Part shown: positions 1-64,000 of the stretch, one piece after another | How the letters are laid out: every line of letters starts with the position of its first letter | Position numbering within the stretch: position 1 is the first letter of the stretch | DNA from: a virus | IMG/VR virus record: IMGVR_UViG_3300050821_004356 | Coordinates: 47,568 to 111,567 of that record | Direction: 5' to 3' (one strand) | DNA: 64,000 bases | Position numbers and translations under genes: made by a program | Notes under the pieces: generated by a model | Databases searched by the model: none | What the model was told of the DNA's origin: nothing | Seen by the model: only the letters and a program-made list of their open reading frames with translations

Positions 1-833
1 ACCTCTGTTGGACGATAGTATTTCGGGTCTATCGCGACATATGGACGCCAGTTCATACCAAGATAACCGAAAGCTTCATCGAGAAAATCTCGCACCGAAT
101 GCGTCTCACCGGTGGCGATAACGAAGTCATCCGGAGTCTGTTGCTGCATCATCAAATACATCGCTTCGACGTAGTCCCCGGCGAACCCCCAGTCACGTTT
201 GGCATCCAAATTACCGAGAACAAGTTCGTTTTGAAGACAGCGCGATATGCGGACAGCTGCTTTAGCAATTTTTCGGGTCACGAATGTCTCGCCACGTCTC
301 GGGCTTTCATGATTAAAGAGAATTCCATTGCAAGCAAAGGTACCGTATGCCTCGCGGTGATTTATTACTGTCCAATAAGCGAACTGTTTAGCGATGGCGT
401 ATGGGCTACGAGGATGAAACGGGACGGTCTCATCAACAGCTGCCCCATAAATCCCACCGTATAATTCACTAGAGCTTGCTTGATAAAACTTAATGCCCTT
501 CCCTTTAATAGCCTCTAGGATATTAAGAGTTCCTATAGCAGTGGATTCGGCCGTGTAAACCGGGATGTCGAACGAAACTCTAACATGCGATTGAGCGGCC
601 AAGTGGTAGATTTCATCCGGCTTTACTGTGTTGATGATATTCGTTGTCGAACTGCCATCAGTAACATCCCCATAATGCAAGTATAGGCGGTCGAATATGT
701 GATCGATGCGCTCGGTATTAATGCTGCTCGACCGGCGGATGATACCATGCACATCGTAGCCTTTTGACAGTAATAGCTCGGCGAGGTACGATCCATCCTG
801 ACCTGTAATGCCAGTGATAAGAGCTCTCTTCAT
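1..833 (-). CDS. gmd: GDP-mannose 4,6-dehydratase (3' end outside the window; missing from the ORF track)
   Basis: Reverse complement from ATG 833 reads [54 protein letters not shown]; ATGA overlap with the upstream gene. Confidence 0.95.
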
Positions 834-1624
834 AAGCGCACCCACCTATCGGGTATCAAATCCTTGGTGTCTGTTCCATTAACAAACCACTTCCTGGGGA
901 ATACGCAAACACGACCTGGGTAGGCTCCCGCCCAGTCATCACCTAACCACGCTCCCCACCAACTGAACGATGAATTTGCCCCGATGCCGTGACGGCAGCA
1001 AGACATCAGATACAAATCATCGTGCATTGACGATCCTCGAAAACTAGCTATTTCTAAATCCGGAAAGAGGAGCTTACAGTAGTCAGGGTCGTCGCTGAAT
1101 ACATAAAATTTAGGATTTTGAACTTTCTCTCGAACGTATTCAATCGCTCGTTGATAGTAATTCGTGTCCTCCAAATTGCCGTGAACCGCGCTTGTACTCG
1201 GGTTAGTGTAGTCCCCGCGCCTTACGTGGATAAAGACGCTTTCTTTTTCGGAGAGTGCGTTGCCGGTGCCAACTGTCAACGGACTAGGATCGGTTTTCAA
1301 TGTCAGTTCTGTACGTATAAAATACGAATAGTCCTGGAAGTACTTTTCGCTTTGCCAATAGCCACAAAGATACGCGTTAGACGGTTGACCTAATGCTTTG
1401 CCATCAAAATTAAACGATGCTTCGGTGTATAGACTAGTTGCACTAATCGGGTTGACAAGCGGGTTGACAAGCTCTTCGTTGACGTTGTATTTATCTAAGG
1501 CATAATCCCGGGTTGACCTCGCCCAATGAAACTGAACAGGCTCATTACGACGAAAAGACAACGCGCGGCCGAATGCGTACATGAACATCTGATTTCCTAA
1601 GCCGCCTGTCAATCGAACGATCAT
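830..1624 (-). CDS. alpha-1,2-fucosyltransferase (GT11)
   Basis: [28 protein letters not shown] and [11 protein letters not shown] motifs. Confidence 0.93.
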
Positions 1625-2334
1625 GCTACCAGTATCCCCTTCTTGAAAAGATTGTCAAAATCGCCACCGACCTCTGCGGTCATCTTCATATATTCCGGTT
1701 TGTACGGCATACTGACCTTTGGATAGTGTGATGTGCCTAAAACACCAGGTGTAAAATTTGTAGCCTTGAGCATGTGACTATCGATCATCGGTGCAAGCGT
1801 TTGACCCGTCTGAAGGTCTTCGGCCCAAAAAGTTGGCGGTGTAGAACCAACAACGTCGGCTGCCCTCCGACTTAAGAAATAGCCCCAACCGCCTGATGCC
1901 CAAGCCCTGCACTCTGGGTAGCTACCGTACGCGTCGGTATACGAAAACGGCGCGCCGCCAGGTAGTTGATTGTTTTTAAACCAACCTGCGTAGTCGTACC
2001 ACTTAAAATCAGACATCAAAAATGCCCTCGCGTTGATATACGTATCTGTGTCGCAAAGGAAAACTCGCTCGAACGTCTTGCCCATAACCCATTGACATAT
2101 GCGCCTGGTCTTGATGGGCAGCGATTCGTAGTCATCCCGACAGTCGACGACCACTTCGTTTGAAACGTACCGACGGCAACGGCGGGTATCTTGCTGTGTC
2201 GGGTCAGTACCAACGAAGAAATAGGTCTCTACACCGAGCGCCTTAAGGTCGCGAGCCCAAGTGGACCTAATTGCGTCGTGGTAGCCCCTGTCGAGGTCCT
2301 TGTGGCAGGATTTTACGCAGACGGCTAAGTTCAT
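1621..2334 (-). CDS. GT-A fold glycosyltransferase (GT31/galactosyltransferase-like)
   Basis: IRSTW, DDYESLPIKT, DxD (CDTDTY), SGGWGYFLS and AED motifs. Confidence 0.75.
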   Translation of the reverse strand: MNLAVCVKSCHKDLDRGYHDAIRSTWARDLKALGVETYFFVGTDPTQQDTRRCRRYVSNEVVVDCRDDYESLPIKTRRICQWVMGKTFERVFLCDTDTYINARAFLMSDFKWYDYAGWFKNNQLPGGAPFSYTDAYGSYPECRAWASGGWGYFLSRRAADVVGSTPPTFWAEDLQTGQTLAPMIDSHMLKATNFTPGVLGTSHYPKVSMPYKPEYMKMTAEVGGDFDNLFKKGILVA

Positions 2335-3374
2335 CCTTGTCTCGATCTTGTGACGGCATCCATCGGCAATATGCTAGTTGCATCATAGATTGTTTTTCTA
2401 AACGCGTCGTTTGCTGCTTTTTCTACTTGCTTCTGACTTTCAAATAGAATGTCGTTTGCCAATTTCTGCATGTATGACGGACGACCTATAATCTGATCGA
2501 CCAAGTCTCTACCTTCCTGCAAAGGTAATTGAAAACCGGCCGCATGAAGATGTCCACCCCCGTTCCTACGTTTAGCAATCGCTGAAACATCGATATCGCC
2601 AACCGAGCGCAACGAAAATTGAATCACGCCGTCACCACGTTCGAACCAAGTGATCCCGACCTGCGATTCGTTCGCTAGTTCGTGTCCGATTTCAGAACAA
2701 CTAATGTACTGAGCGTTTGCGATGCCTGCGGTCAGGCCGTCGATTGTGCCAGGCTGTCGATTCTTGACGACGTTGCCAACATAGTATTCGATTTGACGAA
2801 GAGCACCGGAGCCATACGTTACTGCCTCTTCGATATTAATATTTGCTAGTGCGTCCCACGCTTCTACGGTATAGGGCTGGGTCATCAAATAGGCCGCAAC
2901 CTCTTTTGCATTTGGTAGTGCGTTGCGCCATAAGTCGCGATCTTCGACGTAGTTCACCCACCACGGACGCTGGTGAGATGTGTTGGTCCAGCGGACACCA
3001 TTCAATTCATAAGGCTCTGCTTGATTGCGGTCTTTGCCGAATAGGTAGTCCCACGCCAACCCTGCGCCTGATCTATTCATGTCGAACGTGGCGTAAGACA
3101 CACCAGCCAGGTTTGCTTGAGCGGTCAGGTGATGATCCAAAATTCTAAAAGACTTTGCGACAGACGCGAGATTATCATTCTCTAACCTCGTCCTGAAACT
3201 AAAGTCTGTCATCAATACGTCTTTGCCTCGAAGAGACTGAATCAAGGTGTCAATATATTCGGCCGATTTGCCGTGGTCGAGGAAAATCATCTCGGCCTCG
3301 GGGTACTTCTTTTTGGCGATGTAGGCGGCCGCGAAACCGTCGGGACAGCTTGCATGAGAAAGTATAACGTCCAT
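2331..3374 (-). CDS. DHH/DHHA1 phosphoesterase (NrnB-like)
   Basis: CPDG, TDF, LDHH, EDRDLW, FSLRS and GGGH..AAG motifs. Confidence 0.9.
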   Translation of the reverse strand: MDVILSHASCPDGFAAAYIAKKKYPEAEMIFLDHGKSAEYIDTLIQSLRGKDVLMTDFSFRTRLENDNLASVAKSFRILDHHLTAQANLAGVSYATFDMNRSGAGLAWDYLFGKDRNQAEPYELNGVRWTNTSHQRPWWVNYVEDRDLWRNALPNAKEVAAYLMTQPYTVEAWDALANINIEEAVTYGSGALRQIEYYVGNVVKNRQPGTIDGLTAGIANAQYISCSEIGHELANESQVGITWFERGDGVIQFSLRSVGDIDVSAIAKRRNGGGHLHAAGFQLPLQEGRDLVDQIIGRPSYMQKLANDILFESQKQVEKAANDAFRKTIYDATSILPMDAVTRSRQG

Positions 3375-3664
3375 TATTTTATAGCCTCCACATTTTCAAT
3401 GCGCCTTATTCTCATTGTAGAATCTGGCGGCAACACAACTCTAAACTTGATAAAACTAGAATCAGGGCAGTCGCAAACGTCTACCACCAAAATCTGTACA
3501 CCGTCACAGCAAGGGCAGTTCGCAATCAGGGATCGACTATTCCTAGGACCATCTTCGCGCATGCCGCCGCAAATGCAATCCCTCCAATCTTTAGTCGGCT
3601 GCGTATAGTTCTCAGGCTTAGCAAATAGATGTGTATGCTTTCCGATTAAATCTTCGTGTCCCAT
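3374..3664 (-). CDS. hypothetical Cys-rich protein
   Basis: Translationally coupled ORF in the operon. Confidence 0.55.
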   Translation of the reverse strand: MGHEDLIGKHTHLFAKPENYTQPTKDWRDCICGGMREDGPRNSRSLIANCPCCDGVQILVVDVCDCPDSSFIKFRVVLPPDSTMRIRRIENVEAIK

Positions 3665-3838
3665 TGTTTACCCCTTAAGGTTCAAAATAAAATTTTTATC
3701 GAAAAACAGTGCCGGAACGCTTCCGAGTTCGGAATGATTAATAGGTTCCGGTTTATAGGGACAAAACCAATCGTGCAATTTTATCAAGCTTAGTCCAATC
3801 AGCTTACCCAAACCTATCGCAGCTGTAACAGAGAGCAT

Positions 3839-4249
3839 TTAGAATTTCTTCCCGTTCTTTTTCTTTCGCTCTTTATCAGAGTGATCGGCGCGAGTAGCAT
3901 TGTACGCCATTTTCTCAACGTACGCGCCACCCAGGTCGTAGCCGTGACCAGTCGCGTAATCTAGAATACGGATGAACGCGTCTGCTAATTCTACTTCTGC
4001 CATCTTTCTATGTGGCAATTTGTCATCCATCAAATCCTTGCGCTCGCCTTCCATCGCTTCAGCGATCTCACTGACGATGAGCATCAATTGTTCGCCACGG
4101 TTGCGCTTAATACGTTTGCCTGTTTTAAGACTAATCCACCACTTCCGATTGGCTGTATGTACCTCTGACCCTATCTTATTAATAAAATAGTGTGCGTTAC
4201 CTTTGAATATTGCATCTAGGCATGTATCGTGATGTAGCTCTTTAGGCAT
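3839..4249 (-). CDS. MazG-like NTP pyrophosphohydrolase
   Basis: SEIAEAMEG...EVELADAFIRILD...KMAYN. Confidence 0.85.
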   Translation of the reverse strand: MPKELHHDTCLDAIFKGNAHYFINKIGSEVHTANRKWWISLKTGKRIKRNRGEQLMLIVSEIAEAMEGERKDLMDDKLPHRKMAEVELADAFIRILDYATGHGYDLGGAYVEKMAYNATRADHSDKERKKKNGKKF

Positions 4250-4796
4250 TTTTTACCTCTTCCGTATCACCTACGGCCTTTGTCTTAGGCAACGGAAAGC
4301 CTTTTCTTTTTGAGCATTTATCCGCAAAAGTTTTATTCAAACCCAAAATTTCGGCTGCCAATTCGCGCGCGTCTTTCAAGTCTTCCTGCGTGTACTCGTC
4401 CGGGATCAGTTTACGAACCAACTCGATGAATTGCAGCTTACGCTTGCTCGGGTGCGGATTCTTACGTTTCTTAGCGAAGTAGGCAGCGCCAACGATTGAC
4501 TTCGGTGTACCATTTTGCCCAGGCAGCGGAACTATCGCGTATTGAATAGAAAATTCACCGGTCTCAACGTCTTCGTCGATCCATAGCTGCTTGAATTTCT
4601 GTTCGCACTTTTGGCTAGAGCGGTGACGGGAGCGGCACACTTGGCACTTAATCATTTTTCCGAGCTCAGGGTGTCGTTCGCTATAGCTACGAAGTCGTAT
4701 AGCAGCGAGCGCGGCATCAGCTGCCAGGATAGCTTCGACACTAGCTTTAAAATCGAATTCTTCGACGACGTCTTGAACTTCAGGATTTTCGTTCAC
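4242..4796 (-). CDS. hypothetical protein with CxxC/H motif
   Basis: Overlaps or abuts its neighbours in the operon. Confidence 0.6.
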   Translation of the reverse strand: MNENPEVQDVVEEFDFKASVEAILAADAALAAIRLRSYSERHPELGKMIKCQVCRSRHRSSQKCEQKFKQLWIDEDVETGEFSIQYAIVPLPGQNGTPKSIVGAAYFAKKRKNPHPSKRKLQFIELVRKLIPDEYTQEDLKDARELAAEILGLNKTFADKCSKRKGFPLPKTKAVGDTEEVKNA

Positions 4797-5225
4797 TTAG
4801 GTGCCCCTTTTTCTTCTCTGATGAGGACAATAGCCGTAGTGTCCTTTAGAAAAATTACAGTTCATACAAAGAACCAGTAGTCCCAGATTCTTAGGAAAAT
4901 TTAGTTTTTTAAGCCACCGATAAATACCGGCGGCTCCACCCGGTATAGACGCTCTGTGCCTTTGCCCGTCTCCCCGAGAGTGTTCCAGTGTAAGAAACTC
5001 AATATCCCGAGCTCTACAACAAACACAAACTCCACCATAAGTGTTTATAACGAGTCGTTTAAGTTTTCGCCGCCCTTTTCTACCTTTCTCTCCGCATCGC
5101 CTGCACAATGACGCGCGTTTAGCAGAAATTTTTCTTATGCCGCACTCACCACACAGACCTAGTCTTTTCATCTTACGACGGTGCTTGGCGCTATACAGCT
5201 TTTGATTCGGGTCGCCCCGACTCAT
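4797..5225 (-). CDS. HNH-type endonuclease
   Basis: YGGVCVCC, LTLEH..GDG, LCMNCN. Confidence 0.75.
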   Translation of the reverse strand: MSRGDPNQKLYSAKHRRKMKRLGLCGECGIRKISAKRASLCRRCGEKGRKGRRKLKRLVINTYGGVCVCCRARDIEFLTLEHSRGDGQRHRASIPGGAAGIYRWLKKLNFPKNLGLLVLCMNCNFSKGHYGYCPHQRRKRGT

Positions 5226-5911
5226 ATCGTACGGCCGTAATCAAATCTTCGACCTTCGACTTTCCAATACCAACTTTTGTTCTTAGTGCCGTCCGAGAAC
5301 GTAATCGACCCAGGTGGATAACTTTTTACTTCGTCTTTGGGTTCGGAAAGTCCAGGCGTTAAAACCTCTCCTGTTTTTTCGGTTCTTAGCCGAGCACCCA
5401 TTAAACATCTGTTCAAGGGGCCAAACCACGCCAGCGACTCTTGGATCATGACTTCGTATTCCTTTATGCGTTCTACAGCATATTTGAGATCGTCCACGAA
5501 GGCGCGTATGATGTGTTTTTTTTCTATCGTCGCTACGCGAGGCGTTTTGGCCCGCGTGTTCCTCCGATACTTCTTATTCTTCACGTCTACTGACATCTGA
5601 CTCATTAAAACGATGTCATTATTGTACGTTTCTATTTCTCTTAGACCATTGACTTTGCCTGAACCGGCGCACAACGCGCAGTTCTTTTTCTCGACGTCCG
5701 TCATAGCTTCGCAAAAGGAACAATCTTCGATCACTTCTACCGGCGTGCGCTTGACTACAACCCATTTGGCCTGATTCGTCTTAATCAGTTCGTTGGCGTA
5801 CGCATATTCGACCATCTTCTTACAACGGCACTTCGGGGCTGGCGGGGCCGATTCGCCCGTTGCGACCATCTCTTGCCCTAAACAGCCTTGGTGCATCTTC
5901 ACTTTCTTCAT
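5222..5911 (-). CDS. hypothetical Zn-finger protein
   Basis: CxC, CxxC and CxxCxGxG motifs. Confidence 0.6.
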   Translation of the reverse strand: MKKVKMHQGCLGQEMVATGESAPPAPKCRCKKMVEYAYANELIKTNQAKWVVVKRTPVEVIEDCSFCEAMTDVEKKNCALCAGSGKVNGLREIETYNNDIVLMSQMSVDVKNKKYRRNTRAKTPRVATIEKKHIIRAFVDDLKYAVERIKEYEVMIQESLAWFGPLNRCLMGARLRTEKTGEVLTPGLSEPKDEVKSYPPGSITFSDGTKNKSWYWKVEGRRFDYGRTI

Positions 5912-5914
5912 TTT

Positions 5915-6322
5915 TTATGGGGTCCGACTGCTTACTTTCCTTTGGAGGGGTGTTTTAGGGGCATAACCCCGGGTTCTGGTGCCAGAGCCGTCGGCTCTTT
6001 TGCCTTTTGAAGCTCTATAAATGCTTCTAATCACACCTTTTATTCTCTCTTCTGTGCTCCCTAGCTCTTCTGCTATTTGCGACCGAGTATACCCCATTCT
6101 AAAGTAAAGATGTATAACAGTAGCCCAGCGTCCAGCTGCCTCCCGTTGATTATCATTACTAGCTAGCTTAGGAAATGATTGCAAGAGCAACCCTCGAATA
6201 AACTTGTCGTCCTTCGTCCAACCCGGCGCAGTACGTTTATAAGTACGAGCGCCCACTGTTTGGTGTCCACCGTTTAAAAAAGATTCATTCCTATCTAATG
6301 ATCGCCTCAATTGAGAATTCAT
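5915..6322 (-). CDS. sigma-70 region 4-like HTH protein
   Basis: VIHLYFRMGYTRSQIAEELGSTEERIK. Confidence 0.65.
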   Translation of the reverse strand: MNSQLRRSLDRNESFLNGGHQTVGARTYKRTAPGWTKDDKFIRGLLLQSFPKLASNDNQREAAGRWATVIHLYFRMGYTRSQIAEELGSTEERIKGVIRSIYRASKGKRADGSGTRTRGYAPKTPLQRKVSSRTP

Positions 6323-6633
6323 AGACCTGACCTTAATATTTTGAGAATCTCTTCTTTGTTCTCATGGCCTTTTAAATCCTTTGCCGCGTTTTTCAACTTG
6401 GTTTCTTTTGCTTTACTAGCATAGAGAGGAGCGCGCGGTAGCTTTTTACGACTTGAATATCCGCCTCTCCAGTAAACGATAGGGTCTGTTCCTCTATTGC
6501 CAGATTGACTGGTTCCGTCGAGCCCACTTCGCCCTGGTAGGTTTTCTTCAAACTGCTGCTCTTGAAAAAACACGTCTTGTGGTGCCGGTGGGCAAATCGT
6601 TATCTTTATATTCTTACTCATCTGCTCCTCCAT
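6319..6633 (-). CDS. hypothetical protein
   Basis: Coupled ORF; start probably the second ATG (MSKN). Confidence 0.55.
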   Translation of the reverse strand: MEEQMSKNIKITICPPAPQDVFFQEQQFEENLPGRSGLDGTSQSGNRGTDPIVYWRGGYSSRKKLPRAPLYASKAKETKLKNAAKDLKGHENKEEILKILRSGL

Positions 6634-7819
6634 CGTCCTCTTTGAAAAGGTCGTCCAAACTACTGTCGTCGGATTTCGTGAAATTCTGCTGTTTGAACAT
6701 TTCGTCTTTCAACACGAAGGCTCTAAAATACGGATCGGCGCTATCGTCGTGGGGATATCTGACTGAGTACTTGTTCGGATAAGACTTCCTGTGCCAAGCG
6801 TTCACGATATTAATAATCTGCTGACCGGCTATTTCTCCTGCGTCATCTGCGCTTTCCTTTGTAACAAATCCAGCGTTGAATTGCAAGCGTTGTTTTGTTA
6901 AAACGTCTACCGAGACTCGGGCTCCGAATTGTGCCAACCACGCGTCTCTGCGTTCCTTGGCCACTTTAGTTTGGTCGGTCTTACCGTCTGCCTTCTTACC
7001 TTGTGCTCGCTCCATATCTTCAATTAACGAATCGTTAGCAACAAGAATAGCGTGGTCTTCGTCCATTTGAGCTATGACTGCCTCTTGTCCTGCTTTGAAG
7101 ATACCAGCGTCTTCCAAGAGTGTAACCGAATAACCTTTTTGAAGAGTATGGGCCTTCTTGACGAAAGTCAAAAGTGCGACGTCTCGGATACCGGTTTGCC
7201 AGCTGTAGCGTCGAAGCTGGGTATCATAAGCGGCGATGCCGTACGCTTCCGGAAAGTCCACACCAGATGTTTTGATATCAATAATTATTGGGCGTAGTGG
7301 GCCGTATTCTGGTTTCCAAATCAATTTAGGCAATAGTGGATGGTTCGGATCGACGTATGAGACAATGTCGAGTTTTCCCATATCTGTAATCTCACCATAA
7401 AGTGGGTCGCCTGGGAACACCTCTTTTTCAAATTCTTTTTGAAACAGCGTGGCACCGCCTAGAGGAATCGGCAACTCAGGCTGACGGATGATGTAGAGCT
7501 TAATCATCTCGATGCCAGTCTTGTACAGCGTGGGCCAATCTTTTTCAACTTTCGTATATTGAAGTTCTTTATTGGGCGCGTGAACCTGCCACTTCTCTAT
7601 AAAGTGTTGAACCGCGCCTGTGCCGTCGTGTTCGTGATGCCATTGCACGGCCTCTTCGATGGCCTTACCAAACTCGAATCTGGCGCGGTTGTTCTTTTCA
7701 CGCCAACCCTCGATTTTTTGAAGATAATATCCATATGGCGACCTGTCGTAGGTGTTGCCCGCGCTGTAACTGTGACGTCTCCACGGTTGGCCTTTAGCAT
7801 TGATATAGAGAAAAGCCAT
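6614..7819 (-). CDS. PD-(D/E)XK exonuclease (AddB/Cas4-like recombination nuclease)
   Basis: HSYS, FGKAI, GKLD, IIDIKTS and QLRRY motifs. Confidence 0.8.
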   Translation of the reverse strand: MAFLYINAKGQPWRRHSYSAGNTYDRSPYGYYLQKIEGWREKNNRARFEFGKAIEEAVQWHHEHDGTGAVQHFIEKWQVHAPNKELQYTKVEKDWPTLYKTGIEMIKLYIIRQPELPIPLGGATLFQKEFEKEVFPGDPLYGEITDMGKLDIVSYVDPNHPLLPKLIWKPEYGPLRPIIIDIKTSGVDFPEAYGIAAYDTQLRRYSWQTGIRDVALLTFVKKAHTLQKGYSVTLLEDAGIFKAGQEAVIAQMDEDHAILVANDSLIEDMERAQGKKADGKTDQTKVAKERRDAWLAQFGARVSVDVLTKQRLQFNAGFVTKESADDAGEIAGQQIINIVNAWHRKSYPNKYSVRYPHDDSADPYFRAFVLKDEMFKQQNFTKSDDSSLDDLFKEDDGGADE

Positions 7820-8091
7820 CAGCTGTTCCTCGGGTCAGTGAAAGTGAAGCGGCCATCGATTCTGTTTTCCTCGTAGTTGTGGCCTTCGTAATAGATTTCA
7901 TCATAACCATCGGCATCGGCGTCGTCAAAGTCAGCTTGTAGCCACCGCTCGAATTCGCCTTCCATTCCAACCTCTACGAAGTAGTCGTGCCCGCTATCGT
8001 CCGACTGAATCGAGTAGCGACGCTCCGCTGGCTTGGCTGGTCGTTGACCCGACCGGAGTCGAGTCCTGTTGCCCTTTTGCCCTATTCTCAT
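7819..8091 (-). CDS. hypothetical acidic protein
   Basis: Stop is coupled to the nuclease start; 5' end overlaps the helicase. Confidence 0.45.
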   Translation of the reverse strand: MRIGQKGNRTRLRSGQRPAKPAERRYSIQSDDSGHDYFVEVGMEGEFERWLQADFDDADADGYDEIYYEGHNYEENRIDGRFTFTDPRNS

Positions 8092-9709
8092 AATGTTTTA
8101 TCTCCCCTTGAAAATCATTTAAAAATTCGCTGCGTACCGTGTCAAAACTTATGTGCAAATTATCAGCTGCGCGCGAGCAAGCGACGAAGAAAATTCGCTT
8201 TTCTTCTAATATCTCGCCATCTTTGTGCGGCATCATACCTTGCTTACATCCGATTACGAAAACGTTCTTGTATTCTCTTCCCTTAGCTTGGTGGACTGTT
8301 GTCAAGGTCAAGGTCGGATTCTTGTCGCGATGTTCGTAGCTCGGGGACTTAGCTGCCTCGCAAGCGTACGTCAGTTTACGCAACCAGTCCAAAAATTCCT
8401 TCACGGTGCCACGGTTCGCAGATAGCTTGACGATATCAGCTAGGTTCTCGACGGGCGGCTTTTCGTTTGGCCCGCCGGTGTTTCGATATATGTGCGTCAA
8501 GTTGTTTACGCGCATCTGCTCTTCCATCACATCGTAAGCCTTGCGACCGGAGTCTTTGAACTTCTTGGTCAGTTCGAGTAGGTGCTTAACCTCGTCTTTC
8601 TGCCAAAGGTCTTTCTGACCTAGGATCATCGTTTTGATCCCGAGCGCCATAGCAGCTTTTTGAAAGGTGCGAAGCTGACGGTTTGTGCGAGCAATGATCG
8701 CGGTGTTGTTAAAATCTTTCGATTCGTTTATTTGATACAATACGTGGACAACCTCTTGGAGATCGTCATCATACTGAGTGAAGGACGGGTCTATTCCCCA
8801 CTCTCGCATTGACACCATATGGCTAGCAAGTCCGTTGTCGACAGGGATGATTTTTTTGAGGAAGGCCACGATAGCGCCTGTGCTGCGGTAATTGTTTCCG
8901 AGATATAACGTAGTAGCTCCGGGGAAATGGGTGGCAAAGTTAGTAAGGTTGCCAGCCACAGCACTGCGCCATTCGTAGATGAGTTGGTTTTCGTCTCCCA
9001 CCACGAATATATTCCCACCGTAGAGAAGTTGTAGCAGCCTGAACTGGACAACGTCGGTGTCTTGACATTCGTCCACGCATATGTACTTTCGTATATATCG
9101 AGATCGTACCTCATCGTTCGTCTCCAACAGCTTCACTGTTTCGTCCATCAAACTCGAAAAGTCCAGCCAGCCTTGTTCGCGACATTTCTTTTCATAGTCA
9201 CGGTAAGCAGCCGCGTAAAAGAACATGCTTCCCTTCTTAGTGGTGTCGCAATACGTGTCTTCTATCGCTTGCTCCGGACTGATATTAGATGCCTTCCACT
9301 CGGCTATCTTATCTCTCAACGAACGAAAAGATGTGATCGCTGGGTACATCTTCATCAAATCTCTGAGCAGCTGAAAGTCCTGGCCGTAACTCGGAAGCAC
9401 GAACTCGCCGACCTTGAACGGTAGATGCTGCTTTTCTTTCATAATGATATCTAGAGCCAGCGAGTGAAACGTCCTAAAGACTTTCTCCGCTCCAAATAGA
9501 CCGACTTTCTCGACCATATTTTTTGCTGCTTCGTTCGTAAAAGTTAAGTTCAAGATATCCGTTGATGGGATTCGATGTTTGGATATCATATCCAGGTATC
9601 GGCGAATCAAGACGGTAGTCTTGCCTGATCCCGGGCCTGCAATCGTAACTACGTTGCCGCTGATTGCGTCAGCGCAAGTCTGTTGGTCATTGTCTAGCGA
9701 ATGAATCAA
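7994..9709 (-). CDS. UvrD/Rep/PcrA SF1 helicase
   Basis: AGPGSGKT, LTFTN, VDECQD, VGDENQ.IYEWR, NYRS, HQAKGRE, VACSRA. Confidence 0.95.
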   Translation of the reverse strand: MIHSLDNDQQTCADAISGNVVTIAGPGSGKTTVLIRRYLDMISKHRIPSTDILNLTFTNEAAKNMVEKVGLFGAEKVFRTFHSLALDIIMKEKQHLPFKVGEFVLPSYGQDFQLLRDLMKMYPAITSFRSLRDKIAEWKASNISPEQAIEDTYCDTTKKGSMFFYAAAYRDYEKKCREQGWLDFSSLMDETVKLLETNDEVRSRYIRKYICVDECQDTDVVQFRLLQLLYGGNIFVVGDENQLIYEWRSAVAGNLTNFATHFPGATTLYLGNNYRSTGAIVAFLKKIIPVDNGLASHMVSMREWGIDPSFTQYDDDLQEVVHVLYQINESKDFNNTAIIARTNRQLRTFQKAAMALGIKTMILGQKDLWQKDEVKHLLELTKKFKDSGRKAYDVMEEQMRVNNLTHIYRNTGGPNEKPPVENLADIVKLSANRGTVKEFLDWLRKLTYACEAAKSPSYEHRDKNPTLTLTTVHQAKGREYKNVFVIGCKQGMMPHKDGEILEEKRIFFVACSRAADNLHISFDTVRSEFLNDFQGEIKHYENRAKGQQDSTPVGSTTSQASGASLLDSVGR

Positions 9710-9945
9710 TGTACTTCGCTCACTAGAGAATTAATAGACTGGCCCTTCGCGCGCTTCTCTTCGCACAACTTTACCAATGATTCGTATAGCTCAAGTTTAT
9801 GAGCGTCGGTACAATTACCGAAATTAACAACCATCGGCTCCGGATCGCCTGCGAACGCAAAGCCGCATATAACGACCTTGTGCCGGTTGGCTAAGCGTAA
9901 GAGCTCTTCTACTGCGGTGTGAACTAACTGTTGTTCTGGACTCAA
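9706..9945 (-). CDS. hypothetical protein
   Basis: Coupled ORF. Confidence 0.55.
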   Translation of the reverse strand: MSPEQQLVHTAVEELLRLANRHKVVICGFAFAGDPEPMVVNFGNCTDAHKLELYESLVKLCEEKRAKGQSINSLVSEVH

Positions 9946-10478
9946 TTTTGATCTCCTGCCTTTCTTACATACCGTACGTAGAAACGACGATTGTTTGCTT
10001 GTTCTTTAGCGGTAGCCCATTTACAATTCTCAGGTTCATAGTTGCCGTCAACATCCTTGCGCTCGATACTTAAACCTATAGGCTTCTCGCCCATGTCAGC
10101 CAGAAAGTTGTCAAACGAATCAATCCAGCGTTGACACATTGTAATCCCACGCCCGCCATAGTGTTGATAGCCGACATTTTTAGGATTAAAACACCTTGCT
10201 TTTATTGATACCCACGTAGTATAAGTACGAGTAGTTTGACTATTTTTAGCGTGCCCGTGTTTTGTAAGCCGCTCTTTATTTGATTTACTTGTTGCTTCAC
10301 TGCACAAACAACCGCAGCTTTTTGTGTGACCGTTTTGAACGTGGGACCGCAGTATCCGTTTCTCAGTTCCACACTCGCAACGAAACAGGTATAGCCACTG
10401 ATTACTGCTACTGCGAATTGCGTCTACTGGCATCAGCGTGAGCCGTCCGTATTTGTCTCCCGGACTCATATTAATCAT
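9942..10478 (-). CDS. HNH homing endonuclease
   Basis: CECG, SCGC, YGGRGITMCQRW, SIERKDVDGNYEPENCKWAT..Q.NNR. Confidence 0.9.
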   Translation of the reverse strand: MINMSPGDKYGRLTLMPVDAIRSSSNQWLYLFRCECGTEKRILRSHVQNGHTKSCGCLCSEATSKSNKERLTKHGHAKNSQTTRTYTTWVSIKARCFNPKNVGYQHYGGRGITMCQRWIDSFDNFLADMGEKPIGLSIERKDVDGNYEPENCKWATAKEQANNRRFYVRYVRKAGDQN

Positions 10479-10908
10479 CTAAGTGCCCGTCTTCTGCAGA
10501 AACAAACTTAAATACGCCGTGCGGGTCCTTGTCGCCTTCGAACTCTATTTGCACAATATCGCGAGTCCAGTTCGTCGGGCAAGTGTGCTCATCGTAGTAG
10601 TATCGCGAGTCTTCTGCGTATTCTTCCGGTGTGTCGTTCTGAGAGTGTGAGTACTTCCAAGCGTTTACCTTGACTGTGATTTTGGGTTCGGTAATAGATT
10701 GAAGGGTGATTGTAACCGGGGTATTCGTCCAACCTGTCAAAGACGTTTCGAAGTCGAACTCCGAGACCCTCTCTATTTTAAAGTTAGCTTGGCACTTGGA
10801 GCACGACCAAGTTGTTTTAAAACCGATAACCAAGTGATCGGCCCGCGAGGAGCCTTCGATACAACCTGGGCACGGAACGTATAGCTGGGTTTTTGCTTGA
10901 ACGACCAT
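10471..10908 (-). CDS. hypothetical Zn-ribbon protein
   Basis: CxxC...CxxC and HTCP. Confidence 0.55.
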   Translation of the reverse strand: MVVQAKTQLYVPCPGCIEGSSRADHLVIGFKTTWSCSKCQANFKIERVSEFDFETSLTGWTNTPVTITLQSITEPKITVKVNAWKYSHSQNDTPEEYAEDSRYYYDEHTCPTNWTRDIVQIEFEGDKDPHGVFKFVSAEDGHLDD

Positions 10909-12384
10909 TTATTTTGCTCCTATCACGTCGTTGATATACTTAACCAGATTCTGCGGCGAGTTACGCGATAAGAAGTCGGGAAAGAACGCTTTGAATTCCT
11001 CCCAATCGTCAACCGTCATGTGCGAGGTAGCCTTGCCCGACTGTCTCTCGGCAAAGAGCCGCAGTTTGGCGCTAGCTCCTCCGATGCCTTCGCTGGGCCG
11101 CATCCCTGCCATCGGGAGTACGTTATTGGCGTACTCACGCAAGAACACGCGGTAGCCTTCTTCTTGTTCCTTCGTCGGCTTGCCTGGGAAGTCTGTACCC
11201 TGATTGGGTACAAGCGTACCCGAAATGGGTACAGACGATAACGAAGAGATTGGCGGCACCGTTGGTGTTGGGGGCGTCAGAGCTTCATGGGGTGTTCCTG
11301 CATACTTAGGGGTTTCGGCGAGAGGAGGCACAGCTGGATTCGCTTGCGTTGGCACAACCGGATTAGCTTGCGTTCGCATAGCCTCGTTAATTTGAAATGC
11401 CACAGCCGCCGGAATAGTGCCTAAAGCCTTCGCTGCTTCGACAATTATCGGATCAGTGGCTTGAGCAGGTGGCGTAGAAACTTGTCCCGGTGAAGACATG
11501 TCAACCGTGTTTCTCTTTTTATTAGGTCCCCGTGGTTTGCGGGCCTTCTTAACAGGCTCTGTCGATGCTGTTTCACTTGTTTGGGGTGTTTCAACGTTTG
11601 CTGAAACAGGTGTATATAATGAGCCCGGTAATCCTGCTTCGGCTTCGGCCAAAACCTGTTTCGTTACGTCTTTGCTGTGCAGTTGTCGGATGGCCTCGTC
11701 GCGCATTTCCTGCATAGACGGCTTGGCTGACTCTGGTGCTTTCAAGTTATTATAAGAGCCATAACGATCTGGGTCGATTGGCTTCTCGTGTGCGATAGTT
11801 CCTTCGTTATGATTAATTGTAGTCGAGACGGTCACGTCTTTACCAGGTGCTGGGTTCGGCGAAATCTTTGGCATCGGTGGGAAGACTACCGAAGTGCTAG
11901 CGAGTTGCACGTCCGGTGCAGGCGCAGATAGCGGCGCGTCTTGATTCACTTCAGAATAATCGAGAATTCCCAAACCTACAAACTTTAACGTTAATCGACG
12001 TCCCGCCCGGGTCTCTGCGGTCGCCACAGCTGCTGCAAGCTTCTCGCCCTTGAGACCTTCGGTAGAGTGTGCGCCGACTGCGATCTCTTGGCGACCGTTT
12101 TTATCTTTACCTACGGCTGTGAAGCTGACGTAACCAGGGCCGTCGTGCTGCGTCAAGCTGATAACGTTGATCTCGCGCTGACTGCGCAAAACATCGGTGG
12201 TGCCTCGGCGAGCATATAGCTGCAGCTTTTTCATACCTGTGCCTTCGTCGGCGATCCACAAAATGTCGAACCAGTTAGTGGCCGGATCGAGACCGAAGAA
12301 TTCGGAGACGTCGCGTTTGTATTGGTCCCGCTGTGCGTCGTTCAACGTCTCAAGATTGTAGACGATACTAAAATTTTTGCTCAT
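10909..12384 (-). CDS. RecT/Red-beta-like ssDNA annealing protein with Pro-rich linker
   Basis: GLDP, LQLYA, AETRAGRR.TL..GLG.LD.SE pattern; start taken at MSKNF (ATGA overlap). Confidence 0.6.
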   Translation of the reverse strand: MSKNFSIVYNLETLNDAQRDQYKRDVSEFFGLDPATNWFDILWIADEGTGMKKLQLYARRGTTDVLRSQREINVISLTQHDGPGYVSFTAVGKDKNGRQEIAVGAHSTEGLKGEKLAAAVATAETRAGRRLTLKFVGLGILDYSEVNQDAPLSAPAPDVQLASTSVVFPPMPKISPNPAPGKDVTVSTTINHNEGTIAHEKPIDPDRYGSYNNLKAPESAKPSMQEMRDEAIRQLHSKDVTKQVLAEAEAGLPGSLYTPVSANVETPQTSETASTEPVKKARKPRGPNKKRNTVDMSSPGQVSTPPAQATDPIIVEAAKALGTIPAAVAFQINEAMRTQANPVVPTQANPAVPPLAETPKYAGTPHEALTPPTPTVPPISSLSSVPISGTLVPNQGTDFPGKPTKEQEEGYRVFLREYANNVLPMAGMRPSEGIGGASAKLRLFAERQSGKATSHMTVDDWEEFKAFFPDFLSRNSPQNLVKYINDVIGAK

Positions 12385-12584
12385 GCCTTCTCCTCGTTCA
12401 ACATTTGACAAATGGCCTCTGCAACGGCCACCGTCTTTTCTCTATTGCGAAACATCCCCATTGTCACTTCGACTGCAATGTCGTTGGGATAAACTTGCTT
12501 TCCCATCGGCGAAATCCTGTCTCGAATCACTATGTTCGATTTCGGGTTGCCATCTGAGTCAACAGTATAGCGGTCAATCTTCAT
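12381..12584 (-). CDS. hypothetical protein
   Basis: Coupled ORF. Confidence 0.5.
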   Translation of the reverse strand: MKIDRYTVDSDGNPKSNIVIRDRISPMGKQVYPNDIAVEVTMGMFRNREKTVAVAEAICQMLNEEKA

Positions 12585-12805
12585 GATTTTGCCTCGATGT
12601 CCTTACCGATTGCCTTTAGTTGCTTCAGACTGTACGACTTGACATCACCGTATGGCGCGATGATTATCGGAACCAGAAATTTAAGCTTGATGGCTTCACC
12701 GGCGCGGACTAGCGTCTCTGCTGCGCGATGGTCTCGGACAACAACGATATCGCCAAACTTCAAACGCAAACGTTTAATCTCTATCAGCAGCTTCTTTTTG
12801 CTCAT
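12581..12805 (-). CDS. hypothetical protein
   Basis: GGAGA RBS downstream of a sigma70-type promoter. Confidence 0.6.
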   Translation of the reverse strand: MSKKKLLIEIKRLRLKFGDIVVVRDHRAAETLVRAGEAIKLKFLVPIIIAPYGDVKSYSLKQLKAIGKDIEAKS

Positions 12806-12824
12806 ATTTTCTCCAATTTAAACG

Positions 12825-12853
12825 ATAGTACCATGACTTTTGTAGCTTGTCAA
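12825..12853 (-). promoter_or_regulatory. sigma70-type promoter
   Basis: TTGACA-17nt-TACTAT with extended TG. Confidence 0.75.
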
Positions 12854-12854
12854 G

Positions 12855-13907
12855 CTATTTGTGATAGAACGAATCCTGAAATCCATCTGCACCTAAAAGT
12901 AAGCCCGGTGCCCAATCGACAGGCGCGCTCATAATATCGATCATGTCGTTTACCCCTGGGCTGAACGGATCGTTGGGAACCAAGCATAGGCCTTCGTCGT
13001 GAAAGTGACCGACCACGGGGCAATCAATTTTCTCGAATTCTAGGAGCTTCACGGCCAAGACGTCGCGGGCAATTCCCTGGACTGCGTTTTGATATTCGTG
13101 ACCACCGTGCGTGTGGATAGACGTCCATTTGCCGGTTGTCTGATCTTCGGTTGCGTACCACAAAGCCGGTCGGTACACAGGGCCGCCTTCTTTGTCTGTC
13201 CAAGGCATCAACGTGTTTTGAACATATGCGTCTAGATAATGAAGCCTTCTACCTGATGGTAGCGTCATTCGCATAATTGGGTTGCGGCCGGTTACGTTCA
13301 GCCTATCGATCTTTACGCAATTATTAGGACCAAGATATCGCACGGTAGCTGGATGCGCCGGGTCCATTACGTCAAGAATTGCTTCTTCGAATTTAACCCA
13401 TATGCCCTTTACGTTATCACCGAATCCGTTGCCACAAATCTCAGGATAAGCGTTTCTAAAAACTTCGGTACCTGTGTGGGCCTCTTGTAAACTCATGTCG
13501 ATGCCCATACCTCGCGCGTACCCGAATAGCCCGGTGCGAACTCGGTCGTATATTTTCTCGCCTGTTACCTCGTCAATGTAAGATGCTTTACCTTGCCCCC
13601 AACCGCCACCACCCATGCGATAAAGAGACGCTAAAACTGGAACCTTAGCCTTTTGTCGTTTTATCTTAGCCTCGGTTTTGGCTTCTTTACCGTTACGACC
13701 TTCCTTGCTCGCCCAAAGCGTTTCGTACGGCGTCGAATACAGCTTGGCGGCAAAAGATAAATAGGGATCGCGGCCGTTGCGATGGAATTTATCAAATTGA
13801 TCTGTATACGGTTGAAATACATTAAGTAGTGATGGACATTCAGCAAGCCAACTTCCCACCCTGGTTTCTATAGCGTTGAGGTCAGCCGCTTGAAGACGGG
13901 TGCTCAT
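12855..13907 (-). CDS. family A DNA polymerase, C-terminal part (motifs A, B, C)
   Basis: ADLNAIETR (A), RQKAKVPVLASLY (B; Leu at the E. coli 762-equivalent), QNAVQGIARD, HFHDE (C). Confidence 0.92.
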   Translation of the reverse strand: MSTRLQAADLNAIETRVGSWLAECPSLLNVFQPYTDQFDKFHRNGRDPYLSFAAKLYSTPYETLWASKEGRNGKEAKTEAKIKRQKAKVPVLASLYRMGGGGWGQGKASYIDEVTGEKIYDRVRTGLFGYARGMGIDMSLQEAHTGTEVFRNAYPEICGNGFGDNVKGIWVKFEEAILDVMDPAHPATVRYLGPNNCVKIDRLNVTGRNPIMRMTLPSGRRLHYLDAYVQNTLMPWTDKEGGPVYRPALWYATEDQTTGKWTSIHTHGGHEYQNAVQGIARDVLAVKLLEFEKIDCPVVGHFHDEGLCLVPNDPFSPGVNDMIDIMSAPVDWAPGLLLGADGFQDSFYHK

Positions 13908-14473
13908 TGTTTTTCCCTAGCGTAATCTTCCATCTCGGCTGCCCAATTAGCCACTTTCATGATTTGTACAGGGGTTGCGTTTGACTTAATCATATTCGCT
14001 AATCTGGATATTACAAAGCAATTTTCTTTTGTGTACCCTAACTCTGGAGCGAATCTATCTAAACTAGCTGAATCGCTCTGTGGAATTCGACAGGACAGGT
14101 TGTACGGCATACCCAATACAGGGCAAACACCATCGCCAATTAAATAAAGAATATTTTCTTTAGTAATCGTACACGGTACCCCCTTCCTCTTAGCTCTTGA
14201 TTTTGCGCAGTATAATAGTCTAGTTGCCATAACGCTAAAACCACCGCACTCTTTACACGATTCTACTTGTCTTGAATGCTCACAGATGCCGTTGCCTCGA
14301 CAAATTCGGCAGCGGTCTTTTCTGACAACGTGGGTACACAAAGAGCCCCCACCGCAATTCTCGCATAGGCTTTTACGTTTACCGTGTTTACAAAAATCTG
14401 AGCCCCCGCAGTCTCTACAGTAGTATTTTAGTTTACCGTGAACGCAGGTATTTCTCTTGGTCAATGTGGTCAC
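13904..14473 (-). CDS. homing-type HNH-like endonuclease with CxHG Zn-repeats
   Basis: CxH..K..C..CGG repeats, AKSRAK, CPVLG, SLDR...GY..N..VIS..AN..K; GTG start overlaps the upstream stop. Confidence 0.8.
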   Translation of the reverse strand: MTTLTKRNTCVHGKLKYYCRDCGGSDFCKHGKRKSLCENCGGGSLCTHVVRKDRCRICRGNGICEHSRQVESCKECGGFSVMATRLLYCAKSRAKRKGVPCTITKENILYLIGDGVCPVLGMPYNLSCRIPQSDSASLDRFAPELGYTKENCFVISRLANMIKSNATPVQIMKVANWAAEMEDYAREKQ

Positions 14474-14676
14474 TTTAACTCCGTATAAGCCAGCCATTGA
14501 AGTGCTGTGTCTTGAAGCATGTGGGCGATCCACAAAGGGACGTGTTTACGGTGAACAAATATTACAGTATCCGGTTCCCCATGCCAAGCTATCATCTGCC
14601 GAGCTCTTTCGATTGCTGACTCTTTTGTGTCGTACAAAGGCTCGCCATCTTCTTCGCTGAATCCTGAGAATGCCAT
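14470..14676 (-). CDS. hypothetical protein between the polymerase halves
   Basis: TAATG overlap upstream and GTGA overlap downstream. Confidence 0.55.
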   Translation of the reverse strand: MAFSGFSEEDGEPLYDTKESAIERARQMIAWHGEPDTVIFVHRKHVPLWIAHMLQDTALQWLAYTELK

Positions 14677-15902
14677 TATTTGCTCCCGGGCGCAACGAAC
14701 ACAGTGCGCAATAATGATTTTATAACTTCTAATACGTTTCCGTATTTATCCTTAATTCCCTGGTAGTCTTCGGCATATATAAGCCGTCTCGCTTCCACGA
14801 TCACTTCCATCTCTTCGAAGTCGTATCCGTTTACGTTCTTGGGCGGCGAAGGCCGGGGAAAATTTTGAGGCTGCATACCGGCACCTGACCACCTGCCGCA
14901 ACGAGAACTCCCGAGATATATGAACTGATTACGACACACGCCGTCTGGGCAAATGTGGCGCATAATGGCTGCCAGTTTGGTATAGCTATTAGAACCAGCT
15001 GTCAATCTGGCCGTGAGAACCGTACGGCATTCTTCTGTTAAAACAATTTCAGAGTCACTCAATACGCTTTCAATGAAACTCTTATTCAACGTATTGTACG
15101 GATAACCACGTTCCCTAACCCAAGGGAGCAACTGATCTCGGCTGTTGGCATTCGCCAAACCTGTTAGTTTATTTTGACTTTCGAGCGAGTCGGCTTTTGC
15201 TTTTAACGCAATCTTGTACGCCTTTTGCGCAAATTCTAAATCAGTGGGCACGCCACGGTCGTTCACCGTCTGATCGAATATCCAAAGCTTGCGTTCGAAC
15301 TCAGGCATCGGCATCGCTTCCAAAATCTCTAATCGGCGCATCACTTCTTCTTCAGCGTCGACGTCGCGCTTACAATAATCTGCGAACTGTTCCCACTCAA
15401 CCGGATGACTGTTCCAATCATTGAAGTAAGGCTCGCCTTGCGGTTCACCTTTCTTCTTTTTCGGATACTTCGGCTTACTGAATAAATCGATCAAAGCGTC
15501 ACCGCGTTTATCCTTCGTTAAGTGCGCCGGTACGTTTAAGATTTCGCATACAGACTCCAAGTCCGCAGGAAGGGTTAGATAACGAGCGCCAACTTGGGGG
15601 TCTATGAATCGTTCGGGCGGGAGTTTGATACTGAGCAAAAACTGCAAGCAATAGCGTTCGAAGGCGCTATTAAACGCTTCGACTAAAACACTAGGATCGA
15701 GCAACGCTGCGCGTAACTCTTCGGGCATCGGGCCTTGGTGCGGCTGCCAGAGCTTCGTGACGGTTTCACTTGGAAGCTTGTAAGCCATCATCAAGATTCG
15801 AGTCAGCGGATGACAGATATAATTATAGAGACCGACGCCCTTCTGGCCGCCGATCTCGAAGAGTCCGCGTGTTTCGAAGTCGATTTTTAGCACTTTTTGC
15901 AT
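14676..15902 (-). CDS. family A DNA polymerase, N-terminal part (3'-5' exonuclease and thumb)
   Basis: DFET (ExoI), AFNSAFER (ExoII), YCKRD (ExoIII), GRWSG..QPQN, ends LRTVFVAP. Confidence 0.92.
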   Translation of the reverse strand: MQKVLKIDFETRGLFEIGGQKGVGLYNYICHPLTRILMMAYKLPSETVTKLWQPHQGPMPEELRAALLDPSVLVEAFNSAFERYCLQFLLSIKLPPERFIDPQVGARYLTLPADLESVCEILNVPAHLTKDKRGDALIDLFSKPKYPKKKKGEPQGEPYFNDWNSHPVEWEQFADYCKRDVDAEEEVMRRLEILEAMPMPEFERKLWIFDQTVNDRGVPTDLEFAQKAYKIALKAKADSLESQNKLTGLANANSRDQLLPWVRERGYPYNTLNKSFIESVLSDSEIVLTEECRTVLTARLTAGSNSYTKLAAIMRHICPDGVCRNQFIYLGSSRCGRWSGAGMQPQNFPRPSPPKNVNGYDFEEMEVIVEARRLIYAEDYQGIKDKYGNVLEVIKSLLRTVFVAPGSK

Positions 15903-17972
15903 TTAGACTTCTTCAACGTCCCTCTTAATTAGCACTTGAGTGAAAAAAGGGTCGCCTTTCTTGCCGGTGCCTTCTTGACGAATGATTCCTGCCTTCACGA
16001 GTCCGTAAAAAGCTGTGTTCCACATCGACGTTCCTGCTCTGTCGGCATGACATAATCTCATTAGCTCGCGCGTCAACAGCCGACCTTTGTGCATTTCTAG
16101 CTTCGCACGAATGCGCATTTGCAAGGCTGCTTCCCTGGTGTCGGCATCATAGGACTTCAAGAATTCCTTCACAGCAATTTCATACCGCACAATGTCAACG
16201 CCGCGATCCACGCACTCGTCGTCTATAGAATCGAGCCCCAGGTCAACCGCTAGAGCCAAGGCCCACTTAACAGCGCGGTCGGTGTACCGGCTACCCTTTG
16301 CAACTAGCTGCTGCAAATTAGGATTGTTAATATTTTCTAACTCGAACGTGCCCCTTTGAACTGCTCGGTCGATTAACTGGCGAGTCTTCGACGATCCTGA
16401 TAAAAAATCCGTTGTAACTTTTAATCTTTGTGCAGGTAGTACCTCTGGTTGGAATACGAACATTGTACGGTCGTTCAAACCCGTATCCTCGCCCGACATC
16501 TTAGACCACAGGTCTTGAAACGTTTCATCCGTGCAGCTAGTAATCAAGCTTGCACAATAAGAGCTCGGCTCCAAAGAGTACGCTTCTTTGCCACTCTTCA
16601 CCAAGTTGCTAAATTTCTTAGACTCATACATCGTAAGCAAACCTGACGAAAGTGCGCTTCCGTCGATACCCGCCTTCTTGGTTAGCTGCGAGAGCTCTTC
16701 GAAGAAAACGATTGCGTTAGTCGTGTTGGTTTTCTGCATCTCAACGCCAAGGCCTTCTAGCGAACCAGGCGTGAATACCAGCGAGCGGCCTTCGGCTGTC
16801 TTAACGTCTCGGCCAGAATGTGCCAAGCAACCGATGTAGTTAAAATATTGCATAGCGTCGTCGATTGAAAAGGACTTATGCGTTTCACCTCGCTTACCAA
16901 TCAAGACCATGTAGATACTACCAATGAAAGGGCCGACGCCGAATCCTTTGATTTGTGTTTTTATTTTTGTCCCGAGATAGTTTAGCAGCATCATTGTTGC
17001 TGGTAGCCACATGAAATAATCTATTCGGGAGTTTTGTTCACAAACAGGCTTCACGAAGTTTTCGTAGATACTCGTGCCTGCCCAAACGTACCTGGGGAAA
17101 ACAGGATAGCTCATCGCGCCAAAATCCGGAAGCTCCACGACTTCATCAGTCGTTGTAGGAATTTGAATATCCGGTTTCTGATTTAAAATAATATCGGCGA
17201 CAGGATTTGGTTCGTACTTTTCGAACGAGCGAGCCACTTGACGGATTTTAGTTTCGTCGAGCGGAGGGGCACAGTTTTTATGCGCTAGTTCTATCAATGC
17301 GTTTTCTAATGTGTCGCCGCCTAGACCTACTGCACGCAGGCGGCCCGCTTGACTTACCAACCAACCGTGAATATAGCCGTGCTCGATTAAACCCTTAGCA
17401 TCTTGTGGATAATCGCCGCCCTTTGCTGGAATCTTTTCTGTTTTTTGCGCCAATAGCCAATCAATAAGCCATTGTGGCGCAGGAGCAGGTTGTACCCCGG
17501 GCGTTAAACAAACGTACGGTTCTTTTGAATGGGGGTGGATCGAGCCAGCTGCGACGCAGTACATGTTATTAACGCGGACGGAAAAGTCCCCGTGTTTTAC
17601 GTAGGATTGTGAGATGTTGCCCATCGCGAGCGCGGCGGGGGTATTTCTAAAATAAATATGTCCCCTGCCCATTCTCGATCTCACGAGATACGTCGGGACT
17701 TCGGCCGTTAAACTGTGTCCTGTTTCTGCTTCGATACGGCCAAGCACTTCGGGCGCGTCGACTTCAAACATCCACACCCCGTCTGGCGTACCCTTGGCTA
17801 CAGCGGCCGCGTTGATGTTTCCATACGCGCGATCCCAAGCTTCGATTTGCGCCACATCCGTTGTAGCCGACGTCGGCCAATCAGGTAGGAAAGCTGCTTT
17901 CGAATTTGCCCCGACCGGCGTGACAGGAATTCCAAGCGCCGATAAAGGTAATGCGATATCACGAAAACCCAT
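15903..17972 (-). CDS. bifunctional primase-polymerase / PriCT / helicase-like fusion
   Basis: N-terminal PrimPol (ATTD..QI..W, RGHIYF, VAAGSIHP), PPLDETKI PriCT-like segment, C-terminal P-loop-like (GKRGETHKS, FFEE). Confidence 0.8.
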   Translation of the reverse strand: MGFRDIALPLSALGIPVTPVGANSKAAFLPDWPTSATTDVAQIEAWDRAYGNINAAAVAKGTPDGVWMFEVDAPEVLGRIEAETGHSLTAEVPTYLVRSRMGRGHIYFRNTPAALAMGNISQSYVKHGDFSVRVNNMYCVAAGSIHPHSKEPYVCLTPGVQPAPAPQWLIDWLLAQKTEKIPAKGGDYPQDAKGLIEHGYIHGWLVSQAGRLRAVGLGGDTLENALIELAHKNCAPPLDETKIRQVARSFEKYEPNPVADIILNQKPDIQIPTTTDEVVELPDFGAMSYPVFPRYVWAGTSIYENFVKPVCEQNSRIDYFMWLPATMMLLNYLGTKIKTQIKGFGVGPFIGSIYMVLIGKRGETHKSFSIDDAMQYFNYIGCLAHSGRDVKTAEGRSLVFTPGSLEGLGVEMQKTNTTNAIVFFEELSQLTKKAGIDGSALSSGLLTMYESKKFSNLVKSGKEAYSLEPSSYCASLITSCTDETFQDLWSKMSGEDTGLNDRTMFVFQPEVLPAQRLKVTTDFLSGSSKTRQLIDRAVQRGTFELENINNPNLQQLVAKGSRYTDRAVKWALALAVDLGLDSIDDECVDRGVDIVRYEIAVKEFLKSYDADTREAALQMRIRAKLEMHKGRLLTRELMRLCHADRAGTSMWNTAFYGLVKAGIIRQEGTGKKGDPFFTQVLIKRDVEEV

Positions 17973-18079
17973 TGTCTCTCTATCTTAATACAAACTCGGA
18001 TAAAATGCAATAAAATACCGCGCGCTCTGGCGCGGACGTCAAGCCTTCTTTCAGGTGGGCTTTCACCGCCGAGGGAAAG

Positions 18080-18751
18080 TTAGAAGGGGCGAGGGCCTGT
18101 TGGGGCTGCCGCCGGTGTACCCGCGTTCAAGTCCACAGTCTTGCCTTGATTAGCCAAAGCTGCTGCTAGCTGGGCTTGTAGAGCCGCGATATCCACGGTA
18201 GATGCTGCAGGAGCCTGCTGAGCCTGTTGGGCTGCTGCAGGCGTCGCATACGTCTGCACGGTGGTGCCCTGAGGACCAGCTTGGGTCTTGGGGCGGTTCT
18301 TGAAGCGCACGTAGTTGGCCGGGATCGGGGGCGCGACCATACCGGCTTGGATTGGACCGATGCCGTCAACGTTGATGTACGGGTCGTTGGGGTCCTTGGG
18401 ATTCGGGTTTTGAACCAACACGAGAATGTTGCTACGGCCGATAACCAGCTGTTCTAGCTGTTCAGTCGACGTCACCAAAGGCGGTGCTTGTCCGAGAATC
18501 TGCGTCAAACGCTTAGGCAATTCAGCCTTTCCACCCATATTAGCTGCCCAAATTCCAACTGCTTCAACCGGTGAGCCGTCTTTGCCAATATACAGCTGAC
18601 CGTTGAGATGTGCTAACACCCAGTGAATGCGGACTTTGTTTTTGATGCCGTATGCGGTTTGGACATTAGGCATTTCGACCAAGTCCACCGCAGTTGCCAA
18701 GTACATGCCCGGTGCCGGTTTTTCGAATTTCTTGCCCTGAAGTACTTCCAT
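18080..18751 (-). CDS. putative phage ssDNA-binding/replication protein
   Basis: FEKPAPGMYLA OB-like start, low-complexity tail ending in PF, next to the primase. Confidence 0.55.
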   Translation of the reverse strand: MEVLQGKKFEKPAPGMYLATAVDLVEMPNVQTAYGIKNKVRIHWVLAHLNGQLYIGKDGSPVEAVGIWAANMGGKAELPKRLTQILGQAPPLVTSTEQLEQLVIGRSNILVLVQNPNPKDPNDPYINVDGIGPIQAGMVAPPIPANYVRFKNRPKTQAGPQGTTVQTYATPAAAQQAQQAPAASTVDIAALQAQLAAALANQGKTVDLNAGTPAAAPTGPRPF

Positions 18752-18767
18752 GTTTTATTTCTCCTTG

Positions 18768-19511
18768 TTAATCATCTCTCAAACTTTCGAGTGTTATTTC
18801 TTTTGGAGCTATTGCTATGGCGAACGGCACCTTTGTTGCGAGTGCTTGAACGTCCATTTCCTTCACTGCCGACCACCAAACGCGAGCATTAGGATTCCAC
18901 CTGAAGCCCGCTTTCCTTGCTGCCTTGTTTGCTGCTTGATCCCTCCCTTGCTGGCTTAGAATTACAAGCGTCGGACTAGCCGCGCGTTCTGCGACTTTCT
19001 CGATGTCATAATTTGAAACCAGCTTGATTACTGCCTTTGCGTCATCTTCGGCGCTATGCGCATTTGGATTCAAAAAGCCCGCCTTTGCGCACATCGTTAC
19101 TAACTGCTCTCCCTTCGTATTGGGTAGATCGGTCATAGTATCCATGACCAATTTCATAGGAGCGAGATCGATACCCTCACGCTTGGCAGTATTCCGGATC
19201 ATCGGAAGGTCGAACCACAAAATATTGTGACCTATTACCGCGTCAGCTTGTAATACGTATTCGTTGAAGGTCTCGATCCCGCTTTTTTGGGGGTACCCAA
19301 ACTTATCTAAAGCACTTTGTGTAATGCCAGTTAAACCTGTAATCTCGTCGGAAACTTTAACGTCTGATTCTAAGAGAAAGCCTGTGCTTTCAAGAATTTT
19401 GTTTTGGCCTGTTGAGTAAAGCACAAGTCCGAATTCAATAATTCGGTCGTTTTGTTTATCCAATCCCGTGCTCTCGATGTCGACGGATGCTAAAATCACG
19501 GTGTTCTCCAA
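18768..19511 (-). CDS. DEDDh 3'-5' exonuclease (DnaQ-like)
   Basis: DIESTG, GHN..FD, HSAEDD. Confidence 0.9.
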   Translation of the reverse strand: MENTVILASVDIESTGLDKQNDRIIEFGLVLYSTGQNKILESTGFLLESDVKVSDEITGLTGITQSALDKFGYPQKSGIETFNEYVLQADAVIGHNILWFDLPMIRNTAKREGIDLAPMKLVMDTMTDLPNTKGEQLVTMCAKAGFLNPNAHSAEDDAKAVIKLVSNYDIEKVAERAASPTLVILSQQGRDQAANKAARKAGFRWNPNARVWWSAVKEMDVQALATKVPFAIAIAPKEITLESLRDD

Positions 19512-20020
19512 TTTAGAACTGATGGCTTCAGGCCTTTGATTGGGCCTTCGTTCTCTTTTAACGGGAGTGTGCCGGTTTCGCTTTCATCGCGACGCAAATC
19601 TTTATATCTGAATTCACCTCGTCCTGCCTCCTGTCCCATGAACTCCGGTACGATGCGCTCCGACGAAGATGCGTGCTCTACCGATCTTCCCCATAGCTTT
19701 AAAGCGTACTGCCATTTAAAACTAAACTTGGGATTATTACTCCACGCTTCGAACGGGCAGTAAGCGCACCAAATCTTTTCGCTACTATCGATAAACACAT
19801 GACGATGAACGCTACTATCTCTGCCTGTCTGTCTACCGTACCGACCACCTTTTGAATGCTGGCAGTTTTGCTGGCGATTAAAACTTCTACACAGGCCTTG
19901 AAAATCCCAATCAAGTCGTTGCCGTTGTCTCGTTTTAGCCGGTTGGGCCGCCAATTTCTTTTCTTTTTCTATCATTAGTGCGAGAAGCTTGTCGAGAAGT
20001 TCTTTATTAGGTACGCTCAT
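19496..20020 (-). CDS. hypothetical protein
   Basis: Coupled ORF with CxH..CxxC. Confidence 0.55.
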   Translation of the reverse strand: MSVPNKELLDKLLALMIEKEKKLAAQPAKTRQRQRLDWDFQGLCRSFNRQQNCQHSKGGRYGRQTGRDSSVHRHVFIDSSEKIWCAYCPFEAWSNNPKFSFKWQYALKLWGRSVEHASSSERIVPEFMGQEAGRGEFRYKDLRRDESETGTLPLKENEGPIKGLKPSVLNWRTP

Positions 20021-20370
20021 TGCTTCCTCACCTTATTCCCGCTCTTGTCGACAAACTCACCTTCGTGCTCTGGATCAGGTTGCGGCATCTCTACGGTTGT
20101 TGCCTTAACTTCCGATTCGAAGTAAGTCAACATGTGCATCGGAACCCAAACGCGTTTAGACTGCTTGCCTTGCGTCTCGTGGTTGGGCTCCAGCCTTGCG
20201 ATCATGCCACCATTCTCCGTAATAGCCTTTAAACGTTGCATAATACGCTCTGCTAACTCGGCCGGGGTCTCCACGTCATCAACGAAGACTTGATGAATCG
20301 CATTAGGCAACAGCACTGGCTTTCTCGTTAAGTCGAGATGACCGGTGATCGTAGAGTGAAAGGTTGGCAT
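20017..20370 (-). CDS. hypothetical protein
   Basis: Coupled ORF. Confidence 0.6.
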   Translation of the reverse strand: MPTFHSTITGHLDLTRKPVLLPNAIHQVFVDDVETPAELAERIMQRLKAITENGGMIARLEPNHETQGKQSKRVWVPMHMLTYFESEVKATTVEMPQPDPEHEGEFVDKSGNKVRKQ

Positions 20371-20372
20371 AA

Positions 20373-20720
20373 TTATCCCAATACTATCGGGCCGCCAGTA
20401 CCACTCTTCAAATTAGCGTCGGAAACAACGGCTGCTGCCGCCGCTTGGGCTGCCGCTGCCACAGCTGCCGCATTGCCTGCTTCGATGATCTTCTTCGGTA
20501 CAGGGATGTTGTGCAAGCCAGCGCGGATTCCGCTAATCTCGCAAACATCATCGTGGTACAAAAGCACGCGACCATCTGGTGTTTGAACGAGTCGAATCCC
20601 CTTCATCCACTCGTTGCCTGGTCGGGTGGGTACTTCTTTCCCTTCGGCTGGGTTAAAGGTGACTGTTTTATTGCATTCCGGTCCGTCACACGTCAGTGTT
20701 TTAGTGTCTATAGCGGGCAT
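20373..20720 (-). CDS. hypothetical protein
   Basis: AGGAGA RBS; CDxxxC motif. Confidence 0.6.
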   Translation of the reverse strand: MPAIDTKTLTCDGPECNKTVTFNPAEGKEVPTRPGNEWMKGIRLVQTPDGRVLLYHDDVCEISGIRAGLHNIPVPKKIIEAGNAAAVAAAAQAAAAAVVSDANLKSGTGGPIVLG

Positions 20721-20721
20721 T

Positions 20722-21270
20722 TTATTCTCCTATATTTACAAGCGATTTTAAAGTTTTAAACAGTTCCTCTTTGTTGAAAAATATGTCCGTAGCGAATTGG
20801 TGCATCACTTCAACCCTCTCAGGCTCCTCATCAAAAAGAATAAAACCGGGTTTTCCCTTTCCGATTACGTACCCTAGTTCGAGATGACCGCTCTTACCTG
20901 CGGGCATTACCATCACAGCTGCGTCACAGCGATCTATATGAGACTTATCAAATGCGAAAATATGACGCGCCGCGTAGCTCTGTAAGGTCTGCTTATAGTT
21001 CCGACCACGAGCCTTTGAATAATCTCTCAAGAAGTCATCGGCATCTGGTCCGCAAGAAAACCAATCCGAAAAGGCCTCGAATCCTTGTTCCTGCAATTCG
21101 TTCGCAAAGGATACGATTGCTGGGTTACGAAGCGATCCGATTATGTAAATCGATTTTGCTTTAATTGTAGTGTTTGTGCTCCCAATTGTAATGCACCCGG
21201 GACAATCGCTTCTCGACGCCCATCCTTGATGATCGATATGAGCCTTTGTGTTGTTGTTGTCCCAAACCAT
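20722..21270 (-). CDS. nucleoside 2-deoxyribosyltransferase-like protein
   Basis: IYIIGS, FAFD...IDRCD, GKSGHLELGY; start at MVWD (TAATG overlap). Confidence 0.75.
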   Translation of the reverse strand: MVWDNNNTKAHIDHQGWASRSDCPGCITIGSTNTTIKAKSIYIIGSLRNPAIVSFANELQEQGFEAFSDWFSCGPDADDFLRDYSKARGRNYKQTLQSYAARHIFAFDKSHIDRCDAAVMVMPAGKSGHLELGYVIGKGKPGFILFDEEPERVEVMHQFATDIFFNKEELFKTLKSLVNIGE

Positions 21271-21830
21271 TACGCCGCCTTTTTTCTCTTGCTGAGCTCT
21301 TTGAACCTTTCCAAGAATTTCTTCTCGGCCTTCTCGGGCGTCCAGCGAGTGATCTTCACTCTCGCAGATACCCCGCCGGTTCCCCACTTAATTTTCCAAC
21401 GGTGGTTACCCGCGATCAGCTGTTCCTTCTCGGCGTACAACAAAAGATTATCGGCGTAATGCACTGACGGCGGTTGAACCAAAGCCAGCCCATACTTAAC
21501 AGCTATTGAATTTTGTACAACTGTTTCTTGGGCTCGATACGCTGGACCGGCCTGGGTGAAATGTTTCAACGGGCGGTTCATATCGCCCATGTACGCTTCG
21601 CTCCCATCGTGCATGAGCCTGTCGAATGCCTCGTCCTCAGGTCCGATAAAACTGCAGTACCAGCTGTGTTGCGCAATCGAATAGTGATACTTAGTGTGAC
21701 CTGTCCAGCGGCACTGGTAAGCTAATGAGTGCGCGATATCCCGAATGTCGATGTCCTTCAACCGTGGCTGGAGCAGGTAAAACTTCTTTCCGGTAAATGT
21801 CGAAATCCACGCCTTACTAACGTCTCTCAT
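21270..21830 (-). CDS. HD-domain 5'-deoxynucleotidase (YfdR/YfbR-like)
   Basis: DIAHSLA..CRW.GH...YSIAQH, LMHDGSEAYMGD..PLK. Confidence 0.88.
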   Translation of the reverse strand: MRDVSKAWISTFTGKKFYLLQPRLKDIDIRDIAHSLAYQCRWTGHTKYHYSIAQHSWYCSFIGPEDEAFDRLMHDGSEAYMGDMNRPLKHFTQAGPAYRAQETVVQNSIAVKYGLALVQPPSVHYADNLLLYAEKEQLIAGNHRWKIKWGTGGVSARVKITRWTPEKAEKKFLERFKELSKRKKAA

Positions 21831-22347
21831 TCGCTCCCTTTCTTAATGTGAGGTACGAGTATAAAGCTAATGCACGAACCTTAAGTTGTTCTAACGTTCC
21901 GTTGTTATCGAGAATATAGTCAGCCATCGACGGTAGCACCGAAGTCGATGCAGTCGACTCAGGCGGTACGTACTGGCTGCGGTCTACCCAAATGCTGTAA
22001 TCGAAAAGACCCTCGTCTCGGATTGCTTCAAACTCCACCACGTTTCGAATGCCCACGTAAATATCGTTATCCGCATAAATTTCACGAGCAAGCTTAGCGC
22101 TATCCGGTGTGTTGTACGCCTTGATCTGCTCGTACCAATCCTGGCGACGATTCACGCGATCCGCGTAACAATCTTCGAGATTTGCGTAAGTGATACCCTT
22201 CGATGCAAGAAAGGGCACCATCACCTTTTCAGCTGCTGCGAAACTTGAAGACACGAACCGGAGACCTAATGACTTGTGTAGAATCTCAGCGACCGTGTCC
22301 TTACCGTGTCGAGCATAACCGAATATCATGAGCTTCGGTCTGCTCAC
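21817..22347 (-). CDS. deoxynucleoside monophosphate kinase-like protein
   Basis: GYARHGKDT P-loop, GIR...EF, AD..LDNNG. Confidence 0.75.
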   Translation of the reverse strand: MSRPKLMIFGYARHGKDTVAEILHKSLGLRFVSSSFAAAEKVMVPFLASKGITYANLEDCYADRVNRRQDWYEQIKAYNTPDSAKLAREIYADNDIYVGIRNVVEFEAIRDEGLFDYSIWVDRSQYVPPESTASTSVLPSMADYILDNNGTLEQLKVRALALYSYLTLRKGANERR

Positions 22348-22559
22348 GCCTTGCTCACTCCCTCGATTTCGATTTCGGTGTCGATGATGTCACCGGGTGC
22401 TTCCCACAATCTGTTAAAGCTGTTTTTCATTTCACGGGCCTTTGTTAGAGCTTCTTCTAAAGAAGTCGCGCCTTCCATCTCGGCGTAGAAATAAACATTG
22501 GCTTTCACTTGGACTTGAAACTTCGGCTTGTTTTCTTTTTTACTCACTAGGCTCTCCAT
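22344..22559 (-). CDS. hypothetical protein
   Basis: Coupled ORF. Confidence 0.5.
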   Translation of the reverse strand: MESLVSKKENKPKFQVQVKANVYFYAEMEGATSLEEALTKAREMKNSFNRLWEAPGDIIDTEIEIEGVSKA

Positions 22560-24202
22560 TTATTCGCGTAGATTGTGATTAGCGATCTCTTGCCATTCGG
22601 ATACGTCACGATATGCGTGTGCGTCCAATTGCTCGGACCTTTTGTGTAATCCCAGCGCAACTTACTAGTTGTGCCCGCAACGTACAAGCCATTGTATATG
22701 CCGGTGGCGTGTGTGTGTGCTGTGTTGGCCTTGCGTGCCATCTTAGATAGATTCTCAGGCGTTCCGAATCGTCCCGCAGGGCCGAGGTGACCGTGCATTC
22801 CGTTTTCGATCTTCTTACCGCAAGTCTTAAATGGCTCGTCGGTCAACAAGAACTTTGTCTTAGCTTTGTAACCGCCATACTCGCGCAGCGCATATTCAAG
22901 CACGTTGATGTCGCGAACCATCTTCGGATTGGCTGTGCGAGCGCGAGACTGTTCGTCAGTAACACCATTGCGAATCTCTTTGTACAGATACTTTTGTAGG
23001 TCAAGAAATATTTCGGTGTTGGGAGGGTCCTTCCGATAGTCGTATTCTCGGAGCCACTTCTTAATCCACGCGTCGTCATGGTTTGAATCTACGATAATGG
23101 TCTTCGAGAACGGGCGTTCGTAGCGATCTAATAACTTGACTGTATCGATCAACTCGTTGTCTAGCTTATGATATCCACGAAGCCAGGTATGAAATTTCTC
23201 GTGATTCGTTTTATACTTGCGCTGATGTGGGTTGACTGCCGCGCCTTCCATTACGTCATGCAAGAATTGAAACTTTGGCTGAAGCGCGTCGACCATTTCG
23301 AGTGAAGTTTTGACTACGTTCGGGTCGGCAAAGACGCCATGCAAGTCACCGTGCGTGATTGCCTCGACGCGATTGCCCTTCGTGATATGACCGTTGTCCA
23401 CGATAATATCTAAGTCTTGGATTGTGCCCTTCTCATCTTCGTTCAACTGGCGTACCCACCAGTTACCATCTGAGTTCACTTCGACCAGGAGCCCACCGTA
23501 AATGTGGTGAAACTCTGCGATCACGCCTTCGCGCTTCTGAATATAGTTGCGCTGCGTCACGGTGCCAGTCGTATAGTTCAGCTTCACGCCTTCACCTTGC
23601 ATCGTTGCGATAGATCGCATTGCTAACTTAGCATGAGGAAAGATTGCCGACGCACGGCCTGTATATGATTCGAGTCCAGCCAGGGGATTGACGGCGGTTG
23701 GCAGGATGTTCATTTCTCCACACCAAACTAGACCTGGTGCGAGCTCAATACGTTCATCGTTGATGTATTTTGTTATGAACGGATCGTACCACAGTTCCGT
23801 TTCCTTGTCTGCTGCCTTACCACGCTTCACGCTCAGCTTGCCATACGCATTCTGATTGTACGTGAAGGTGCCTACAATAATTTCAGCGTTGTAATATTCA
23901 GCTAATGTCAGCAAATTTTGCCACGCAGATTTGTGTAAGTGCGTATTATTTTGGGCGGATGTTAGAATGTATCGGCGAACTTCGCCTTTCTTGGGTAGGG
24001 TGCGTTTGACGGACTTTGTACCTTCCTCGGAGCCCGCTGCAATAGGTTTGTCTAACTTACCAAGCGGTGTTAGCTTGCGGCGTACAGACGAACGGCTGAT
24101 GCCGAGCTCTTTTGCGGTAGCGCGGATGTTACCTGCGTTTCTTTCAAAAGCTGCTAAGACATCTTCCGGCGACTTTCTATCTGCTTTAGCGACTACTGTC
24201 AT
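22547..24202 (-). CDS. HTH plus calcineurin-like metallophosphoesterase
   Basis: N-terminal HTH (TAKELGISRSSVRR); GDLH, HD, SNHD, HGH and AHTH motifs. Confidence 0.75.
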   Translation of the reverse strand: MTVVAKADRKSPEDVLAAFERNAGNIRATAKELGISRSSVRRKLTPLGKLDKPIAAGSEEGTKSVKRTLPKKGEVRRYILTSAQNNTHLHKSAWQNLLTLAEYYNAEIIVGTFTYNQNAYGKLSVKRGKAADKETELWYDPFITKYINDERIELAPGLVWCGEMNILPTAVNPLAGLESYTGRASAIFPHAKLAMRSIATMQGEGVKLNYTTGTVTQRNYIQKREGVIAEFHHIYGGLLVEVNSDGNWWVRQLNEDEKGTIQDLDIIVDNGHITKGNRVEAITHGDLHGVFADPNVVKTSLEMVDALQPKFQFLHDVMEGAAVNPHQRKYKTNHEKFHTWLRGYHKLDNELIDTVKLLDRYERPFSKTIIVDSNHDDAWIKKWLREYDYRKDPPNTEIFLDLQKYLYKEIRNGVTDEQSRARTANPKMVRDINVLEYALREYGGYKAKTKFLLTDEPFKTCGKKIENGMHGHLGPAGRFGTPENLSKMARKANTAHTHATGIYNGLYVAGTTSKLRWDYTKGPSNWTHTHIVTYPNGKRSLITIYANKWRA

Positions 24203-24885
24203 GGCTTTATGATCTCCCGGCTGACAAATCCAGCAACAAATCCGATGCCAAACCATTTCATTTTACCTTTACGCGCGTTTGCTTTCTCTGCATTTAGCAC
24301 TTTAGCGTCTGTATCAATCTGGTCTTTTAAGACTTTCTTGTCTTCGACTATGATGTTCGCTTGGTCAGCTATCGTTGCTGTTTGATTTTTGATTATTCCG
24401 TTTTGCTGTACGACCGTTTGTGCGTCCGCTATGCCTTGGTCTAGCCTTGTGACTATATCGACAGCTAATGGCAACGGCACTATCAAATCCTGGGTCGAAT
24501 CTAGAGTGATTGTCCCTTGTTTAAATCCCGTAATAGTCTCTATGCGATGTCCTAAATCCGGCGCAGGCAGGGCCTTGTCGTGTATAATTTGGACTTTTGC
24601 TTGTGACTGTGTTTGGGATATTGTTAATAGGAAAGCTGCGTTATCTTTGTCGCGTTGGGCCTGGTTGGCTGCGAACAGATTCGCAAGTTGTGTGCTGTGG
24701 TCCTTCTCGACGGCCAGTGCTTGCTCGGCCTGGTTGGCTCTCGCGGTCTCGATGGCCGCATATTTGGATTCAAAGAGGTAAACGCCCGAGAGCAGCGCTA
24801 TGCCTAGCAGAATGTATAGCACGGCGTGGTGCGCGGTTATCCAAACGCCTGCCTTGGATTCGATACTTTGTATTTCAGTTGTCAT
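24199..24885 (-). CDS. membrane-anchored coiled-coil protein (spanin-like)
   Basis: N-terminal TM helix, coiled coil, C-terminal hydrophobic WFGIGFVAGF. Confidence 0.5.
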   Translation of the reverse strand: MTTEIQSIESKAGVWITAHHAVLYILLGIALLSGVYLFESKYAAIETARANQAEQALAVEKDHSTQLANLFAANQAQRDKDNAAFLLTISQTQSQAKVQIIHDKALPAPDLGHRIETITGFKQGTITLDSTQDLIVPLPLAVDIVTRLDQGIADAQTVVQQNGIIKNQTATIADQANIIVEDKKVLKDQIDTDAKVLNAEKANARKGKMKWFGIGFVAGFVSREIIKP

Positions 24886-25352
24886 TCATGCTCCCCCTTC
24901 CTTTGGATCGGTAGTTTAGGGGCATGCCCCTGATCTTTGCTTTTTATTCGCGCGAGCCTTTTCAACATTGCTCGATGTTTCTTGGTTCCTACTTTCCCGG
25001 GATAGCCATAGTGGTCATAACCTAGCGCCTGGGATGCGGGGGGATTTTCCAAATAGATGTGTAGCATACGAACGATATACAGCAAAGTTACCCCTTCTTC
25101 TTTATGCAGGCCCAGTCGGACAAAAGCGTTCTCTAACTTACCTAACAAAGGATTACATTGAGAACAAAGCAAACCTCTAAACAGGCCATCCGAGTGGGCG
25201 TGGTCGGATGCCAAGCGTTGGTTTGGTCGACGCTCTAGTCGGCCGCATAGAGCGCAACGTTTCTTTTGAAACGCCTCTACGCGATCCCATTTTTCGACAG
25301 TTAGTTTAAAACTGTCCATTAAACGTTTTTCTCTTGCTTTTATGCTTTCCAT
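24882..25352 (-). CDS. endonuclease VII-like nuclease
   Basis: CALC, DHAH..G.FRGLLC..CN..LG. Confidence 0.85.
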   Translation of the reverse strand: MESIKAREKRLMDSFKLTVEKWDRVEAFQKKRCALCGRLERRPNQRLASDHAHSDGLFRGLLCSQCNPLLGKLENAFVRLGLHKEEGVTLLYIVRMLHIYLENPPASQALGYDHYGYPGKVGTKKHRAMLKRLARIKSKDQGHAPKLPIQRKGEHE

Positions 25353-25920
25353 TCATCGGATCGGTTAAATAGGGGCATGCTAGATGCTAGCGTAAGTGAG
25401 CCCACGCCAATTAACGCGCACATACTTGGTGCGCCATCTTTCTCCAACCCACTGGCTAGTGTGGATCACTCCTGACTCTGGTACATCAGTTACGATCTTC
25501 ATTTCGCCCGTGTAAATCTTGTGCAACAAAAGGCAGGTGTGAAAATTTTCAATCTTACCTAGCTTGTCTGCGCGTACAGGGAACAACGCAGTCAATACGT
25601 AGAAATTAAATAAGTCGGTGCCGAGCACGAATTCCTCCTAGGAATTTTTGTAAACTGTATTTGCTAACCATACGTCGCTTAAGTCGAGCAACTCGTTGAT
25701 TCTTTCGATTCGAATTATATCGACCTCAGGGCCGTCTTTGGTTCGAGCAAAGAATTGTTCCTTCGTATACTCGTAATCATCAAGATTCATTTTCCCTCCC
25801 GAGTTGCTTCGGTTGCGTTGCCTATCTTGAGAGCGAATCGAATCGTTTCTGCTTCTTGCGCCTTCTGCTCTTGAATTCGCTTTTGTTGGCGCGACGGGAT
25901 TGTGCGATCACGGTACAACA

Positions 25921-26181
25921 TCAGGTTTTCTCGTTCGTACCCATGTCGGACATTACTGCGTGACGGTCGCGACGATTCACGTTGCGCTGGATGCGGTTGC
26001 GCAGTTTGAAAAATTCGCCCATCAGTTCGTTGTGGCGTTTCGCCAAGGCGCTGGCGTTGTTGAACACCACAAACTTGGTGTCGGTCGGTACGCCTGCCTC
26101 GGTGCAAGCCATGATCCAAGCTTTCCTGATTTCGATCTTCGCTAGGTTCAGCTGGTTGGCTTCTTTTTGTGTCATCGGCAT
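25921..26181 (-). CDS. small hypothetical protein
   Basis: GAGG RBS then MPMTQKE, downstream of promoter 26204-26232. Confidence 0.6.
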   Translation of the reverse strand: MPMTQKEANQLNLAKIEIRKAWIMACTEAGVPTDTKFVVFNNASALAKRHNELMGEFFKLRNRIQRNVNRRDRHAVMSDMGTNEKT

Positions 26182-26203
26182 CTTTGTGTTCCTCACTGTT
26201 AAG

Positions 26204-26266
26204 AGTATCTCACGAGACTGGTTTTCGTGCAATAGTACTGTGGTTACATCCTACTAGTGGTACTTT
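26204..26266 (-). promoter_or_regulatory. repeated promoter with AGTAC(C/T)A boxes
   Basis: TTGCAC-17-GATACT; boxes at 26233 and 26258. Confidence 0.65.
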
Positions 26267-26606
26267 TAGTCTGATACTCCCTATACAATTTCTTAGGTGG
26301 CGGGCAAGAGCGCATATACCGCTGTAGTTGTTTAACACGACGTGTCATTTTCAAATACGGTAATAACATGTTGGCAAAACGATGCGCTTTTGCACCATTA
26401 AATACTAAAACCCACTGACGTTTATGGTGTAGTTTAGCTCGTGTACGCGGGTGTATCCTACCAAAACCAACAAACTTTAGAATACTAGAAAGAATGGTAC
26501 GTTCTGTTTGTACAATGCAAAGACTTAACGAATGCCTGTCTTTTGTACCCGCGTAAGACACAGAGCCTTCGCCTTCATAAAATCCCGCTATCCACTCCCA
26601 GTTCAT
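26244..26606 (-). CDS. single-motif LAGLIDADG homing endonuclease
   Basis: WIAGFYEGEGS motif, IVQTE, LLPYL. Confidence 0.85.
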   Translation of the reverse strand: MNWEWIAGFYEGEGSVSYAGTKDRHSLSLCIVQTERTILSSILKFVGFGRIHPRTRAKLHHKRQWVLVFNGAKAHRFANMLLPYLKMTRRVKQLQRYMRSCPPPKKLYREYQTKSTTSRM

Positions 26607-27171
26607 ACTACTACCTACTTCCGCGTGACTTGATCAAACGTTTGATATACGCGAGTGCGATGGTGGCTTCGTAGTCGTCTAAATCCTGGGCAAGGGCAAC
26701 GATCTCACCTTGTGCGGCCTTAGGGAATATATGTGGTTCTTTAAATACTGGTATATCCCGAAACGATTTATAATTCACGCTCTCACCCCTGACGGAAACG
26801 TCTTAGTGTACGTCTTAGTAGCTAGGTCGTACGATTGTTTCGGCCGACCGACCTTCTTGTCTTGGAGCCGCTTGGCGCGCGATGTTGGATTCTTCCGAGA
26901 GTTGTGATCCTTCTGACCTGCGCTTTTAAGAGCCATATTTTCTCCTGTTATCTTCCGAGTGCTACGACAAAAGCTAATACCGGTGTGCGCAAGATACACA
27001 ACATTGGGATGAACCACATGTAGAATAAAATCGCTTTCCACTTTGCGTCTGATGTGCTCGTCTCTAGCACATGCTGTTGCCAGCCTTCGCCTGCCCAGGG
27101 ATTGTCGGAGTACAGCCTTTTTCTTTCAGCTTGTTCCCACGCTGCCTGATTACGCATCTCTTGTGTGGCTA

Positions 27172-27591
27172 TCACGCGACCACCTTTCGATTGTCGAACC
27201 GACCGTACCGGAAGCGGTCGCGAAACAAAACTGCGCCGTCGAATTCGGGATCAGTGATATCACCGGCGATCTTTTTCTTGTCGACCTTGCCGTACCCTTT
27301 GATGCCATACACGATGCCAGTCTCCGCTTCCAGCATCCACGCGCCGGAACCACCAACGTCCAGACGGATGTACTTGTCGCCGACATGCGCGTGTTTCTCT
27401 TCACGCTCATCGAACCAATTGCCTTCAGGCTTATAGTTTTTCATATAGTCGGCGCGATGCGCTTCATGCCACTGATCAAGAACCTGTTTCAAGCGGTCAA
27501 ACACGCCCTGCTGGCCCAGGTAGTATCCCGTTTGATACTGGCTACCAAGAGGCAGCGTGACTTCGACTTTGCCGTTGTAAATTCTGCTCAT
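27172..27591 (-). CDS. hypothetical protein
   Basis: AGGAGA RBS then MSRIY; KYIRLD..GS...G.VY pattern. Confidence 0.6.
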   Translation of the reverse strand: MSRIYNGKVEVTLPLGSQYQTGYYLGQQGVFDRLKQVLDQWHEAHRADYMKNYKPEGNWFDEREEKHAHVGDKYIRLDVGGSGAWMLEAETGIVYGIKGYGKVDKKKIAGDITDPEFDGAVLFRDRFRYGRFDNRKVVA

Positions 27592-27610
27592 GTGTTCTCC
27601 TCTACGAAAC

Positions 27611-27670
27611 ATCCTCTCAAATTTCGCGACCTACGTCAATGGTACTCGCGTGGTACTTTCGACTGGTACT
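27611..27670 (-). promoter_or_regulatory. repeated promoter with AGTACCA boxes
   Basis: TTGACG-17-GAGGAT; boxes at 27640, 27651 and 27664. Confidence 0.7.
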
Positions 27671-27863
27671 AGCGTACGATGATGTTGTAAACCTTGCTGC
27701 CATCAGTTAGCGTTTCTTCTTCAAGCGAAAGGTAAACAGTGTTGTAGCCAAAATTCTTCTTCATGTCAACGAGTGTCCCGTTATGGCCACTGTATTGTAC
27801 TAAGCGTTGCAATGAGTCGATTAACTGTTGCGCCGTTGTTGCGGTCTCGTTTGCGATGATCAT
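27669..27863 (-). CDS. hypothetical protein
   Basis: Coupled ORF. Confidence 0.5.
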   Translation of the reverse strand: MIIANETATTAQQLIDSLQRLVQYSGHNGTLVDMKKNFGYNTVYLSLEEETLTDGSKVYNIIVR

Positions 27864-28186
27864 GCTTTCCTCACTTCGTTGTTTGTCTTGTCGAGCACCA
27901 TACCGTCGAAGTACATGTCCCTTTCGATCTTCAATCCAAAACGGCCGCGTATAGATTCCAGTTCACTCAGCAAGGTATAGCCAAGCTCGTCAACATCGAG
28001 CCCGGTAACCAGACCGAAAAATTGCCAGTCCCCGTGATGCAACCACTTAGCTTCGACTACATATAACGTGTAGCCTGACCAAGGGGCAAAGAACTTCACC
28101 AGCACAGGCACCACGTTCTGATTCTCGGTGCTGTATAGCGGATTCTTTTCGAGTTTTTTGATGATCGCAGCCGTGAGCAATTTCAT
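27860..28186 (-). CDS. DUF2958-like protein
   Basis: LYSTE...VKFFAPW...YVVE..FFGLV.G..ELGY..LSEL...IERDMYF. Confidence 0.75.
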   Translation of the reverse strand: MKLLTAAIIKKLEKNPLYSTENQNVVPVLVKFFAPWSGYTLYVVEAKWLHHGDWQFFGLVTGLDVDELGYTLLSELESIRGRFGLKIERDMYFDGMVLDKTNNEVRKA

Positions 28187-28376
28187 GATCTCTCCTCTTT
28201 GCGACGCTCAATCTTAAAACGTAGACCTTGAATATTGAAGCCGCCTACCCTGCCCTTCATGCGGCCGGTTTGCATCGTCATAAACACGATGCCGTTTTCC
28301 AAATTGACGTGGGTTACTAGACCACGTCCGTACCAAAAGCTGTTCATCTTTTTCGTGACGGTCGCCGTAACGATTG

Positions 28377-28631
28377 TCATTTTGCCTCCAAAGAAGCTTT
28401 GTTTTGTATAGTCGCAAAACGATTATGGCCCCAAATAGCTTTACGGCGTTTCGCAGTGGTAACGATATCGTACGCGATGCGACTGGCGACGTCGGCTTGG
28501 ATACCCTCGTCGACCATGATCTGCATAACGATAGCGTGGCTAATGATCTGCATAACGATAGCGTGGCTACGGAGTAAGTTCGTCGTATGGCGGCGTTCCT
28601 TTGCGCGCATTGCTGGGCGGCCAAGAGACAT
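28377..28631 (-). CDS. hypothetical protein with internal 9-aa duplication
   Basis: Coupled ORF. Confidence 0.45.
   Translation of the reverse strand: MSLGRPAMRAKERRHTTNLLRSHAIVMQIISHAIVMQIMVDEGIQADVASRIAYDIVTTAKRRKAIWGHNRFATIQNKASLEAK
28516..28569. repeat. perfect 27-bp tandem duplication
   Basis: ATGATCTGCATAACGATAGCGTGGCTA x2. Confidence 0.9.
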
Positions 28632-28903
28632 TAGCGTTTCACCATGTGAGAATCGTCATACGTGACTAAAGTCGTCGAGCCATCTTCGTAAGGTGTCGTT
28701 GAGCAAATAGTCCCGATCTTGCGATCTTCTAAGCTAGTTTCGATGCTGCGAGGCATATGCCGCCAGTGATCATAGGCTACATCAAATTCGCGTGACACCA
28801 GGATAACCCCGCGACCAGCTTCGGTCACGAAATACAAGTTAGGCGAACCGTTGTCGCCGATAACCTCGCTCGCCAGTTCTTCGAGTTGTCTGATCTTTGC
28901 CAT
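28631..28903 (-). CDS. hypothetical protein
   Basis: GGAGG RBS then MAKIRQ. Confidence 0.6.
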   Translation of the reverse strand: MAKIRQLEELASEVIGDNGSPNLYFVTEAGRGVILVSREFDVAYDHWRHMPRSIETSLEDRKIGTICSTTPYEDGSTTLVTYDDSHMVKR

Positions 28904-28922
28904 GTGTTCCTCCACTGGTACA

Positions 28923-28982
28923 ATTCTCTCAAATTTCACGCTTGAATGCAATAGTACTCCCGTGGTACTTTTCTTTAGTACT
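28923..28982 (-). promoter_or_regulatory. repeated promoter with AGTAC(C/T)A boxes
   Basis: TTGCAT-17-GAGAAT; boxes at 28952, 28963 and 28976. Confidence 0.7.
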
Positions 28983-29337
28983 AGATGTCGTTGTTGTTCG
29001 CTTCGTTGCACTCATCACAAGCGGTCCACGCAGCATCATAATCGTTATTTACGTCTCGACGATAACCGTTTGGGCGCTCGTGTACATCAGGCTTCGCCTT
29101 ACGGCAGCGCTGGCAAGTCTCCCAGTCGAGTATGAGTTTACCGTCCTTGATAGTACACGAACCGTCCTCGATGACATATGTTTCCATTGTGGTAGCATCA
29201 CCAGGTGTCGTACGCGCATTGACCTTGACCACACCGTTCTCTGACCACGGGTAGCTTACCAATTCTTTCCCGTCGACAATAGCCCACGGTTTGTAGCCTT
29301 GCCTGACAAGCGATCTTGATTTGCTGTTAGTGGTCAT
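28981..29337 (-). CDS. hypothetical Zn-finger protein
   Basis: GAGG RBS; two CxxC motifs. Confidence 0.6.
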   Translation of the reverse strand: MTTNSKSRSLVRQGYKPWAIVDGKELVSYPWSENGVVKVNARTTPGDATTMETYVIEDGSCTIKDGKLILDWETCQRCRKAKPDVHERPNGYRRDVNNDYDAAWTACDECNEANNNDI

Positions 29338-29571
29338 TTTAATACCTCGTTGTACCTGACTTTATATTCTCTAACTCGTTTTCGAGTTCAATGATTCTCG
29401 CTACAGCATCCGAGAACGCCTGGGTTGCGAACCAGCTATCGAACTGCGTGCAATTCTCCTCGTCGCTTGAAAAGCGACCTGTCTCTGGTGCCTCTGCTTT
29501 ACCAGGACGCAGGCGGTGGTGCCTGCGATAGTACAAGTCTCCGATTGCTTCGAAACGTTCGATTGGTGTAA

Positions 29572-29976
29572 TCACTTTTTCTCTCCTGGGTTGCATGACT
29601 TATACTTTTTAGCGCGCCATCGTCTATCTATTATGATGTTCGTAAATCCGTAACGTTTGCCTGTGATAAAACAAACGGTACACTCTAGCGTATCATACAA
29701 ACCAAGGCGTGGGTCGGACACAGTTACCAGATTCGTTTTACGCCAGTTATGTTGCGCGATGGCATCGTTGTCTTCAAACGTTACGTCTAATAGCTTGCGG
29801 GCTCGCTCGCCTGGTCGAAGCGTATTGTTGAAGTGATCTATGAGACGCAAACCGTATTCGCGCGCCTCTTTCTCGGTCTTGATCTCTGATCGATTGTAGT
29901 CTTCGATCCAAGGCTCGTCTAAGCGGTCGCCTTCGGGTCTAATTTCTAGATGCGCTACCTTTAAATTGAATTTCAT
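29572..29976 (-). CDS. hypothetical protein
   Basis: GGAGG RBS then MKFNL. Confidence 0.55.
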   Translation of the reverse strand: MKFNLKVAHLEIRPEGDRLDEPWIEDYNRSEIKTEKEAREYGLRLIDHFNNTLRPGERARKLLDVTFEDNDAIAQHNWRKTNLVTVSDPRLGLYDTLECTVCFITGKRYGFTNIIIDRRWRAKKYKSCNPGEKK

Positions 29977-30713
29977 AGTCCCTCCGTTTTTACCCAAACA
30001 ATTTCGCCTTTGTTGGGTTTGCCCAAACGCTTACACTTTGTATGCCAGCATCCGACATATATTCTACGCGTGTACCGGTGGCGCTTAACAGTCATGCCAC
30101 AATCTTTGCAAGTGCCTACCCAAGGCGCTTTACTTTCGATTACATCGGCACTGCTGTAGCAGCGCTCGGGCTTCGCGCCCACTTGGATGGCTGCGACCTT
30201 CCACTTCGTATTGTGGTGATGCCCGGGACCTACGATAGCGTGTGCGATCTCGTGCCTAAGCGTATCTGTAAATTGTTCCTCTGTGTTGAGCTCGGTGAGC
30301 TCGCGGCTCATCTTTATAAGTTTGTTGTGATACGTGCATTGGCCGAATCGTTGCTTCGCACGGTCCCACTGGAAGGTCCAGCCTTGTTGATACAAGCTGT
30401 ACTTTCGGAATTCGGAGTCCACTATATTCGTTGCGGTCAAAAGATTCACTGTGCCACCTCCGCGAATTTGCCGTTCTTGATATCGTCGATCAGATTGCAT
30501 ACCGTGATGTATCCTTGCCAATCGGCATTGATTGCGCCAGTCGAGTTGTCGACGCGCTGTACCAATATCAGTGGTGATGAAGTCGTAGACCATGCGGCAA
30601 AAACGCTTGGCCTCGTTCTTATCCATTGGCAATGGCGCATTTGCAGAGAATGCCAAGACTCGACGCGCCTTGAGTGTCAACTTTTTGTCGAGGTGCTTTG
30701 GTGTGATGTCCAT
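29973..30713 (-). CDS. SprT-like zinc metalloprotease
   Basis: RFGQC, HEIAH, H..KWK, C-terminal CxxC. Confidence 0.88.
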   Translation of the reverse strand: MDITPKHLDKKLTLKARRVLAFSANAPLPMDKNEAKRFCRMVYDFITTDIGTARRQLDWRNQCRLARIHHGMQSDRRYQERQIRGGGTVNLLTATNIVDSEFRKYSLYQQGWTFQWDRAKQRFGQCTYHNKLIKMSRELTELNTEEQFTDTLRHEIAHAIVGPGHHHNTKWKVAAIQVGAKPERCYSSADVIESKAPWVGTCKDCGMTVKRHRYTRRIYVGCWHTKCKRLGKPNKGEIVWVKTEGL

Positions 30714-30719
30714 ACTGGA

Positions 30720-30755
30720 ATAATCTCACGACACCGACAATTCACCTATAGTACG
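30720..30755 (-). promoter_or_regulatory. repeated promoter, probably giving a leaderless transcript
   Basis: TGA-GATTAT 6 nt before ATG 30713; GTACTA box at the same offset as in the other copies. Confidence 0.55.
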
Positions 30756-30760
30756 AGTGG

Positions 30761-31084
30761 CTAAATCTTTGGCCCTTCGATTGCAAGCAAACCTATAAAC
30801 GATAAGAACGGTGTGCTGCCTCGTGCTTGGTTGCACTGATAGCACGCGGGCAGCGTATATTGCAGTTGTGATACGCGCCAGCCTGGTGTCTTCCGCATCT
30901 CTTTGCGCTCTTGATGTGGGAATACGTGGTCAATCGTGTAGCTGTTGCCTGGTATGTATCCACGGTTTGGTGGCGTGATCTGGCAGCCTGTGCCGCAGTA
31001 ATAGCAGACTAGTCGGGGGCTCACGGCTTGTCGATCTCCTCTTGGTTGTCTTTGGATACAGTCGGGTATTCGATGTGGTTGCAC
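30761..31084 (-). CDS. HNH endonuclease
   Basis: CYYCG, TIDHVFP, ACYQCN. Confidence 0.75.
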   Translation of the reverse strand: MQPHRIPDCIQRQPRGDRQAVSPRLVCYYCGTGCQITPPNRGYIPGNSYTIDHVFPHQERKEMRKTPGWRVSQLQYTLPACYQCNQARGSTPFLSFIGLLAIEGPKI

Positions 31085-31407
31085 AATGGGCAGCGATTGT
31101 GTGGCCAGGTAGAGCTCAGGATAATTCTACATGCGTCGCCGCGCCTGCCTGTGCCAAGGCGGTGAATATAACCTTTAGACAGGAATTCGGCTAACACATC
31201 CGCGATCTCTTGCTTTGTACGCTTAGACGAGAAACGCTTATAGATTCTGGTCTCATATATGAAACCTCCAGGTGGAATCTCTTGCAGTACGCGAATCATC
31301 CGGAGACGGGCATCAGACGCTGAACGGCCGCGTACAACGCTTATCGGTGCTTCGACAGCATCTGGGATACGACCTATCGCAATTGCTTTAGTCAAATACT
31401 CGGTCAT
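31021..31407 (-). CDS. winged-HTH-like hypothetical protein
   Basis: GAGG RBS then MTEYL; GYIHRLGTGRRGD resembles the primase C-terminal GIIRQEGTGKKGD. Confidence 0.5.
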   Translation of the reverse strand: MTEYLTKAIAIGRIPDAVEAPISVVRGRSASDARLRMIRVLQEIPPGGFIYETRIYKRFSSKRTKQEIADVLAEFLSKGYIHRLGTGRRGDACRIILSSTWPHNRCPLCNHIEYPTVSKDNQEEIDKP

Positions 31408-31430
31408 AATCCTCCTCTTTAGTCGCCATA

Positions 31431-31862
31431 TTAATCGATGCAAAATCCGGCTTTGCGGACTACGTCTTTAACCATTGCCCAGTGTGAAGGGCGCTCGTAA
31501 GACGCGAAGTCATCGCTTAGTCCTTTTATGGTCACGAATATAGATTCGCCGCGAGCAAGGTCCGAGAATGAAACGGTTTGCGCTGTTAGCTTTTCGAATT
31601 TAAAGCCATAATCGGTCAGTGCCTGGGCTGCAATCTTCTTGGCTCGGTGCGTGGTTAGTGGCTCCAGTTTCAATTGATAGCCTGTTGGCGCTGCTATAGA
31701 ATCCACAACGCAGCCAGCCGTGCGCAGTCCATTAGCCTCAACATCGGCTTCGGATGGAAGGAAAGGGCCAGCGAATCGAATGCCACCAACGAAGCGATCA
31801 CGAATTTCCAGGTATATGATTCGTCCTTCTTTTACGTCTGCGGCTGTCAGTGGCCTTGCCAT
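31431..31862 (-). CDS. hypothetical protein (first gene of the left arm)
   Basis: GAGG RBS then MARPL. Confidence 0.55.
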   Translation of the reverse strand: MARPLTAADVKEGRIIYLEIRDRFVGGIRFAGPFLPSEADVEANGLRTAGCVVDSIAAPTGYQLKLEPLTTHRAKKIAAQALTDYGFKFEKLTAQTVSFSDLARGESIFVTIKGLSDDFASYERPSHWAMVKDVVRKAGFCID

Positions 31863-31882
31863 TGTGTTGTCCTCTACATCAG

Positions 31883-31911
31883 ATAGTCTCATAGAACGAA
31901 ACAGATGTCAA
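31883..31911 (-). promoter_or_regulatory. promoter of the same GANNNT -10 class
   Basis: TTGACA-17-GACTAT preceded by TGA. Confidence 0.65.
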
Positions 31912-31947
31912 GATAAATATGCAGACTTGTGGTAATATAACGGTCGC

Positions 31948-32576
31948 TTGGTGACAGCAAGTGAAAACAACTCGTTTGTTTGCAGCAACGAATCCTGTCA
32001 CCAAATAGGCCCTAGAGGGAGACAGGGTATCATGCCAAAAACGATAAAAAATAGCGAATTACTAGGCATATATAGGCTTATATATTATCTCTTCTCTTTT
32101 TCTTCGCTTCTTTGAATATGATCTACGTAAATTGTCAATGTTAGGCCTTCTCCCTCAAGGGGGTATTTGGTGACAGAATGTTGGACTGTAAGCAAAGGAC
32201 TTATTTTAAGATGCCGTCACCAATCGATAGAAGTCTGACCACAAGTCGACACAATTTATATAGACTAACTCATTTATAATCAATGAATATGTCAAATCGA
32301 TGTGAAAGTTCGATAACAACGTGGTGTCACCAATGTTGTGGGGGACAGCATAAACATCTGATAGTAAAGCAATTGTATTCTGTCACCAAGGATTTAAAAT
32401 GCTGTCACCACCAATAAACAAACGCGCGCCACGGCAGGCAGGTCAGCGATAGCGCGCAGCGCGCCGGGAACGCGAGTTATATCCTGTGTCGAATAGATGA
32501 CCTGGCAGGCAACGTATCGAGCACAGGATATCAGTCGGAGAGCTCAACGGGTGTAGCGTGTCAGCGCTCGGTGACA
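31948..32576. repeat. iteron-like TGTCACCAA repeats and a 28-bp inverted repeat (origin-like region)
   Basis: About 8 copies in both orientations; inverted repeat 31995-32022 / 32149-32176 flanks an AT-rich spacer. Confidence 0.7.
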
Positions 32577-33633
32577 TTGTGGAATGTCTGCGTTCGACGA
32601 CATGCGTAGAATATTAGCCCTAATCTACGCAAAGATAAGCAACAACTGTCGTTTAAGCGACGTGTGTAACGCAGTTTGTTCGACTCGTTTCATCTATCGT
32701 TTCAGAATAGCTCTCAAGATATTGATATGCAAAGACATATATTAATCGAGAATCATATACTATCGCACATCACGAGGTCAGGCGTTTCGATGATCATCAA
32801 AACGATATCGATTTTTAATTCATTTTCGCTATTCATTCGCCCGCTAAAGAATAACTAGTTCTCTAGCGCTATCGATTTTGGGCTAAGTCGTTTGTTTTCT
32901 AGATGGGGTGAGAGAAATGCATCGGGGTTCGGGGCATCGAGGAGCGGTCGCGCCGCGCGCATCGGTTCGGGTAGAACAATAAGCGAAGACGCTGACGCTC
33001 ATTCTAAAGGAGTTATCGTTTGGCAATCAACTTGCTCCCCCAGCAATCACGTTGCCAAAAATCGATCCCGGGGGGACTGGCGGGTCGTAGTCGCCCCCAC
33101 CGCCTTCGACGGCGGGACGGCGCTTACGTGGTTCACCACATCGGATATACCGCCGTTACGGTAACGGGCTATCTCGATGTCCGGATAAATAGCCGGATCA
33201 ATTCGCCCACCCCACGATGAGCCGAAACGACTTAGCTTATTTATTGCCGATCTTTTTGCCGATCATATGGCCGGATCAAAACTAACATAAGTGTTAAATG
33301 TCAATATATGGGCACTTAACACAAATGTTAATTCCGGACCCCGGGTAGTCCGTCGGCCGCACTCACCCCAGGCCCATTCGCTATTCGCGAATTTCGAACG
33401 TGGTTTGTAATCAACGACTTCCCCACATTACGTAACGATGCCCCTAATTCACCGATCCAAAGGAAGGGGAGCACGCTCTTGTTTCATCTGCGACAGTCCC
33501 TTCTCAGATTGGAGTGAAGATGAAAGTCTATACGGTAAACTTTACTATCGGCGACGCACACGAAGGTTTCGACACTGAGTCCCTAGGACGCGCTCGTCCG
33601 ATTGAGTCAGGGTTCGACGGCTGGGAGTAAGAA

Positions 33634-33882
33634 ATGGAATATAAGCCAACATTTACGGGCGACAACATAAACGGAGGCACTTGGTATCCGACTGCCCCGA
33701 TCCCGAATACGTATCCGGTTCCGTACGTTTACCCAACACCTGTTGTTTATCCCGCACCGTGCCCAGGTTGTGGCGCATGTCCGGTTTGCGGACGAAAGGC
33801 AGCACCGTCTCAACCAACGATAATTTGGCAGAGCACGCACAACATGCAATCAAAGGTCCAAGAGGGAATAATCGATGGCTAG
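33634..33882 (+). CDS. Pro/Tyr-rich hypothetical protein
   Basis: GGAG RBS; CxxC..CxxC. Confidence 0.5.
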   Translation: MEYKPTFTGDNINGGTWYPTAPIPNTYPVPYVYPTPVVYPAPCPGCGACPVCGRKAAPSQPTIIWQSTHNMQSKVQEGIIDG

Positions 33883-34201
33883 TACTATTACAGGAAATCT
33901 CGGCGGCGCATCCGCTAGCGGCGTTCAAATCACTTGCTACTCCCCGCAAACGGGATTAATTATGAACGCGGCCGACGCGAGCGGCAACTTTTCGTTCGCA
34001 GGTCTTCCCGCAGCAACGTACACTTTGAAAGCCCAAGACGGTTCAGGCAAGGTCAACTATTTGGTGACGCACCAAGTCATCGCAGACGGTGTGACCACTT
34101 ATTCCAATATTAATTTTCAACCTCTCGCAGTAAACGCAGGCGGAACGCCTTTGTCCGGACAGTCGATTATTCCTAATCCGAACGGAACACCTACTTTCTA
34201 A
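33875..34201 (+). CDS. prealbumin/carboxypeptidase-regulatory-like beta-sandwich protein
   Basis: ADASGNFSFAGLPAATYTL. Confidence 0.65.
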   Translation: MASTITGNLGGASASGVQITCYSPQTGLIMNAADASGNFSFAGLPAATYTLKAQDGSGKVNYLVTHQVIADGVTTYSNINFQPLAVNAGGTPLSGQSIIPNPNGTPTF

Positions 34202-34348
34202 TGTCTCCTCTAGTAGCACTAACAGCCCTTGTTCTAGCCGTATTTGCTGTATTTATTTTCATTGTTCTTACAGAATAAAAATTTTGTAGAAGTTAAAATC
34301 TAAACGAATCCCCCGGCAGCAACTAACGGTCGGGCGAAATGAGTAAGC

Positions 34349-34774
34349 ATGAAAAAATGTGAGCACGGCAAGCGTCAACACTATTGTAGAGTTTGTGGCG
34401 ACAAGTATCTCTGTGAGCACGGCAGGCTTCGTTCTCGATGTAAGCAGTGCGTCGGTTTTATAACGGTGGCAAAGGATATGCATCGTGGTGCTAAGTTCAG
34501 AGCTAAACGAGACAACCTTCCTTTTGACATTACGGTTGAAGATATTTTGAAATTAATCGGTGATGGTGTATGCCCTGTTCTTGGTATTCGATACAACATC
34601 ACATCGAGTAAGATTGTTGATGCATCCGCTAATCTAGACAAGTTTATCCCGAGCAAGGGATATACAAGAGATAACTGTACGGTGCTGTCAAGGCTAGCAA
34701 ACGGCATAAAATCAAACGCCACAGCAGAACAGATTTATAAAGTAGCAGATTGGGTAAAACAAAAATCTAAATAA
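34349..34774 (+). CDS. HNH-like endonuclease with CEHG repeats (paralog of 13904-14473)
   Basis: Shared IGDGVCPVLG and SRLAN.IKSNAT segments. Confidence 0.8.
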   Translation: MKKCEHGKRQHYCRVCGDKYLCEHGRLRSRCKQCVGFITVAKDMHRGAKFRAKRDNLPFDITVEDILKLIGDGVCPVLGIRYNITSSKIVDASANLDKFIPSKGYTRDNCTVLSRLANGIKSNATAEQIYKVADWVKQKSK

Positions 34775-34811
34775 CATCGACAGCAGTGAGTGGTCGACGA
34801 AACGAGGGTAT

Positions 34812-35123
34812 ATGGACTTTGAGGTAACAGAAGTAAAGAAGCTAGGTAGTAAAGAACAGATGCCAAGTTTAAGCATAAGGCTAGAAAACGAATCGAACGG
34901 TCGTGTTTATACTATACACGCCGTCGTTCCATACAGCATAGATTTCGGACCAGTTCAAATTGGTCAAGTGTTTAAGTTTGAACGTGTCGACGACGAGCCC
35001 GCGAACAACAACATTATTGACAACTGGAAGCCCGACAAGGCGGCACCCAAGTTAACCGAGTCAGAGCGCAGAGAGTTTTTAAAAGCTAACGGTGTCAACG
35101 TTAAGAAAGGAGAGCGTGTGTGA
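34812..35123 (+). CDS. hypothetical protein
   Basis: GAGGG RBS. Confidence 0.55.
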   Translation: MDFEVTEVKKLGSKEQMPSLSIRLENESNGRVYTIHAVVPYSIDFGPVQIGQVFKFERVDDEPANNNIIDNWKPDKAAPKLTESERREFLKANGVNVKKGERV

Positions 35124-35919
35124 GGCTCCTCCTATTCCTAGCAATCATTGTTCTCGGCTTCATCGCCATCGCAGTGTGGTGCTCTCTAACAGGAGAGCCC
35201 GATTAACCGGGGAGGTCCCCGTGGTACAAACTATCAGGCCGTTGGAAGAGAGACTTAGAACCAACGTGTACAATGTTGAAGAGTTTCGAATGATCGTCGA
35301 GAAGATGGACCAAATACAATCTCAGGTTGAACCCGGTTGGCAAATAGTTTTAAATAACATGTTCATCAAAGACGCCGATATCCTAGTGAACGGAGAACCG
35401 AACTAATGAGCAACAATATTTTCGCGTACACAGCATTGGGAAGTAACTACCCTGAGTATATATCAGTGAATACGGATGACGGGCAAAACGTCATGGTTAC
35501 CGTGCGCGGCCCAGTACAGAACGGCAACTGTGGTCAGACGGTCTGTGTCCTGTTGTCACCTGAGCAAGTCGATAAATTTATAAGCGCGCTAATGATTTTC
35601 AAGTGTCAAGAACAGTCATGAGCAAAAAGAATATCGTTAGCCAAAAAGAAGTTGACGGAGGCAAGACGCACGTCACGTTCGAAGTTTCCGACGGCAGCCA
35701 CATGACATATGAGTTCAGCAAGCGCCAGTCCGGATATTTGAAACGTGGATCAGACCCCGCAAACTTATCGGGCAAGCTGGTGAAAGAAAAGAAATAGCGG
35801 GGTGTCCCGTGAAAAAGTTCCGCCTCCAAGTAAGAGGCTCGATGTACGAGATAGCAGTGAAGCCGCTGATTAGTATCTTTGGTTGGACCTTAGCGATTCT
35901 AAAGGCCAAGAGGATTTCA

Positions 35920-36209
35920 TGAACGAAACACACAATGGTAATCTCAACAGGTCCAAGGTCCCTGCGACCGGCGTTGAAGGTTTGAAGTCCACTGGTAAGA
36001 GTAATGGAACAGAGGCGACACTTAGGAAGGGCAACCTCCCCAAGGCATCCGCAGTTACGACCGTTGACCGCGACGCTAACAAAGGCAAGGCAATCAAGGC
36101 CGCCCAGAAGCAGAACACAAGCGACGAGAAGTCCTGGCCTCACGGGCGCAATGTCATTCCACAGTCCGGAGATAACGCGGTTCTAACTCACGACCAAGGC
36201 GGCGAGTAA
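35920..36209 (+). CDS. small basic disordered protein
   Basis: GAGGA RBS; TGKSN..EATLR.G motif shared with 52638-52964. Confidence 0.55.
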
Positions 36210-36619
36210 CAAATGTGGATGGCTGTTAAACAGCGCATCATCGGTTCGCAGCAACCACCGGTGGATAATATTTTGAACATAGATACAATTGTACGCATCG
36301 GTCCAAACAGCCTTGGCTGTTACATTAAATTCCTAGACGGTTCGGAAATAAGTGTTGCCGACGGATTTCAAGAGATAGCAGCGGTACTTTTGCAGGCACA
36401 AGGAAAATGATTCATGGAGTACCACATCTCGGATCAAAACCTGACAGTTGTCCACGGCGGCCATAAACAGAAAGACCTCGGGCATCAACGGACGTACCCA
36501 ATTTTTATAGATGACGAGACGGGCGAAGAGCTAATAAGTTTAAACGGCCAGGTACTTCAAAAGCTTTCTAATTTACAATTCGATACCAGCAGACGGGAAA
36601 CCGTTAAGAGGGGATAACA

Positions 36620-36790
36620 ATGATCATCGCAATCGCAGCATTAGTAGTATCGTTCGGCGCAGGTTTTGGCGTTGGTCGCGTGAAGAACGTAAGCAAGTTG
36701 AAAGCAGTTAGCGCCGAGATCGCAAAGGTCGAAGCATCAGCTAGTGCAGAAGTTTCTAAATTAATTGCAGCCATAAAAGCCAAGTTGTAA
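36620..36790 (+). CDS. small membrane protein
   Basis: GAGGGG RBS, MIIAIAALVVSFGAGFGVG. Confidence 0.55.
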   Translation: MIIAIAALVVSFGAGFGVGRVKNVSKLKAVSAEIAKVEASASAEVSKLIAAIKAKL

Positions 36791-36798
36791 AATAAAGC

Positions 36799-36827
36799 TT
36801 GACAAGCATCCGGTACCATGCTAGGAT
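36799..36827 (+). promoter_or_regulatory. sigma70-type promoter (leaderless transcript)
   Basis: TTGACA-17-TAGGAT, with ATG 6 nt after the -10. Confidence 0.7.
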
Positions 36828-36833
36828 GCTTTT

Positions 36834-37091
36834 ATGTGGCTGACATTTAAAGAGCGGATTATCGTGCCGACAAATGTAGAGCGCCTCAAAAAGGTTCTCC
36901 CAGAGAAGACGGTCGAAGCTCTTGTCGAGGCTGCTGAAAAGGTCCAAGACAAGTTCGACGCCGATCCCAGCTTGAAAGATTTGTACCCCGGGTATAGTTC
37001 GTTGCTGAACGAGATCGCGAAGAACGTAAAGACTCCGGAAGCGGACGAAAAGAAGTTTGAAATAGTGCTTGACAAACGATCTAACCCGTAG
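36834..37091 (+). CDS. hypothetical protein
   Basis: ORF directly after the promoter. Confidence 0.55.
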   Translation: MWLTFKERIIVPTNVERLKKVLPEKTVEALVEAAEKVQDKFDADPSLKDLYPGYSSLLNEIAKNVKTPEADEKKFEIVLDKRSNP

Positions 37092-37097
37092 TACGAT
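37069..37097 (+). promoter_or_regulatory. sigma70-type promoter upstream of the RNA cluster
   Basis: TTGACA-17-TACGAT. Confidence 0.75.
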
Positions 37098-37376
37098 AGC
37101 ATCACGGTCGAGGACGATAGCAGAAAGCGACCACGCAGAAGCGACAATGCCTCGGAGGGTGGCGACCATTACCGCCAAATTTTATGATCATATACATCTG
37201 TAAAGATAAATGCAACCACATCAGTGGTATCTTTACTACCGAAGAGGTAGCAAAGAAGCATGCTGAGAAAATAGGCAATAAAGTCGAACCTTGGGTTGTG
37301 TTTGAGACAGATGATCGTTTTAGGTATACAGAAGACGGCGGGATGTATATCGTTTAAAAGTTTAGCAACAAGAGTT

Positions 37377-38086
37377 AGGCGCGGCAAGCCGAGGATGCTC
37401 GGTTTGGGAGACATCCCTTAATGTCCCGCCTTTAAGTTCAAATCGTGGGCTCCTGTCCGGAGCGGACAAACACGAGGCGGTCAGGTGGTTCACCGAACAC
37501 GTGACCCAACTGGGTTGTACTAGTGGGCTTATAGTGACGGGCTTTCTGACTTATGAAACGAACCAAAAGTTTTGAAGTAAAAGTTTGAGCAGAACAGCAT
37601 GTCAGACGGGTCGGAGAAATCTGATTACGTTATCAACGGCGTACACCTGAAATGGTGCCAGCACTCTGCTCATAAAAGTTTGTCCACGGTGAGTACTCGA
37701 TTGCGTTCAGCCGGATCGAGAATCTGCGTTAACTTCGGTTACGGGAACTCCCGACTGAGTGGGCAAAACGAGTCATGCAGGGTGAACTGAGCGCCCGATT
37801 GTGGCATACATAGTAGGGGAGAACGCCAGTATCTGTGCTCATGACGCGGCGGAATGCAACATCCGCAAAATATTATCCCTCGGGCACTGTGACCGTAAGG
37901 CACAGACGGAAGTACGATGGAGTCGCCCGATATTATTACTTGCTGCTTGCCGGTGAGACGCTAAGGCTCTGCAGGGCCAAGCTGGTGAGTTTGCTAGCCG
38001 TGTCTTTGTTATTCCGATCCTATGGTCGGTATTGCATAGAACGCCAATTACGAGAAGGCGTTCGGTTCGAAACGTTCTCGTGGTTG
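37377..38086 (+). ncRNA. array of unidentified structured RNA elements
   Basis: No credible ORF; successive closed multistem domains (e.g. TGAGCAGA/TCTGCTCA, TTGTCCAC/GTGGGCAA, GTCATG/CATGAC, TCGGGC/GCCCGA), some separated by AAAAGTTT. Confidence 0.55.
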
Positions 38087-38113
38087 AATACATTTTAGTA
38101 ACACGGGGGAAGT

Positions 38114-38479
38114 ATGAACGTAGACGTAAACTATGCACTGGCCGCACTTGTTTGCGGCTTCGCAGGCGGCGTTGATTCAGTTCTTACTTGCTACGGAATA
38201 ACGGTCGCAGGTTTTGTGGAAGCGAATCCGTTGTATAAGATTCTCCCCACGAGTGTCAGTAACTTTATTTTGAAGAGCGCGTTCGGCGTGTTCTTGTGGG
38301 GTGGCTTTCGGGTAATCGGCACCGGAGTTATGGCTAAGGTTTTAGCTGATCACGGTTTCTATACGAACACCGGTTCCTTGTTCTTTTGGATTCCGGCGGC
38401 TGGCTTGGTAGCTTTGAACGTTCGCAACGGGTTGATGATCCTAAAGGCCAAGAAAGCGGTCGCAGCGGTTAAGAAGTAA
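38114..38479 (+). CDS. membrane protein (DUF5658-like)
   Basis: D..LT.YG...G..EANPL motif, three TM segments. Confidence 0.6.
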   Translation: MNVDVNYALAALVCGFAGGVDSVLTCYGITVAGFVEANPLYKILPTSVSNFILKSAFGVFLWGGFRVIGTGVMAKVLADHGFYTNTGSLFFWIPAAGLVALNVRNGLMILKAKKAVAAVKK

Positions 38480-38489
38480 AAGTTTCGAT

Positions 38490-38565
38490 GGTGTCCGTAG
38501 TGTAGTGGCTAGCACGCGGGCCTGTGAAGCCTTAAGGTTGGTTTCGAATACCAAGGGACACCCCA
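38490..38565 (+). tRNA. tRNA-His(GUG)
   Basis: Cloverleaf, G-1/C73, encoded CCA. Confidence 0.9.
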
Positions 38566-38584
38566 TATTTTTAAAGATAAGTGC

Positions 38585-38613
38585 TTGACAAAGTTTTAAG
38601 ATCGCGATACAAT
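38585..38613 (+). promoter_or_regulatory. sigma70-type promoter for the tRNA operon
   Basis: TTGACA-17-TACAAT. Confidence 0.85.
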
Positions 38614-38625
38614 GTTTTTGTAAAT

Positions 38626-38704
38626 CGAGGAATGGGGAAGTCTGGCCGTTCCCGCTGCTTTCGGAAAGCAGAGATCGTTGATTCGAATTCAACTTCCTCG
38701 ACCA
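38626..38704 (+). tRNA. tRNA-Pro(CGG)
   Basis: Cloverleaf, CCA. Confidence 0.9.
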
Positions 38705-38706
38705 GT

Positions 38707-38780
38707 CGGGCGTTCTGATAGTGGTAGTCTCCGTGCTTTGGAAGCATGTGGCGTGTGTTCGATTCACACATGCCCGACCA
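38707..38780 (+). tRNA. tRNA-Pro(UGG)
   Basis: Cloverleaf, CCA. Confidence 0.88.
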
Positions 38781-38973
38781 TTTTATTAAGTTTGGACCCA
38801 ACATGTCTGATCATGACAGACGCTCGCGCGCTGGTAAGGGCACCGGGTCCAATTGCGATAACCTTAAAATTCTGACCGGTACGGTTTAGAAGCCGGTATC
38901 GCAACGAGCCTCGGCGTCGGCTCACTAAAATATAGACGCCAGGATTTAAGTCCAGCACGGAGAAGCTATTGTG

Positions 38974-39080
38974 TTGGCGGATCAGACGGAAATGTGGGTT
39001 CGAATCCCACGGGCTATAACAGGTGAGTCAGCCGTGTATACGGCACCTGAGCCTTTAGTGCAATGGTAGCACGCCGTCAA
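38974..39080 (+). ncRNA. circularly permuted tRNA-like RNA (YrlA/Y-RNA-like)
   Basis: T-arm GTGGG-TTCGAAT-CCCAC precedes a closed acceptor-like stem and D-arm GTGC-AATGGTA-GCAC. Confidence 0.7.
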
Positions 39081-39089
39081 ATTTTCTAT

Positions 39090-39174
39090 TCCCGAGTGGC
39101 GGAATGCATACGTAACGCGTTTAGACCGCGTCGCTCGAAAGAGATTGTGGGTCCAAGTCCCACCTCGGGAACCA
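39090..39174 (+). tRNA. tRNA-Leu(UAG)
   Basis: Class II cloverleaf, CCA. Confidence 0.88.
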
Positions 39175-39181
39175 ATTTTGT

Positions 39182-39256
39182 GGCTCTCTCGTTCAATGGA
39201 GAGGACGTTCGGTTTCTACCCGAACAATGTCGGTTCGATTCCGACGGGGGCTTCCA
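39182..39256 (+). tRNA. tRNA-Arg(UCU)
   Basis: Cloverleaf, CCA. Confidence 0.9.
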
Positions 39257-39262
39257 AGTTTT

Positions 39263-39338
39263 GGGTCTATCGTCCAAAGGGACAGGGCTCGGGTTTCCTA
39301 AACCCGCAATCACGGTTCGATCCCGTGTGGACCCTCCA
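39263..39338 (+). tRNA. tRNA-Arg(CCU)
   Basis: Cloverleaf, CCA. Confidence 0.9.
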
Positions 39339-39344
39339 GTTTAT

Positions 39345-39420
39345 GGGCTTCTCGTCTAACAGGACAAGGCTCTGGTCTTCGAAACCAGCTATCGCGATTC
39401 GAGTTCGCGGAGGCCCTCCA
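39345..39420 (+). tRNA. tRNA-Arg(UCG)
   Basis: Cloverleaf, CCA. Confidence 0.88.
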
Positions 39421-39425
39421 GCTTT

Positions 39426-39501
39426 GAACTTGTCATCTAACGGGACAAGGTGCAGCCCTGCGAAGGCTGATATCACGGTTCGAGTCCGTGCAGGTTCACC
39501 A
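39426..39501 (+). tRNA. tRNA-Arg(GCG)
   Basis: CAGCC-CTGCGAA-GGCTG anticodon arm, CCA. Confidence 0.88.
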
Positions 39502-39509
39502 TTTTTAAT

Positions 39510-39594
39510 CCGCTGCTGGCGAAACGGCAGACGCATCCGCCTCAAGAGCGGACGCCTAAACAGCGTGAAGGTTCGAATCCTTCGCGGCGGACCA
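39510..39594 (+). tRNA. tRNA-Leu(CAA)
   Basis: Class II cloverleaf, CCA. Confidence 0.9.
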
Positions 39595-39602
39595 AGTTCT
39601 GT

Positions 39603-39681
39603 GGGTGGTCCCGCGCACCGCGCGGCTCTGTGATGAAGCTAGACTAGTCACAGGATGAGTGGTGAGATTCCACGACTTCCC
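39603..39681 (+). ncRNA. tRNA-like RNA without CCA (8/4 geometry)
   Basis: GGGTGGTC/GACTTCCC closing stem, GTGG-TGAGATT-CCAC T-like arm, two further hairpins. Confidence 0.5.
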
Positions 39682-39692
39682 AGATTTTCAAT

Positions 39693-39782
39693 TGTCGGTT
39701 GCGAAGGTTCGTGGCAGAGTCTTATAAACTCTTCGGGCCAGATAAGCCTTGCCGGAAAGATCGTTACTTTCATCGACAACCA
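39693..39782 (+). tRNA. atypical tRNA with UAU anticodon and long variable arm
   Basis: TGTCGGT/ATCGACA acceptor, AGAGT-CTTATAA-ACTCT, GAAAG/CTTTC T-stem, ACCA. Confidence 0.7.
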
Positions 39783-39786
39783 ATTT

Positions 39787-39870
39787 GAGCGTGTGGCGGA
39801 AAGGCATACGCAGGGCACTTAAAATGCCCCGTCGAAAGACATGAGGGTCCGAATCCCTCGGCGCTCACCA
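39787..39870 (+). tRNA. tRNA-Leu(UAA)
   Basis: Class II cloverleaf, CCA. Confidence 0.9.
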
Positions 39871-39875
39871 AGTTT

Positions 39876-39949
39876 GCATGAATCGACAAGTGGTAAGTTA
39901 GCTGTTTGCAAAACAGCCATCAGTGGTTCGATTCCACTTTCATGCTCCA
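39876..39949 (+). tRNA. tRNA-Cys(GCA)
   Basis: Cloverleaf, U73, CCA. Confidence 0.9.
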
Positions 39950-40031
39950 AGTTTGGGCACCTGACACCTAACAGTGGCAGGGGAAAGTCCAAAACGTTTT
40001 CGCACGGTCAACGAAAGACGGTGCTACATTT

Positions 40032-40310
40032 TGGTAGCGTAGACGAACGCGGCGAGAAACCCGAGAGGGCTATAAGCCGAGGAAATTCAGGCCACATCTC
40101 AACATCGAACGGTGGAAGCTGCCGGACGCGTAAGCGTACAAGTAAGGCTCGATACCGAAAGGTCATTCAAGTCGAGTAACTCTTTTCGGGTGTAAGCGCA
40201 AATAGGCTCTGAGAACTTGTTGAGTTTGATGAAGAGCGGGTAGCGTGCTTCGCGAAAGCGACTAGAGAGGAATGTTCGTTCTAGACAGAAGCCTGATTAT
40301 AGCGTCACCA
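40032..40310 (+). ncRNA. rnpB: RNase P RNA (compact)
   Basis: GAGGAAATTCAGGC / ACAGAAGCCTGATTA (P4 with bulged U), P2 GACGAACG/TGTTCGTT, TGTAAGCGCAAATAG, GGGTAG..GCTT, AGAGGAATG. Confidence 0.82.
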
Positions 40311-40323
40311 AAATAATTTTCAA

Positions 40324-40399
40324 GTGTCTGTAGCTCATTCAGTAGAGCACTCGGCTCTTACCCGAGGGGTGGTTGGGGCAGAGCCAACCAGACGCACCA
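40324..40399 (+). tRNA. tRNA-Lys(CUU) with atypical T-loop GGCAGAG
   Basis: Cloverleaf, CCA. Confidence 0.82.
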
Positions 40400-40401
40400 A
40401 T

Positions 40402-40476
40402 GGAGTGCTAGTGTCAAAGTAGCACAGCGGCCTTTTAAGCCGACGAGTGTTGGTCCAAGTCCAACGCGCTCCACCA
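40402..40476 (+). tRNA. tRNA-Lys(UUU)
   Basis: Cloverleaf, CCA. Confidence 0.85.
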
Positions 40477-40485
40477 ATTTTCTGT

Positions 40486-40561
40486 AGCCTGTTAGCAAAC
40501 TGGCCGTATGCACCTCGCCTACACCGAGGCCGGAAGAGTTCGATTCTCTTACGGGCTACCA
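40486..40561 (+). tRNA. tRNA-Val(UAC)
   Basis: Cloverleaf with C33, CCA. Confidence 0.85.
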
Positions 40562-40670
40562 ATTTTCGATTGCCCGGTTGCTTACGGCGACGGTGTAGAT
40601 GAGTGTGTCGGAACCGAGAGGCCGTAAATACTCCACGGCGGCATTCACCGCAATCGAATTAATTTTCTGT

Positions 40671-40745
40671 GGCGATGTCATCTAGTGATTAGGATGCTTG
40701 CTTCTCAAGCAAGTCACGCGGGTTTGAATCCCGCCGACGCTACCA
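40671..40745 (+). tRNA. tRNA-Glu(CUC)
   Basis: Cloverleaf, CCA. Confidence 0.85.
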
Positions 40746-40754
40746 AGTTTCAGT

Positions 40755-40828
40755 GCCGCTATCTGCTATGGATAGGCAACGAGACTTTCAATCTCGTAGA
40801 CAGGGTTTGAGTCCCTGTAGCGGTACCA
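40755..40828 (+). tRNA. tRNA-Glu(UUC)
   Basis: Cloverleaf, CCA. Confidence 0.85.
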
Positions 40829-40838
40829 ATTTTACAGT

Positions 40839-40914
40839 GGGCAGTTAGTGTTAAATGGGAGCACGTGTCGCTTGCACCGACAAAGTGAGGGTTCGAATCC
40901 GTCACAGTCCACCA
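40839..40914 (+). tRNA. tRNA-Ala(UGC)
   Basis: G3:U70 pair, CCA. Confidence 0.85.
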
Positions 40915-40925
40915 ATTTTTCCTGT

Positions 40926-41001
40926 TGTCGCGGAGCACATGTGGACGGGCGCTCGCTCGATAAGCGAGAGGTAGGTGGTTCGAATCCACCGGCGACAACC
41001 A
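40926..41001 (+). tRNA. tRNA-Ile(GAU) with atypical D arm
   Basis: CTCGC-TCGATAA-GCGAG anticodon arm, canonical T arm, CCA. Confidence 0.78.
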
Positions 41002-41017
41002 ATTTTTGCGGTGACAT

Positions 41018-41260
41018 ATGACGATAGCAGACGCAGCATCAGTTGCGGCACTAGCAGTCGATTTGATTGCCTTGTGGTTCCTGATTGGGATTTGGAAAGA
41101 TGATCATGCGATGAGAGTCGCATCGGAAGAGTCTTTGAAGGCCCAGTTAGAGTATCTTGGATTGCGCCGTAAATGGTACGAAGGCCGCACCAAGAAAAAG
41201 GACGAAAAGAATGTCGCTCAGTCTAGACCAGAAGATGGCACTGACGCGAACAGTCTGTAA
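41018..41260 (+). CDS. small membrane protein within the tRNA cluster
   Basis: N-terminal TM helix; fills a gap between tRNAs. Confidence 0.55.
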   Translation: MTIADAASVAALAVDLIALWFLIGIWKDDHAMRVASEESLKAQLEYLGLRRKWYEGRTKKKDEKNVAQSRPEDGTDANSL

Positions 41261-41324
41261 CATTCTTGGAGTCATCATCTCAATCATCTACGTTGTGTGG
41301 GTGATGAGTAAATAAATTTTCAAT

Positions 41325-41411
41325 TGTAGGGTCGACTAGCGGCCGATGTCGCGGGTCTCATAAGCCCGATGCGAAAGCACACCGTGGGTTCGAATCCCAC
41401 CTCTGCAACCA
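41325..41411 (+). tRNA. tRNA-Met(CAU), initiator-like, with long variable arm
   Basis: CGGGT-CTCATAA-GCCCG; variable arm TGC-GAAA-GCA; CCA. Confidence 0.82.
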
Positions 41412-41418
41412 ATTTTGA

Positions 41419-41493
41419 GCGAGGCTGATGTTAGTGGTAGCATGTCAGTCTTCCAAACTGAACGGACGAGTTCGAGTCTCGTGCTTCGCTCCA
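41419..41493 (+). tRNA. tRNA-Gly(UCC)
   Basis: Cloverleaf, CCA. Confidence 0.9.
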
Positions 41494-41498
41494 ATTTT

Positions 41499-41572
41499 GC
41501 TTTGTTAGTTCAACGGTAGAACGCGTCCTTGGTAAGGATGAGGTAAAGGTTCAATTCCTTTACGAAGCTCCA
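41499..41572 (+). tRNA. tRNA-Thr(GGU)
   Basis: Cloverleaf, CCA. Confidence 0.9.
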
Positions 41573-41579
41573 GTTTTGA

Positions 41580-41655
41580 GCACGGCTCATACAGCGGCCT
41601 AGTATGCGAAGCTTGTACCTTCGACACGTTGGTTCAAATCCAGCGCTGTGCTCCA
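41580..41655 (+). tRNA. tRNA-Thr(UGU)
   Basis: Cloverleaf, CCA. Confidence 0.88.
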
Positions 41656-41757
41656 ATTTCTAGAACGTGGAACCGCGAGTCTGTGGAATGGCGGATAGTG
41701 CAGACCTGAATAATGCTCCGGTACTCCGGAGACGCGAACGCCCCACGAGATTTATGA

Positions 41758-41831
41758 GCACTGCTAGTCTAGTGGCAGGACACTCCCCTCGTAAGGCAGA
41801 GGCAACTGTTCGATTCAGTTGCGGTGCTCCA
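41758..41831 (+). tRNA. tRNA-Thr(CGU)
   Basis: Cloverleaf, CCA. Confidence 0.85.
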
Positions 41832-41904
41832 AGTTTTGTGCTGTGACATAAAACACATCGGTGAGAGGCGTCCATAGACCCACCGAGGCACAAAAGTTTT
41901 CTGA

Positions 41905-41978
41905 GCGATGTTGGTATAGTGGTAGCACGAGACCTTGCCAAGGTCTAGGCACCGTTTCGATTACGGTACGTCGCTCCA
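41905..41978 (+). tRNA. tRNA-Gly(GCC)
   Basis: Cloverleaf, CCA. Confidence 0.88.
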
Positions 41979-41987
41979 ATTTTCTGT

Positions 41988-42076
41988 GGATGGTTAGCTC
42001 AAGCGGCAACGACACTTGGCTGTAAACCAAGCGGTCCTAGCGACCTTCCGAGGTTCGAGTCCTCGACTATCCACCA
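41988..42076 (+). tRNA. tRNA-Tyr(GUA)
   Basis: Class II cloverleaf, CCA. Confidence 0.88.
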
Positions 42077-42087
42077 TAATTTTCTAC

Positions 42088-42175
42088 TGGGGTGTGGCTC
42101 AATTGGTACAGCACCTGACTGTTAATCAGGCAGAGTTAACGCTCATTATAGGTTCGAATCCTATTGCCCCAGCCA
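42088..42175 (+). tRNA. tRNA-Asn(GUU) with long variable arm
   Basis: CCTGA-CTGTTAA-TCAGG; variable arm GAGT-TAAC-GCTC; G73, CCA. Confidence 0.85.
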
Positions 42176-42183
42176 TTTTAAAC

Positions 42184-42261
42184 GGAGATGTCGCGTAGAG
42201 GCCTATCGCACTCCCCTGTCACGGGAGATCATCGTGGGTTCGAATCCCATCATTTCCGCCA
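42184..42261 (+). tRNA. tRNA-Asp(GUC)
   Basis: Cloverleaf, G73, CCA. Confidence 0.9.
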
Positions 42262-42269
42262 TTTTCAAC

Positions 42270-42344
42270 AGGTCGGTAGTGTAACGGTAACATCACGCAC
42301 TCCAAACGCGTCGGATGGGGGTTCGAGTCCCTCCTGACCTGCCA
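42270..42344 (+). tRNA. tRNA-Trp(CCA)
   Basis: Cloverleaf, CCA. Confidence 0.9.
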
Positions 42345-42352
42345 ATTTTTAC

Positions 42353-42443
42353 GGAAGGTTGACGGAACCTGGCTAACGTATAGGTTTGCTAAACCTAAGT
42401 CAACCGAAAGGTTGTTTGTGTTCAAATCACAAACCTTCCGCCA
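42353..42443 (+). tRNA. tRNA-Ser(GCU)
   Basis: Class II cloverleaf, CCA. Confidence 0.88.
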
Positions 42444-42448
42444 TTTAC

Positions 42449-42532
42449 GGAGGATGCCGCTCAAGGGGGCAATCCGGTTTGAACCCGGAGGGCGCTGTAA
42501 GGCGCGGTGTTCGATTCATCCTTCCTCCTCCA
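42449..42532 (+). tRNA. tRNA-Ser(UGA), 8/4 fold
   Basis: GGAGGATG/CTTCCTCC acceptor, 4-bp T stem GGTG/CATC, long variable arm. Confidence 0.78.
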
Positions 42533-42625
42533 TATTCTACGCTCGTGGCTGAAATGCCGTTTGGTGTAGACACACCCTAACGGGGACTGAGCACCGTCGC
42601 TAACAGTATAAAATTGGGGCGACAT

Positions 42626-42699
42626 CCCTTGTAGGTGTAACGGTAGCACCTTCCGTTGAAGCCGGAAAGGACGTGGTTCAATTCCACGACTCGGGACCA
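42626..42699 (+). tRNA. tRNA-Phe(GAA) with mismatched acceptor stem
   Basis: TTCCG-TTGAAGC-CGGAA, T arm, ACCA. Confidence 0.75.
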
Positions 42700-42707
42700 T
42701 TTTCAAT

Positions 42708-42783
42708 TGGGATGTAGTTTAACTGGCAAAATAGTCGGCTTTGAACCGACCAGATGAAGGTCCGAATCCTTCCGCCCCAACCA
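42708..42783 (+). tRNA. tRNA-Gln(UUG)
   Basis: U1-A72, cloverleaf, CCA. Confidence 0.88.
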
Positions 42784-42792
42784 ATTTTCAAT

Positions 42793-42868
42793 TGCCAAGT
42801 GGCGCAACTGGTAGCGCAGGCGGCTCTGAACCGCAAGGCTGATCGTTCGAATCGATCTTTGGCAACCA
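42793..42868 (+). tRNA. tRNA-Gln(CUG)
   Basis: U1-A72, cloverleaf, CCA. Confidence 0.88.
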
Positions 42869-43012
42869 ATTTTCAATTCAGGTCACTATGAGACGGACCT
42901 GGAGATTCCCCAAATAATTTAAAAGTGAGGGAAGATGCATGACCGAATAGATAAATTGAAAAATCATATGTTTTATGGTTCGACTTATCAAAGCGAACTA
43001 AGGGAGATACTT

Positions 43013-43231
43013 ATGGCATTCGCAGACGCAATCGCAAAGCTTCAAGCAGACGTCGCAACGTTGATCGCCGAGAACGGCCCAGCCGCAGTCGCAGCGGCCG
43101 TAGCAGCGAAAGATGCATCCGACGCAGCCGCAGTTGCCGCAGTTGACGCAACCGTGGTAGCAGCATTGACACCGGCAGCACCGGCCCCGGCTCCAGTAGC
43201 ACCAGCGGCCCCGGCAGCACCGGCAGCTTAA
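43013..43231 (+). CDS. Ala/Pro-rich small coiled-coil protein
   Basis: GGGAG RBS then MAFADAIAKL; followed by a hairpin at 43241-43260. Confidence 0.6.
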   Translation: MAFADAIAKLQADVATLIAENGPAAVAAAVAAKDASDAAAVAAVDATVVAALTPAAPAPAPVAPAAPAAPAA

Positions 43232-43492
43232 TAAGTTACCCCCGACGTTAACTCGTCGGGACAATTTCTGGGTAGCTCAAAGACGTCGATAAGAGCACTC
43301 GTTCCCTGTTTAAGTCGCAAGACGCAAATCGAGAGTGTGGAGACTTAGGCGCACCTCCCCCAGAATTTTTAGGAGCGAAATGACCACAACTAAAAAGGTT
43401 TTGCTCAGCATAGCGGTAGGCCTAGTTATCGGTTTAGGTTTTTTATTTTGGCACGTCGCGGAAGTATTTAACGCCGTTCAGTAAGAGGTTCC

Positions 43493-43912
43493 ATGAGCGT
43501 TCTCCATAAGGTCGAAGTAGGCGCAGAGATTTATATTATCGCGGCGATGTCGTTGATCGCAGTATCAGCGTCTATTGCAGCGATCAGACTGCTTATTGAA
43601 AAGAATAAACCAGTATTTAACTATCCTGCTGATGTACCTACAGCCGAGGCCAAGGCCGCAGCTGAAGGTTATCTTCATCGGTGCCTAGTGGCTCTCGATA
43701 TTTTTATGAACGTCGTCTTCTTCGCAGGTAAGCAGGGTGAGACAATGTCTACGCATGCTTGGATCGCGTCGCAGTCAGGCGCGCTCTGGGGCAAGTTGAT
43801 GAACCGTTGGCTCGACGGCTTCCAAGCGAACCACGGCCCGCAAGCAGCATCGGGAGATTTAGAGCGCGCGCAAGGCGAAGTGAACCGCCTTAGAAAGATT
43901 TTAGGAGTTTAG
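43493..43912 (+). CDS. conserved-type phage membrane protein
   Basis: LVALD..N....G...ET.S pattern; GAGG RBS. Confidence 0.6.
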   Translation: MSVLHKVEVGAEIYIIAAMSLIAVSASIAAIRLLIEKNKPVFNYPADVPTAEAKAAAEGYLHRCLVALDIFMNVVFFAGKQGETMSTHAWIASQSGALWGKLMNRWLDGFQANHGPQAASGDLERAQGEVNRLRKILGV

Positions 43913-44003
43913 TTTCAAACGCCGAGCAAAGGCACCCGAAAGGGTACGGCGTAATTACGAGCGCAAGATGCTTTGCTAAGGCGTGCTCGTCGAGTAACTG
44001 GGT

Positions 44004-44408
44004 ATGAAGATTCTTCGTAAGTTCCCTTACTGGTATTTGATCGCAGTACCTGCCCTGCTATTCGGCTTGGGCGTTGTGTCCAATCAATCGGTCTTGGTTG
44101 CCAACCACGGTAAGTTCCCGGTGATGCTGAGCCAAGGCATGTACTATAAATACTGTACCCCACAGTCCGAGGAAGACGAAGACGCCCCTAGTATCTCTTG
44201 TATCAAAGGCGGCGAGATGATCGACGAGACGCATAGCGTTATGGGTCCGAACTCACACTTGAAAGTATTGTCGGACATCATACCCATCGGGTCAACTATT
44301 TACAGTATCGGAGATGGCCTTCTTGAATTAGGTTCGTGGCTGCTTTCTTATACGCTCATCGCGTGGCTATTCCTGACAATTCGAAAGTTAGCAACTTTGG
44401 TGAACTAA
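44004..44408 (+). CDS. DUF5317-like membrane protein
   Basis: N..V..ANHG.FPV, LSDII, SIGD. Confidence 0.65.
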   Translation: MKILRKFPYWYLIAVPALLFGLGVVSNQSVLVANHGKFPVMLSQGMYYKYCTPQSEEDEDAPSISCIKGGEMIDETHSVMGPNSHLKVLSDIIPIGSTIYSIGDGLLELGSWLLSYTLIAWLFLTIRKLATLVN

Positions 44409-44713
44409 TGACGGCGCACCACACAACGCAACATACTCAGGTTCGTAATCAGAACCACGGCGCACAAAGAGACAATCATGGTCGTAGAGACCCGCGCTCT
44501 TTCGACGCAGGTACGCACCATCGCGTCGAAGAGAGACGTTATCGAGATGGTCATTGGAACGTCCGATTCGAAGGATACTGGTTTGAGTGCAGTGTGTGGC
44601 CTGCTTGGGCGCTTTATGAAGACGTATATTTTGTAGAAGGTCCGAACGGAGTATTTTTCGTGTATGAGTATAATAATCCGGCTATGTTCCTTCAAGTTTA
44701 TTTAGTTGATTAA
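44408..44713 (+). CDS. His/Arg-rich hypothetical protein
   Basis: TAATG-coupled start. Confidence 0.5.
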   Translation: MTAHHTTQHTQVRNQNHGAQRDNHGRRDPRSFDAGTHHRVEERRYRDGHWNVRFEGYWFECSVWPAWALYEDVYFVEGPNGVFFVYEYNNPAMFLQVYLVD

Positions 44714-44772
44714 GTTTTACTAAGATTAAAGTAGTAAATTTTTAGCCACTTCGGTGGCATAGAGGAAACAAC

Positions 44773-45846
44773 GTGTCTATTACTTCACAGCTTTTGACTG
44801 GCGCAAATTACGCGCTCAACGCGTATTCTGGTATCACGAACTCCGGTCTTACCGTTATTTCTGGCGGTAACATCGGGTCTTTCCCGACGTCGTCTATTAC
44901 AGGCTTCCCCCCAGGCCTGCTTTCTCCTCCAGCAGTTATAGACAACGCTGATTCGTTGCAAGCGCGTCTAGATGCTCTTTCCGCATACAATACGTTTGCG
45001 GCCCTCGCGTTTACTTCATTGGGTGCATCCTCAGTTAATCTCTCCGTATCTGGCAACGGCTCTTCGGCTTCGACTTACACTCCCGGTAACTACTCTGCAG
45101 GAACTAGCATGGATATTCCTACTAGTATCACACTAGATGCGCAAGGAAACCCGAACGCTGTGTTCATCTTTAAAGCAGGCAGCACAGTTACCCTTGAAAG
45201 CGGGGCCTCTGTTTTGCTCGTCAACGGAGCCGCAGCACAAAACGTTGTGTGGCTCGTAGGCACTTCATTCACGTCTATCTTTGCTGGCACATCAGTTATG
45301 GTCGGCAACATCTTGGCGCAAGCCTCTGCCACATTGGGCGGCGGTGTTCTAAGCGGTCGTGTCCTAGCAGGTCTAAACAATTCGAGCGGTGCGATTACTA
45401 TCGCGACTGCGCTTGCTTTGACAGTTCCAGTATCGGGCGGTGGGGTCGCTCCACCTCCTACGAGGGCTGGCGGTGCGGCTCAGTGTCTTATCTCTCAGAA
45501 TTTGGGAGCGTCGGTTTTGTTAGCTTGGCCGCAGAATAGTCCCGGAGTTCAAGGACAATTCTTAGACCTAGTCCAAATCGTTGACGAAGGTGGAAATTTT
45601 GTACTCAACGTCGACTTTAGCGGTGCTGTTCACTATCCCGCAATTCTACCAACTAATGGCACGAGAATCGGCCAATATCAAACGAGATTTGGTCTGTCTG
45701 GTAGTGGTCTTCCCGTAACTACACTTTCGCAAGTAATGCATGACGCTTTCACTAATCCACAATTTCTTGACATCATTCAAATAATCAATGTGGGAGGAAA
45801 TATCTCCTATTGGTGGAATTCCGAAGGCGTCGCGACCGGTTCCTAG
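44773..45846 (+). CDS. DUF3494 ice-binding-like protein with C-terminal extension
   Basis: ITGFPPG, ITLDAQGNPNAVFIFKAGS, VLLVNGA.AQNVVW.VG.S, GNILA, GRVLA. Confidence 0.88.
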   Translation: MSITSQLLTGANYALNAYSGITNSGLTVISGGNIGSFPTSSITGFPPGLLSPPAVIDNADSLQARLDALSAYNTFAALAFTSLGASSVNLSVSGNGSSASTYTPGNYSAGTSMDIPTSITLDAQGNPNAVFIFKAGSTVTLESGASVLLVNGAAAQNVVWLVGTSFTSIFAGTSVMVGNILAQASATLGGGVLSGRVLAGLNNSSGAITIATALALTVPVSGGGVAPPPTRAGGAAQCLISQNLGASVLLAWPQNSPGVQGQFLDLVQIVDEGGNFVLNVDFSGAVHYPAILPTNGTRIGQYQTRFGLSGSGLPVTTLSQVMHDAFTNPQFLDIIQIINVGGNISYWWNSEGVATGS

Positions 45847-45856
45847 TTTTGCGTAG

Positions 45857-45874
45857 TCTCCTCGGAGGCTTTTT
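45857..45874 (+). terminator. intrinsic terminator
   Basis: GTCTCC-TC-GGAGGC hairpin followed by TTTTT. Confidence 0.55.
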
Positions 45875-45939
45875 ACGTGGCAACGCGACTGTCCAATTTG
45901 TAAAACACAGCTTCAAAAGAAAACAGGTACAATAGTAGT

Positions 45940-46755
45940 TTGCCCATGCTGTGCGTGGGTATGGAAATAATTATGGATGATAAAGCCGCCAATATAATGG
46001 CAAATATTATTGCTCGTCGCGCCACAGAAATGGAAAAAGAAGCCTTGGACGTTATCACAGGACCCCAAGGCCCGCGCGGAGAGCGAGGTATCCAAGGACC
46101 TATAGGTCCAGTTGGACCTACGGGTCTCAAAGGTGATAGAGGTCCAGCAGGAGAGAAAGCGGAGCGCGGAGAAAGAGGACCAGTCGGAGAGGCAGGTCCT
46201 ATAGGACCTACCGGTCCCGCTGGCGCTAAAGGTGACCGAGGTCTCACAGGACCCGCAGGCGAAGACGGTAAACACGGCCGCGACGGTAGAGATGCCCAAG
46301 TTCCAGAATTCGTAATAGGCGAAGCCGTTGTAGGTACTGAAGCTAAGGCAACGCTACATCGCAATGAGAGCGGCGTTTATATTTTGAGTCTAATTCTCCC
46401 GAGAGGAGAGCGCGGCGTCAAGGGCGAACCAGGTCCAACCGGTCTTCGAGGTTTTCCGGGAAAAGATTCGGTTACACCTGGTCCAAAAGGCGATCCGGGG
46501 AAGTCAATAACAGGTCCAGCTGGCGCTGATTCGACGGTCCCTGGCCCACAAGGTATTCCTGGTAAAGACGGACTGAGCATTGACGAGATCAAACAACTCG
46601 TCGTCGATATTTTGTCAGACGCTGGTTTGTTATCGGAACAAGCCCAAAAACTTGCAACTATTCGTGCATTATTAAAAAAAGCGATACATCAAGCCGACGC
46701 TCGCCACGCTTTTCAAATTTCGGAAATAATCAGGGAAGTAGATAAACTGTTTTAG
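45940..46755 (+). CDS. collagen-like (Gly-X-Y) protein
   Basis: Two long GXY tracts and a helical C-terminus; true start may be ATG 45961 or 45973. Confidence 0.85.
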   Translation: MPMLCVGMEIIMDDKAANIMANIIARRATEMEKEALDVITGPQGPRGERGIQGPIGPVGPTGLKGDRGPAGEKAERGERGPVGEAGPIGPTGPAGAKGDRGLTGPAGEDGKHGRDGRDAQVPEFVIGEAVVGTEAKATLHRNESGVYILSLILPRGERGVKGEPGPTGLRGFPGKDSVTPGPKGDPGKSITGPAGADSTVPGPQGIPGKDGLSIDEIKQLVVDILSDAGLLSEQAQKLATIRALLKKAIHQADARHAFQISEIIREVDKLF

Positions 46756-46773
46756 TTGAATTTACGAGATTAG

Positions 46774-49332
46774 ATGCCATTTAACCCGCTGGCCGTAAGA
46801 GGCCCTTTACTAAGTCCATCGCCCGGAACGCCAACTGTGGTCGGAGCGGTTTATAACGCAACCGCACCTGCGCCCCAAGATGAACAAGGCTGTTCCCTTC
46901 AATGCGATTCAGCCGGAAACCTTTTAGTAAATGTGGCCGTCGGTGGCGGTGGTGGTGGCGGCAGCAACGTCAATTTGGTTCAAGTGGGTGGCGTACCGTT
47001 TTCATTAGGCCAACAATTGGCCGCACAGAGTTTGCCTGTCGTTTTAACAGCGGCGCAAATCGCGGCTCTAACTCCGCTGTCGACGGTCACCGTTCTCCAA
47101 GGTACTTCACCTTGGGTAGTCAGCGGAACGGTCACAATTACTCCGTCTGGTCTTCAAAATGTGAATGTCACGGAGTGGAACACTGTCGCTCTTGGCTCAC
47201 CTTCCGCTTATGGAACGTCTCCCGGTGCGGTTAATGTCATCGGCGTGAACGCGTTCATTACGAACACGGTTCCTGTCACTCTAGCTTCGACGACTATTAC
47301 CGGGACGGTAGCTGTAACTCAATCAACGAGTCCTTGGGTTGTCAGTCTCGCGTCTACAACGGTTACAAATACCGTTGCCGAGAATCTCATTCAAGTTGCT
47401 GGCGTCACACTGGGCGCTACAGCGGTCACCAATTTCGGAACGGCTCCCGCCGCTGCTGCGGTCCCGGGAGTAAACGCATCGTTGTTTGCAGGCACCACAG
47501 GTATCACGGCTACAGGTTCTTCATTGAACGTAGACGTTACGAATACAGTTCCTGTCACCCTTGCTTCGACCACGATTACCGGAACTGTCTCGGTAACACA
47601 AGGCACAACGCCGTGGGTTGTCGCAGGCAGCTTGACGAACAATAACGCCGCTCCAACCGCTACACTTATAGGTGTATTGGGCGCGATAGCCGAGACTGCG
47701 TACAATACTGTTACTTATACGACAGGTGATATGGTTCTGCCTGTTACAGACCTGCACGGCGCTCTCAATGAAGATTTACAGGCTGTGGCGGGCGTCCAGA
47801 TTGGCGCTACATCAGTCGTTGCCTTTGGTTCGGCTCCAGCCGCTGTTAACGTTGAAGCTGTAAATGCTTCAATTTTCTCAGGTGCCACTGCCTTAACGAA
47901 TACCGCTGGCGCGTTGAACGTTAACGTAACCAACACGGGAACACCATTCACGGTAGAGGGTGACGAAACCAATAACGCTGCCGCACCAGAGGCAGCCGCC
48001 GCTCTCGAAGTTCTCCCAGCGATTGCGAATGCCGCTTCACCTTCGTGGACCGAGGGATTCAACGTTCTTTTGTCCGTCGATCTCTTAGGTCGTCAGCGCA
48101 TCCGTGGCACACTGACCCCGAATAACGCTGCGCCCGGTTCTGATGGTCAGATGGCGCTCACAACTATCGCTAACGCGGTAGCTCCGACGTACACCGAAGG
48201 GGATTTGGTACTTGCGTCTGTTGACCTTAACGGCGCGACCCGCATCGTGGGAACGCGCACGAATAATAACGCGGCCCCGAGTTTTGAGGTTGGAGTTCTT
48301 CCTGCTCTCGCTAATGCTGCTAGCCCATCGTGGACAGAGGGCAATCAAGTATTAGAGTCGGTCGATCTAACAGGCCGTCAACGCATTCGTGGTACGCTTA
48401 CCAACAACAATGCCGCTCCTACGGCAGACCTTATCGAGGTTATGCCTGCGGTTGCAACCACCGCCGCGCCTACTTACACTACTGGCGACGCGGTTATGTT
48501 GTCTACGGATTTAAGCGGAAATCTTCGAGTAACTCCGACGGCAGTTGGGACGCTCACAAACAATAACGCGGCACCCGGCACGATAAACTTGGGCGTTCTC
48601 CCAGCCGTTGCCAATGCGGCTGCCCCGACGTGGACCGAGGGTGACCAAGTTCTTTTGTCTGTGGATTTGCACGGCGCTCAACGTGTATCGGGAGCGACAG
48701 GTCAAAACGTCGCGCCACTAGCCTTTGAATTGGTTACTGGTGGCGTATTCAATACCACCATTCCTGCTCTGACGGCTGGCAACGCATCTCAGTTTCAAAC
48801 AGACTCGACAGGCGCTCAAGCGGTTAACACAGCAGGTCGTAAGCAGACTTATCGCTGCTCTGTCGCTAGTACCCCAATCGTGTCAGCCAGTTTTAGCCCG
48901 ACGTTTTCAGTTACGGGAAGTGCAACAAAAACAGTTCGTATTAATCGCATTCGACTCTCTTGTACTGCGGCAACAGGCACTGTTGCCAGCTTTTTTATGT
49001 ACCGTTATTCAGCCTTGTCTGGAGGTACTGCTGTCTCTCAGTCGAATCTTATCTGTAAAATGGATATTAACAATGCGGCAAACACAGCAGTTGTTAATTT
49101 TTGGACAGTAGCCGCAACAACCGTAACACCCGCAGGTAGCCCGACTAGCGACCGTTATGAGATTGTTACTCCAGCGGTCACCGTACCAGTTCCTTATATC
49201 GAGTGGCTGTTTGGTGATAATCACGGTCAAGAATTAGTTTTAAGAGGGACATCTGACTTTATAGGCGTATGTGTAAGTGTGGTAGGAACAACACCTACCT
49301 TACAAATAATGGTGGAATGGACGGAGGAATAA
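46774..49332 (+). CDS. large Thr/Val/Ala-rich repeat protein (probably virion-associated)
   Basis: Repeated TNNNAAP..PTWTEG..VL.SVDL.G units and VTQ.T.PWVV units. Confidence 0.75.
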   Translation: MPFNPLAVRGPLLSPSPGTPTVVGAVYNATAPAPQDEQGCSLQCDSAGNLLVNVAVGGGGGGGSNVNLVQVGGVPFSLGQQLAAQSLPVVLTAAQIAALTPLSTVTVLQGTSPWVVSGTVTITPSGLQNVNVTEWNTVALGSPSAYGTSPGAVNVIGVNAFITNTVPVTLASTTITGTVAVTQSTSPWVVSLASTTVTNTVAENLIQVAGVTLGATAVTNFGTAPAAAAVPGVNASLFAGTTGITATGSSLNVDVTNTVPVTLASTTITGTVSVTQGTTPWVVAGSLTNNNAAPTATLIGVLGAIAETAYNTVTYTTGDMVLPVTDLHGALNEDLQAVAGVQIGATSVVAFGSAPAAVNVEAVNASIFSGATALTNTAGALNVNVTNTGTPFTVEGDETNNAAAPEAAAALEVLPAIANAASPSWTEGFNVLLSVDLLGRQRIRGTLTPNNAAPGSDGQMALTTIANAVAPTYTEGDLVLASVDLNGATRIVGTRTNNNAAPSFEVGVLPALANAASPSWTEGNQVLESVDLTGRQRIRGTLTNNNAAPTADLIEVMPAVATTAAPTYTTGDAVMLSTDLSGNLRVTPTAVGTLTNNNAAPGTINLGVLPAVANAAAPTWTEGDQVLLSVDLHGAQRVSGATGQNVAPLAFELVTGGVFNTTIPALTAGNASQFQTDSTGAQAVNTAGRKQTYRCSVASTPIVSASFSPTFSVTGSATKTVRINRIRLSCTAATGTVASFFMYRYSALSGGTAVSQSNLICKMDINNAANTAVVNFWTVAATTVTPAGSPTSDRYEIVTPAVTVPVPYIEWLFGDNHGQELVLRGTSDFIGVCVSVVGTTPTLQIMVEWTEE

Positions 49333-49333
49333 T

Positions 49334-50101
49334 ATGTCTACAGTCACTTGGGATTCGACGGCTGTAGCAAATAGTACTCTGCAAGGTACTGTCGATAGCG
49401 CTTCTACAATCATTGTAACTCTTAACATCGCCGGAACTCTCACAGCGGGATTGATTGATTTTGAAGCATCGACAGACGGAGTGGTGTGGTACCCCATTAC
49501 AGGTTTTGTTCAAAGTACGTTTGCTATATTCACTAATTGGCAACCATTCTATGGTTCTTCCATAGCCCTTCAGTTTAACATCGCAGGGTTTAGTATATAC
49601 CGCTGTCGTTTGGTAACTACGCTGACGGGCACAGGCAACGTAACTATATACAGTAACGGAGTTGCGAATGCCTGTTTTACAATAGTGTCATCTGTTGTGC
49701 AGCAAAACGGCGCGAACCTGCATACGGTCGTTGATAGTGGAACAATCACCGCGACCCCGACTACAGCAGCGGCTGGTGCCCTTTTAGCTAAAATTATCAG
49801 TGCCACTGGGGCACTCACACTAATAAAAGGTTCGACAGGTAATTTGTACGGGATGTATTTTCTCAACAATACAGCCGTGGCTTCGTGGATTCAGTTCTTC
49901 AACGCAGCTACCACTGGTGCTGTCACCCTTGGAACAACTGTCCCTGTTTGGGCCGCCCCAATCCCGGCAAACGGAATTCTGAATATTTCACCGGGGTACT
50001 TTGCACAATTCAACTTTTCGGCGGGCATTGTCTATGCCGCAACATCTTTACTTCAAGGTACCGTCGTTGAAAGTATGTCGGGAACAGTGGAGTATTTATA
50101 G
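49334..50101 (+). CDS. beta-rich putative structural protein
   Basis: FEASTDG..W; C-terminal domain resembles 50308-50691 (VTLGTTVP). Confidence 0.65.
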   Translation: MSTVTWDSTAVANSTLQGTVDSASTIIVTLNIAGTLTAGLIDFEASTDGVVWYPITGFVQSTFAIFTNWQPFYGSSIALQFNIAGFSIYRCRLVTTLTGTGNVTIYSNGVANACFTIVSSVVQQNGANLHTVVDSGTITATPTTAAAGALLAKIISATGALTLIKGSTGNLYGMYFLNNTAVASWIQFFNAATTGAVTLGTTVPVWAAPIPANGILNISPGYFAQFNFSAGIVYAATSLLQGTVVESMSGTVEYL

Positions 50102-50142
50102 TAGTTAGTATTTAAAACAATCAAATAAAAAGGAGCAACACA

Positions 50143-50298
50143 ATGAACACCACAATAGAAAAGATTTTCGAAGAGATCGGCCGATTGCACATTCAGATTT
50201 CGCAACAAGCAGTTTACATTGCGCAGTTGGAAGCGACGAATAAATCGCTCCAAGCAGCAGCGCAAGCGGCAACCCCAGTAGCATCTGCTACGGCGTAG
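50143..50298 (+). CDS. small coiled-coil protein
   Basis: AAGGAG RBS then MNTTIEKIFEEIG. Confidence 0.55.
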   Translation: MNTTIEKIFEEIGRLHIQISQQAVYIAQLEATNKSLQAAAQAATPVASATA

Positions 50299-50307
50299 GA
50301 GATTTAA

Positions 50308-50691
50308 GTGGGTATAACTCAAGTCAACGTAACATCGCCCGCGAATGAAATAATCTTTCAAGATACTGCGATGGGTACTTCTGTCGATGGTATCAAAGCA
50401 TCCTCTGCACTCGTCTATTCAGTTACAGTCGATAACAGCGCGAACGGTGGAGCGGCATCCTATGTCAAACTTTATAATCTAGCTAGTGGCTCGGTTACTC
50501 TTGGAACTACTGTTCCAGACGAGGTTATTCTGGCCCCAGCTGGTCAAGTTGTTACAGCGATTTTCAAAACGGGCGCAGCAGGCGGGAAGACTTTCGGCAC
50601 CGCGTTAAGCGCAGCCTGTGTGACTACAGGCGGAACGGCTGGTATAGTAGCGCCGTCCTCTTCGGTAGTCGTCTCCGTGAATTACGTCTAG
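50308..50691 (+). CDS. beta-rich putative structural protein
   Basis: AGGAG RBS; paralog of the C-domain of 49334-50101. Confidence 0.65.
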   Translation: MGITQVNVTSPANEIIFQDTAMGTSVDGIKASSALVYSVTVDNSANGGAASYVKLYNLASGSVTLGTTVPDEVILAPAGQVVTAIFKTGAAGGKTFGTALSAACVTTGGTAGIVAPSSSVVVSVNYV

Positions 50692-50695
50692 CCGC

Positions 50696-50724
50696 TTGAC
50701 AAGTAAGTAGATTTGTGGTAGCAT
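50696..50724 (+). promoter_or_regulatory. sigma70-type promoter
   Basis: TTGACA-17-TAGCAT with extended TG. Confidence 0.7.
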
Positions 50725-50756
50725 AAATTAGCCCTTGGGGTTGCTCCCAGGGGTCA

Positions 50757-50804
50757 GACTTGGGGGGTGCCTATTACATCCCCCTTGTCGTTCTTAATAG
50801 GAGA
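50757..50804 (+). promoter_or_regulatory. anti-SD pseudoknot leader, copy 1
   Basis: Stem GGGGGGTG/CATCCCCC; loop CCTATTA pairs with TAATAGG(AGA). Confidence 0.7.
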
Positions 50805-50809
50805 ATAAA

Positions 50810-51481
50810 ATGGGAACAGGACTGTGCAGTAAGTGTCATGTTGTTTTAACGCTTGAGAATTCTTGCGAGTCAGTGTTTGTAAAGCACGCCGGGTATTGTC
50901 GGCTGTGCGCTAAGACTCGGATAGGAACAGGGCGTTGTTACAGCTGTAAAAATGTTTTGGATATAAGCAATAGTAACCCATCTACGTTGGCTATTGGTCG
51001 CGGCAAGTGTCGTTCTTGCGAACACGAAGAATATGAAGCTAGTGCAGAGGTAGTAAAAAAGCGTGCCTCTAAATGGTCGAAGGACAACCCCGAAAGACGT
51101 AAGGCTATACAAGCAAAAAATTGGGAAAAATATTGGCGCGAACTTCCAGTTGAGATTAAGAAGATTATATCTAATAAAAACACCGCGCGATACAGAGAAG
51201 TAAAATTCGGTATTACTCACGAAGAGTTTGTTGCTAAATTTCAAGCCCAAAACGGTCGTTGTGCTCTTTGTGATAAGCAGATGGTTCTAGGGAAGTATAC
51301 AATGCTTACCCCATGCCAAGACCACGACCACAAGACAGGCGAATTAAGAGATATATTGTGCAGCGCCTGTAATTTGTTGTTGGGTTACTGCTATGAAAGT
51401 CAAACAATTTTAGTAAGTGCCATAAGGTATTTACAAAAGCACAAAGGCGATAGTTCGATCCAAATCGCTGAGTGTGGATAG
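50810..51481 (+). CDS. endonuclease VII-like homing endonuclease
   Basis: N-terminal CxxC repeats; CALC, DHDH.TG..R..LC..CN. Confidence 0.85.
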   Translation: MGTGLCSKCHVVLTLENSCESVFVKHAGYCRLCAKTRIGTGRCYSCKNVLDISNSNPSTLAIGRGKCRSCEHEEYEASAEVVKKRASKWSKDNPERRKAIQAKNWEKYWRELPVEIKKIISNKNTARYREVKFGITHEEFVAKFQAQNGRCALCDKQMVLGKYTMLTPCQDHDHKTGELRDILCSACNLLLGYCYESQTILVSAIRYLQKHKGDSSIQIAECG

Positions 51482-51587
51482 TTCAGAATAAGTTCTGTTC
51501 TCTCCGAAAGCGTGTGTAAACGGACAAGGAGTAGTTAAAGAAGTTTCCGCTACCGTTCTGCAGGCGTATATCAAGAGGTAACAAAAA

Positions 51588-52229
51588 GTGTCATATCCCA
51601 TCCAGGATTTTCAAGTCAATGGTCAGTTCCCAGCCACAGTTGGCGGCTCTGGTTCGACCGTCAAGTATTTCGGCCGCAACGTTCCCGCAGCCGCAGGCGC
51701 AAACTGGGTAGCCGCACCGGCGACCCCGTCAGCGACCAGCCCTGTGGGCGCAATGTGGGTCCCAGGCGACAACAAGTTGAACGGTCAGTTGATGTTCGTT
51801 ACCGCGACTGGTGATTTTACGCCAGCGTCTAACGCGACGTCTGAAACCGTTACGGTTGCTCTTTACGGCGTGACCGGTTCTTTGACGGCCCCTGTTTATA
51901 CGATTCTCGCTTCGACAGGTGCGTTTACTCCTGGCGTTGACGGTATCGCGTATAACTTCAGCATCCAGGCTGAGTTGTTCGGGTCCAACAACAGCGGCAT
52001 CGTTGGCGGAACGTACACGTCAATCGTGAACAACACTGTTACTAACGGCACTGGCGCATCTAGCACATCCGTTGTGGCATTGGTGAACTCGTTGACCGGT
52101 ATCAACTTTGCTAGCGGCAACCCGCTGTTGTACCAAGCTGCTCCATTCGGTTTGGTGGTTGGTATCACCTTCGGCGCAAGTAACGTGGCTAACAAGGCCA
52201 ACTTGTACCAGTTCAGCATCGAAGCTTAA
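51588..52229 (+). CDS. putative virion structural protein
   Basis: GAGG RBS; Gly/Ala/Thr-rich beta composition. Confidence 0.6.
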   Translation: MSYPIQDFQVNGQFPATVGGSGSTVKYFGRNVPAAAGANWVAAPATPSATSPVGAMWVPGDNKLNGQLMFVTATGDFTPASNATSETVTVALYGVTGSLTAPVYTILASTGAFTPGVDGIAYNFSIQAELFGSNNSGIVGGTYTSIVNNTVTNGTGASSTSVVALVNSLTGINFASGNPLLYQAAPFGLVVGITFGASNVANKANLYQFSIEA

Positions 52230-52373
52230 TTAACCTCGGGGGTCTAACAAGGCCCCCACAACTTTCTCTGTGACTCGCGCGTAACTTATTTGAACGGCGA
52301 TCCAGAGATATCGTGCGCAATCCACAGTCAGTCTGGCCGTTACAACCGGTGACAAAAATTTAAAGGGACCCAC

Positions 52374-52625
52374 ATGTCGGCGTTTGATACTAGCACGGAT
52401 GAAGGCTTTAAACAATTTCTTATCGAAAAGATAGGTGAGATACATACATCGTCTGCAACGATGGAAGGTAATTTTAAAGCTGCAATGGAGCAGCACGCGG
52501 CTTTAAAAGAACGCGTGGGTAATATAGAACGCGCGGCTCGATCAGCAGGACATTGGGAGAACGGTAAGTTCATAGCTCTGACTCTCGTACACGCAGCGGC
52601 AAACATTTTTAAGGTTCATATTTAA
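52374..52625 (+). CDS. coiled-coil protein with C-terminal hydrophobic segment
   Basis: Composition and architecture. Confidence 0.55.
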   Translation: MSAFDTSTDEGFKQFLIEKIGEIHTSSATMEGNFKAAMEQHAALKERVGNIERAARSAGHWENGKFIALTLVHAAANIFKVHI

Positions 52626-52637
52626 CAGGAGATTTTT

Positions 52638-52964
52638 ATGAAGCAAGTAAAAGAAGGCGCACAAGGCGGTAACATGCCTGGTAAAGAAGGTCATCGCGCG
52701 ACTGGTAAGAGCAATCATCCGGAAGCAACCCTTCGTAACGGTTCTAAGCCGAGCGGAAACTCATTGGCTGCATTTGGATTGAAGCAGAGTCCTCATGAGG
52801 AAGCTCCGAGCGGGGAAAGTAATCACGAAACTCGTCGTTTCGGCAACAAGCCGAGCGCAGAGAAGGTTAAGCCTGTTTCGCACGATAAGGCAACCTTGAG
52901 CCGTGCCCGCATGTTGAACGTTCGCTCTGAAAAGGGTGGAGCGGAAAAGGGCGGCGGTTGGTAA
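52638..52964 (+). CDS. small basic disordered protein
   Basis: AGGAG RBS; motif shared with 35920-36209. Confidence 0.6.
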   Translation: MKQVKEGAQGGNMPGKEGHRATGKSNHPEATLRNGSKPSGNSLAAFGLKQSPHEEAPSGESNHETRRFGNKPSAEKVKPVSHDKATLSRARMLNVRSEKGGAEKGGGW

Positions 52965-52986
52965 TTTAAGTTTGTAGCTACAGGTT

Positions 52987-53024
52987 GGGCGGTGCCCTAT
53001 CACCGCCCTTACTCTATAGGGAGA
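52987..53024 (+). promoter_or_regulatory. anti-SD pseudoknot leader, copy 2
   Basis: Stem GGGCGGTG/CACCGCCC; loop CCCTAT pairs with ATAGGG(AGA). Confidence 0.65.
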
Positions 53025-53033
53025 GTATATAAA

Positions 53034-53534
53034 ATGAGAATAGATACGTGTGTAAACTGTAATAAAGATTTTTCGCACGACAGTGGTAAACGACGATTAA
53101 GGTGCCTCACGTGTCGCAAAGAAAATTTCAGAATCAAAGCGTTAGAAAGATATTGGAAAAACCCAGAGAAGTCTAGGTTATCTACGGCGCGTTGGCGAGA
53201 AAACAATAAAGATAAAATTAAGAACTATGCTCGTAAGAACTCAGTACGATACTTGTATGGTTTGAGTTTTGAACAGTATGAAAAAATGCTTAAAGAGCAA
53301 GACGGGAAATGTTTTATTTGTGGCGGCACTCCTAATAGGGAATTGGATGTTGACCACGATCACGAAACGAAAGAAGTTCGTAAATTATTGTGCAACCGAT
53401 GTAATCGACTCATCGCCATACTAGAGATAGGTGGACTAGATGTCGGTCGCAAGGCAATTGTTTATTTGGAGAGTTATGCCAGCCGAGAGCCAGAAGCAAC
53501 AGATCGCGATGGCGATAGCGCTTCATCATCCTGA
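53034..53534 (+). CDS. endonuclease VII-like homing endonuclease
   Basis: YGLS.EQY..M...Q..KC.IC, VDHDH.T..VR.LLC..CN; start at ATG 53034. Confidence 0.88.
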   Translation: MRIDTCVNCNKDFSHDSGKRRLRCLTCRKENFRIKALERYWKNPEKSRLSTARWRENNKDKIKNYARKNSVRYLYGLSFEQYEKMLKEQDGKCFICGGTPNRELDVDHDHETKEVRKLLCNRCNRLIAILEIGGLDVGRKAIVYLESYASREPEATDRDGDSASSS

Positions 53535-53664
53535 AAAACTACACGCAGAGAATCGAGGCATGTTAGATATGTCGCGCAAAGCGTTACATGATTTTGCCTC
53601 GACTCCGCGCCATAATCTACCAACGTACGCACACGCGAGAGCAGCACGTAAGAAAGAATCCTAG
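53476..53664 (+). CDS. DUF3008-like small protein
   Basis: MPAES.KQQ.A..IAL...MS...L.DFAST.R.NLP. Confidence 0.65.
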   Translation: MPAESQKQQIAMAIALHHPEKLHAENRGMLDMSRKALHDFASTPRHNLPTYAHARAARKKES

Positions 53665-53693
53665 AGTCCTACTAACGGAAGAACTACTTGAGC

Positions 53694-53803
53694 GGCGGCG
53701 AGTAGCGCACGCAGAAACGATACTTGCCGGTTGATTGAGTCCAACCGCTTCCTAAGCCCCGGTCAATCGGGTGCAGAAGAGCACGTTAGTGGTGACCGCC
53801 GCC
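53694..53803 (+). ncRNA. unidentified structured RNA
   Basis: GGCGGCG/CGCCGCC closing stem; complementary loops ATTGA/TCAAT. Confidence 0.45.
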
Positions 53804-53821
53804 AAATTTTATTGAGGTACT

Positions 53822-54058
53822 ATGGTACATAACGGACATATCGGTTTTGAAATTGAACATTGCGATGATGGTAGCGCTATGTGCAGCTACGAGCACGAAG
53901 ATAAACTAAAGTCTGCGCGGCACGCGGTAGCGGACCTAGATGCGATTCACGATAGTCTCGAAGACTACTTACGTGAACAAGAAGAAGAGGAAAAGAAAGA
54001 AGAAGATGTTCATCCAGGCATTCACGATGAGATTAAACATCCCGAGGATGAAGAGTAA
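53822..54058 (+). CDS. His-rich small protein (paralog 1)
   Basis: H..DGSA...H...HAV..LD..HDS. Confidence 0.65.
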   Translation: MVHNGHIGFEIEHCDDGSAMCSYEHEDKLKSARHAVADLDAIHDSLEDYLREQEEEEKKEEDVHPGIHDEIKHPEDEE

Positions 54059-54060
54059 TC

Positions 54061-54345
54061 ATGAAAAAGCATAAATTTCATAAGACGACCGGGCAACTTC
54101 ACAAGGATGGTAGTGCGACCGTAGAACACCATCACTCCGAAGGTCCGCACAAGAACGTTAAGCACGCGGTTCAATCTTTGGATCACTTGCACGACAGCAT
54201 GCAGGCAAATTTGGGAGCGCCTAACCCAGGAGAACCAGAAGCGGATATGGGTCAGCACGGCGTGCCTCAAGCCCAGGCAGCACCAGCAGGTATCCCGATG
54301 GCCCCTGGAGCAGCACCGGCCCCGGCACCGGTACCAGGAGTATAA
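54061..54345 (+). CDS. His-rich small protein (paralog 2)
   Basis: Same motif as paralog 1. Confidence 0.65.
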   Translation: MKKHKFHKTTGQLHKDGSATVEHHHSEGPHKNVKHAVQSLDHLHDSMQANLGAPNPGEPEADMGQHGVPQAQAAPAGIPMAPGAAPAPAPVPGV

Positions 54346-54346
54346 T

Positions 54347-54535
54347 ATGGCAAAGAATCCATCACTTTATAGAGCGATTCATCACATGCGTAAGGGCGGC
54401 TTGCATCGCGCATTAGGTGTACCCGAAGGTGAAAAAATCCCTTCTAAGAAAATAGAAGCCGCAACACATAGCGATAACGCTCATGTGGCTCATATGGCAC
54501 GGTTCGCACAAACACTCAAAAGTTTTAAAAAGTAA
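54347..54535 (+). CDS. small basic phage protein
   Basis: KGGLHRALGVPEGEKIP motif; AGGAG RBS. Confidence 0.65.
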   Translation: MAKNPSLYRAIHHMRKGGLHRALGVPEGEKIPSKKIEAATHSDNAHVAHMARFAQTLKSFKK

Positions 54536-54561
54536 TTCTTCGGCTTGATCACCGAAGCGTA

Positions 54562-54609
54562 GACTTGGGGCGTACCTAAATTACGCTCCTTGTCGCATCT
54601 ATTTAGGAG
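54562..54609 (+). promoter_or_regulatory. anti-SD pseudoknot leader, copy 3
   Basis: Stem GGGGCGTA/TACGCTCC; loop CCTAAAT pairs with ATTTAGG(AG). Confidence 0.7.
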
Positions 54610-55128
54610 ATGAAAATGAAAACCTGTACTCGTTGTGAAAAAGAATTATCGGAAGAATCTTTCTACAAAGATAAGAGAACTGGAAAGCTACGATCTTGGT
54701 GCAAGAAGTGTCATCAAGAAGTTAGCTTAGGTTATCAAAACAACCACAAAGACGATAATCAGCGCCGTGGACGCGAGTATCGTGATCGTCACCCATTTAG
54801 ATTGGATGTTCAGCGCGCACACAGACGAGCTAAACGTTACAACACTTTGTCTACTCTAACTGAATCAGAGTGGAGAACACAAGTGGAATTATTTTCTTTT
54901 ATGTGCCACGTATGTGGACAAGAACTAACGTTAGAAGTTAAAAAGGAAAATACGCTTAGTTTGGATCATCTTATCCCGCTCAACCGTGGCGGAATAAATG
55001 CAAAAGAGAACGTAGCCCCAACCTGTTGGAATTGCAACAGGTCGAAGGGGGACAGAACACAAACAGAGTTTGAAGATTGGATTAGGAAAGTAACAAATCA
55101 TAATGAGTTTTTTCAAAGCTATTTTTGA
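54610..55128 (+). CDS. HNH endonuclease
   Basis: KTC..C...FY...CK.C; DHLIPLNRGG.N..EN....C..CN.SK. Confidence 0.9.
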   Translation: MKMKTCTRCEKELSEESFYKDKRTGKLRSWCKKCHQEVSLGYQNNHKDDNQRRGREYRDRHPFRLDVQRAHRRAKRYNTLSTLTESEWRTQVELFSFMCHVCGQELTLEVKKENTLSLDHLIPLNRGGINAKENVAPTCWNCNRSKGDRTQTEFEDWIRKVTNHNEFFQSYF

Positions 55129-55387
55129 TGACAGAGATAAGTCTGTGAACGCCAGTCACTGCATAGCTTTTTTACTGACGTTCTCTAGCATCGCGTGGGT
55201 TACATATCTCGTCCATAAGAATCATATTTTGCCTGACCTATCAGGTATCGCTTATCTCCTAGGCGGTTCCGGCGCAATGAACGTAGCCAATAAGATGGAA
55301 GATATCGTTGCCAAGTTTTCTAAAAAATCCAGTGATGGTTCTGTAGCAGAGTCATCGGTTGTAGTTAAGAAGATCGAAAGCCAATGA
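55103..55387 (+). CDS. small two-TM membrane protein (holin-like)
   Basis: Two hydrophobic segments and a charged tail. Confidence 0.45.
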   Translation: MSFFKAIFDDRDKSVNASHCIAFLLTFSSIAWVTYLVHKNHILPDLSGIAYLLGGSGAMNVANKMEDIVAKFSKKSSDGSVAESSVVVKKIESQ

Positions 55388-56004
55388 AAATAGTTGCTTT
55401 TTTCATAAGACACGGCGATACAGATTGGAACGACGACGAAGACGATAAGTTTCGCGGCGACGAAGATATCCCAATAAACGAAAAAGGTCGCGCGCAAGCA
55501 GAAGAGCTTCCTCGTTACTTCGCTGCACGGGAGTTTAGTAAAGCATTTCACAGTGGTATGCAACGTACCGCGCAAACACTAGCACCTTTGATGGAAGCAA
55601 AAGGCATGAAGTCGATTTCAGTTCCAAAGATGAATAGCTTGAATACTGGAGACTTCACAGGTCTGCCAAAGACCGAGAAGAACAAAAAGAAACTAGAGTG
55701 GTACCGTGAGAACCCAGAGGTCAAGATTCCTGGTGGTGAGAGCGTGCAGCACTTCCGAGATCGCATTGATCCTAAAATAGAGATGGCCATCCGAGTCGGT
55801 GAAGAAGCTGGTAAGCCGTCTATCTCTTGTGTCCACGGTTCGGTTATGAGAGAAATTTCCCGTTTGTTTCATAACGGCGATTACAACGCAGTTAAAGTTG
55901 AACCTGGCGGTATTGTGGGGATTTTTAAATCGCCGAACGGCTACCAAGCAAAATCTCTCGTGAAAGATAACCCAGCAGACGAAGATATTAAGGCAGGGAG
56001 TTAA
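55384..56004 (+). CDS. histidine phosphatase (PGM family)
   Basis: RHG.T.WN, R..QT, PGGES, HG. Confidence 0.9.
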   Translation: MKIVAFFIRHGDTDWNDDEDDKFRGDEDIPINEKGRAQAEELPRYFAAREFSKAFHSGMQRTAQTLAPLMEAKGMKSISVPKMNSLNTGDFTGLPKTEKNKKKLEWYRENPEVKIPGGESVQHFRDRIDPKIEMAIRVGEEAGKPSISCVHGSVMREISRLFHNGDYNAVKVEPGGIVGIFKSPNGYQAKSLVKDNPADEDIKAGS

Positions 56005-56005
56005 G

Positions 56006-56269
56006 ATGGCAACCAACTCAGTAGAAAACATTTTGGCAGGAGCAAAGAAGACATTAGAAAACGCCAATAAGTTTACAGAAAGTGTAGAAGGCAATCCGAC
56101 GTCTCGTTTCGGACCTAAGAAGCCAACGGCTCCTAAAATCCCGCAAGCGCACCAAGATACCCCGTACAGCATGGCTCGACAGGCAAGAGCAGACGCGGCC
56201 GAAACAGGTCAGGCTATAAAAACCAAATCCGATAACGTGAAAGAATACACAGACGCAGCAAAGCAATAG
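56006..56269 (+). CDS. hypothetical protein
   Basis: GGGAG RBS. Confidence 0.55.
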   Translation: MATNSVENILAGAKKTLENANKFTESVEGNPTSRFGPKKPTAPKIPQAHQDTPYSMARQARADAAETGQAIKTKSDNVKEYTDAAKQ

Positions 56270-56311
56270 TAGTTCGCCGCAACGCCCCTAATACAGGGCA
56301 AGGATAATGTA

Positions 56312-58627
56312 ATGGCTCTTACTCAGGAAGAAGCACGAGAAAGAAATAGGAAGCGTCAAGAAAATTTCAGAGAGCGGAAGAAGTTGGCTGAGCAACGTTC
56401 AGCTGGTTTCGTCAAACCCGAAGTATCCGTAGATGCCGAGAAAGTTCTAGACGACCACGGTAAGAATTTGGAGTGGGCTCAAGAGCTAGATGCCACGGGT
56501 AAGCGTTATAAGAGTGAGTGCCGTACGTTAGTCGACCTACTGGCGATCTACGAAGGCGCGGATATCCTCGACAAAGAATCAGATGACGATGAAGAAGAGG
56601 ATAAGAAGAAAGGCAAAAAGAAAGAGAAGAGCAACCGCCCAGCACCTTTTCGTCAGCCTGTTAAGATTAGAGCAGTCCGATTCGAAGACGACAGCCTAGG
56701 TCAGGACCTTAAGGTTCAAGTTAATATCGATCCGAGCCAACTAGAGTACAAGACACTTAAAGGCGACGTAATAAATCTCAAGACGATGTTCGAAGTAAAT
56801 GAGATCGTATCATTCCGCCGATGGCTTGATCTTCGCGACAAAGGCCGTAAGGATTTATTCTGGCAAGGTCGTTTGTTGGGATGCAGCTTTTTCCACAATA
56901 CCCACCAGATGGTCTGCGATATGTTTGTCAAAAAGCAGTTTGACGGTTTGTATTTTGACGAGTATACCAAAGACGATATGCACGATATGATCGGCGTGCA
57001 GAAAAGATTTGCAAATGACGGCGTTACGCCTACCCGTACGATGTTGTTGTTCGCCCCTAGGTCCGGATACAAGTCGACCATAGATGGTGTAGACGCGGTG
57101 CAGTGGATGTTGAATTGTCCGGATATCCGCATCATGATCATGACGTCGGTTAAGAATTTGGCGAAGATGTTCATGATGGAAATCAAGTCTTACTTCTATT
57201 TGCCGAGGAAGGGGACTCCGACAGCTTTTCAGATTCTTTATCCTGAATATATCATCACAGGCATAGCAGGTAAATCCAAAGAACCGTTCCAGTGTCCAGC
57301 GCGAATGTTTCTTTCGAAAGAACCACATGTGTGGATTTCGTCATTGGATGCGTCGTCTGTTGGTTCTCGCTGCGATATTAGGAAGCTAGACGATATCGTA
57401 GAAGATAAAAACTCGGCTGAAGAAGAGTTGCGAGAAAACCTGAAAGAAAAAGTGAAGGCCACCAATAACCTAACCGAGCCTTGGGGCTTCACAGATGTCA
57501 TCGGAACCCGTTACTTCACCAAGGACTGGTACGGCGGTAGAATGTCCAAGGATGAGAATAATAACGAACCTGAGCCATATGCGTATTTGAGCATCTCGGC
57601 CTGGACGCCTAAGCCCGAGTATAAGCGCGCGTATGAACAGCTATTAAAAACTCCCGATGGTATGTTCCTAGTTACGGAACAAATGGTCGATTTGTGGTTT
57701 CCGTCTAAGCTGAGCTTCAGTAGACTTCGTTCTCTATTGAAGGAAAACAAAGAGCGCGGTTTCAAGAACCAGCAACTTAATATTGCGACCGATCCCAAAG
57801 AGCTAGATGTATTCGTCAACAACTTCGATCTAGAGAGTATGCGCGCGAGTACATGCCAGCTTAATGCCGCTCCGAAAGAAATGGAAGTCATTCAAACGTG
57901 GGACATTGCGTACAGCGAAAACCGCACATCTGACTTTTCCGTCGGCGCGACAATAGGAATTTTTAAAGATACACACAACCAACTCGGTGCCATTGTTTTA
58001 GACATGGTTTACGATAAGTGGAAATCTTCGGAACTAGCATCCCAGATGCTCGCGTTTTACGACAAGCACAAAGCGGTAGTCACTAAGATTTATATCGAAG
58101 AGGCAAACGGTGTAGGGTTTTTGATGGGTAACATTAAGAACCTAGCAAAGATTAGGGGCTCAGCTTTTGAGCACTTTACGCGTCTTCGCCCGGTAGACGT
58201 TAAACCGAACGCGAAGCAGAATCGCATTAAGGACCTAGAGTTCTTACACGCGAACGGCCGCTTGAAATTTGTATCCGGTGCTTGGATCGACGAACTCTAT
58301 AAACAGTTCATTGACTACAACGGTAAGAAAAGCAATAACTACCGCAAAGACGATATACCAGACGCGATATCGCTTGGTGTAATTTCGCATCTACCACCGA
58401 CAGCACTCCAATATGATCCGGACCCAAAAGAAGTTGAGAAGGAGCACGAGGAGCGGCAAGCAAGAGAGGTTCGTGACGGTTGGTATAATCGCATGCACGG
58501 CGGTCCTTCTCCTACAAAGCCAAAACCTGTGGAGACAGTAGAACCCGAATCGCTGTCGCCCCGAAACAGGGCATACGAGCAGTTATTAAAAATACTACCG
58601 CCAGGAATGAGGCGTAGAAGAAATTAA
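56312..58627 (+). CDS. terL: terminase large subunit
   Basis: PRSGYKST Walker A, LDD Walker B, GTRY, WDIA...DFS and DD.PDA nuclease motifs. Confidence 0.9.
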   Translation: MALTQEEARERNRKRQENFRERKKLAEQRSAGFVKPEVSVDAEKVLDDHGKNLEWAQELDATGKRYKSECRTLVDLLAIYEGADILDKESDDDEEEDKKKGKKKEKSNRPAPFRQPVKIRAVRFEDDSLGQDLKVQVNIDPSQLEYKTLKGDVINLKTMFEVNEIVSFRRWLDLRDKGRKDLFWQGRLLGCSFFHNTHQMVCDMFVKKQFDGLYFDEYTKDDMHDMIGVQKRFANDGVTPTRTMLLFAPRSGYKSTIDGVDAVQWMLNCPDIRIMIMTSVKNLAKMFMMEIKSYFYLPRKGTPTAFQILYPEYIITGIAGKSKEPFQCPARMFLSKEPHVWISSLDASSVGSRCDIRKLDDIVEDKNSAEEELRENLKEKVKATNNLTEPWGFTDVIGTRYFTKDWYGGRMSKDENNNEPEPYAYLSISAWTPKPEYKRAYEQLLKTPDGMFLVTEQMVDLWFPSKLSFSRLRSLLKENKERGFKNQQLNIATDPKELDVFVNNFDLESMRASTCQLNAAPKEMEVIQTWDIAYSENRTSDFSVGATIGIFKDTHNQLGAIVLDMVYDKWKSSELASQMLAFYDKHKAVVTKIYIEEANGVGFLMGNIKNLAKIRGSAFEHFTRLRPVDVKPNAKQNRIKDLEFLHANGRLKFVSGAWIDELYKQFIDYNGKKSNNYRKDDIPDAISLGVISHLPPTALQYDPDPKEVEKEHEERQAREVRDGWYNRMHGGPSPTKPKPVETVEPESLSPRNRAYEQLLKILPPGMRRRRN

Positions 58628-58636
58628 GGGAATTAG

Positions 58637-60751
58637 ATGCCCGACCAGGATCAACGAATAGCTCAGAAACTTCACGACCTCTACATCGACGCTGCGCCTG
58701 AGATTAACAAAGAAAATACCTTTGTTGATGAAGTCACTGATACGATTCAGTTCAACGATGCAGCGGCCGTCAAGCTAGTCATCGATGACTGTGAAGCGGC
58801 TGATACATACATAAACATCCAGCAGTGGTCAAACGGCTGGACGATGGCTGACCTTCTTTATCAATCGCCTGCTACTCAATCGGCGTTTGATGGTGGGAAC
58901 ATCGGCAACGCATCGGTACCTAAGTACATGGTGTCGAACCACATTTCATCTATCGTTCCCAAAGTGATGGGAGGGCTGTTTTACGAAAAGCCGCCTTTTG
59001 CTCTTCGCCCGCAACCCGCTGTAACTCAAGATGTGATAAGAGCCAAGACCGCTGTCTTCTCTACGCAACTCGACATGATGAAGTTCGAGGAAGAAGTAGA
59101 GCGCACGATTGAGCAAGCCGCCTTGTTAGGCACCGGTATCATGAAGTATGGCTTCGTTGAATTCGAAAAGAAGATGATTCGCTATAAACGTAAGGGCGAG
59201 CGTCTACAGATCGAACAACCAGACGGTACTGTTAAGTTAGAAGACACTCCGGAATCGGACGACTACACGTCAGAGCCGTATACTAAAAGAGTTTGCCATC
59301 CGTGGATCAAGTGGTGCGATATTCGCACAGTACTTGTTAATCCGGGCTGCCGTGTTGGTGATATTCGTCGCGCTGGTTGGGTTGTGTACCGCGACTACGC
59401 TACGTACAGTGATTTAGCTAAGTTACGAGACGTAGAAGGCTACAATATTCCTGAAGAGGCAGTGCTACGGGAAATTTTTGACTCGAATCCGTCTTCAGGC
59501 CCAGACAATATCACGATGACGTTGCCCGAAGGCATGATGGGCTACATCCAACATGCTTTGCCGCGTAGTTATAAGACGTCGGTTGACCCGGGTAAAGCAC
59601 CCATCGAAGTTTTGGAACACTGGGACGACGAGAAGGTTATTGTTGTTCTATCCTTCAACGGTCACAACATTTTAATTCGCAACGAGAATAATCCGTACGG
59701 GCACATCCCGTTCTATTCGTTCAACTGGCGCAATATTCCTGACTGCTTCTACGGTCAAGGTCTTGGCTTGTTGATTGGTAGCGAACAGATCGTTGAGCAA
59801 GGCGTAACTAATCTTGCGCTCGACTTACTCAACTACGGTCTGCAGCCAACCGCTGTTCGTAAGAAGGGTTTCAACACACTCACTCAAGACGTCAGATGGC
59901 GTCAAGGTGGAATTATCGACGTGGAAGAAGACGTCGATAAGGCATTCAAGTTCCTTGAAATGCCCCCTGTCCCAGGTGAAGCGTGGCAATTTATATCGCA
60001 GGCCCAAAGTGCGGGCGCATCAACATCCGGTGCTAACGAACAAGTTATTCAAGGTGCGGGTGCTTCTGGCGTAAAAACTACAGGCATGCGCTCGGGTACC
60101 GGAGCGGCGGCAGTTATTCAGGCTAACGCCAGTAGACTTGACGGCCCAACTGGAAGATTTGTTCGACAGGTTTTCGAGCCGTGGTTATTCCAAATGGACG
60201 AACTCGATAATTTATTGCTGCCGACTAGCGTACTTCGCGATATATTAGGCGATGAACTAGGCCAACCGGCTCTTGTCGACCACATGGATTATCGAGAAGC
60301 AAAGATTAAGTACGAGGTATTGGCGGGAGCAAAACTTGGTGCCAAGAAAGAAATGGCTCAAGCGTTGCCTATCATTATTCAACTTTTGAATAATCCAACG
60401 TTCGTAGCGAATGCAAACGACGCAGGTTATCAGTTTGATGCGCCAGCAATCTTTAAGGCGTTCACAGACGCAGCCGGATGGAAGTTCAGTCAGAATTTCT
60501 TACGCAAGATGACACCGGACGAACAACAGAGACATCAGGCTAATTCGCCAGCCGCACTGCAGCAAGCGCAAGCAGCAAGTGCTCAAAAAATGGCAGCCGC
60601 TAAGTTCGCGCAAGAACAGCAAATAGAAAACCAGAAACAGCTTGGCAAAGCTGGTAACGAAGCTTTCCGTACGGCAATCAATAAGGCGACAACGCCCGAA
60701 CTAGAAGGTCAAGATACGACCACAGGCTTTGGTTCGACCACTGCTTTGTAG
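58637..60751 (+). CDS. portal protein
   Basis: Position after terL, size (704 aa), GTGI.K, NPYG..PF, FYGQG. Confidence 0.88.
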   Translation: MPDQDQRIAQKLHDLYIDAAPEINKENTFVDEVTDTIQFNDAAAVKLVIDDCEAADTYINIQQWSNGWTMADLLYQSPATQSAFDGGNIGNASVPKYMVSNHISSIVPKVMGGLFYEKPPFALRPQPAVTQDVIRAKTAVFSTQLDMMKFEEEVERTIEQAALLGTGIMKYGFVEFEKKMIRYKRKGERLQIEQPDGTVKLEDTPESDDYTSEPYTKRVCHPWIKWCDIRTVLVNPGCRVGDIRRAGWVVYRDYATYSDLAKLRDVEGYNIPEEAVLREIFDSNPSSGPDNITMTLPEGMMGYIQHALPRSYKTSVDPGKAPIEVLEHWDDEKVIVVLSFNGHNILIRNENNPYGHIPFYSFNWRNIPDCFYGQGLGLLIGSEQIVEQGVTNLALDLLNYGLQPTAVRKKGFNTLTQDVRWRQGGIIDVEEDVDKAFKFLEMPPVPGEAWQFISQAQSAGASTSGANEQVIQGAGASGVKTTGMRSGTGAAAVIQANASRLDGPTGRFVRQVFEPWLFQMDELDNLLLPTSVLRDILGDELGQPALVDHMDYREAKIKYEVLAGAKLGAKKEMAQALPIIIQLLNNPTFVANANDAGYQFDAPAIFKAFTDAAGWKFSQNFLRKMTPDEQQRHQANSPAALQQAQAASAQKMAAAKFAQEQQIENQKQLGKAGNEAFRTAINKATTPELEGQDTTTGFGSTTAL

Positions 60752-60772
60752 TTAAAATAAAGGAATAAAACA

Positions 60773-61198
60773 ATGGCTATAAAAGAAAAACAGGCAATAC
60801 TATCGCCGAACCTGTCACAAGCAAAGAAAGCATCATTGTTGCAAGTTATTCTTTCTCCTGGTTGGAAAGTGGTCGAAGAGATCGCCAACGAAGCTTGTCT
60901 ACGCTATACGCAGGACATCATCCGCCTAGACCCAGAATCAGAAGACTACGACCGAGTGTCTCAAACTAGAACATTACGTGCTCGCAATGCGACGGAGTAT
61001 AGCGATTTATTATTACACTCAATTGTTGAACATGCTAATTCGGTTCGCAAAGTAGAAGCAGTAGAGACTGAAGAAGCGGTATCGCGGGTAGGTGACATGT
61101 TTGGCATTCATCCAGCGAAGCCAGGGGCACCAGCAGATGCGATTAAAAACGTGTTCGGCATCCACCCAGCACGACCAAAGAAAGTAGCAGTAAAGTAA
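60773..61198 (+). CDS. head-module hypothetical protein
   Basis: SPGW..V motif after the portal; duplicated FGIHPA. Confidence 0.6.
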   Translation: MAIKEKQAILSPNLSQAKKASLLQVILSPGWKVVEEIANEACLRYTQDIIRLDPESEDYDRVSQTRTLRARNATEYSDLLLHSIVEHANSVRKVEAVETEEAVSRVGDMFGIHPAKPGAPADAIKNVFGIHPARPKKVAVK

Positions 61199-61247
61199 TC
61201 CCTTCGGGGAAAGCAGTATAATCAAATTTTGTAAAAGGATTAATAAC

Positions 61248-62609
61248 ATGGCAAGACTTACCGCAAGTGACATCAACCAAGCGTGGTTGGAGTCAGCAAC
61301 ATTAGAAGATTTGAAAACAGCGATGCGCAGTGGTGGCGACGTCCTAAACGCCGTCAACACATTGCTCGTGTCTCCTGAAGGCAAAAAGATCGCCTCGGAG
61401 ATGTTGAACGATCCGGACTATGTTCCTAAATCACGTCGTCAACCCGACCCCGAAGAGGCCGCTCAGATTGCGGAAGACGAAGCGCGCGCCGCAGCCCAGG
61501 CAACAGAAGACGCGGCAGCTGCTTTACAGCCTGTCCCAGACGGTACTGTGCCACCTGAAACGACGATGACAGTAGTAAACGAAGTTAACGCCGCTAGAGC
61601 CATCGAAGATGAAGCGGCCAAAAAGTATGGCTTGACTATTGTTCGGAACGCCAAAGGCGACATCGAAAAAGTTATTCATGAGTATCAAGGAACCGACGAA
61701 GACGGTCGTCCTATCGGGCGTCCGACTCACTTCGAAAGCACAAGTCTGATCGAGGCCATTGGTAAAGTTCAAAACGCGCACGTCAACGCGGCTCGTTACG
61801 CAGACCGTGTGAAAAATAACAGATATAAACAATCAGCAGCTGCTATGAATTCTGCTGAAAAGAGCGCAGCTGCTCAAACAGCTTTGGCGGAAAGTGACCG
61901 CTTGGCTGAAGAAGCCGCAAACGAAAAAGACCCAGTTAAAATGAAAGAAGCCGTGAAGAAGTCGGTCGCCGCCCAGCGTGACGCAGAGCAAGCCGACGTC
62001 GCTACCCGCGAACACGGTAGAATCGTCGCCCAATCTTGGATGGACGATCACAAAGAAGATTTCTTGCCTTGTTTAGCCTCTTCGAACATCATGCGTGAGT
62101 ACATGGTAGCAAATGTGCTGACTATGACGTATGACAATCTCGAAAAGGCGTTCCAGGCAGTTAAAACTCAGTTGCCAAAGGTTGAAAGGCAATCAGCAAC
62201 TGAATCAGTATCTGTCGTACCGGCGGTTAATCCCCCGGCAACGACATCCGCAACTCCAGTAACGACCCCGGTGGCAATACCACCAGCCGCTGCTGTAGCA
62301 ACGGAAGAGAAACCTACAGTACAGCCGAAGGCGGAAGAAACTCCGACGCCGACGGCCGAGGCCCCAGCCTCTACGTCTGCCGCCGCGCCCAATGCGCAAT
62401 CAGCGGCCCGTAAGCCGGGAGTCAATGGTGGTTTGCAGCCAGGATCGATGAGCGCACAACGACCCGTGGTGCTACAAGCAACACCAGCAGAGACTCGTTC
62501 GAAACTTATGCGGGACATTGGAAAAATGTCCCCGGCGGAATTCCGCAAAAAGCTACGTGACGATAATTACGTCAAGCAGCTTGACGCAGCCGGAATCAAG
62601 TATAGGTAA
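61248..62609 (+). CDS. capsid scaffolding-like protein
   Basis: Helical and low-complexity, directly before the capsid gene, MSPAEF.KK C-terminus. Confidence 0.7.
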   Translation: MARLTASDINQAWLESATLEDLKTAMRSGGDVLNAVNTLLVSPEGKKIASEMLNDPDYVPKSRRQPDPEEAAQIAEDEARAAAQATEDAAAALQPVPDGTVPPETTMTVVNEVNAARAIEDEAAKKYGLTIVRNAKGDIEKVIHEYQGTDEDGRPIGRPTHFESTSLIEAIGKVQNAHVNAARYADRVKNNRYKQSAAAMNSAEKSAAAQTALAESDRLAEEAANEKDPVKMKEAVKKSVAAQRDAEQADVATREHGRIVAQSWMDDHKEDFLPCLASSNIMREYMVANVLTMTYDNLEKAFQAVKTQLPKVERQSATESVSVVPAVNPPATTSATPVTTPVAIPPAAAVATEEKPTVQPKAEETPTPTAEAPASTSAAAPNAQSAARKPGVNGGLQPGSMSAQRPVVLQATPAETRSKLMRDIGKMSPAEFRKKLRDDNYVKQLDAAGIKYR

Positions 62610-62659
62610 GGAACAAACACGACTAACAAGTCGTAGATTACGGAGTGTTAGGTAACCAC

Positions 62660-63587
62660 ATGAGTGGACCGACACCATCAGCGTCGAACGTATCGAACGT
62701 TCTGACCGCGCAGGCAATTCTATTCGATAAAGAACTCATCCCGAACTTGAAGGGTGAGACCGATGCATTCGTGACCGTGGCTGAACGCCGCGTGCAGGGA
62801 TTGCATATGGGCGTCAACCGTCAGTTCTTCCAGTACAACACCTTGACTGGTGATACTGCTCAGAACGCAGACGGAAACGTCGGAGCACCAGAAGTGGTTT
62901 CACAGATTACCGCGCCAGCAACCGTGGGGGAGTGGAATAATTATACTAATTTTTCTGCTTTCGCAATCGCCGCGTCAATCGACGAACTAGTTGGCAACAG
63001 CGCAGTCGAACTCGGCTACCAAGCCGGTCAGTCGATCAGCGAGTTGTACAGCGCCGTTGCGGACAGTGCAAGCACTGTTGACAGCAACGTAAACCAGAAC
63101 GGGTTGCTCGCAACTCCTTTCACGCTCGATCTAGCGACCGTTCGTGAAATGAAGCAGCAGCTAGTTTCCGCCGACGTACTTCCTTGCAAAAAGGGCATGT
63201 ATTACGGCGTTGTGTCTCCTAACGTGTTGGGCGATATTTACAACGCAACGACTGTGAATAACTCCATCATTGACAACTGGAAGCACACGGAAAGTGGCCA
63301 GAGAAAGTTTGACGAAATGGCCGGATCGGATCAGACGAAAGAAATCGTGCTCCCGGGTACGAACATTCTTTTCCGTCAGACCCCGTTCGTGACCAAGACT
63401 GCTAACTACTCCGGTTCCAAGACCGCATACAGGACGTATATCTTCGGAAACTATTCGATGATCGGCGTTTGGTTGCAGGTTCCTGGCGACACTGACCTAG
63501 ATGAAGGCGATTGGAGAACCATTGACTGCCGCGTTGTAACTGACGCGCCTCCGTCATCGTTCGACCCCACAGCCACCATCGGTGGAT
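62660..63587 (+). CDS. major capsid protein, exon 1
   Basis: Position after the scaffold; HK97/N4-gp56-like pattern; frame continues after intron removal. Confidence 0.85.
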
Positions 63588-63798
63588 TTTTTAGCCTAGC
63601 GGCATAGTCCACATTAAATTCTCTCTGATCGACTCGAACGCTGAAATGCCAACGAGGCGGAACTCGAAAGAGACCGTGAACGACTAAGCGAGAGAACACC
63701 TGTTTTGGGTGATGCAATAGTCTGAACATACGGGAATTGTAACCGTATGAGTTGAGCAGAAATGACTCGACACACTTGTTTGAGTGTTAACAAAATTG
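63588..63798 (+). mobile_element. group I intron 1 (211 nt, no ORF)
   Basis: P1 GTGGAT/GTCCAC with U-G at the 5' splice site, P7 GACTA/TAGTC, terminal G; splicing gives GGA T|GG GCC (G-W-A). Confidence 0.88.
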
Positions 63799-63884
63799 GG
63801 GCCAGCTATAGGTTTCATCAAACTGTCACGTTGCCCCCGGCAACTGGCACCAACACCCAGCGTTTGCGCTGGATTGATAGCGTT
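63799..63884 (+). CDS. major capsid protein, exon 2 (3' boundary approximate)
   Basis: WASYRFHQTVTLPPATGTNTQRLRWIDSV in frame after splicing. Confidence 0.75.
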
Positions 63885-64000
63885 CAACATGGACTCCTAG
63901 CGGCGTAATCTGCTAGTAGATAATTTGCTCTGATTGACTTGGAAGCTGAAATGCTAACAAGGCGGAAGCCGAAAGGCACCGTGAACGACTAAGCGAGCGA
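63885..64000 (+). mobile_element. group I intron 2 (runs past the window end)
   Basis: Core nearly duplicates intron 1 (CTCTGAT.GACT.GAA.GCTGAAATGC.AAC.AGGCGGAA...CCGTGAACGACTAAGCGAG). Confidence 0.8.

What the first reader, a model, noticed from the sequence alone, without database searches (positions are those of the whole stretch)
40032..40310. Phage-encoded compact RNase P RNA inside its own tRNA operon
Seen: a ~280-nt RNA with P1/P2/P3, a compensated P4 (AAT-T-CAGGC/GCCTGATT versus the usual AGT-CCGGG/CCCGGCT), a P6-like CTCAACA/TGTTGAG pairing, conserved-region-like motifs, and a shortened specificity domain. Known: RNase P RNA matures tRNA 5' ends and is typically 350-400 nt in bacteria. 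Inferred: the reduced specificity domain, which normally reads the T-loop, may suit this phage's atypical T-loops and orphan RNAs. No rnpA gene is seen in the window.
Basis: partly seen in the sequence, partly recalled or inferred. Interest (0 to 1): 0.75.

Follow-up and report, generated by a model that had tools for sequence, protein, structure and literature searches.

The report
Phage-encoded compact RNase P ribozyme gene
A complete 111-kb soil phage carries, inside its cluster of about 33 tRNA genes, its own slimmed-down 285-base copy of RNase P RNA (the ribozyme that trims the front end of new tRNAs); evolution has kept its fold in related phages, soil RNA samples contain it, and I found no paper describing such a gene in any virus.

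Summary
Window 40031-40315 (+) matches the whole bacterial type-A RNase P RNA model (RF00010) at 90 bits, E 3e-28. That is just under Rfam's cut-off of 100, so the default scan misses it.

- **Fold:** P1-P11, P15-P18, both pseudoknots (P4, P6) and the core catalytic motifs are present. P13/P14 and the J11/12 core are missing, and P12 is a stub.
- **Conservation:** seven related phage contigs, with terminases only 33-47% identical, keep the gene. Across the eight sequences, 40 of 72 base pairs show compensatory double changes.
- **Protein partner:** neither this phage nor its near-complete relatives encode RnpA.
- **Expression:** in three soil metatranscriptomes the element's bin has the highest depth of the 16 kb laid.
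- **Class:** array-embedded RNase P RNAs occur in at least 67 IMG/VR contigs, at all sizes.

Best reading: a working catalytic subunit, co-transcribed with the tRNAs, that uses host RnpA to mature the phage's tightly packed, CCA-encoding tRNA array.

This scan has already reported the same kind of element on other phage DNA. Seven literature searches found no publication on it.

The parts
40031..40315 (+). Whole RNase P RNA-like gene (285 nt)
   Evidence: RF00010 at 90.0 bits, E 3.3e-28, model 1-367. The fold is supported by covariation.
40031..40048 (+). 5' strands of P1 (40031-40040) and P2 (40042-40048). Partners are 40302-40311 (P1) and 40274-40280 (P2).
   Evidence: cmscan alignment. P2 has 3 of 7 pairs and P1 has 4 of 10 pairs with double changes across 8 sequences.
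40050..40079 (+). P3 hairpin, variable in length among relatives
   Evidence: The inner part ranges from 6 to 43 nt across the clade.
40079..40092 (+). CR-I (GAGGAAAUUCAGGC) with the 5' strand of pseudoknot P4 (40084-40092) and the bulged U at 40087
   Evidence: P4 is 100% paired in 8 clade members and in 46 array-embedded elements at the positions the search pattern left free.
40100..40104 (+). 5' strand of pseudoknot P6. It pairs with the P17 loop at 40218-40222 and can extend to 40098-40104 with 40218-40224.
   Evidence: 4 of 5 pairs show double changes and all cells are paired.
40105..40189 (+). Reduced specificity domain: P7 (40105-40109 with 40185-40189), P8 (40110-40124), P9 with a GUAA loop (40125-40139), and P10/P11 plus a stub P12 with a GAAA loop (40140-40183). 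There is no P13/P14 and no J11/12 core.
   Evidence: The apical module is 19 nt here, against 21-96 nt in relatives.
40193..40246 (+). J5/15 (the AA at 40194-40195 corresponds to E. coli A248/A249) and P15-P16-P17, with the L15 GGU at 40239-40241
   Evidence: cmscan alignment. These columns are invariant in the 8 sequences. Double changes: P15 4/4, P16 3/5, P17 3/5 pairs.
40250..40261 (+). P18 hairpin (UCGC-GAAA-GCGA)
   Evidence: Present only in the window and L271. Most other clade members carry a GNRA-capped hairpin in J2/4 instead.
40264..40299 (+). J18/2 (AGAGAGGAAU), 3' strand of P2, and CR-V (ACAGAAGCCUGAUUA, 40285-40299) with the 3' strand of P4 (40291-40298)
38491..42868 (+). Surrounding tRNA array, same strand: 32 tRNAs by ARAGORN plus one found only by Rfam at 40324-40399. 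All encode CCA and are joined by short uniform spacers.
40324..40399 (+). Next tRNA (Lys-CUU-like, non-canonical T-loop GGCAGAG), starting 9-13 nt after the ribozyme's P1. Its 5' cleavage would set the ribozyme's 3' end.
   Evidence: Rfam tRNA at 43.7 bits; fold; flanks.

Best explanation
[quoted passage not shown] It has no promoter-like site of its own on the + strand, so it is probably transcribed with the tRNA array, from promoter-like sites near 36.8, 37.1 and 38.6 kb. It occupies a tRNA-like slot in the precursor. Cleavage at the 5' end of the next tRNA (40324) would free its 3' side.

The phage has no protein subunit, so the RNA most likely assembles with the host's RnpA. The resulting enzyme would cut the 5' leaders of the roughly 33 closely packed phage tRNAs. 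That adds, or secures, the processing capacity that a polycistronic array with 2-11-nt spacers needs.

The module that reads the tRNA elbow (J11/12, P13, P14) is gone. Substrate recognition would therefore lean on the catalytic domain: L15 GGU pairing with the encoded 3'-CCA, the A248-equivalent reading U(-1), and RnpA binding the uniform U-rich leaders.

Shown: homology, a fold kept by selection, retention in a diverged phage lineage, presence in RNA libraries, and the substrate features. Inferred: catalysis, the partnership with host RnpA, and the processing order.
For: - **Homology:** full-length RF00010 match, 90 bits, E 3e-28.
- **Conserved core:** all 8 clade members keep the hallmark nucleotides: CR-I with the bulged U, the AA of J5/15, AAUAGG, GGGU of L15, AGAxGAAUG and ACAxAA...UUA.
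- **Covariation, 8 sequences:** 96.0% of cells paired, against 32-39% when partners are slid. 40 of 72 pairs carry double changes, and 0 of 500 shuffles reach this. P6 (4/5 pairs) and P4 (2/8) are included.
- **Covariation, 3 sequences:** 18 of 74 pairs.
- **P4 across the class:** always paired at the unconstrained positions in 46 array-embedded elements, using four pair types.
- **Retention:** phages whose terminases are only 33-47% identical keep the gene; three of them are 95-100% complete. None has RnpA.
- **No protein-only enzyme:** the phage has no PRORP or HARP-type (PIN_5) homologue.
- **Substrates fit a catalytic-domain-driven enzyme:** 32/32 tRNAs encode CCA, 23/32 have U at -1, and the spacers are uniform (CCA-AUUUUC..U) and mostly 2-11 nt.
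- **Expression:** three soil metatranscriptome runs hold the element, and its bin has the highest depth of the 16-kb stretch in each (X4: 34 against 12 or less). X5 has a discrete 278-nt contig at 40025-40302. The DNA run is flat at 11-15.
- **Class:** at least 67 IMG/VR contigs carry an RNase P RNA inside a tRNA array.
Against: - No activity was measured.
- The score is below Rfam's gathering threshold.
- The tRNA-elbow-reading part of the specificity domain is missing, which in bacterial enzymes weakens substrate binding. The RNA may be a poor enzyme or depend heavily on protein.
- The host, and so its RnpA, is unknown.
- P1 has mismatches in some members (83% paired).
- The RNA evidence comes from assembled contigs of runs chosen because they hold this stretch. 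It shows presence in RNA libraries and cannot give ends or strand. The X4 fragment bounded by adapters (39982-40299) starts 49 nt upstream and lacks the 3' strand of P1.
Confidence: 0.7

Rival explanations
1. RnpA sponge or host shut-off device. The RNA binds the host's RnpA but is catalytically weak or inert. It would starve the host's own RNase P of protein, or retarget the protein, rather than process tRNAs itself.
For: The phage has no rnpA, so it must draw on the host's. The RNA has the highest depth of the stretch in the RNA libraries. The substrate-reading domain is reduced.
Against: A sponge would not need the features that are kept: the bulged-U P4 geometry, the A248/A249 equivalents, the CCA-binding GGU of L15, and the covarying P6 and P15-P17. 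A phage that makes about 33 tRNAs of its own needs RNase P activity, not its loss.
Confidence: 0.1
2. An RNase P-derived ribozyme with a different partner or different targets. It might work alone, or with an unrecognised phage protein. Its main substrates might be the non-tRNA structured units of the RNA island, or other phage RNAs, rather than standard tRNAs.
For: The island holds non-tRNA stretches in tRNA-like slots, for example 39950-40030 just upstream, which folds with z -2.4, and gaps of 180-450 nt between tRNAs. The elbow-reading module is lost. A few tRNAs have non-canonical T-loops.
Against: No candidate partner protein was identified. Most substrates nearby are ordinary tRNAs with canonical T-loops, CCA and U(-1). 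Across 85 arrays, ribozyme size is unrelated to T-loop make-up.
Confidence: 0.12
3. A neutral relic or an artefact: a recently captured, decaying host rnpB, or a chimeric assembly.
For: The score is below the Rfam threshold, and the element is shorter than bacterial genes.
Against: Forty pairs with compensatory changes and invariant core motifs across 8 lineages. The gene is retained while the terminase diverged to 33-47% identity. DNA depth is even, and one 4.7-kb DNA contig bridges phage genes and the element. The record is a complete genome with direct terminal repeats. The clade's signature has no true match in 185,579 bacterial and archaeal species genomes.
Confidence: 0.02

Closest known systems
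Bacterial type-A RNase P RNA (Rfam RF00010; E. coli M1 RNA / rnpB, Thermotoga maritima P RNA)
   Same: Same overall architecture: P1-P11, P15-P18, and the P4 and P6 pseudoknots. It keeps CR-I, CR-IV and CR-V, the bulged U in P4, the L15 GGU for CCA, and GNRA loops on P9 and P18. The match covers the whole model at E 3e-28.
   Different: 285 nt instead of about 350-400. It lacks P13/P14 and the J11/12 core, and P12 is a 3-bp stub. Three P4 pairs are swapped (G-C to U-A, C-G to A-U, G-C to C-G). It is encoded by a virus, inside a tRNA array, with no rnpA in the genome. It scores 90 bits, under the family's cut-off of 100.
Naturally minimal cellular RNase P RNAs (Pyrobaculum type T, Rfam RF02357; the 276-nt Mycoplasma fermentans RNA) and engineered catalytic-domain-only RNAs (own knowledge, not tested here)
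   Same: They show that RNase P can work with a much reduced or absent specificity domain, relying on the catalytic domain and protein.
   Different: Those are cellular (archaeal, or type B) or synthetic. Here P7-P11 are kept and only the apical P12-P14 part is lost. Size also varies within one phage clade (apical module 19-96 nt).
Plastid and cyanelle RNase P RNAs (type-A-derived genes in small genomes; PMC4264200 seen, abstract only)
   Same: A type-A-like RNA kept in a small, non-cellular genome. It presumably depends on a protein encoded elsewhere.
   Different: Those are organellar descendants of a cyanobacterial gene, not a viral gene. There is no sequence affinity beyond the family core.
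Classical phage tRNA maturation by the host's RNase P (T4 tRNA operon; review PMC11143913)
   Same: Phage polycistronic tRNA precursors are RNase P substrates.
   Different: In that paradigm the enzyme is wholly the host's. Here the phage brings the catalytic RNA itself.
Other non-coding RNAs in phage tRNA clusters (tmRNA; GOLLD/ROOL next to tRNA genes, PMC6582537)
   Same: Location inside or beside phage tRNA arrays. One related array (L182) also holds a tmRNA.
   Different: Those are unrelated RNA families. None is an RNase P RNA.

Membership tests
Bacterial type-A RNase P RNA (RF00010) | Covariance-model score at or above Rfam's gathering threshold (100 bits) | tested here: not met
   90.0 bits, and absent from the gathering-threshold scan. 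E 3e-28 with a full-length match leaves homology in no doubt. Clade relatives score 73-103 bits.
Bacterial type-A RNase P RNA (RF00010) | P4 pseudoknot with a bulged U, flanked by CR-I and CR-V | tested here: met
   AAU[U]CAGGC with GCCUGAUU. 100% paired in 8 clade members, with 2 pairs covarying. 100% paired in 46 array elements.
Bacterial type-A RNase P RNA (RF00010) | Type-A hallmarks: P6 pseudoknot and the P15-P16-P17 arm with the L15 GGU that binds 3'-CCA | tested here: met
   P6 has 4 of 5 pairs with double changes; P15 4/4, P16 3/5, P17 3/5. GGGU is invariant.
Bacterial type-A RNase P RNA (RF00010) | Complete specificity domain (P7-P14 with CR-II and CR-III) | tested here: not met
   P7-P11 are present and covary. 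The J11/12 core (ACAGAAA...) is deleted, and 77 model positions of P12-P14 are replaced by 25 nt. The apical module is 19 nt. Some accepted bacterial members also lack single helices (own knowledge), so this marks a variant rather than a non-homologue.
Bacterial type-A RNase P RNA (RF00010) | Endonucleolytic 5' maturation of pre-tRNA (ribozyme activity) | not testable with these tools
   Needs a cleavage assay or genetic complementation.
Bacterial RNase P holoenzyme | Partner protein RnpA (PF00825) in the same genome | tested here: not met
   No match at E up to 10 in the complete phage, nor at E up to 1 in five relatives. Use of a host protein is presumed.
Protein-only RNase P (PRORP PF16953; HARP/PIN_5 PF08745) | The phage encodes a protein-only RNase P instead | tested here: not met
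   No match at E up to 1.
Phage array-embedded RNase P RNAs (class seen here) | RNase P RNA on the same strand as, and within 1.5 kb of, at least 2 tRNA genes on a viral contig | tested here: met
   Window: 22 tRNAs within 1.5 kb. The class covers 67 of 110 IMG/VR hits and 44 metagenome loci. Phage portal, helicase or CCA-adding-enzyme families were found on five such contigs (L231, L249, L245, L220, L244).

The most novel reading that the evidence does not exclude
Tailed phages carry a family of their own trans-acting ribozyme genes. These are RNase P RNAs embedded in tRNA arrays that team up with the host's RnpA and make phage tRNA maturation independent of the host's rnpB. In this soil-phage lineage the ribozyme is shedding its tRNA-elbow-reading module (apical part 96 down to 19 nt) while keeping an unusual, triply compensated P4. 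If so, this would be a virus-encoded RNase P that, as far as my searches reach, nobody has described, and a natural series of minimised type-A ribozymes.
Probability: 0.6. Interest if true: 0.85.

Novelty: new variant of a known kind. Interest (0 to 1): 0.72.

Why it matters
RNase P is treated as a housekeeping enzyme of cells. The textbook case, the T4 tRNA operon, has phage tRNAs matured by the host's enzyme. A phage that brings the catalytic RNA itself changes that picture in three ways:

- It extends the known viral "translation toolkit" (tRNAs, tmRNA, synthetases) to a ribozyme.
- It raises the question of how a viral RNA shares or captures the host's RnpA.
- It offers a natural series of progressively minimised type-A ribozymes (281-351 nt within one phage clade) for studying what the specificity domain is for.

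It also exposes an annotation gap. These genes score just under Rfam's threshold, or sit in unannotated contigs, so pipelines miss them. The claim is directly testable with standard cleavage and complementation assays.

Tried and rejected
- **Rfam at gathering threshold:** no RNase P. Permissive filters were needed.
- **Single-sequence MFE folding:** uninformative, z -0.5 to -1.6. The fold is a pseudoknotted tertiary architecture.
- **blastn against 50,697 GenBank phage records:** the window element and three compact relatives found nothing. Three full-size phage copies found only unannotated uncultured "Bacteriophage sp." contigs and bacterial-looking records. I found no cultured, annotated example.
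- **Terminase as a single query:** only two short contigs in IMG/VR. The one GenBank relative, Tunturiibacter phage Tunturi_3 (27% identity), has no RNase P RNA. The Acidobacteriota host hint is too weak to use.
- **15-mer scan:** gave mostly chance hits, 2 true of 117.
- **MAFFT on 15 diverse class members:** could not align the interior. I did not build a class-wide covariance model, because the stated calibration limit would be exceeded at about 290 positions. I used anchored P4 counts and a clade alignment instead.
- **Clade-signature scan of 185,579 species genomes:** one chance hit inside an ORF, with no RNase P and no tRNA. No host, prophage copy or donor lineage was found.
- **"All phage copies are compact":** rejected. 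Array-embedded copies occur at all sizes. Compact type-A RNAs also occur outside arrays, in 74 metagenome hits.
- **[quoted passage not shown]:** no correlation across 85 arrays.
- **RNA contig ends (39982/40299 with adapters; 40025-40302):** these cannot be read as RNA termini.
- **Seven literature searches** and two papers read: no report of a virus-encoded RNase P RNA. Subscription-only papers are outside the library.

Full report
**Where this is.** The window is bases 47568-111567 of a complete 111,567-bp IMG/VR virus record with direct terminal repeats. It encodes a large terminase, an SU10-type portal, a primase-polymerase and a UvrD-type helicase, plus a tail-fibre protein and a major head protein. 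Between the leftward early/replication genes and the rightward structural genes lies a plus-strand RNA island. ARAGORN finds 32 tRNA genes at 38491-42868. Rfam adds one more at 40324-40396.

**The observation.** At Rfam's curated thresholds the window shows only tRNAs. With permissive filters, 40031-40315 (+) matches the bacterial type-A RNase P RNA model RF00010 from its first to its last position. The score is 90.0 bits and E is 3.3e-28, ten bits under the family's gathering score. The same single hit appears in a search of the whole phage.

The alignment shows P1, P2, P3, CR-I, P5, P7, P8, P9, P10/P11, P15-P17, P18, J18/2 and CR-V. The 12 consensus positions of the J11/12 core (ACAGAAA...) are deleted. 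The following 77 model positions (P12-P14) are replaced by 25 nt.

Against the bacterial consensus AAG[U]CCGGG/CCCGGCUU, three pairs have been swapped on both sides. Single-sequence folding energy is no better than for shuffled sequence, as expected for a pseudoknotted RNA.

**Relatives and selection on the fold.** Pattern scans, nhmmer and cmscan gave seven distinct relatives: L004 (identical to L052), L233, L248, L271, L263, L272 and L305. They are 281-351 nt long, score 73-103 bits, and all lie in tRNA arrays.

I projected a structure derived from the Rfam alignment, with P4 and P6 written as pseudoknots. The P5/P7 boundary is shifted by one base from the model's alignment, a register the covariation itself supports.

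- With three sequences, 96.4% of cells pair and 18 of 74 pairs carry double changes.
- With eight sequences, 96.0% pair, against 32-39% when partners are slid by 1-3 columns.
- With eight sequences, 40 of 72 pairs carry double changes and none of 500 shuffles reaches any observed measure.
- Every helix contributes except two short remnants of P10/P11 (3 pairs in all): P6 4/5, P7 4/5, P11/12 5/5, P15 4/4, P2 3/7 and P4 2/8.

The hallmark unpaired nucleotides are invariant in all eight. These are GAGGAAA, the bulged U, the AA that corresponds to E. coli A248/A249, AAUAGG, GGGU of L15, AGAxGAAUG and ACAxAA...UUA (E. coli numbering from my own knowledge).

The five relatives tested lie on phage records whose terminases are 33-47% identical to this phage's. 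Three of those records are 95-100% complete. The gene has therefore been kept through deep divergence of a phage lineage.

**What is reduced.** Inside P7 the window has 75 nt; its relatives have 77-152. The apical module beyond P11/P12 is 19 nt in the window, the smallest of the eight, against 21-96 nt in the others. In all eight it ends in an invariant CAUU(C/G)(A/G)AG. P18 is present only in the window and L271. Five of the others carry a hairpin inserted in J2/4 instead, GNRA-capped in at least three, and L233 has neither.

**No protein subunit.** RnpA (PF00825) is absent from the whole phage at E up to 10 and from five relatives. There is also no PRORP or HARP-type PIN_5 protein. If the RNA works as RNase P in vivo, it most likely uses the host's RnpA. 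This is an inference.

**The substrates.**
- All 32 ARAGORN tRNAs encode 3'-CCA.
- 23 of 32 have U at -1, and tRNA-His has the bacterial G-1.
- Spacers are mostly 2-11 nt and strikingly uniform: CCA-A(A/G)UUUUC..(A/G)U.
- The ribozyme's own 3' end (...CACCAA-AAUAAUUUUCAAG) has the same format, and the next tRNA starts at 40324.
- Promoter-like sites on the plus strand lie at 36799, 37069 and 38585. None lies just upstream of the ribozyme.

From my own knowledge, type-A RNase P RNA pairs its L15 GGU with the substrate's CCA and reads N(-1) with A248. In E. coli, polycistronic tRNA transcripts with short spacers are separated by RNase P. An array like this one therefore makes a heavy demand on exactly the interactions that the retained catalytic domain provides.

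**Expression.** Three soil metatranscriptome runs from three study codes hold 53-93% of the sampled words of the element. I laid them on window 33000-49000. The bin holding the element is the highest in each run: X3 4.8, X4 34.3 (11.6 or less elsewhere), X5 2.7. A DNA run is flat at 11-15, and one 4.7-kb DNA contig bridges phage genes and the element. X5 has a 278-nt contig at 40025-40302, and X3 a 540-nt contig at 39966-40504. X4 has a fragment bounded by sequencing adapters at 39982 and 40299.

There are caveats. The runs were chosen because they hold this stretch. Contigs give one depth per contig and cannot show termini or strand. DNA carry-over is possible, though it would not explain a threefold or greater excess over the flanks in X4.

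**A class, not a one-off.** A metagenome scan used only CR-I and CR-V as anchors at compact spacing. It hit at least 119 loci, and 44 of them sit in dense tRNA arrays. In those 44 plus the window and L004, the three P4 positions the pattern left free are always paired. Pair 68-358 is G-C 32, C-G 9, U-A 2 and U-G 3. Pair 71-356 is C-G 20, A-U 13, G-C 11 and U-A 2. Pair 74-353 is A-U 31, G-C 10, C-G 3, G-U 1 and U-A 1.

Fourteen of 20 such loci gave listed RF00010 matches of 48-158 bits. In IMG/VR the same anchors at four spacings gave 110 contigs. In 67 of them the ribozyme is embedded in a tRNA array: 15/17, 16/20, 21/38 and 15/35 from the smallest to the full bacterial size. Array contigs encode phage portals, a phage helicase and a CCA-adding enzyme. 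Phage RNase P RNAs therefore come in all sizes, and the window's lies at the small end.

25 of 32 T-loops are canonical. Seven of the 32, plus the Rfam-only tRNA at 40324-40399, deviate; two are strongly atypical: tRNA-Ile(UAU), and the Lys(CUU)-like tRNA just downstream of the ribozyme. Across 85 non-redundant arrays, ribozyme size is uncorrelated with the share of canonical T-loops (rho -0.03), encoded CCA (-0.01) or U(-1) (0.03). The idea is not supported, within the limits of a rough proxy and ARAGORN's bias towards canonical T-loops.

**Known or new.** Seven full-text searches and two papers read found nothing on virus-encoded RNase P RNA. Subscription-only papers are outside the library. 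GenBank phage records gave no cultured, annotated example. The clade's signature has no true match in 185,579 species genomes. This scan's own notebook holds follow-up reports of the same kind of element on at least seven other phage genomes. Those are unchecked AI notes. My class-level result was obtained independently, before I read them.

**Verdict.** This is a genuine, selected RNase P RNA gene of a phage, found in RNA libraries, and a reduced variant of bacterial type A. Its most likely role is as the catalytic subunit that, with host RnpA, matures the phage's own tRNA array. That role is still to be shown at the bench.

Noticed in passing
window 40324-40399: A Lys(CUU)-like tRNA directly after the ribozyme has a non-canonical T-loop (GGCAGAG on a GGUUGG/CCAACC stem). 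Rfam finds it at 43.7 bits, but ARAGORN misses it.
   Followed up: partly
window 38565-42868 (all spacers): The inter-tRNA spacers follow one template, CCA-A(A/G)UUUUC-N-(A/G)U. The ribozyme's 3' flank uses the same template, and its P1 ends in an invariant ...CCA(A).
   Followed up: partly
window 40164-40171 and the same place in L004, L233, L248, L271, L263, L272, L305: The only invariant unpaired stretch of the reduced P12 module is CAUU(C/G)(A/G)AG. In the window it reads UUCAA, the same letters as a tRNA T-loop. It may be what remains of the elbow-docking site.
   Followed up: no
L004, L248, L263, L272, L305 (J2/4 region of their ribozymes): Members that lack P18 mostly carry a hairpin (GNRA-capped in at least L004, L248 and L305) inserted between P2 and CR-V. 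This looks like a relocated substitute for P18. L233 has neither.
   Followed up: no
window 39950-40030: Two hairpins (39952-39993 and 40002-40024; fold z -2.4) fill the slot between tRNA-Cys and the ribozyme. The RNA contigs of X3 and X4 extend into this stretch.
   Followed up: partly
window 38781-39089, 39595-39692, 40562-40670, 41002-41324, 41656-41757, 42444-42625: Gaps of 98-323 nt inside the tRNA array have no Rfam match and no convincing ORF. Other readers of this scan flagged them as orphan structured RNAs.
   Followed up: no
L182:396-777: A tmRNA (RF00023, 56 bits) sits in the same small tRNA array as a compact RNase P RNA-like element on a metagenome contig.
   Followed up: no
85 array loci: The share of tRNAs with encoded 3'-CCA differs sharply between phage arrays: among the smaller ones listed it is mostly near 0 or 1. 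It is unrelated to ribozyme size. L244 encodes a CCA-adding enzyme next to its array.
   Followed up: partly
window 39693-39782: tRNA-Ile(UAU) has a long variable region and an odd T-loop (AUCGUUA).
   Followed up: no
metagenome loci without nearby tRNAs (e.g. L142, L143, L156, L222-L224): Many compact type-A RNase P RNA pattern hits (CR-I to CR-V span 208-236) lie outside tRNA arrays. They are presumably cellular genes of small-genome bacteria, so compactness alone is not a phage mark.
   Followed up: no

Follow-up and report, generated by a model that had tools for sequence, protein, structure and literature searches.

Homing endonucleases have to be made in tiny, well-timed amounts if they are not to harm the phage that carries them. 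Ribosome-binding site (RBS)-sequestering hairpins control I-TevI, I-TevII, I-TevIII, segB and Aeh1 mobE, and the control of free-standing nuclease genes outside T-even phages is listed as an open area (PMC2988022). Three selfish nuclease genes in an uncultured 112-kb phage raise the question of what kind of RNA leader stands in front of them and what it does. The original prediction placed before each a hairpin whose loop pairs with the downstream RBS. A strict pattern for this leader matched three times in the window (the whole 64,000-nt stretch analysed), at exactly the three predicted sites. The observation is confirmed, at a level far above what chance would produce.

In all three copies, whose features all lie on the plus strand, the RNA folds as predicted into a GC-rich 8-bp stem, and the loop/target pairs CCTATTA/TAATAGG, CCCTAT/ATAGGG and CCTAAAT/ATTTAGG proved to be exact complements. 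Leader copy 1 (50757–50809; RNA fold, covariance model score of 77 bits) has an outer stem (50757–59/50787–89), a first hairpin, hp1 (50762–69/50777–84, loop 50770–76), and a second one, hp2 (arms 50790–94/50802–06), around the loop target (50795–50801), which includes the GG of the Shine–Dalgarno sequence (SD). By RNA fold it is preceded by a 10-bp hairpin, hp0 (50731–50754), and further upstream lies a sigma-70-like promoter (TTGACA, 17 nt, TAGCAT with TG; 50696–50724), a 10/12-base consensus match that is the best in the region. The promoter–leader arrangement is kept in the related phage G001, and hairpins homologous to hp0 occur, with compensatory changes, in G001 and in a second related phage, G003. 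Nuclease gene 1 (50810–51481, 223 aa) encodes an Endonuclease_7 (HNH-type) domain (Pfam E=1e-16), and its orthologues occupy the same site in both relatives. Leader copy 2 (52982–53033; RNA fold, 52 bits) consists of hp1 (52987–94/53001–08, loop 52995–53000) and hp2 (arms 53011–15/53022–26, target 53016–21), with no clear outer stem, and precedes gene 2 (53034–53534, 166 aa), also with an Endonuclease_7 domain by Pfam. The palindrome TTGTAGCTACA (11/12 bases; 52972–52982) abuts copy 2 on its 5′ side; it or close variants also lie 5′ of many other leader copies. Leader copy 3 (54562–54615; RNA fold, 67 bits) again has an outer stem (54562–64/54592–94), hp1 (54567–74/54582–89, loop 54575–81) and hp2 (arms 54596–54600/54608–12, target 54601–07), and an upstream hp0 with a 6-bp core (54538–54557; RNA fold). 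The outer GAC/GTC pairs and upstream hairpin announced for copies 1 and 3 are thus borne out by RNA folding. The start of gene 3 (HNH domain by Pfam) had been placed at 54610 and is most likely ATG 54616 instead, because AGGAG lies 6 nt upstream of it and the resulting N-terminus, MK-x-C-x-x-C, is as in relatives; the gene then spans 54616–55128 (170 aa). The assignment of the three nucleases to two families (EndoVII, EndoVII and HNH by Pfam) also held.

The second hairpin had been missed. Present in each copy as a stem of 4–5 bp (GTTCT/AGAAT, ACTCT/AGAGT and CATCT/AGATG in copies 1, 2 and 3), hp2 carries in its loop the exact target of the hp1 loop and in its 3′ arm the remaining SD. The general plan is therefore a stable, GC-rich hp1 of 7–8 bp, usually extended by an outer stem of 3–4 bp, with a loop of 6–7 nt that begins with CC and is complementary throughout to 6–7 nt ending in the first GG of the SD, while the other SD bases (AGAG or similar) pair within hp2 with a CTCT-like arm. 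Because the loop pairs the first GG and hp2 the remainder, every SD base has a partner within the leader. Beyond pairing itself, the GGG/CCC at the base of hp1, its G–C closing pair and the CC opening the loop are conserved, and the distance from loop to target is narrow (15–20 nt). The ‘anti-Shine–Dalgarno’ label is accordingly apt in part, since of the SD itself the loop covers no more than the first GG and otherwise pairs with the 4–5 nt upstream of it. Likewise, the predicted pseudoknot stands insofar as loop–RBS complementarity is exact, whereas hp2 makes the arrangement, by sequence, one of kissing loops too; the probable clash of outer stem and hp2 with the loop–RBS helix had been overlooked.

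The proposed covariance search extended these observations well beyond the three sites. Models R1 and R2 had only hp1 and the outer stem built in, the loop/target and hp2 pairs being left out, and recovered 49 distinct copies in ~30 related uncultured-phage contigs. Loop and target pair in these copies through 330 Watson–Crick pairs and one G·U among 332 cells, with a single mismatch, despite 33 distinct loop sequences in which positions 3–5 each show all four pair types; over 1000 rounds of partner shuffling, paired cells averaged 193 and never exceeded 214. When 33 pattern-scan copies, themselves chosen for an exact loop match, were added to the 49, sliding the target by 1–3 nt reduced pairing from 561/563 to at most 249/563. 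Positions 1–4 of hp2 are paired in 45–49 of the 48–49 copies scored per position, with C–G, T–A, A–T and T·G all represented, hp1 is paired in 43–49 copies per position of the 49-copy set, and the outer stem covaries through many different 3–4 bp combinations. The leader thus shows both the covarying pairing of a hairpin loop with a 3′ strand that typifies H-type pseudoknots (330/332, 33 loop variants) and the two stem-closed, fully complementary loops of a kissing interaction, the hp2 stem covarying and its loop being the target. The claim that both helices differ between copies yet stay paired is hence upheld over 49 copies. Because G·U pairs far outnumber A·C in the leader helices (55 versus 4), the fold is that of the sense-strand RNA. 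Rfam 15 gave no match at the three sites even at E≤10, and literature searches on such leaders yielded nothing beyond T4-type hairpins, in agreement with the suggestion of an undescribed element family; Rfam matches elsewhere were tRNAs and four chance-level ones. The leader is a member of a large uncatalogued family in uncultured phages.

The predicted enrichment upstream of nucleases is pronounced. Of the 47 ORFs that follow model-derived copies, 46 encode nucleases, of at least five families (EndoVII-type HNH, other HNH, GIY-YIG, VRR-NUC and PD-(D/E)XK). The domains found behind leaders are EndoVII, HNH, HNH_2, HNH_3, GIY-YIG+NUMOD3, T5orf172, VRR-NUC and PDDEXK_5; one structured copy precedes an AAA_25 protein and not a nuclease. 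All three GIY-YIG genes in genomes G000, G001 and G003 carry the leader. It is absent from the conserved minus-strand EndoVII gene in each of the three genomes, which is probably a core gene of the phage itself. In a pattern scan blind to genes, both stem and exact loop complement were present in 44 of the 84 viral-contig matches and in none of the 82 from genomes of bacteria and archaea. A generic scan for hairpin loops complementary to downstream sequence gave 27 matches in three genomes versus ~12 in Markov simulations, the excess being copies of the leader motif. Cassettes 2 and 3 (for the latter the whole insert, 54536–55102) are lacking in G001 and G003, leaders included, and the flanking genes there lie directly next to each other; the leader therefore travels with the nuclease gene, and this co-absence and the 46/47 count agree with the portable module originally proposed. 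All three nuclease genes have a Pfam homing-family domain, cassettes 2 and 3 also vary in presence at an intergenic site, and the three appear to be free-standing homing-endonuclease cassettes.

We consider it likely that the three sites are 5′ leaders of such cassettes which, as sense-strand RNA, block the RBS so that nuclease output stays low. Translational repression by RBS occlusion would be the most likely function given that pairing extends over the entire SD and covaries, and given the T4 precedent: the leader would hold 30S subunits off the RBS and keep nuclease translation low although the cassette lies in transcribed phage operons, often with its own promoter. The repressive fold may be either outer stem, hp1 and hp2, or hp1 with the loop–RBS pseudoknot. 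Median energies over the 49 copies are −7.3 kcal/mol for the loop:target duplex and −7.8 kcal/mol for host SD:anti-SD pairing, so that the intramolecular partner can compete with the ribosome; those of hp2 and the long hairpin are −4.0 and −19.7 kcal/mol. By these estimates, hp2 alone appears weak (−4 kcal/mol), which would count against RBS occlusion. With a median of only ~5 nt between the target and the base of a 13-layer helix, A-form geometry suggests that the loop–RBS helix cannot form while outer stem and hp2 are closed, and the two arrangements probably cannot coexist. As a pseudoknot the leader would be unusual in having L1 = L2 = 0, and its L3, as deduced from geometry, would be ~9–10 nt with the 8-bp core only and ~5 nt with the outer stem closed. 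Fully complementary kissing loops occur between two molecules in ColE1 RNA I/RNA II and HIV TAR–TAR*. As there, two stem-closed loops of 6–7 nt are complementary at every base, whereas the two leader hairpins lie side by side in a single RNA, and by simple geometry a linker of 0–6 nt, set against a coaxial stack of ~19 bp, seems too short for a kissing complex with both stems.

The closest known counterparts are the hairpins of T-even phages and Aeromonas phage Aeh1, likewise cis-acting RNAs directly before homing-endonuclease ORFs that pair the SD, which precede intron-encoded and free-standing nucleases of different families and are presumed to limit or delay synthesis (PMC2988022, PMC3014915). 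As in these, the SD of an endonuclease gene is predicted to be paired in stable RNA, here with all its bases in covarying helices. Unlike the single T-even hairpins, individual to each gene, one architecture (outer stem, hp1, loop–RBS helix and hp2, with the SD split between two partners) precedes at least 80 cassettes of at least five nuclease families, in ~100-kb uncultured phages outside the T-even clade. Moreover, a late promoter inside the T4 structure yields RNAs without the inhibitory arm, whereas here the 15–20 nt from loop to target are too few to hold a late or middle promoter. Promoter-like hexamers (consensus matches) precede hp1 or hp0, that is, the whole element, so the T4 way of lifting repression is not evident, and a leader-proximal promoter could bypass at most the outer 5′ strand. 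In the preQ1-I riboswitch platform and the T4/T2 gene 32 leader pseudoknot (PMC3014915), a hairpin loop also has its partner bases downstream, within the RBS or beside it, but the leader has no evident ligand pocket or protein operator and pairs its entire loop, with no L1 or L2; the gene 32 pseudoknot, moreover, lies 67 nt upstream, nucleates protein binding and does not cover the SD (PMC3014915). Type I toxin mRNAs such as aapA1/IsoA1 (PMC6733600) are similarly harmful-protein mRNAs kept untranslatable by alternative, metastable and locking folds that sequester the SD; no antisense RNA or processing step is known for the leader, so that the likeness is one of logic only.

Instead of simply closing the RBS, the leader might read the origin of its transcript as a bistable switch, two RNA classes being translated differently; this would refine rather than oppose RBS occlusion, and we regard it as possible, if rather unlikely. 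Read-through RNA from upstream genes would include the outer stem's 5′ strand and form the long hairpin plus the weak SD hairpin hp2, while transcripts begun at the cassette's own promoter would have the GGG of hp1 as their 5′ end, lack the outer stem and adopt the loop–RBS pseudoknot. Because −10-like hexamers (TATACT, TAAGAT/TAGGAT) end 5–8 nt before the hp1 core in many copies, a start ~7 nt downstream would fall at the GGG; these promoter calls are, however, consensus matches only, and the promoter of copy 1 lies upstream of hp0, so that its own transcript includes the outer stem. That stem covaries and must therefore matter in some RNA containing it, yet copy 2 has no clear one. Rough energies (medians of 49 copies, with a textbook pseudoknot penalty of +9.6) are in keeping with a switch, at about −23.7 kcal/mol for the nested fold with the outer stem, −19 for the pseudoknot and −16.8 for the nested fold without it, the pseudoknot value being a crude estimate; the narrow loop–target distance (15–20 nt) points the same way. 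Less probable, and in our view unlikely, is that cis pairing is a default-off state and the hairpin a handle by which a trans-acting protein of phage or host (for example a Com-like activator, RNase or helicase) opens or degrades the message at a given time. Such a role has a precedent in phage Mu, where the Com protein opens a translation-blocking stem of the toxic mom gene, and would suit the conservation beyond pairing (GGG/CCC hp1 base, G–C closing pair, CC loop start), which is also explained by stability and pairing with the GG of the SD. The same module precedes unrelated nucleases, which makes the nucleases themselves unlikely regulators; no candidate factor was identified, and the loop, the most exposed part, varies freely (33–43 variants).

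It is distinctly improbable that hp1 serves mainly in mRNA metabolism, as a 5′-terminal protective stem-loop or a leaky terminator or insulator against upstream transcription, with RBS pairing secondary. In promoter-proximal RNAs its GC-rich stem (core −12.8, with outer stem −19.7 kcal/mol) would be 5′-terminal or nearly so, copy 1 was flagged as terminator-like, and U-rich stretches follow many copies. Most copies, however, lack a U-run directly 3′ of the stem, a terminator placed just behind the promoter of the cassette would cancel its effect, and the 330/332 loop–target pairs and the covarying hp2 would be left unexplained. A DNA-level element, whether phage RNA polymerase promoter, PeSL-like recombination cassette or nuclease recognition site, is disfavoured as highly improbable. 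Copy 2 reads CTATAGGGAGA, an 11-nt match to the T7 promoter core, but a search of the genome for a T7-type RNA polymerase found none (its control was silent), target sequences drift freely between copies with complementarity alone kept, and the 55 G·U versus 4 A·C pairs indicate strand-specific RNA pairing. PeSLs, repeated promoter/terminator cassettes at variable-gene borders in T4-like phages (PMC4122927), are likewise small regulatory modules with promoter-like sequence and stem-loops at the 5′ border of accessory genes (PMC2839356, PMC4122927), but they are sequence-conserved points of homologous exchange, without RBS pairing or nuclease specificity, whereas the leader has both and conserves pairing while its sequence drifts. 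Rather than being near-identical repeats, leader copies show compensatory variation at a mean column identity of 72% (A1) and share only short identical runs within one genome, which makes them poor recombination substrates.

RBS occlusion is our preferred reading. One compact RNA design serves at least five unrelated nuclease families and moves with them between genomes, with unusually clean covariation in which dozens of loops are each matched to their own RBS. The leader readily lends itself to definition as a new RNA family and is a marker for mobile nuclease cassettes in metagenomic phage contigs. Its presence tells mobile EndoVII-type genes apart from the conserved EndoVII gene on the minus strand, and it may offer a compact natural part for keeping toxic genes under tight translational control. 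Should the two competing folds prove to form a genuine switch, a 55-nt module would make translation of a mobile nuclease depend on the promoter used, whatever the genomic context. This would be a portable and self-contained counterpart of T4 late-promoter bypass, common to at least five unrelated nuclease families, and would give mobile genes a novel means of sensing the transcription around them.

A folded leader precedes each of three small + strand genes that lie shortly before the terminase gene, in agreement with the original prediction, which described the element at these three sites. The genes encode nucleases of two families, as Pfam bears out: nuclease 1 (50810-51481) and nuclease 2 (53034-53534) have an Endonuclease_7 domain and nuclease 3 (54610/54616-55128) an HNH domain. 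The leader does precede nuclease 3, but the ATG assigned as its start by an ORF finder (54610) directly touches the Shine-Dalgarno (SD) sequence, and the start is most likely the ATG at 54616, which lies at a normal distance from the SD and yields an N-terminus like those of relatives. The virus record is complete (111,567 bp, with terminal repeats), and the window, its right-hand 64 kb, also contains a cluster of 28 tRNA genes (38491-42865, + strand; Rfam) and, downstream of the three leaders, the genes for the terminase, the portal and the major head protein. Between cassette 3 (leader plus nuclease gene) and the terminase gene is a histidine-phosphatase (His_Phos_1) gene at 55384-56004; in G003, one of two related uncultured-phage genomes (with G001), the homologue stands elsewhere with respect to the small genes around it. 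Directly after the gene for a 213-aa protein, a GC-rich hairpin can be read at 52237-52258 (GGGGGTC ... GCCCCC), which may serve to terminate or stabilise that gene's abundant-looking transcript.

Folding of the three leaders reproduced the 8-bp GC hairpin (hp1), and the outer GAC/GTC pairs below it and an upstream hairpin (hp0) in copies 1 and 3, all as originally described, but revealed a second hairpin, hp2, that had been overlooked. In each leader hp2 comprises 4-5 bp; it presents the exact complement of the hp1 loop in its own loop, with the second half of the SD forming its 3' arm. The GG of the SD and the preceding 4-5 nt (the target) can thus pair with the hp1 loop, and AGA(G/A/T) with the (C)TCT arm of hp2, so that the SD is split between the two and every SD base has a partner. 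The distance from loop to target is narrow, 15-20 nt across copies.

Chance is a poor account of this arrangement. A strict pattern matched only the three sites in the whole window, and a generic scan of the three related genomes for hairpins able to pair their entire loop with sequence a short way downstream yielded 27 matches against ~12 in simulated sequence, the excess being the motif copies themselves. In two other phage records, nuclease 1 has relatives that are preceded by the same leader in different letters, with compensated changes. A covariance model built from five copies (R1), in which only hp1 and the outer stem were encoded, found further copies in G001, in G003 and, outside the window, at 250-312 of the full genome of this phage (G000). 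We then retrieved 58 related viral contigs via alignment of the three terminases; a second model likewise restricted to hp1 and the outer stem, R2, gave 45 matches in 26 of 45 records. The covariance-model search of phage contigs, set beforehand as a check, thus yielded 49 distinct copies once duplicates were removed, together with the predicted association with nucleases.

Pairs were counted with our own parser, five copies being placed by hand; in alignments made with MAFFT or with the models, the register was lost beyond hp1. Across the 49 copies, loop and target formed 330 Watson-Crick pairs in 332 cells, with one G.U and one mismatch, despite 33 different loop sequences and the occurrence of all four pair types at each of loop positions 3-5. 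Shuffling partners among copies reduced this to 193 pairs on average and never gave more than 214, and sliding the target by 1-3 bases lowered pairing from 561/563 to at most 249/563 in a set comprising the 49 copies plus pattern-scan copies chosen for an exact loop match. The 33 extra pattern-scan copies, selected for a perfect loop match, were left out of the covariation evidence, which is not circular, since the loop-target and hp2 pairs are absent from the models. The four pairs of hp2 and the eight of hp1 were also maintained in nearly all copies with compensatory variation, and the outer stem occurs in many different 3-4 bp versions. Moreover, G.U pairs outnumbered A.C pairs by 55 to 4, indicating that the selected structure is the RNA of the gene's sense strand.

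By Pfam, PHROGs or similarity to members so labelled, 46 of the 47 downstream ORFs are nucleases, the remaining one encoding an unknown 105-aa protein. They span EndoVII-type HNH, HNH, HNH_2, HNH_3, GIY-YIG with NUMOD3, T5orf172/MUG113, VRR-NUC and PDDEXK_5 classes. We also scanned 2.9 million viral contigs with a gene-blind pattern (GGGG, CC, CCCC, TCT and GGAGA only, at fixed or loose spacing), for which 80 of 93 matching stretches were returned as loci, with 84 matched places therein. Structured matches, in which at least 7/8 stem pairs form and the 7-nt loop has an exact complement, numbered 44 of the 84, and 40 of these precede nuclease-like genes. The other four precede a gene for an AAA_25 protein (RecA/DnaB-like ATPase; L185:3433-4326, - strand), a zinc-ribbon ORF without significant Pfam match, a decayed ORF and a contig end; among these exceptions, the leader at L163:7758-7808 is followed by a two-codon remnant ORF. 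The same pattern gave no structured match among the 82 listed for bacterial and archaeal genomes, a clean negative control which shows that the leader is a phage feature. Every GIY-YIG gene in G000, G001 and G003 carries the leader, including the GIY-YIG/NUMOD3 gene (L024:310-984) behind the fourth copy in this phage (G000:250-312 = L024:250-312), which has a longer hp1 and the loop CCTCTAA. A conserved minus-strand Endonuclease_7 gene (156 aa; window 24882-25352, with homologues at G001 92943-93374 and G003 43713-44120) has no leader in any of the three genomes; it is probably no mobile cassette but encodes a resolvase-type core enzyme of the phage itself.

That the leader travels with its nuclease gene, as had been proposed, was evident from cassettes 2 and 3, both absent from G001 and G003. 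Nuclease 1 and its leader occupy the same place in all three genomes, flanked by the genes for homologues of the 127-aa and the 213-aa protein. At the cassette 3 site the flanking genes overlap or abut in G001 and G003, so that the insert in G000 (54536-55102) consists of hp0, leader and ORF. Judged from these comparisons, the leader is part of the mobile cassette and not of the resident genome. Elsewhere in the window, a 209-aa ORF (13904-14533, - strand) with no Pfam match and no leader separates two halves of a putative split polymerase; its stop/start codons overlap with those of its neighbours. All carriers found are uncultured phages. A near-identity DNA search with 50000-56000 gave no match among cultured phages, whose best terminase match was only 27% identical (Tunturiibacter phage Tunturi_3); in the Tunturi_3 genome R2 gave no convincing match (E 0.18 and 0.55), and thus no cultured carrier is known. 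The GIY-YIG and EndoVII proteins have only distant matches in cultured phages (30-45% identity), and relatives of the nuclease 3 protein in viral contigs were not found by the pattern method.

Sequences upstream of the leaders include 12-bp perfect palindromes (TTGTAGCTACAA, TTGTACGTACAA, TTGATGCATCAA), present 2-4 nt before the leader in about one-quarter of copies; 11 of the 12 bases of one stand just upstream of copy 2 (52972-52982), and others lie before many related copies. A role as general phage promoter was rejected for G000 and G001, since in these genomes the exact palindrome adjoins leader copies only; the cassettes could be using it as an operator or as a promoter element of an unusual kind. 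A T7-like promoter for copy 2 was also rejected, since the target is free to vary together with the loop and a search for a T7-type polymerase, whose control was silent, found none. The idea of an intrinsic terminator was likewise dropped, copy 1 alone having passed a simple scan. The fourth copy has a promoter-like site, TTGACA-17-TAGGAT, which stops 3 nt short of the outer stem. A second module, 30 nt upstream of the leader in L105, L125, L127, L128 and L130, for example, comprises TTCCCAC, a hairpin with a TTATAA-like loop and GTGG TATACT directly against the outer stem AATC, and resembles a promoter of the sigma-70 type whose spacer contains a hairpin.

The four helices all covary and yet, given A-form dimensions, could hardly coexist. 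The long hairpin has ~13 layers, and only ~5 nt, for the most part the hp2 arm, join its base to the target; a 0-6 nt linker would be too short for a coaxial kissing complex of ~19 bp. The 15-20 nt distance would suit an H-type pseudoknot formed on the 8-bp core, its third loop then measuring 9-10 nt, and for this the outer stem and hp2 must open. The leader therefore probably alternates between the nested fold and the pseudoknot. This might constitute a switch, in which RNA from the cassette's own promoter, lacking the outer 5' strand, would adopt the pseudoknot and read-through RNA the nested fold. The -10-like hexamers ending 5-8 nt before the hp1 GGG in many copies are in line with this, as are rough energies; however, the promoter-like site of copy 1 lies upstream of hp0 and start sites are only predicted from consensus-like hexamers, and we consider such a switch unlikely. 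As to the energies themselves, medians over the 49 copies were -7.3 kcal/mol for the loop:target duplex, -7.8 for the SD with the 16S tail, -4.0 for hp2 and -12.8 for the hp1 core (-19.7 with the outer stem). An intramolecular partner as strong as SD-16S pairing should outcompete the ribosome and, with the SD fully paired, the leader would probably repress the translation of a nuclease that is potentially harmful.

The closest precedent is in T4-type phages, where stable hairpins sequester the RBS of I-TevI, I-TevII, I-TevIII, segB and Aeh1 mobE, making translation very inefficient, and late promoters yield RNAs without the inhibitory arm (PMC2988022, PMC3014915); there, as in the leader, the SD is fully paired. 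We saw no space inside the leader for a comparable bypass by a late promoter. PeSL cassettes of T4-like phages are likewise repeated regulatory modules at gene borders, but are conserved in sequence and have a role in recombination, whereas in the leader pairing alone is conserved (PMC4122927). Consistent with the suggestion of an undescribed family, no Rfam family matched the leader at the gathering score or even at E<=10, and our literature search found T4-type hairpin work only, with no pseudoknot, kissing-loop or shared structured leader of homing-endonuclease genes. Thus, RBS occlusion of homing-endonuclease genes is known, and what appears to be new is a shared, portable, multi-helix leader family that would realise it.
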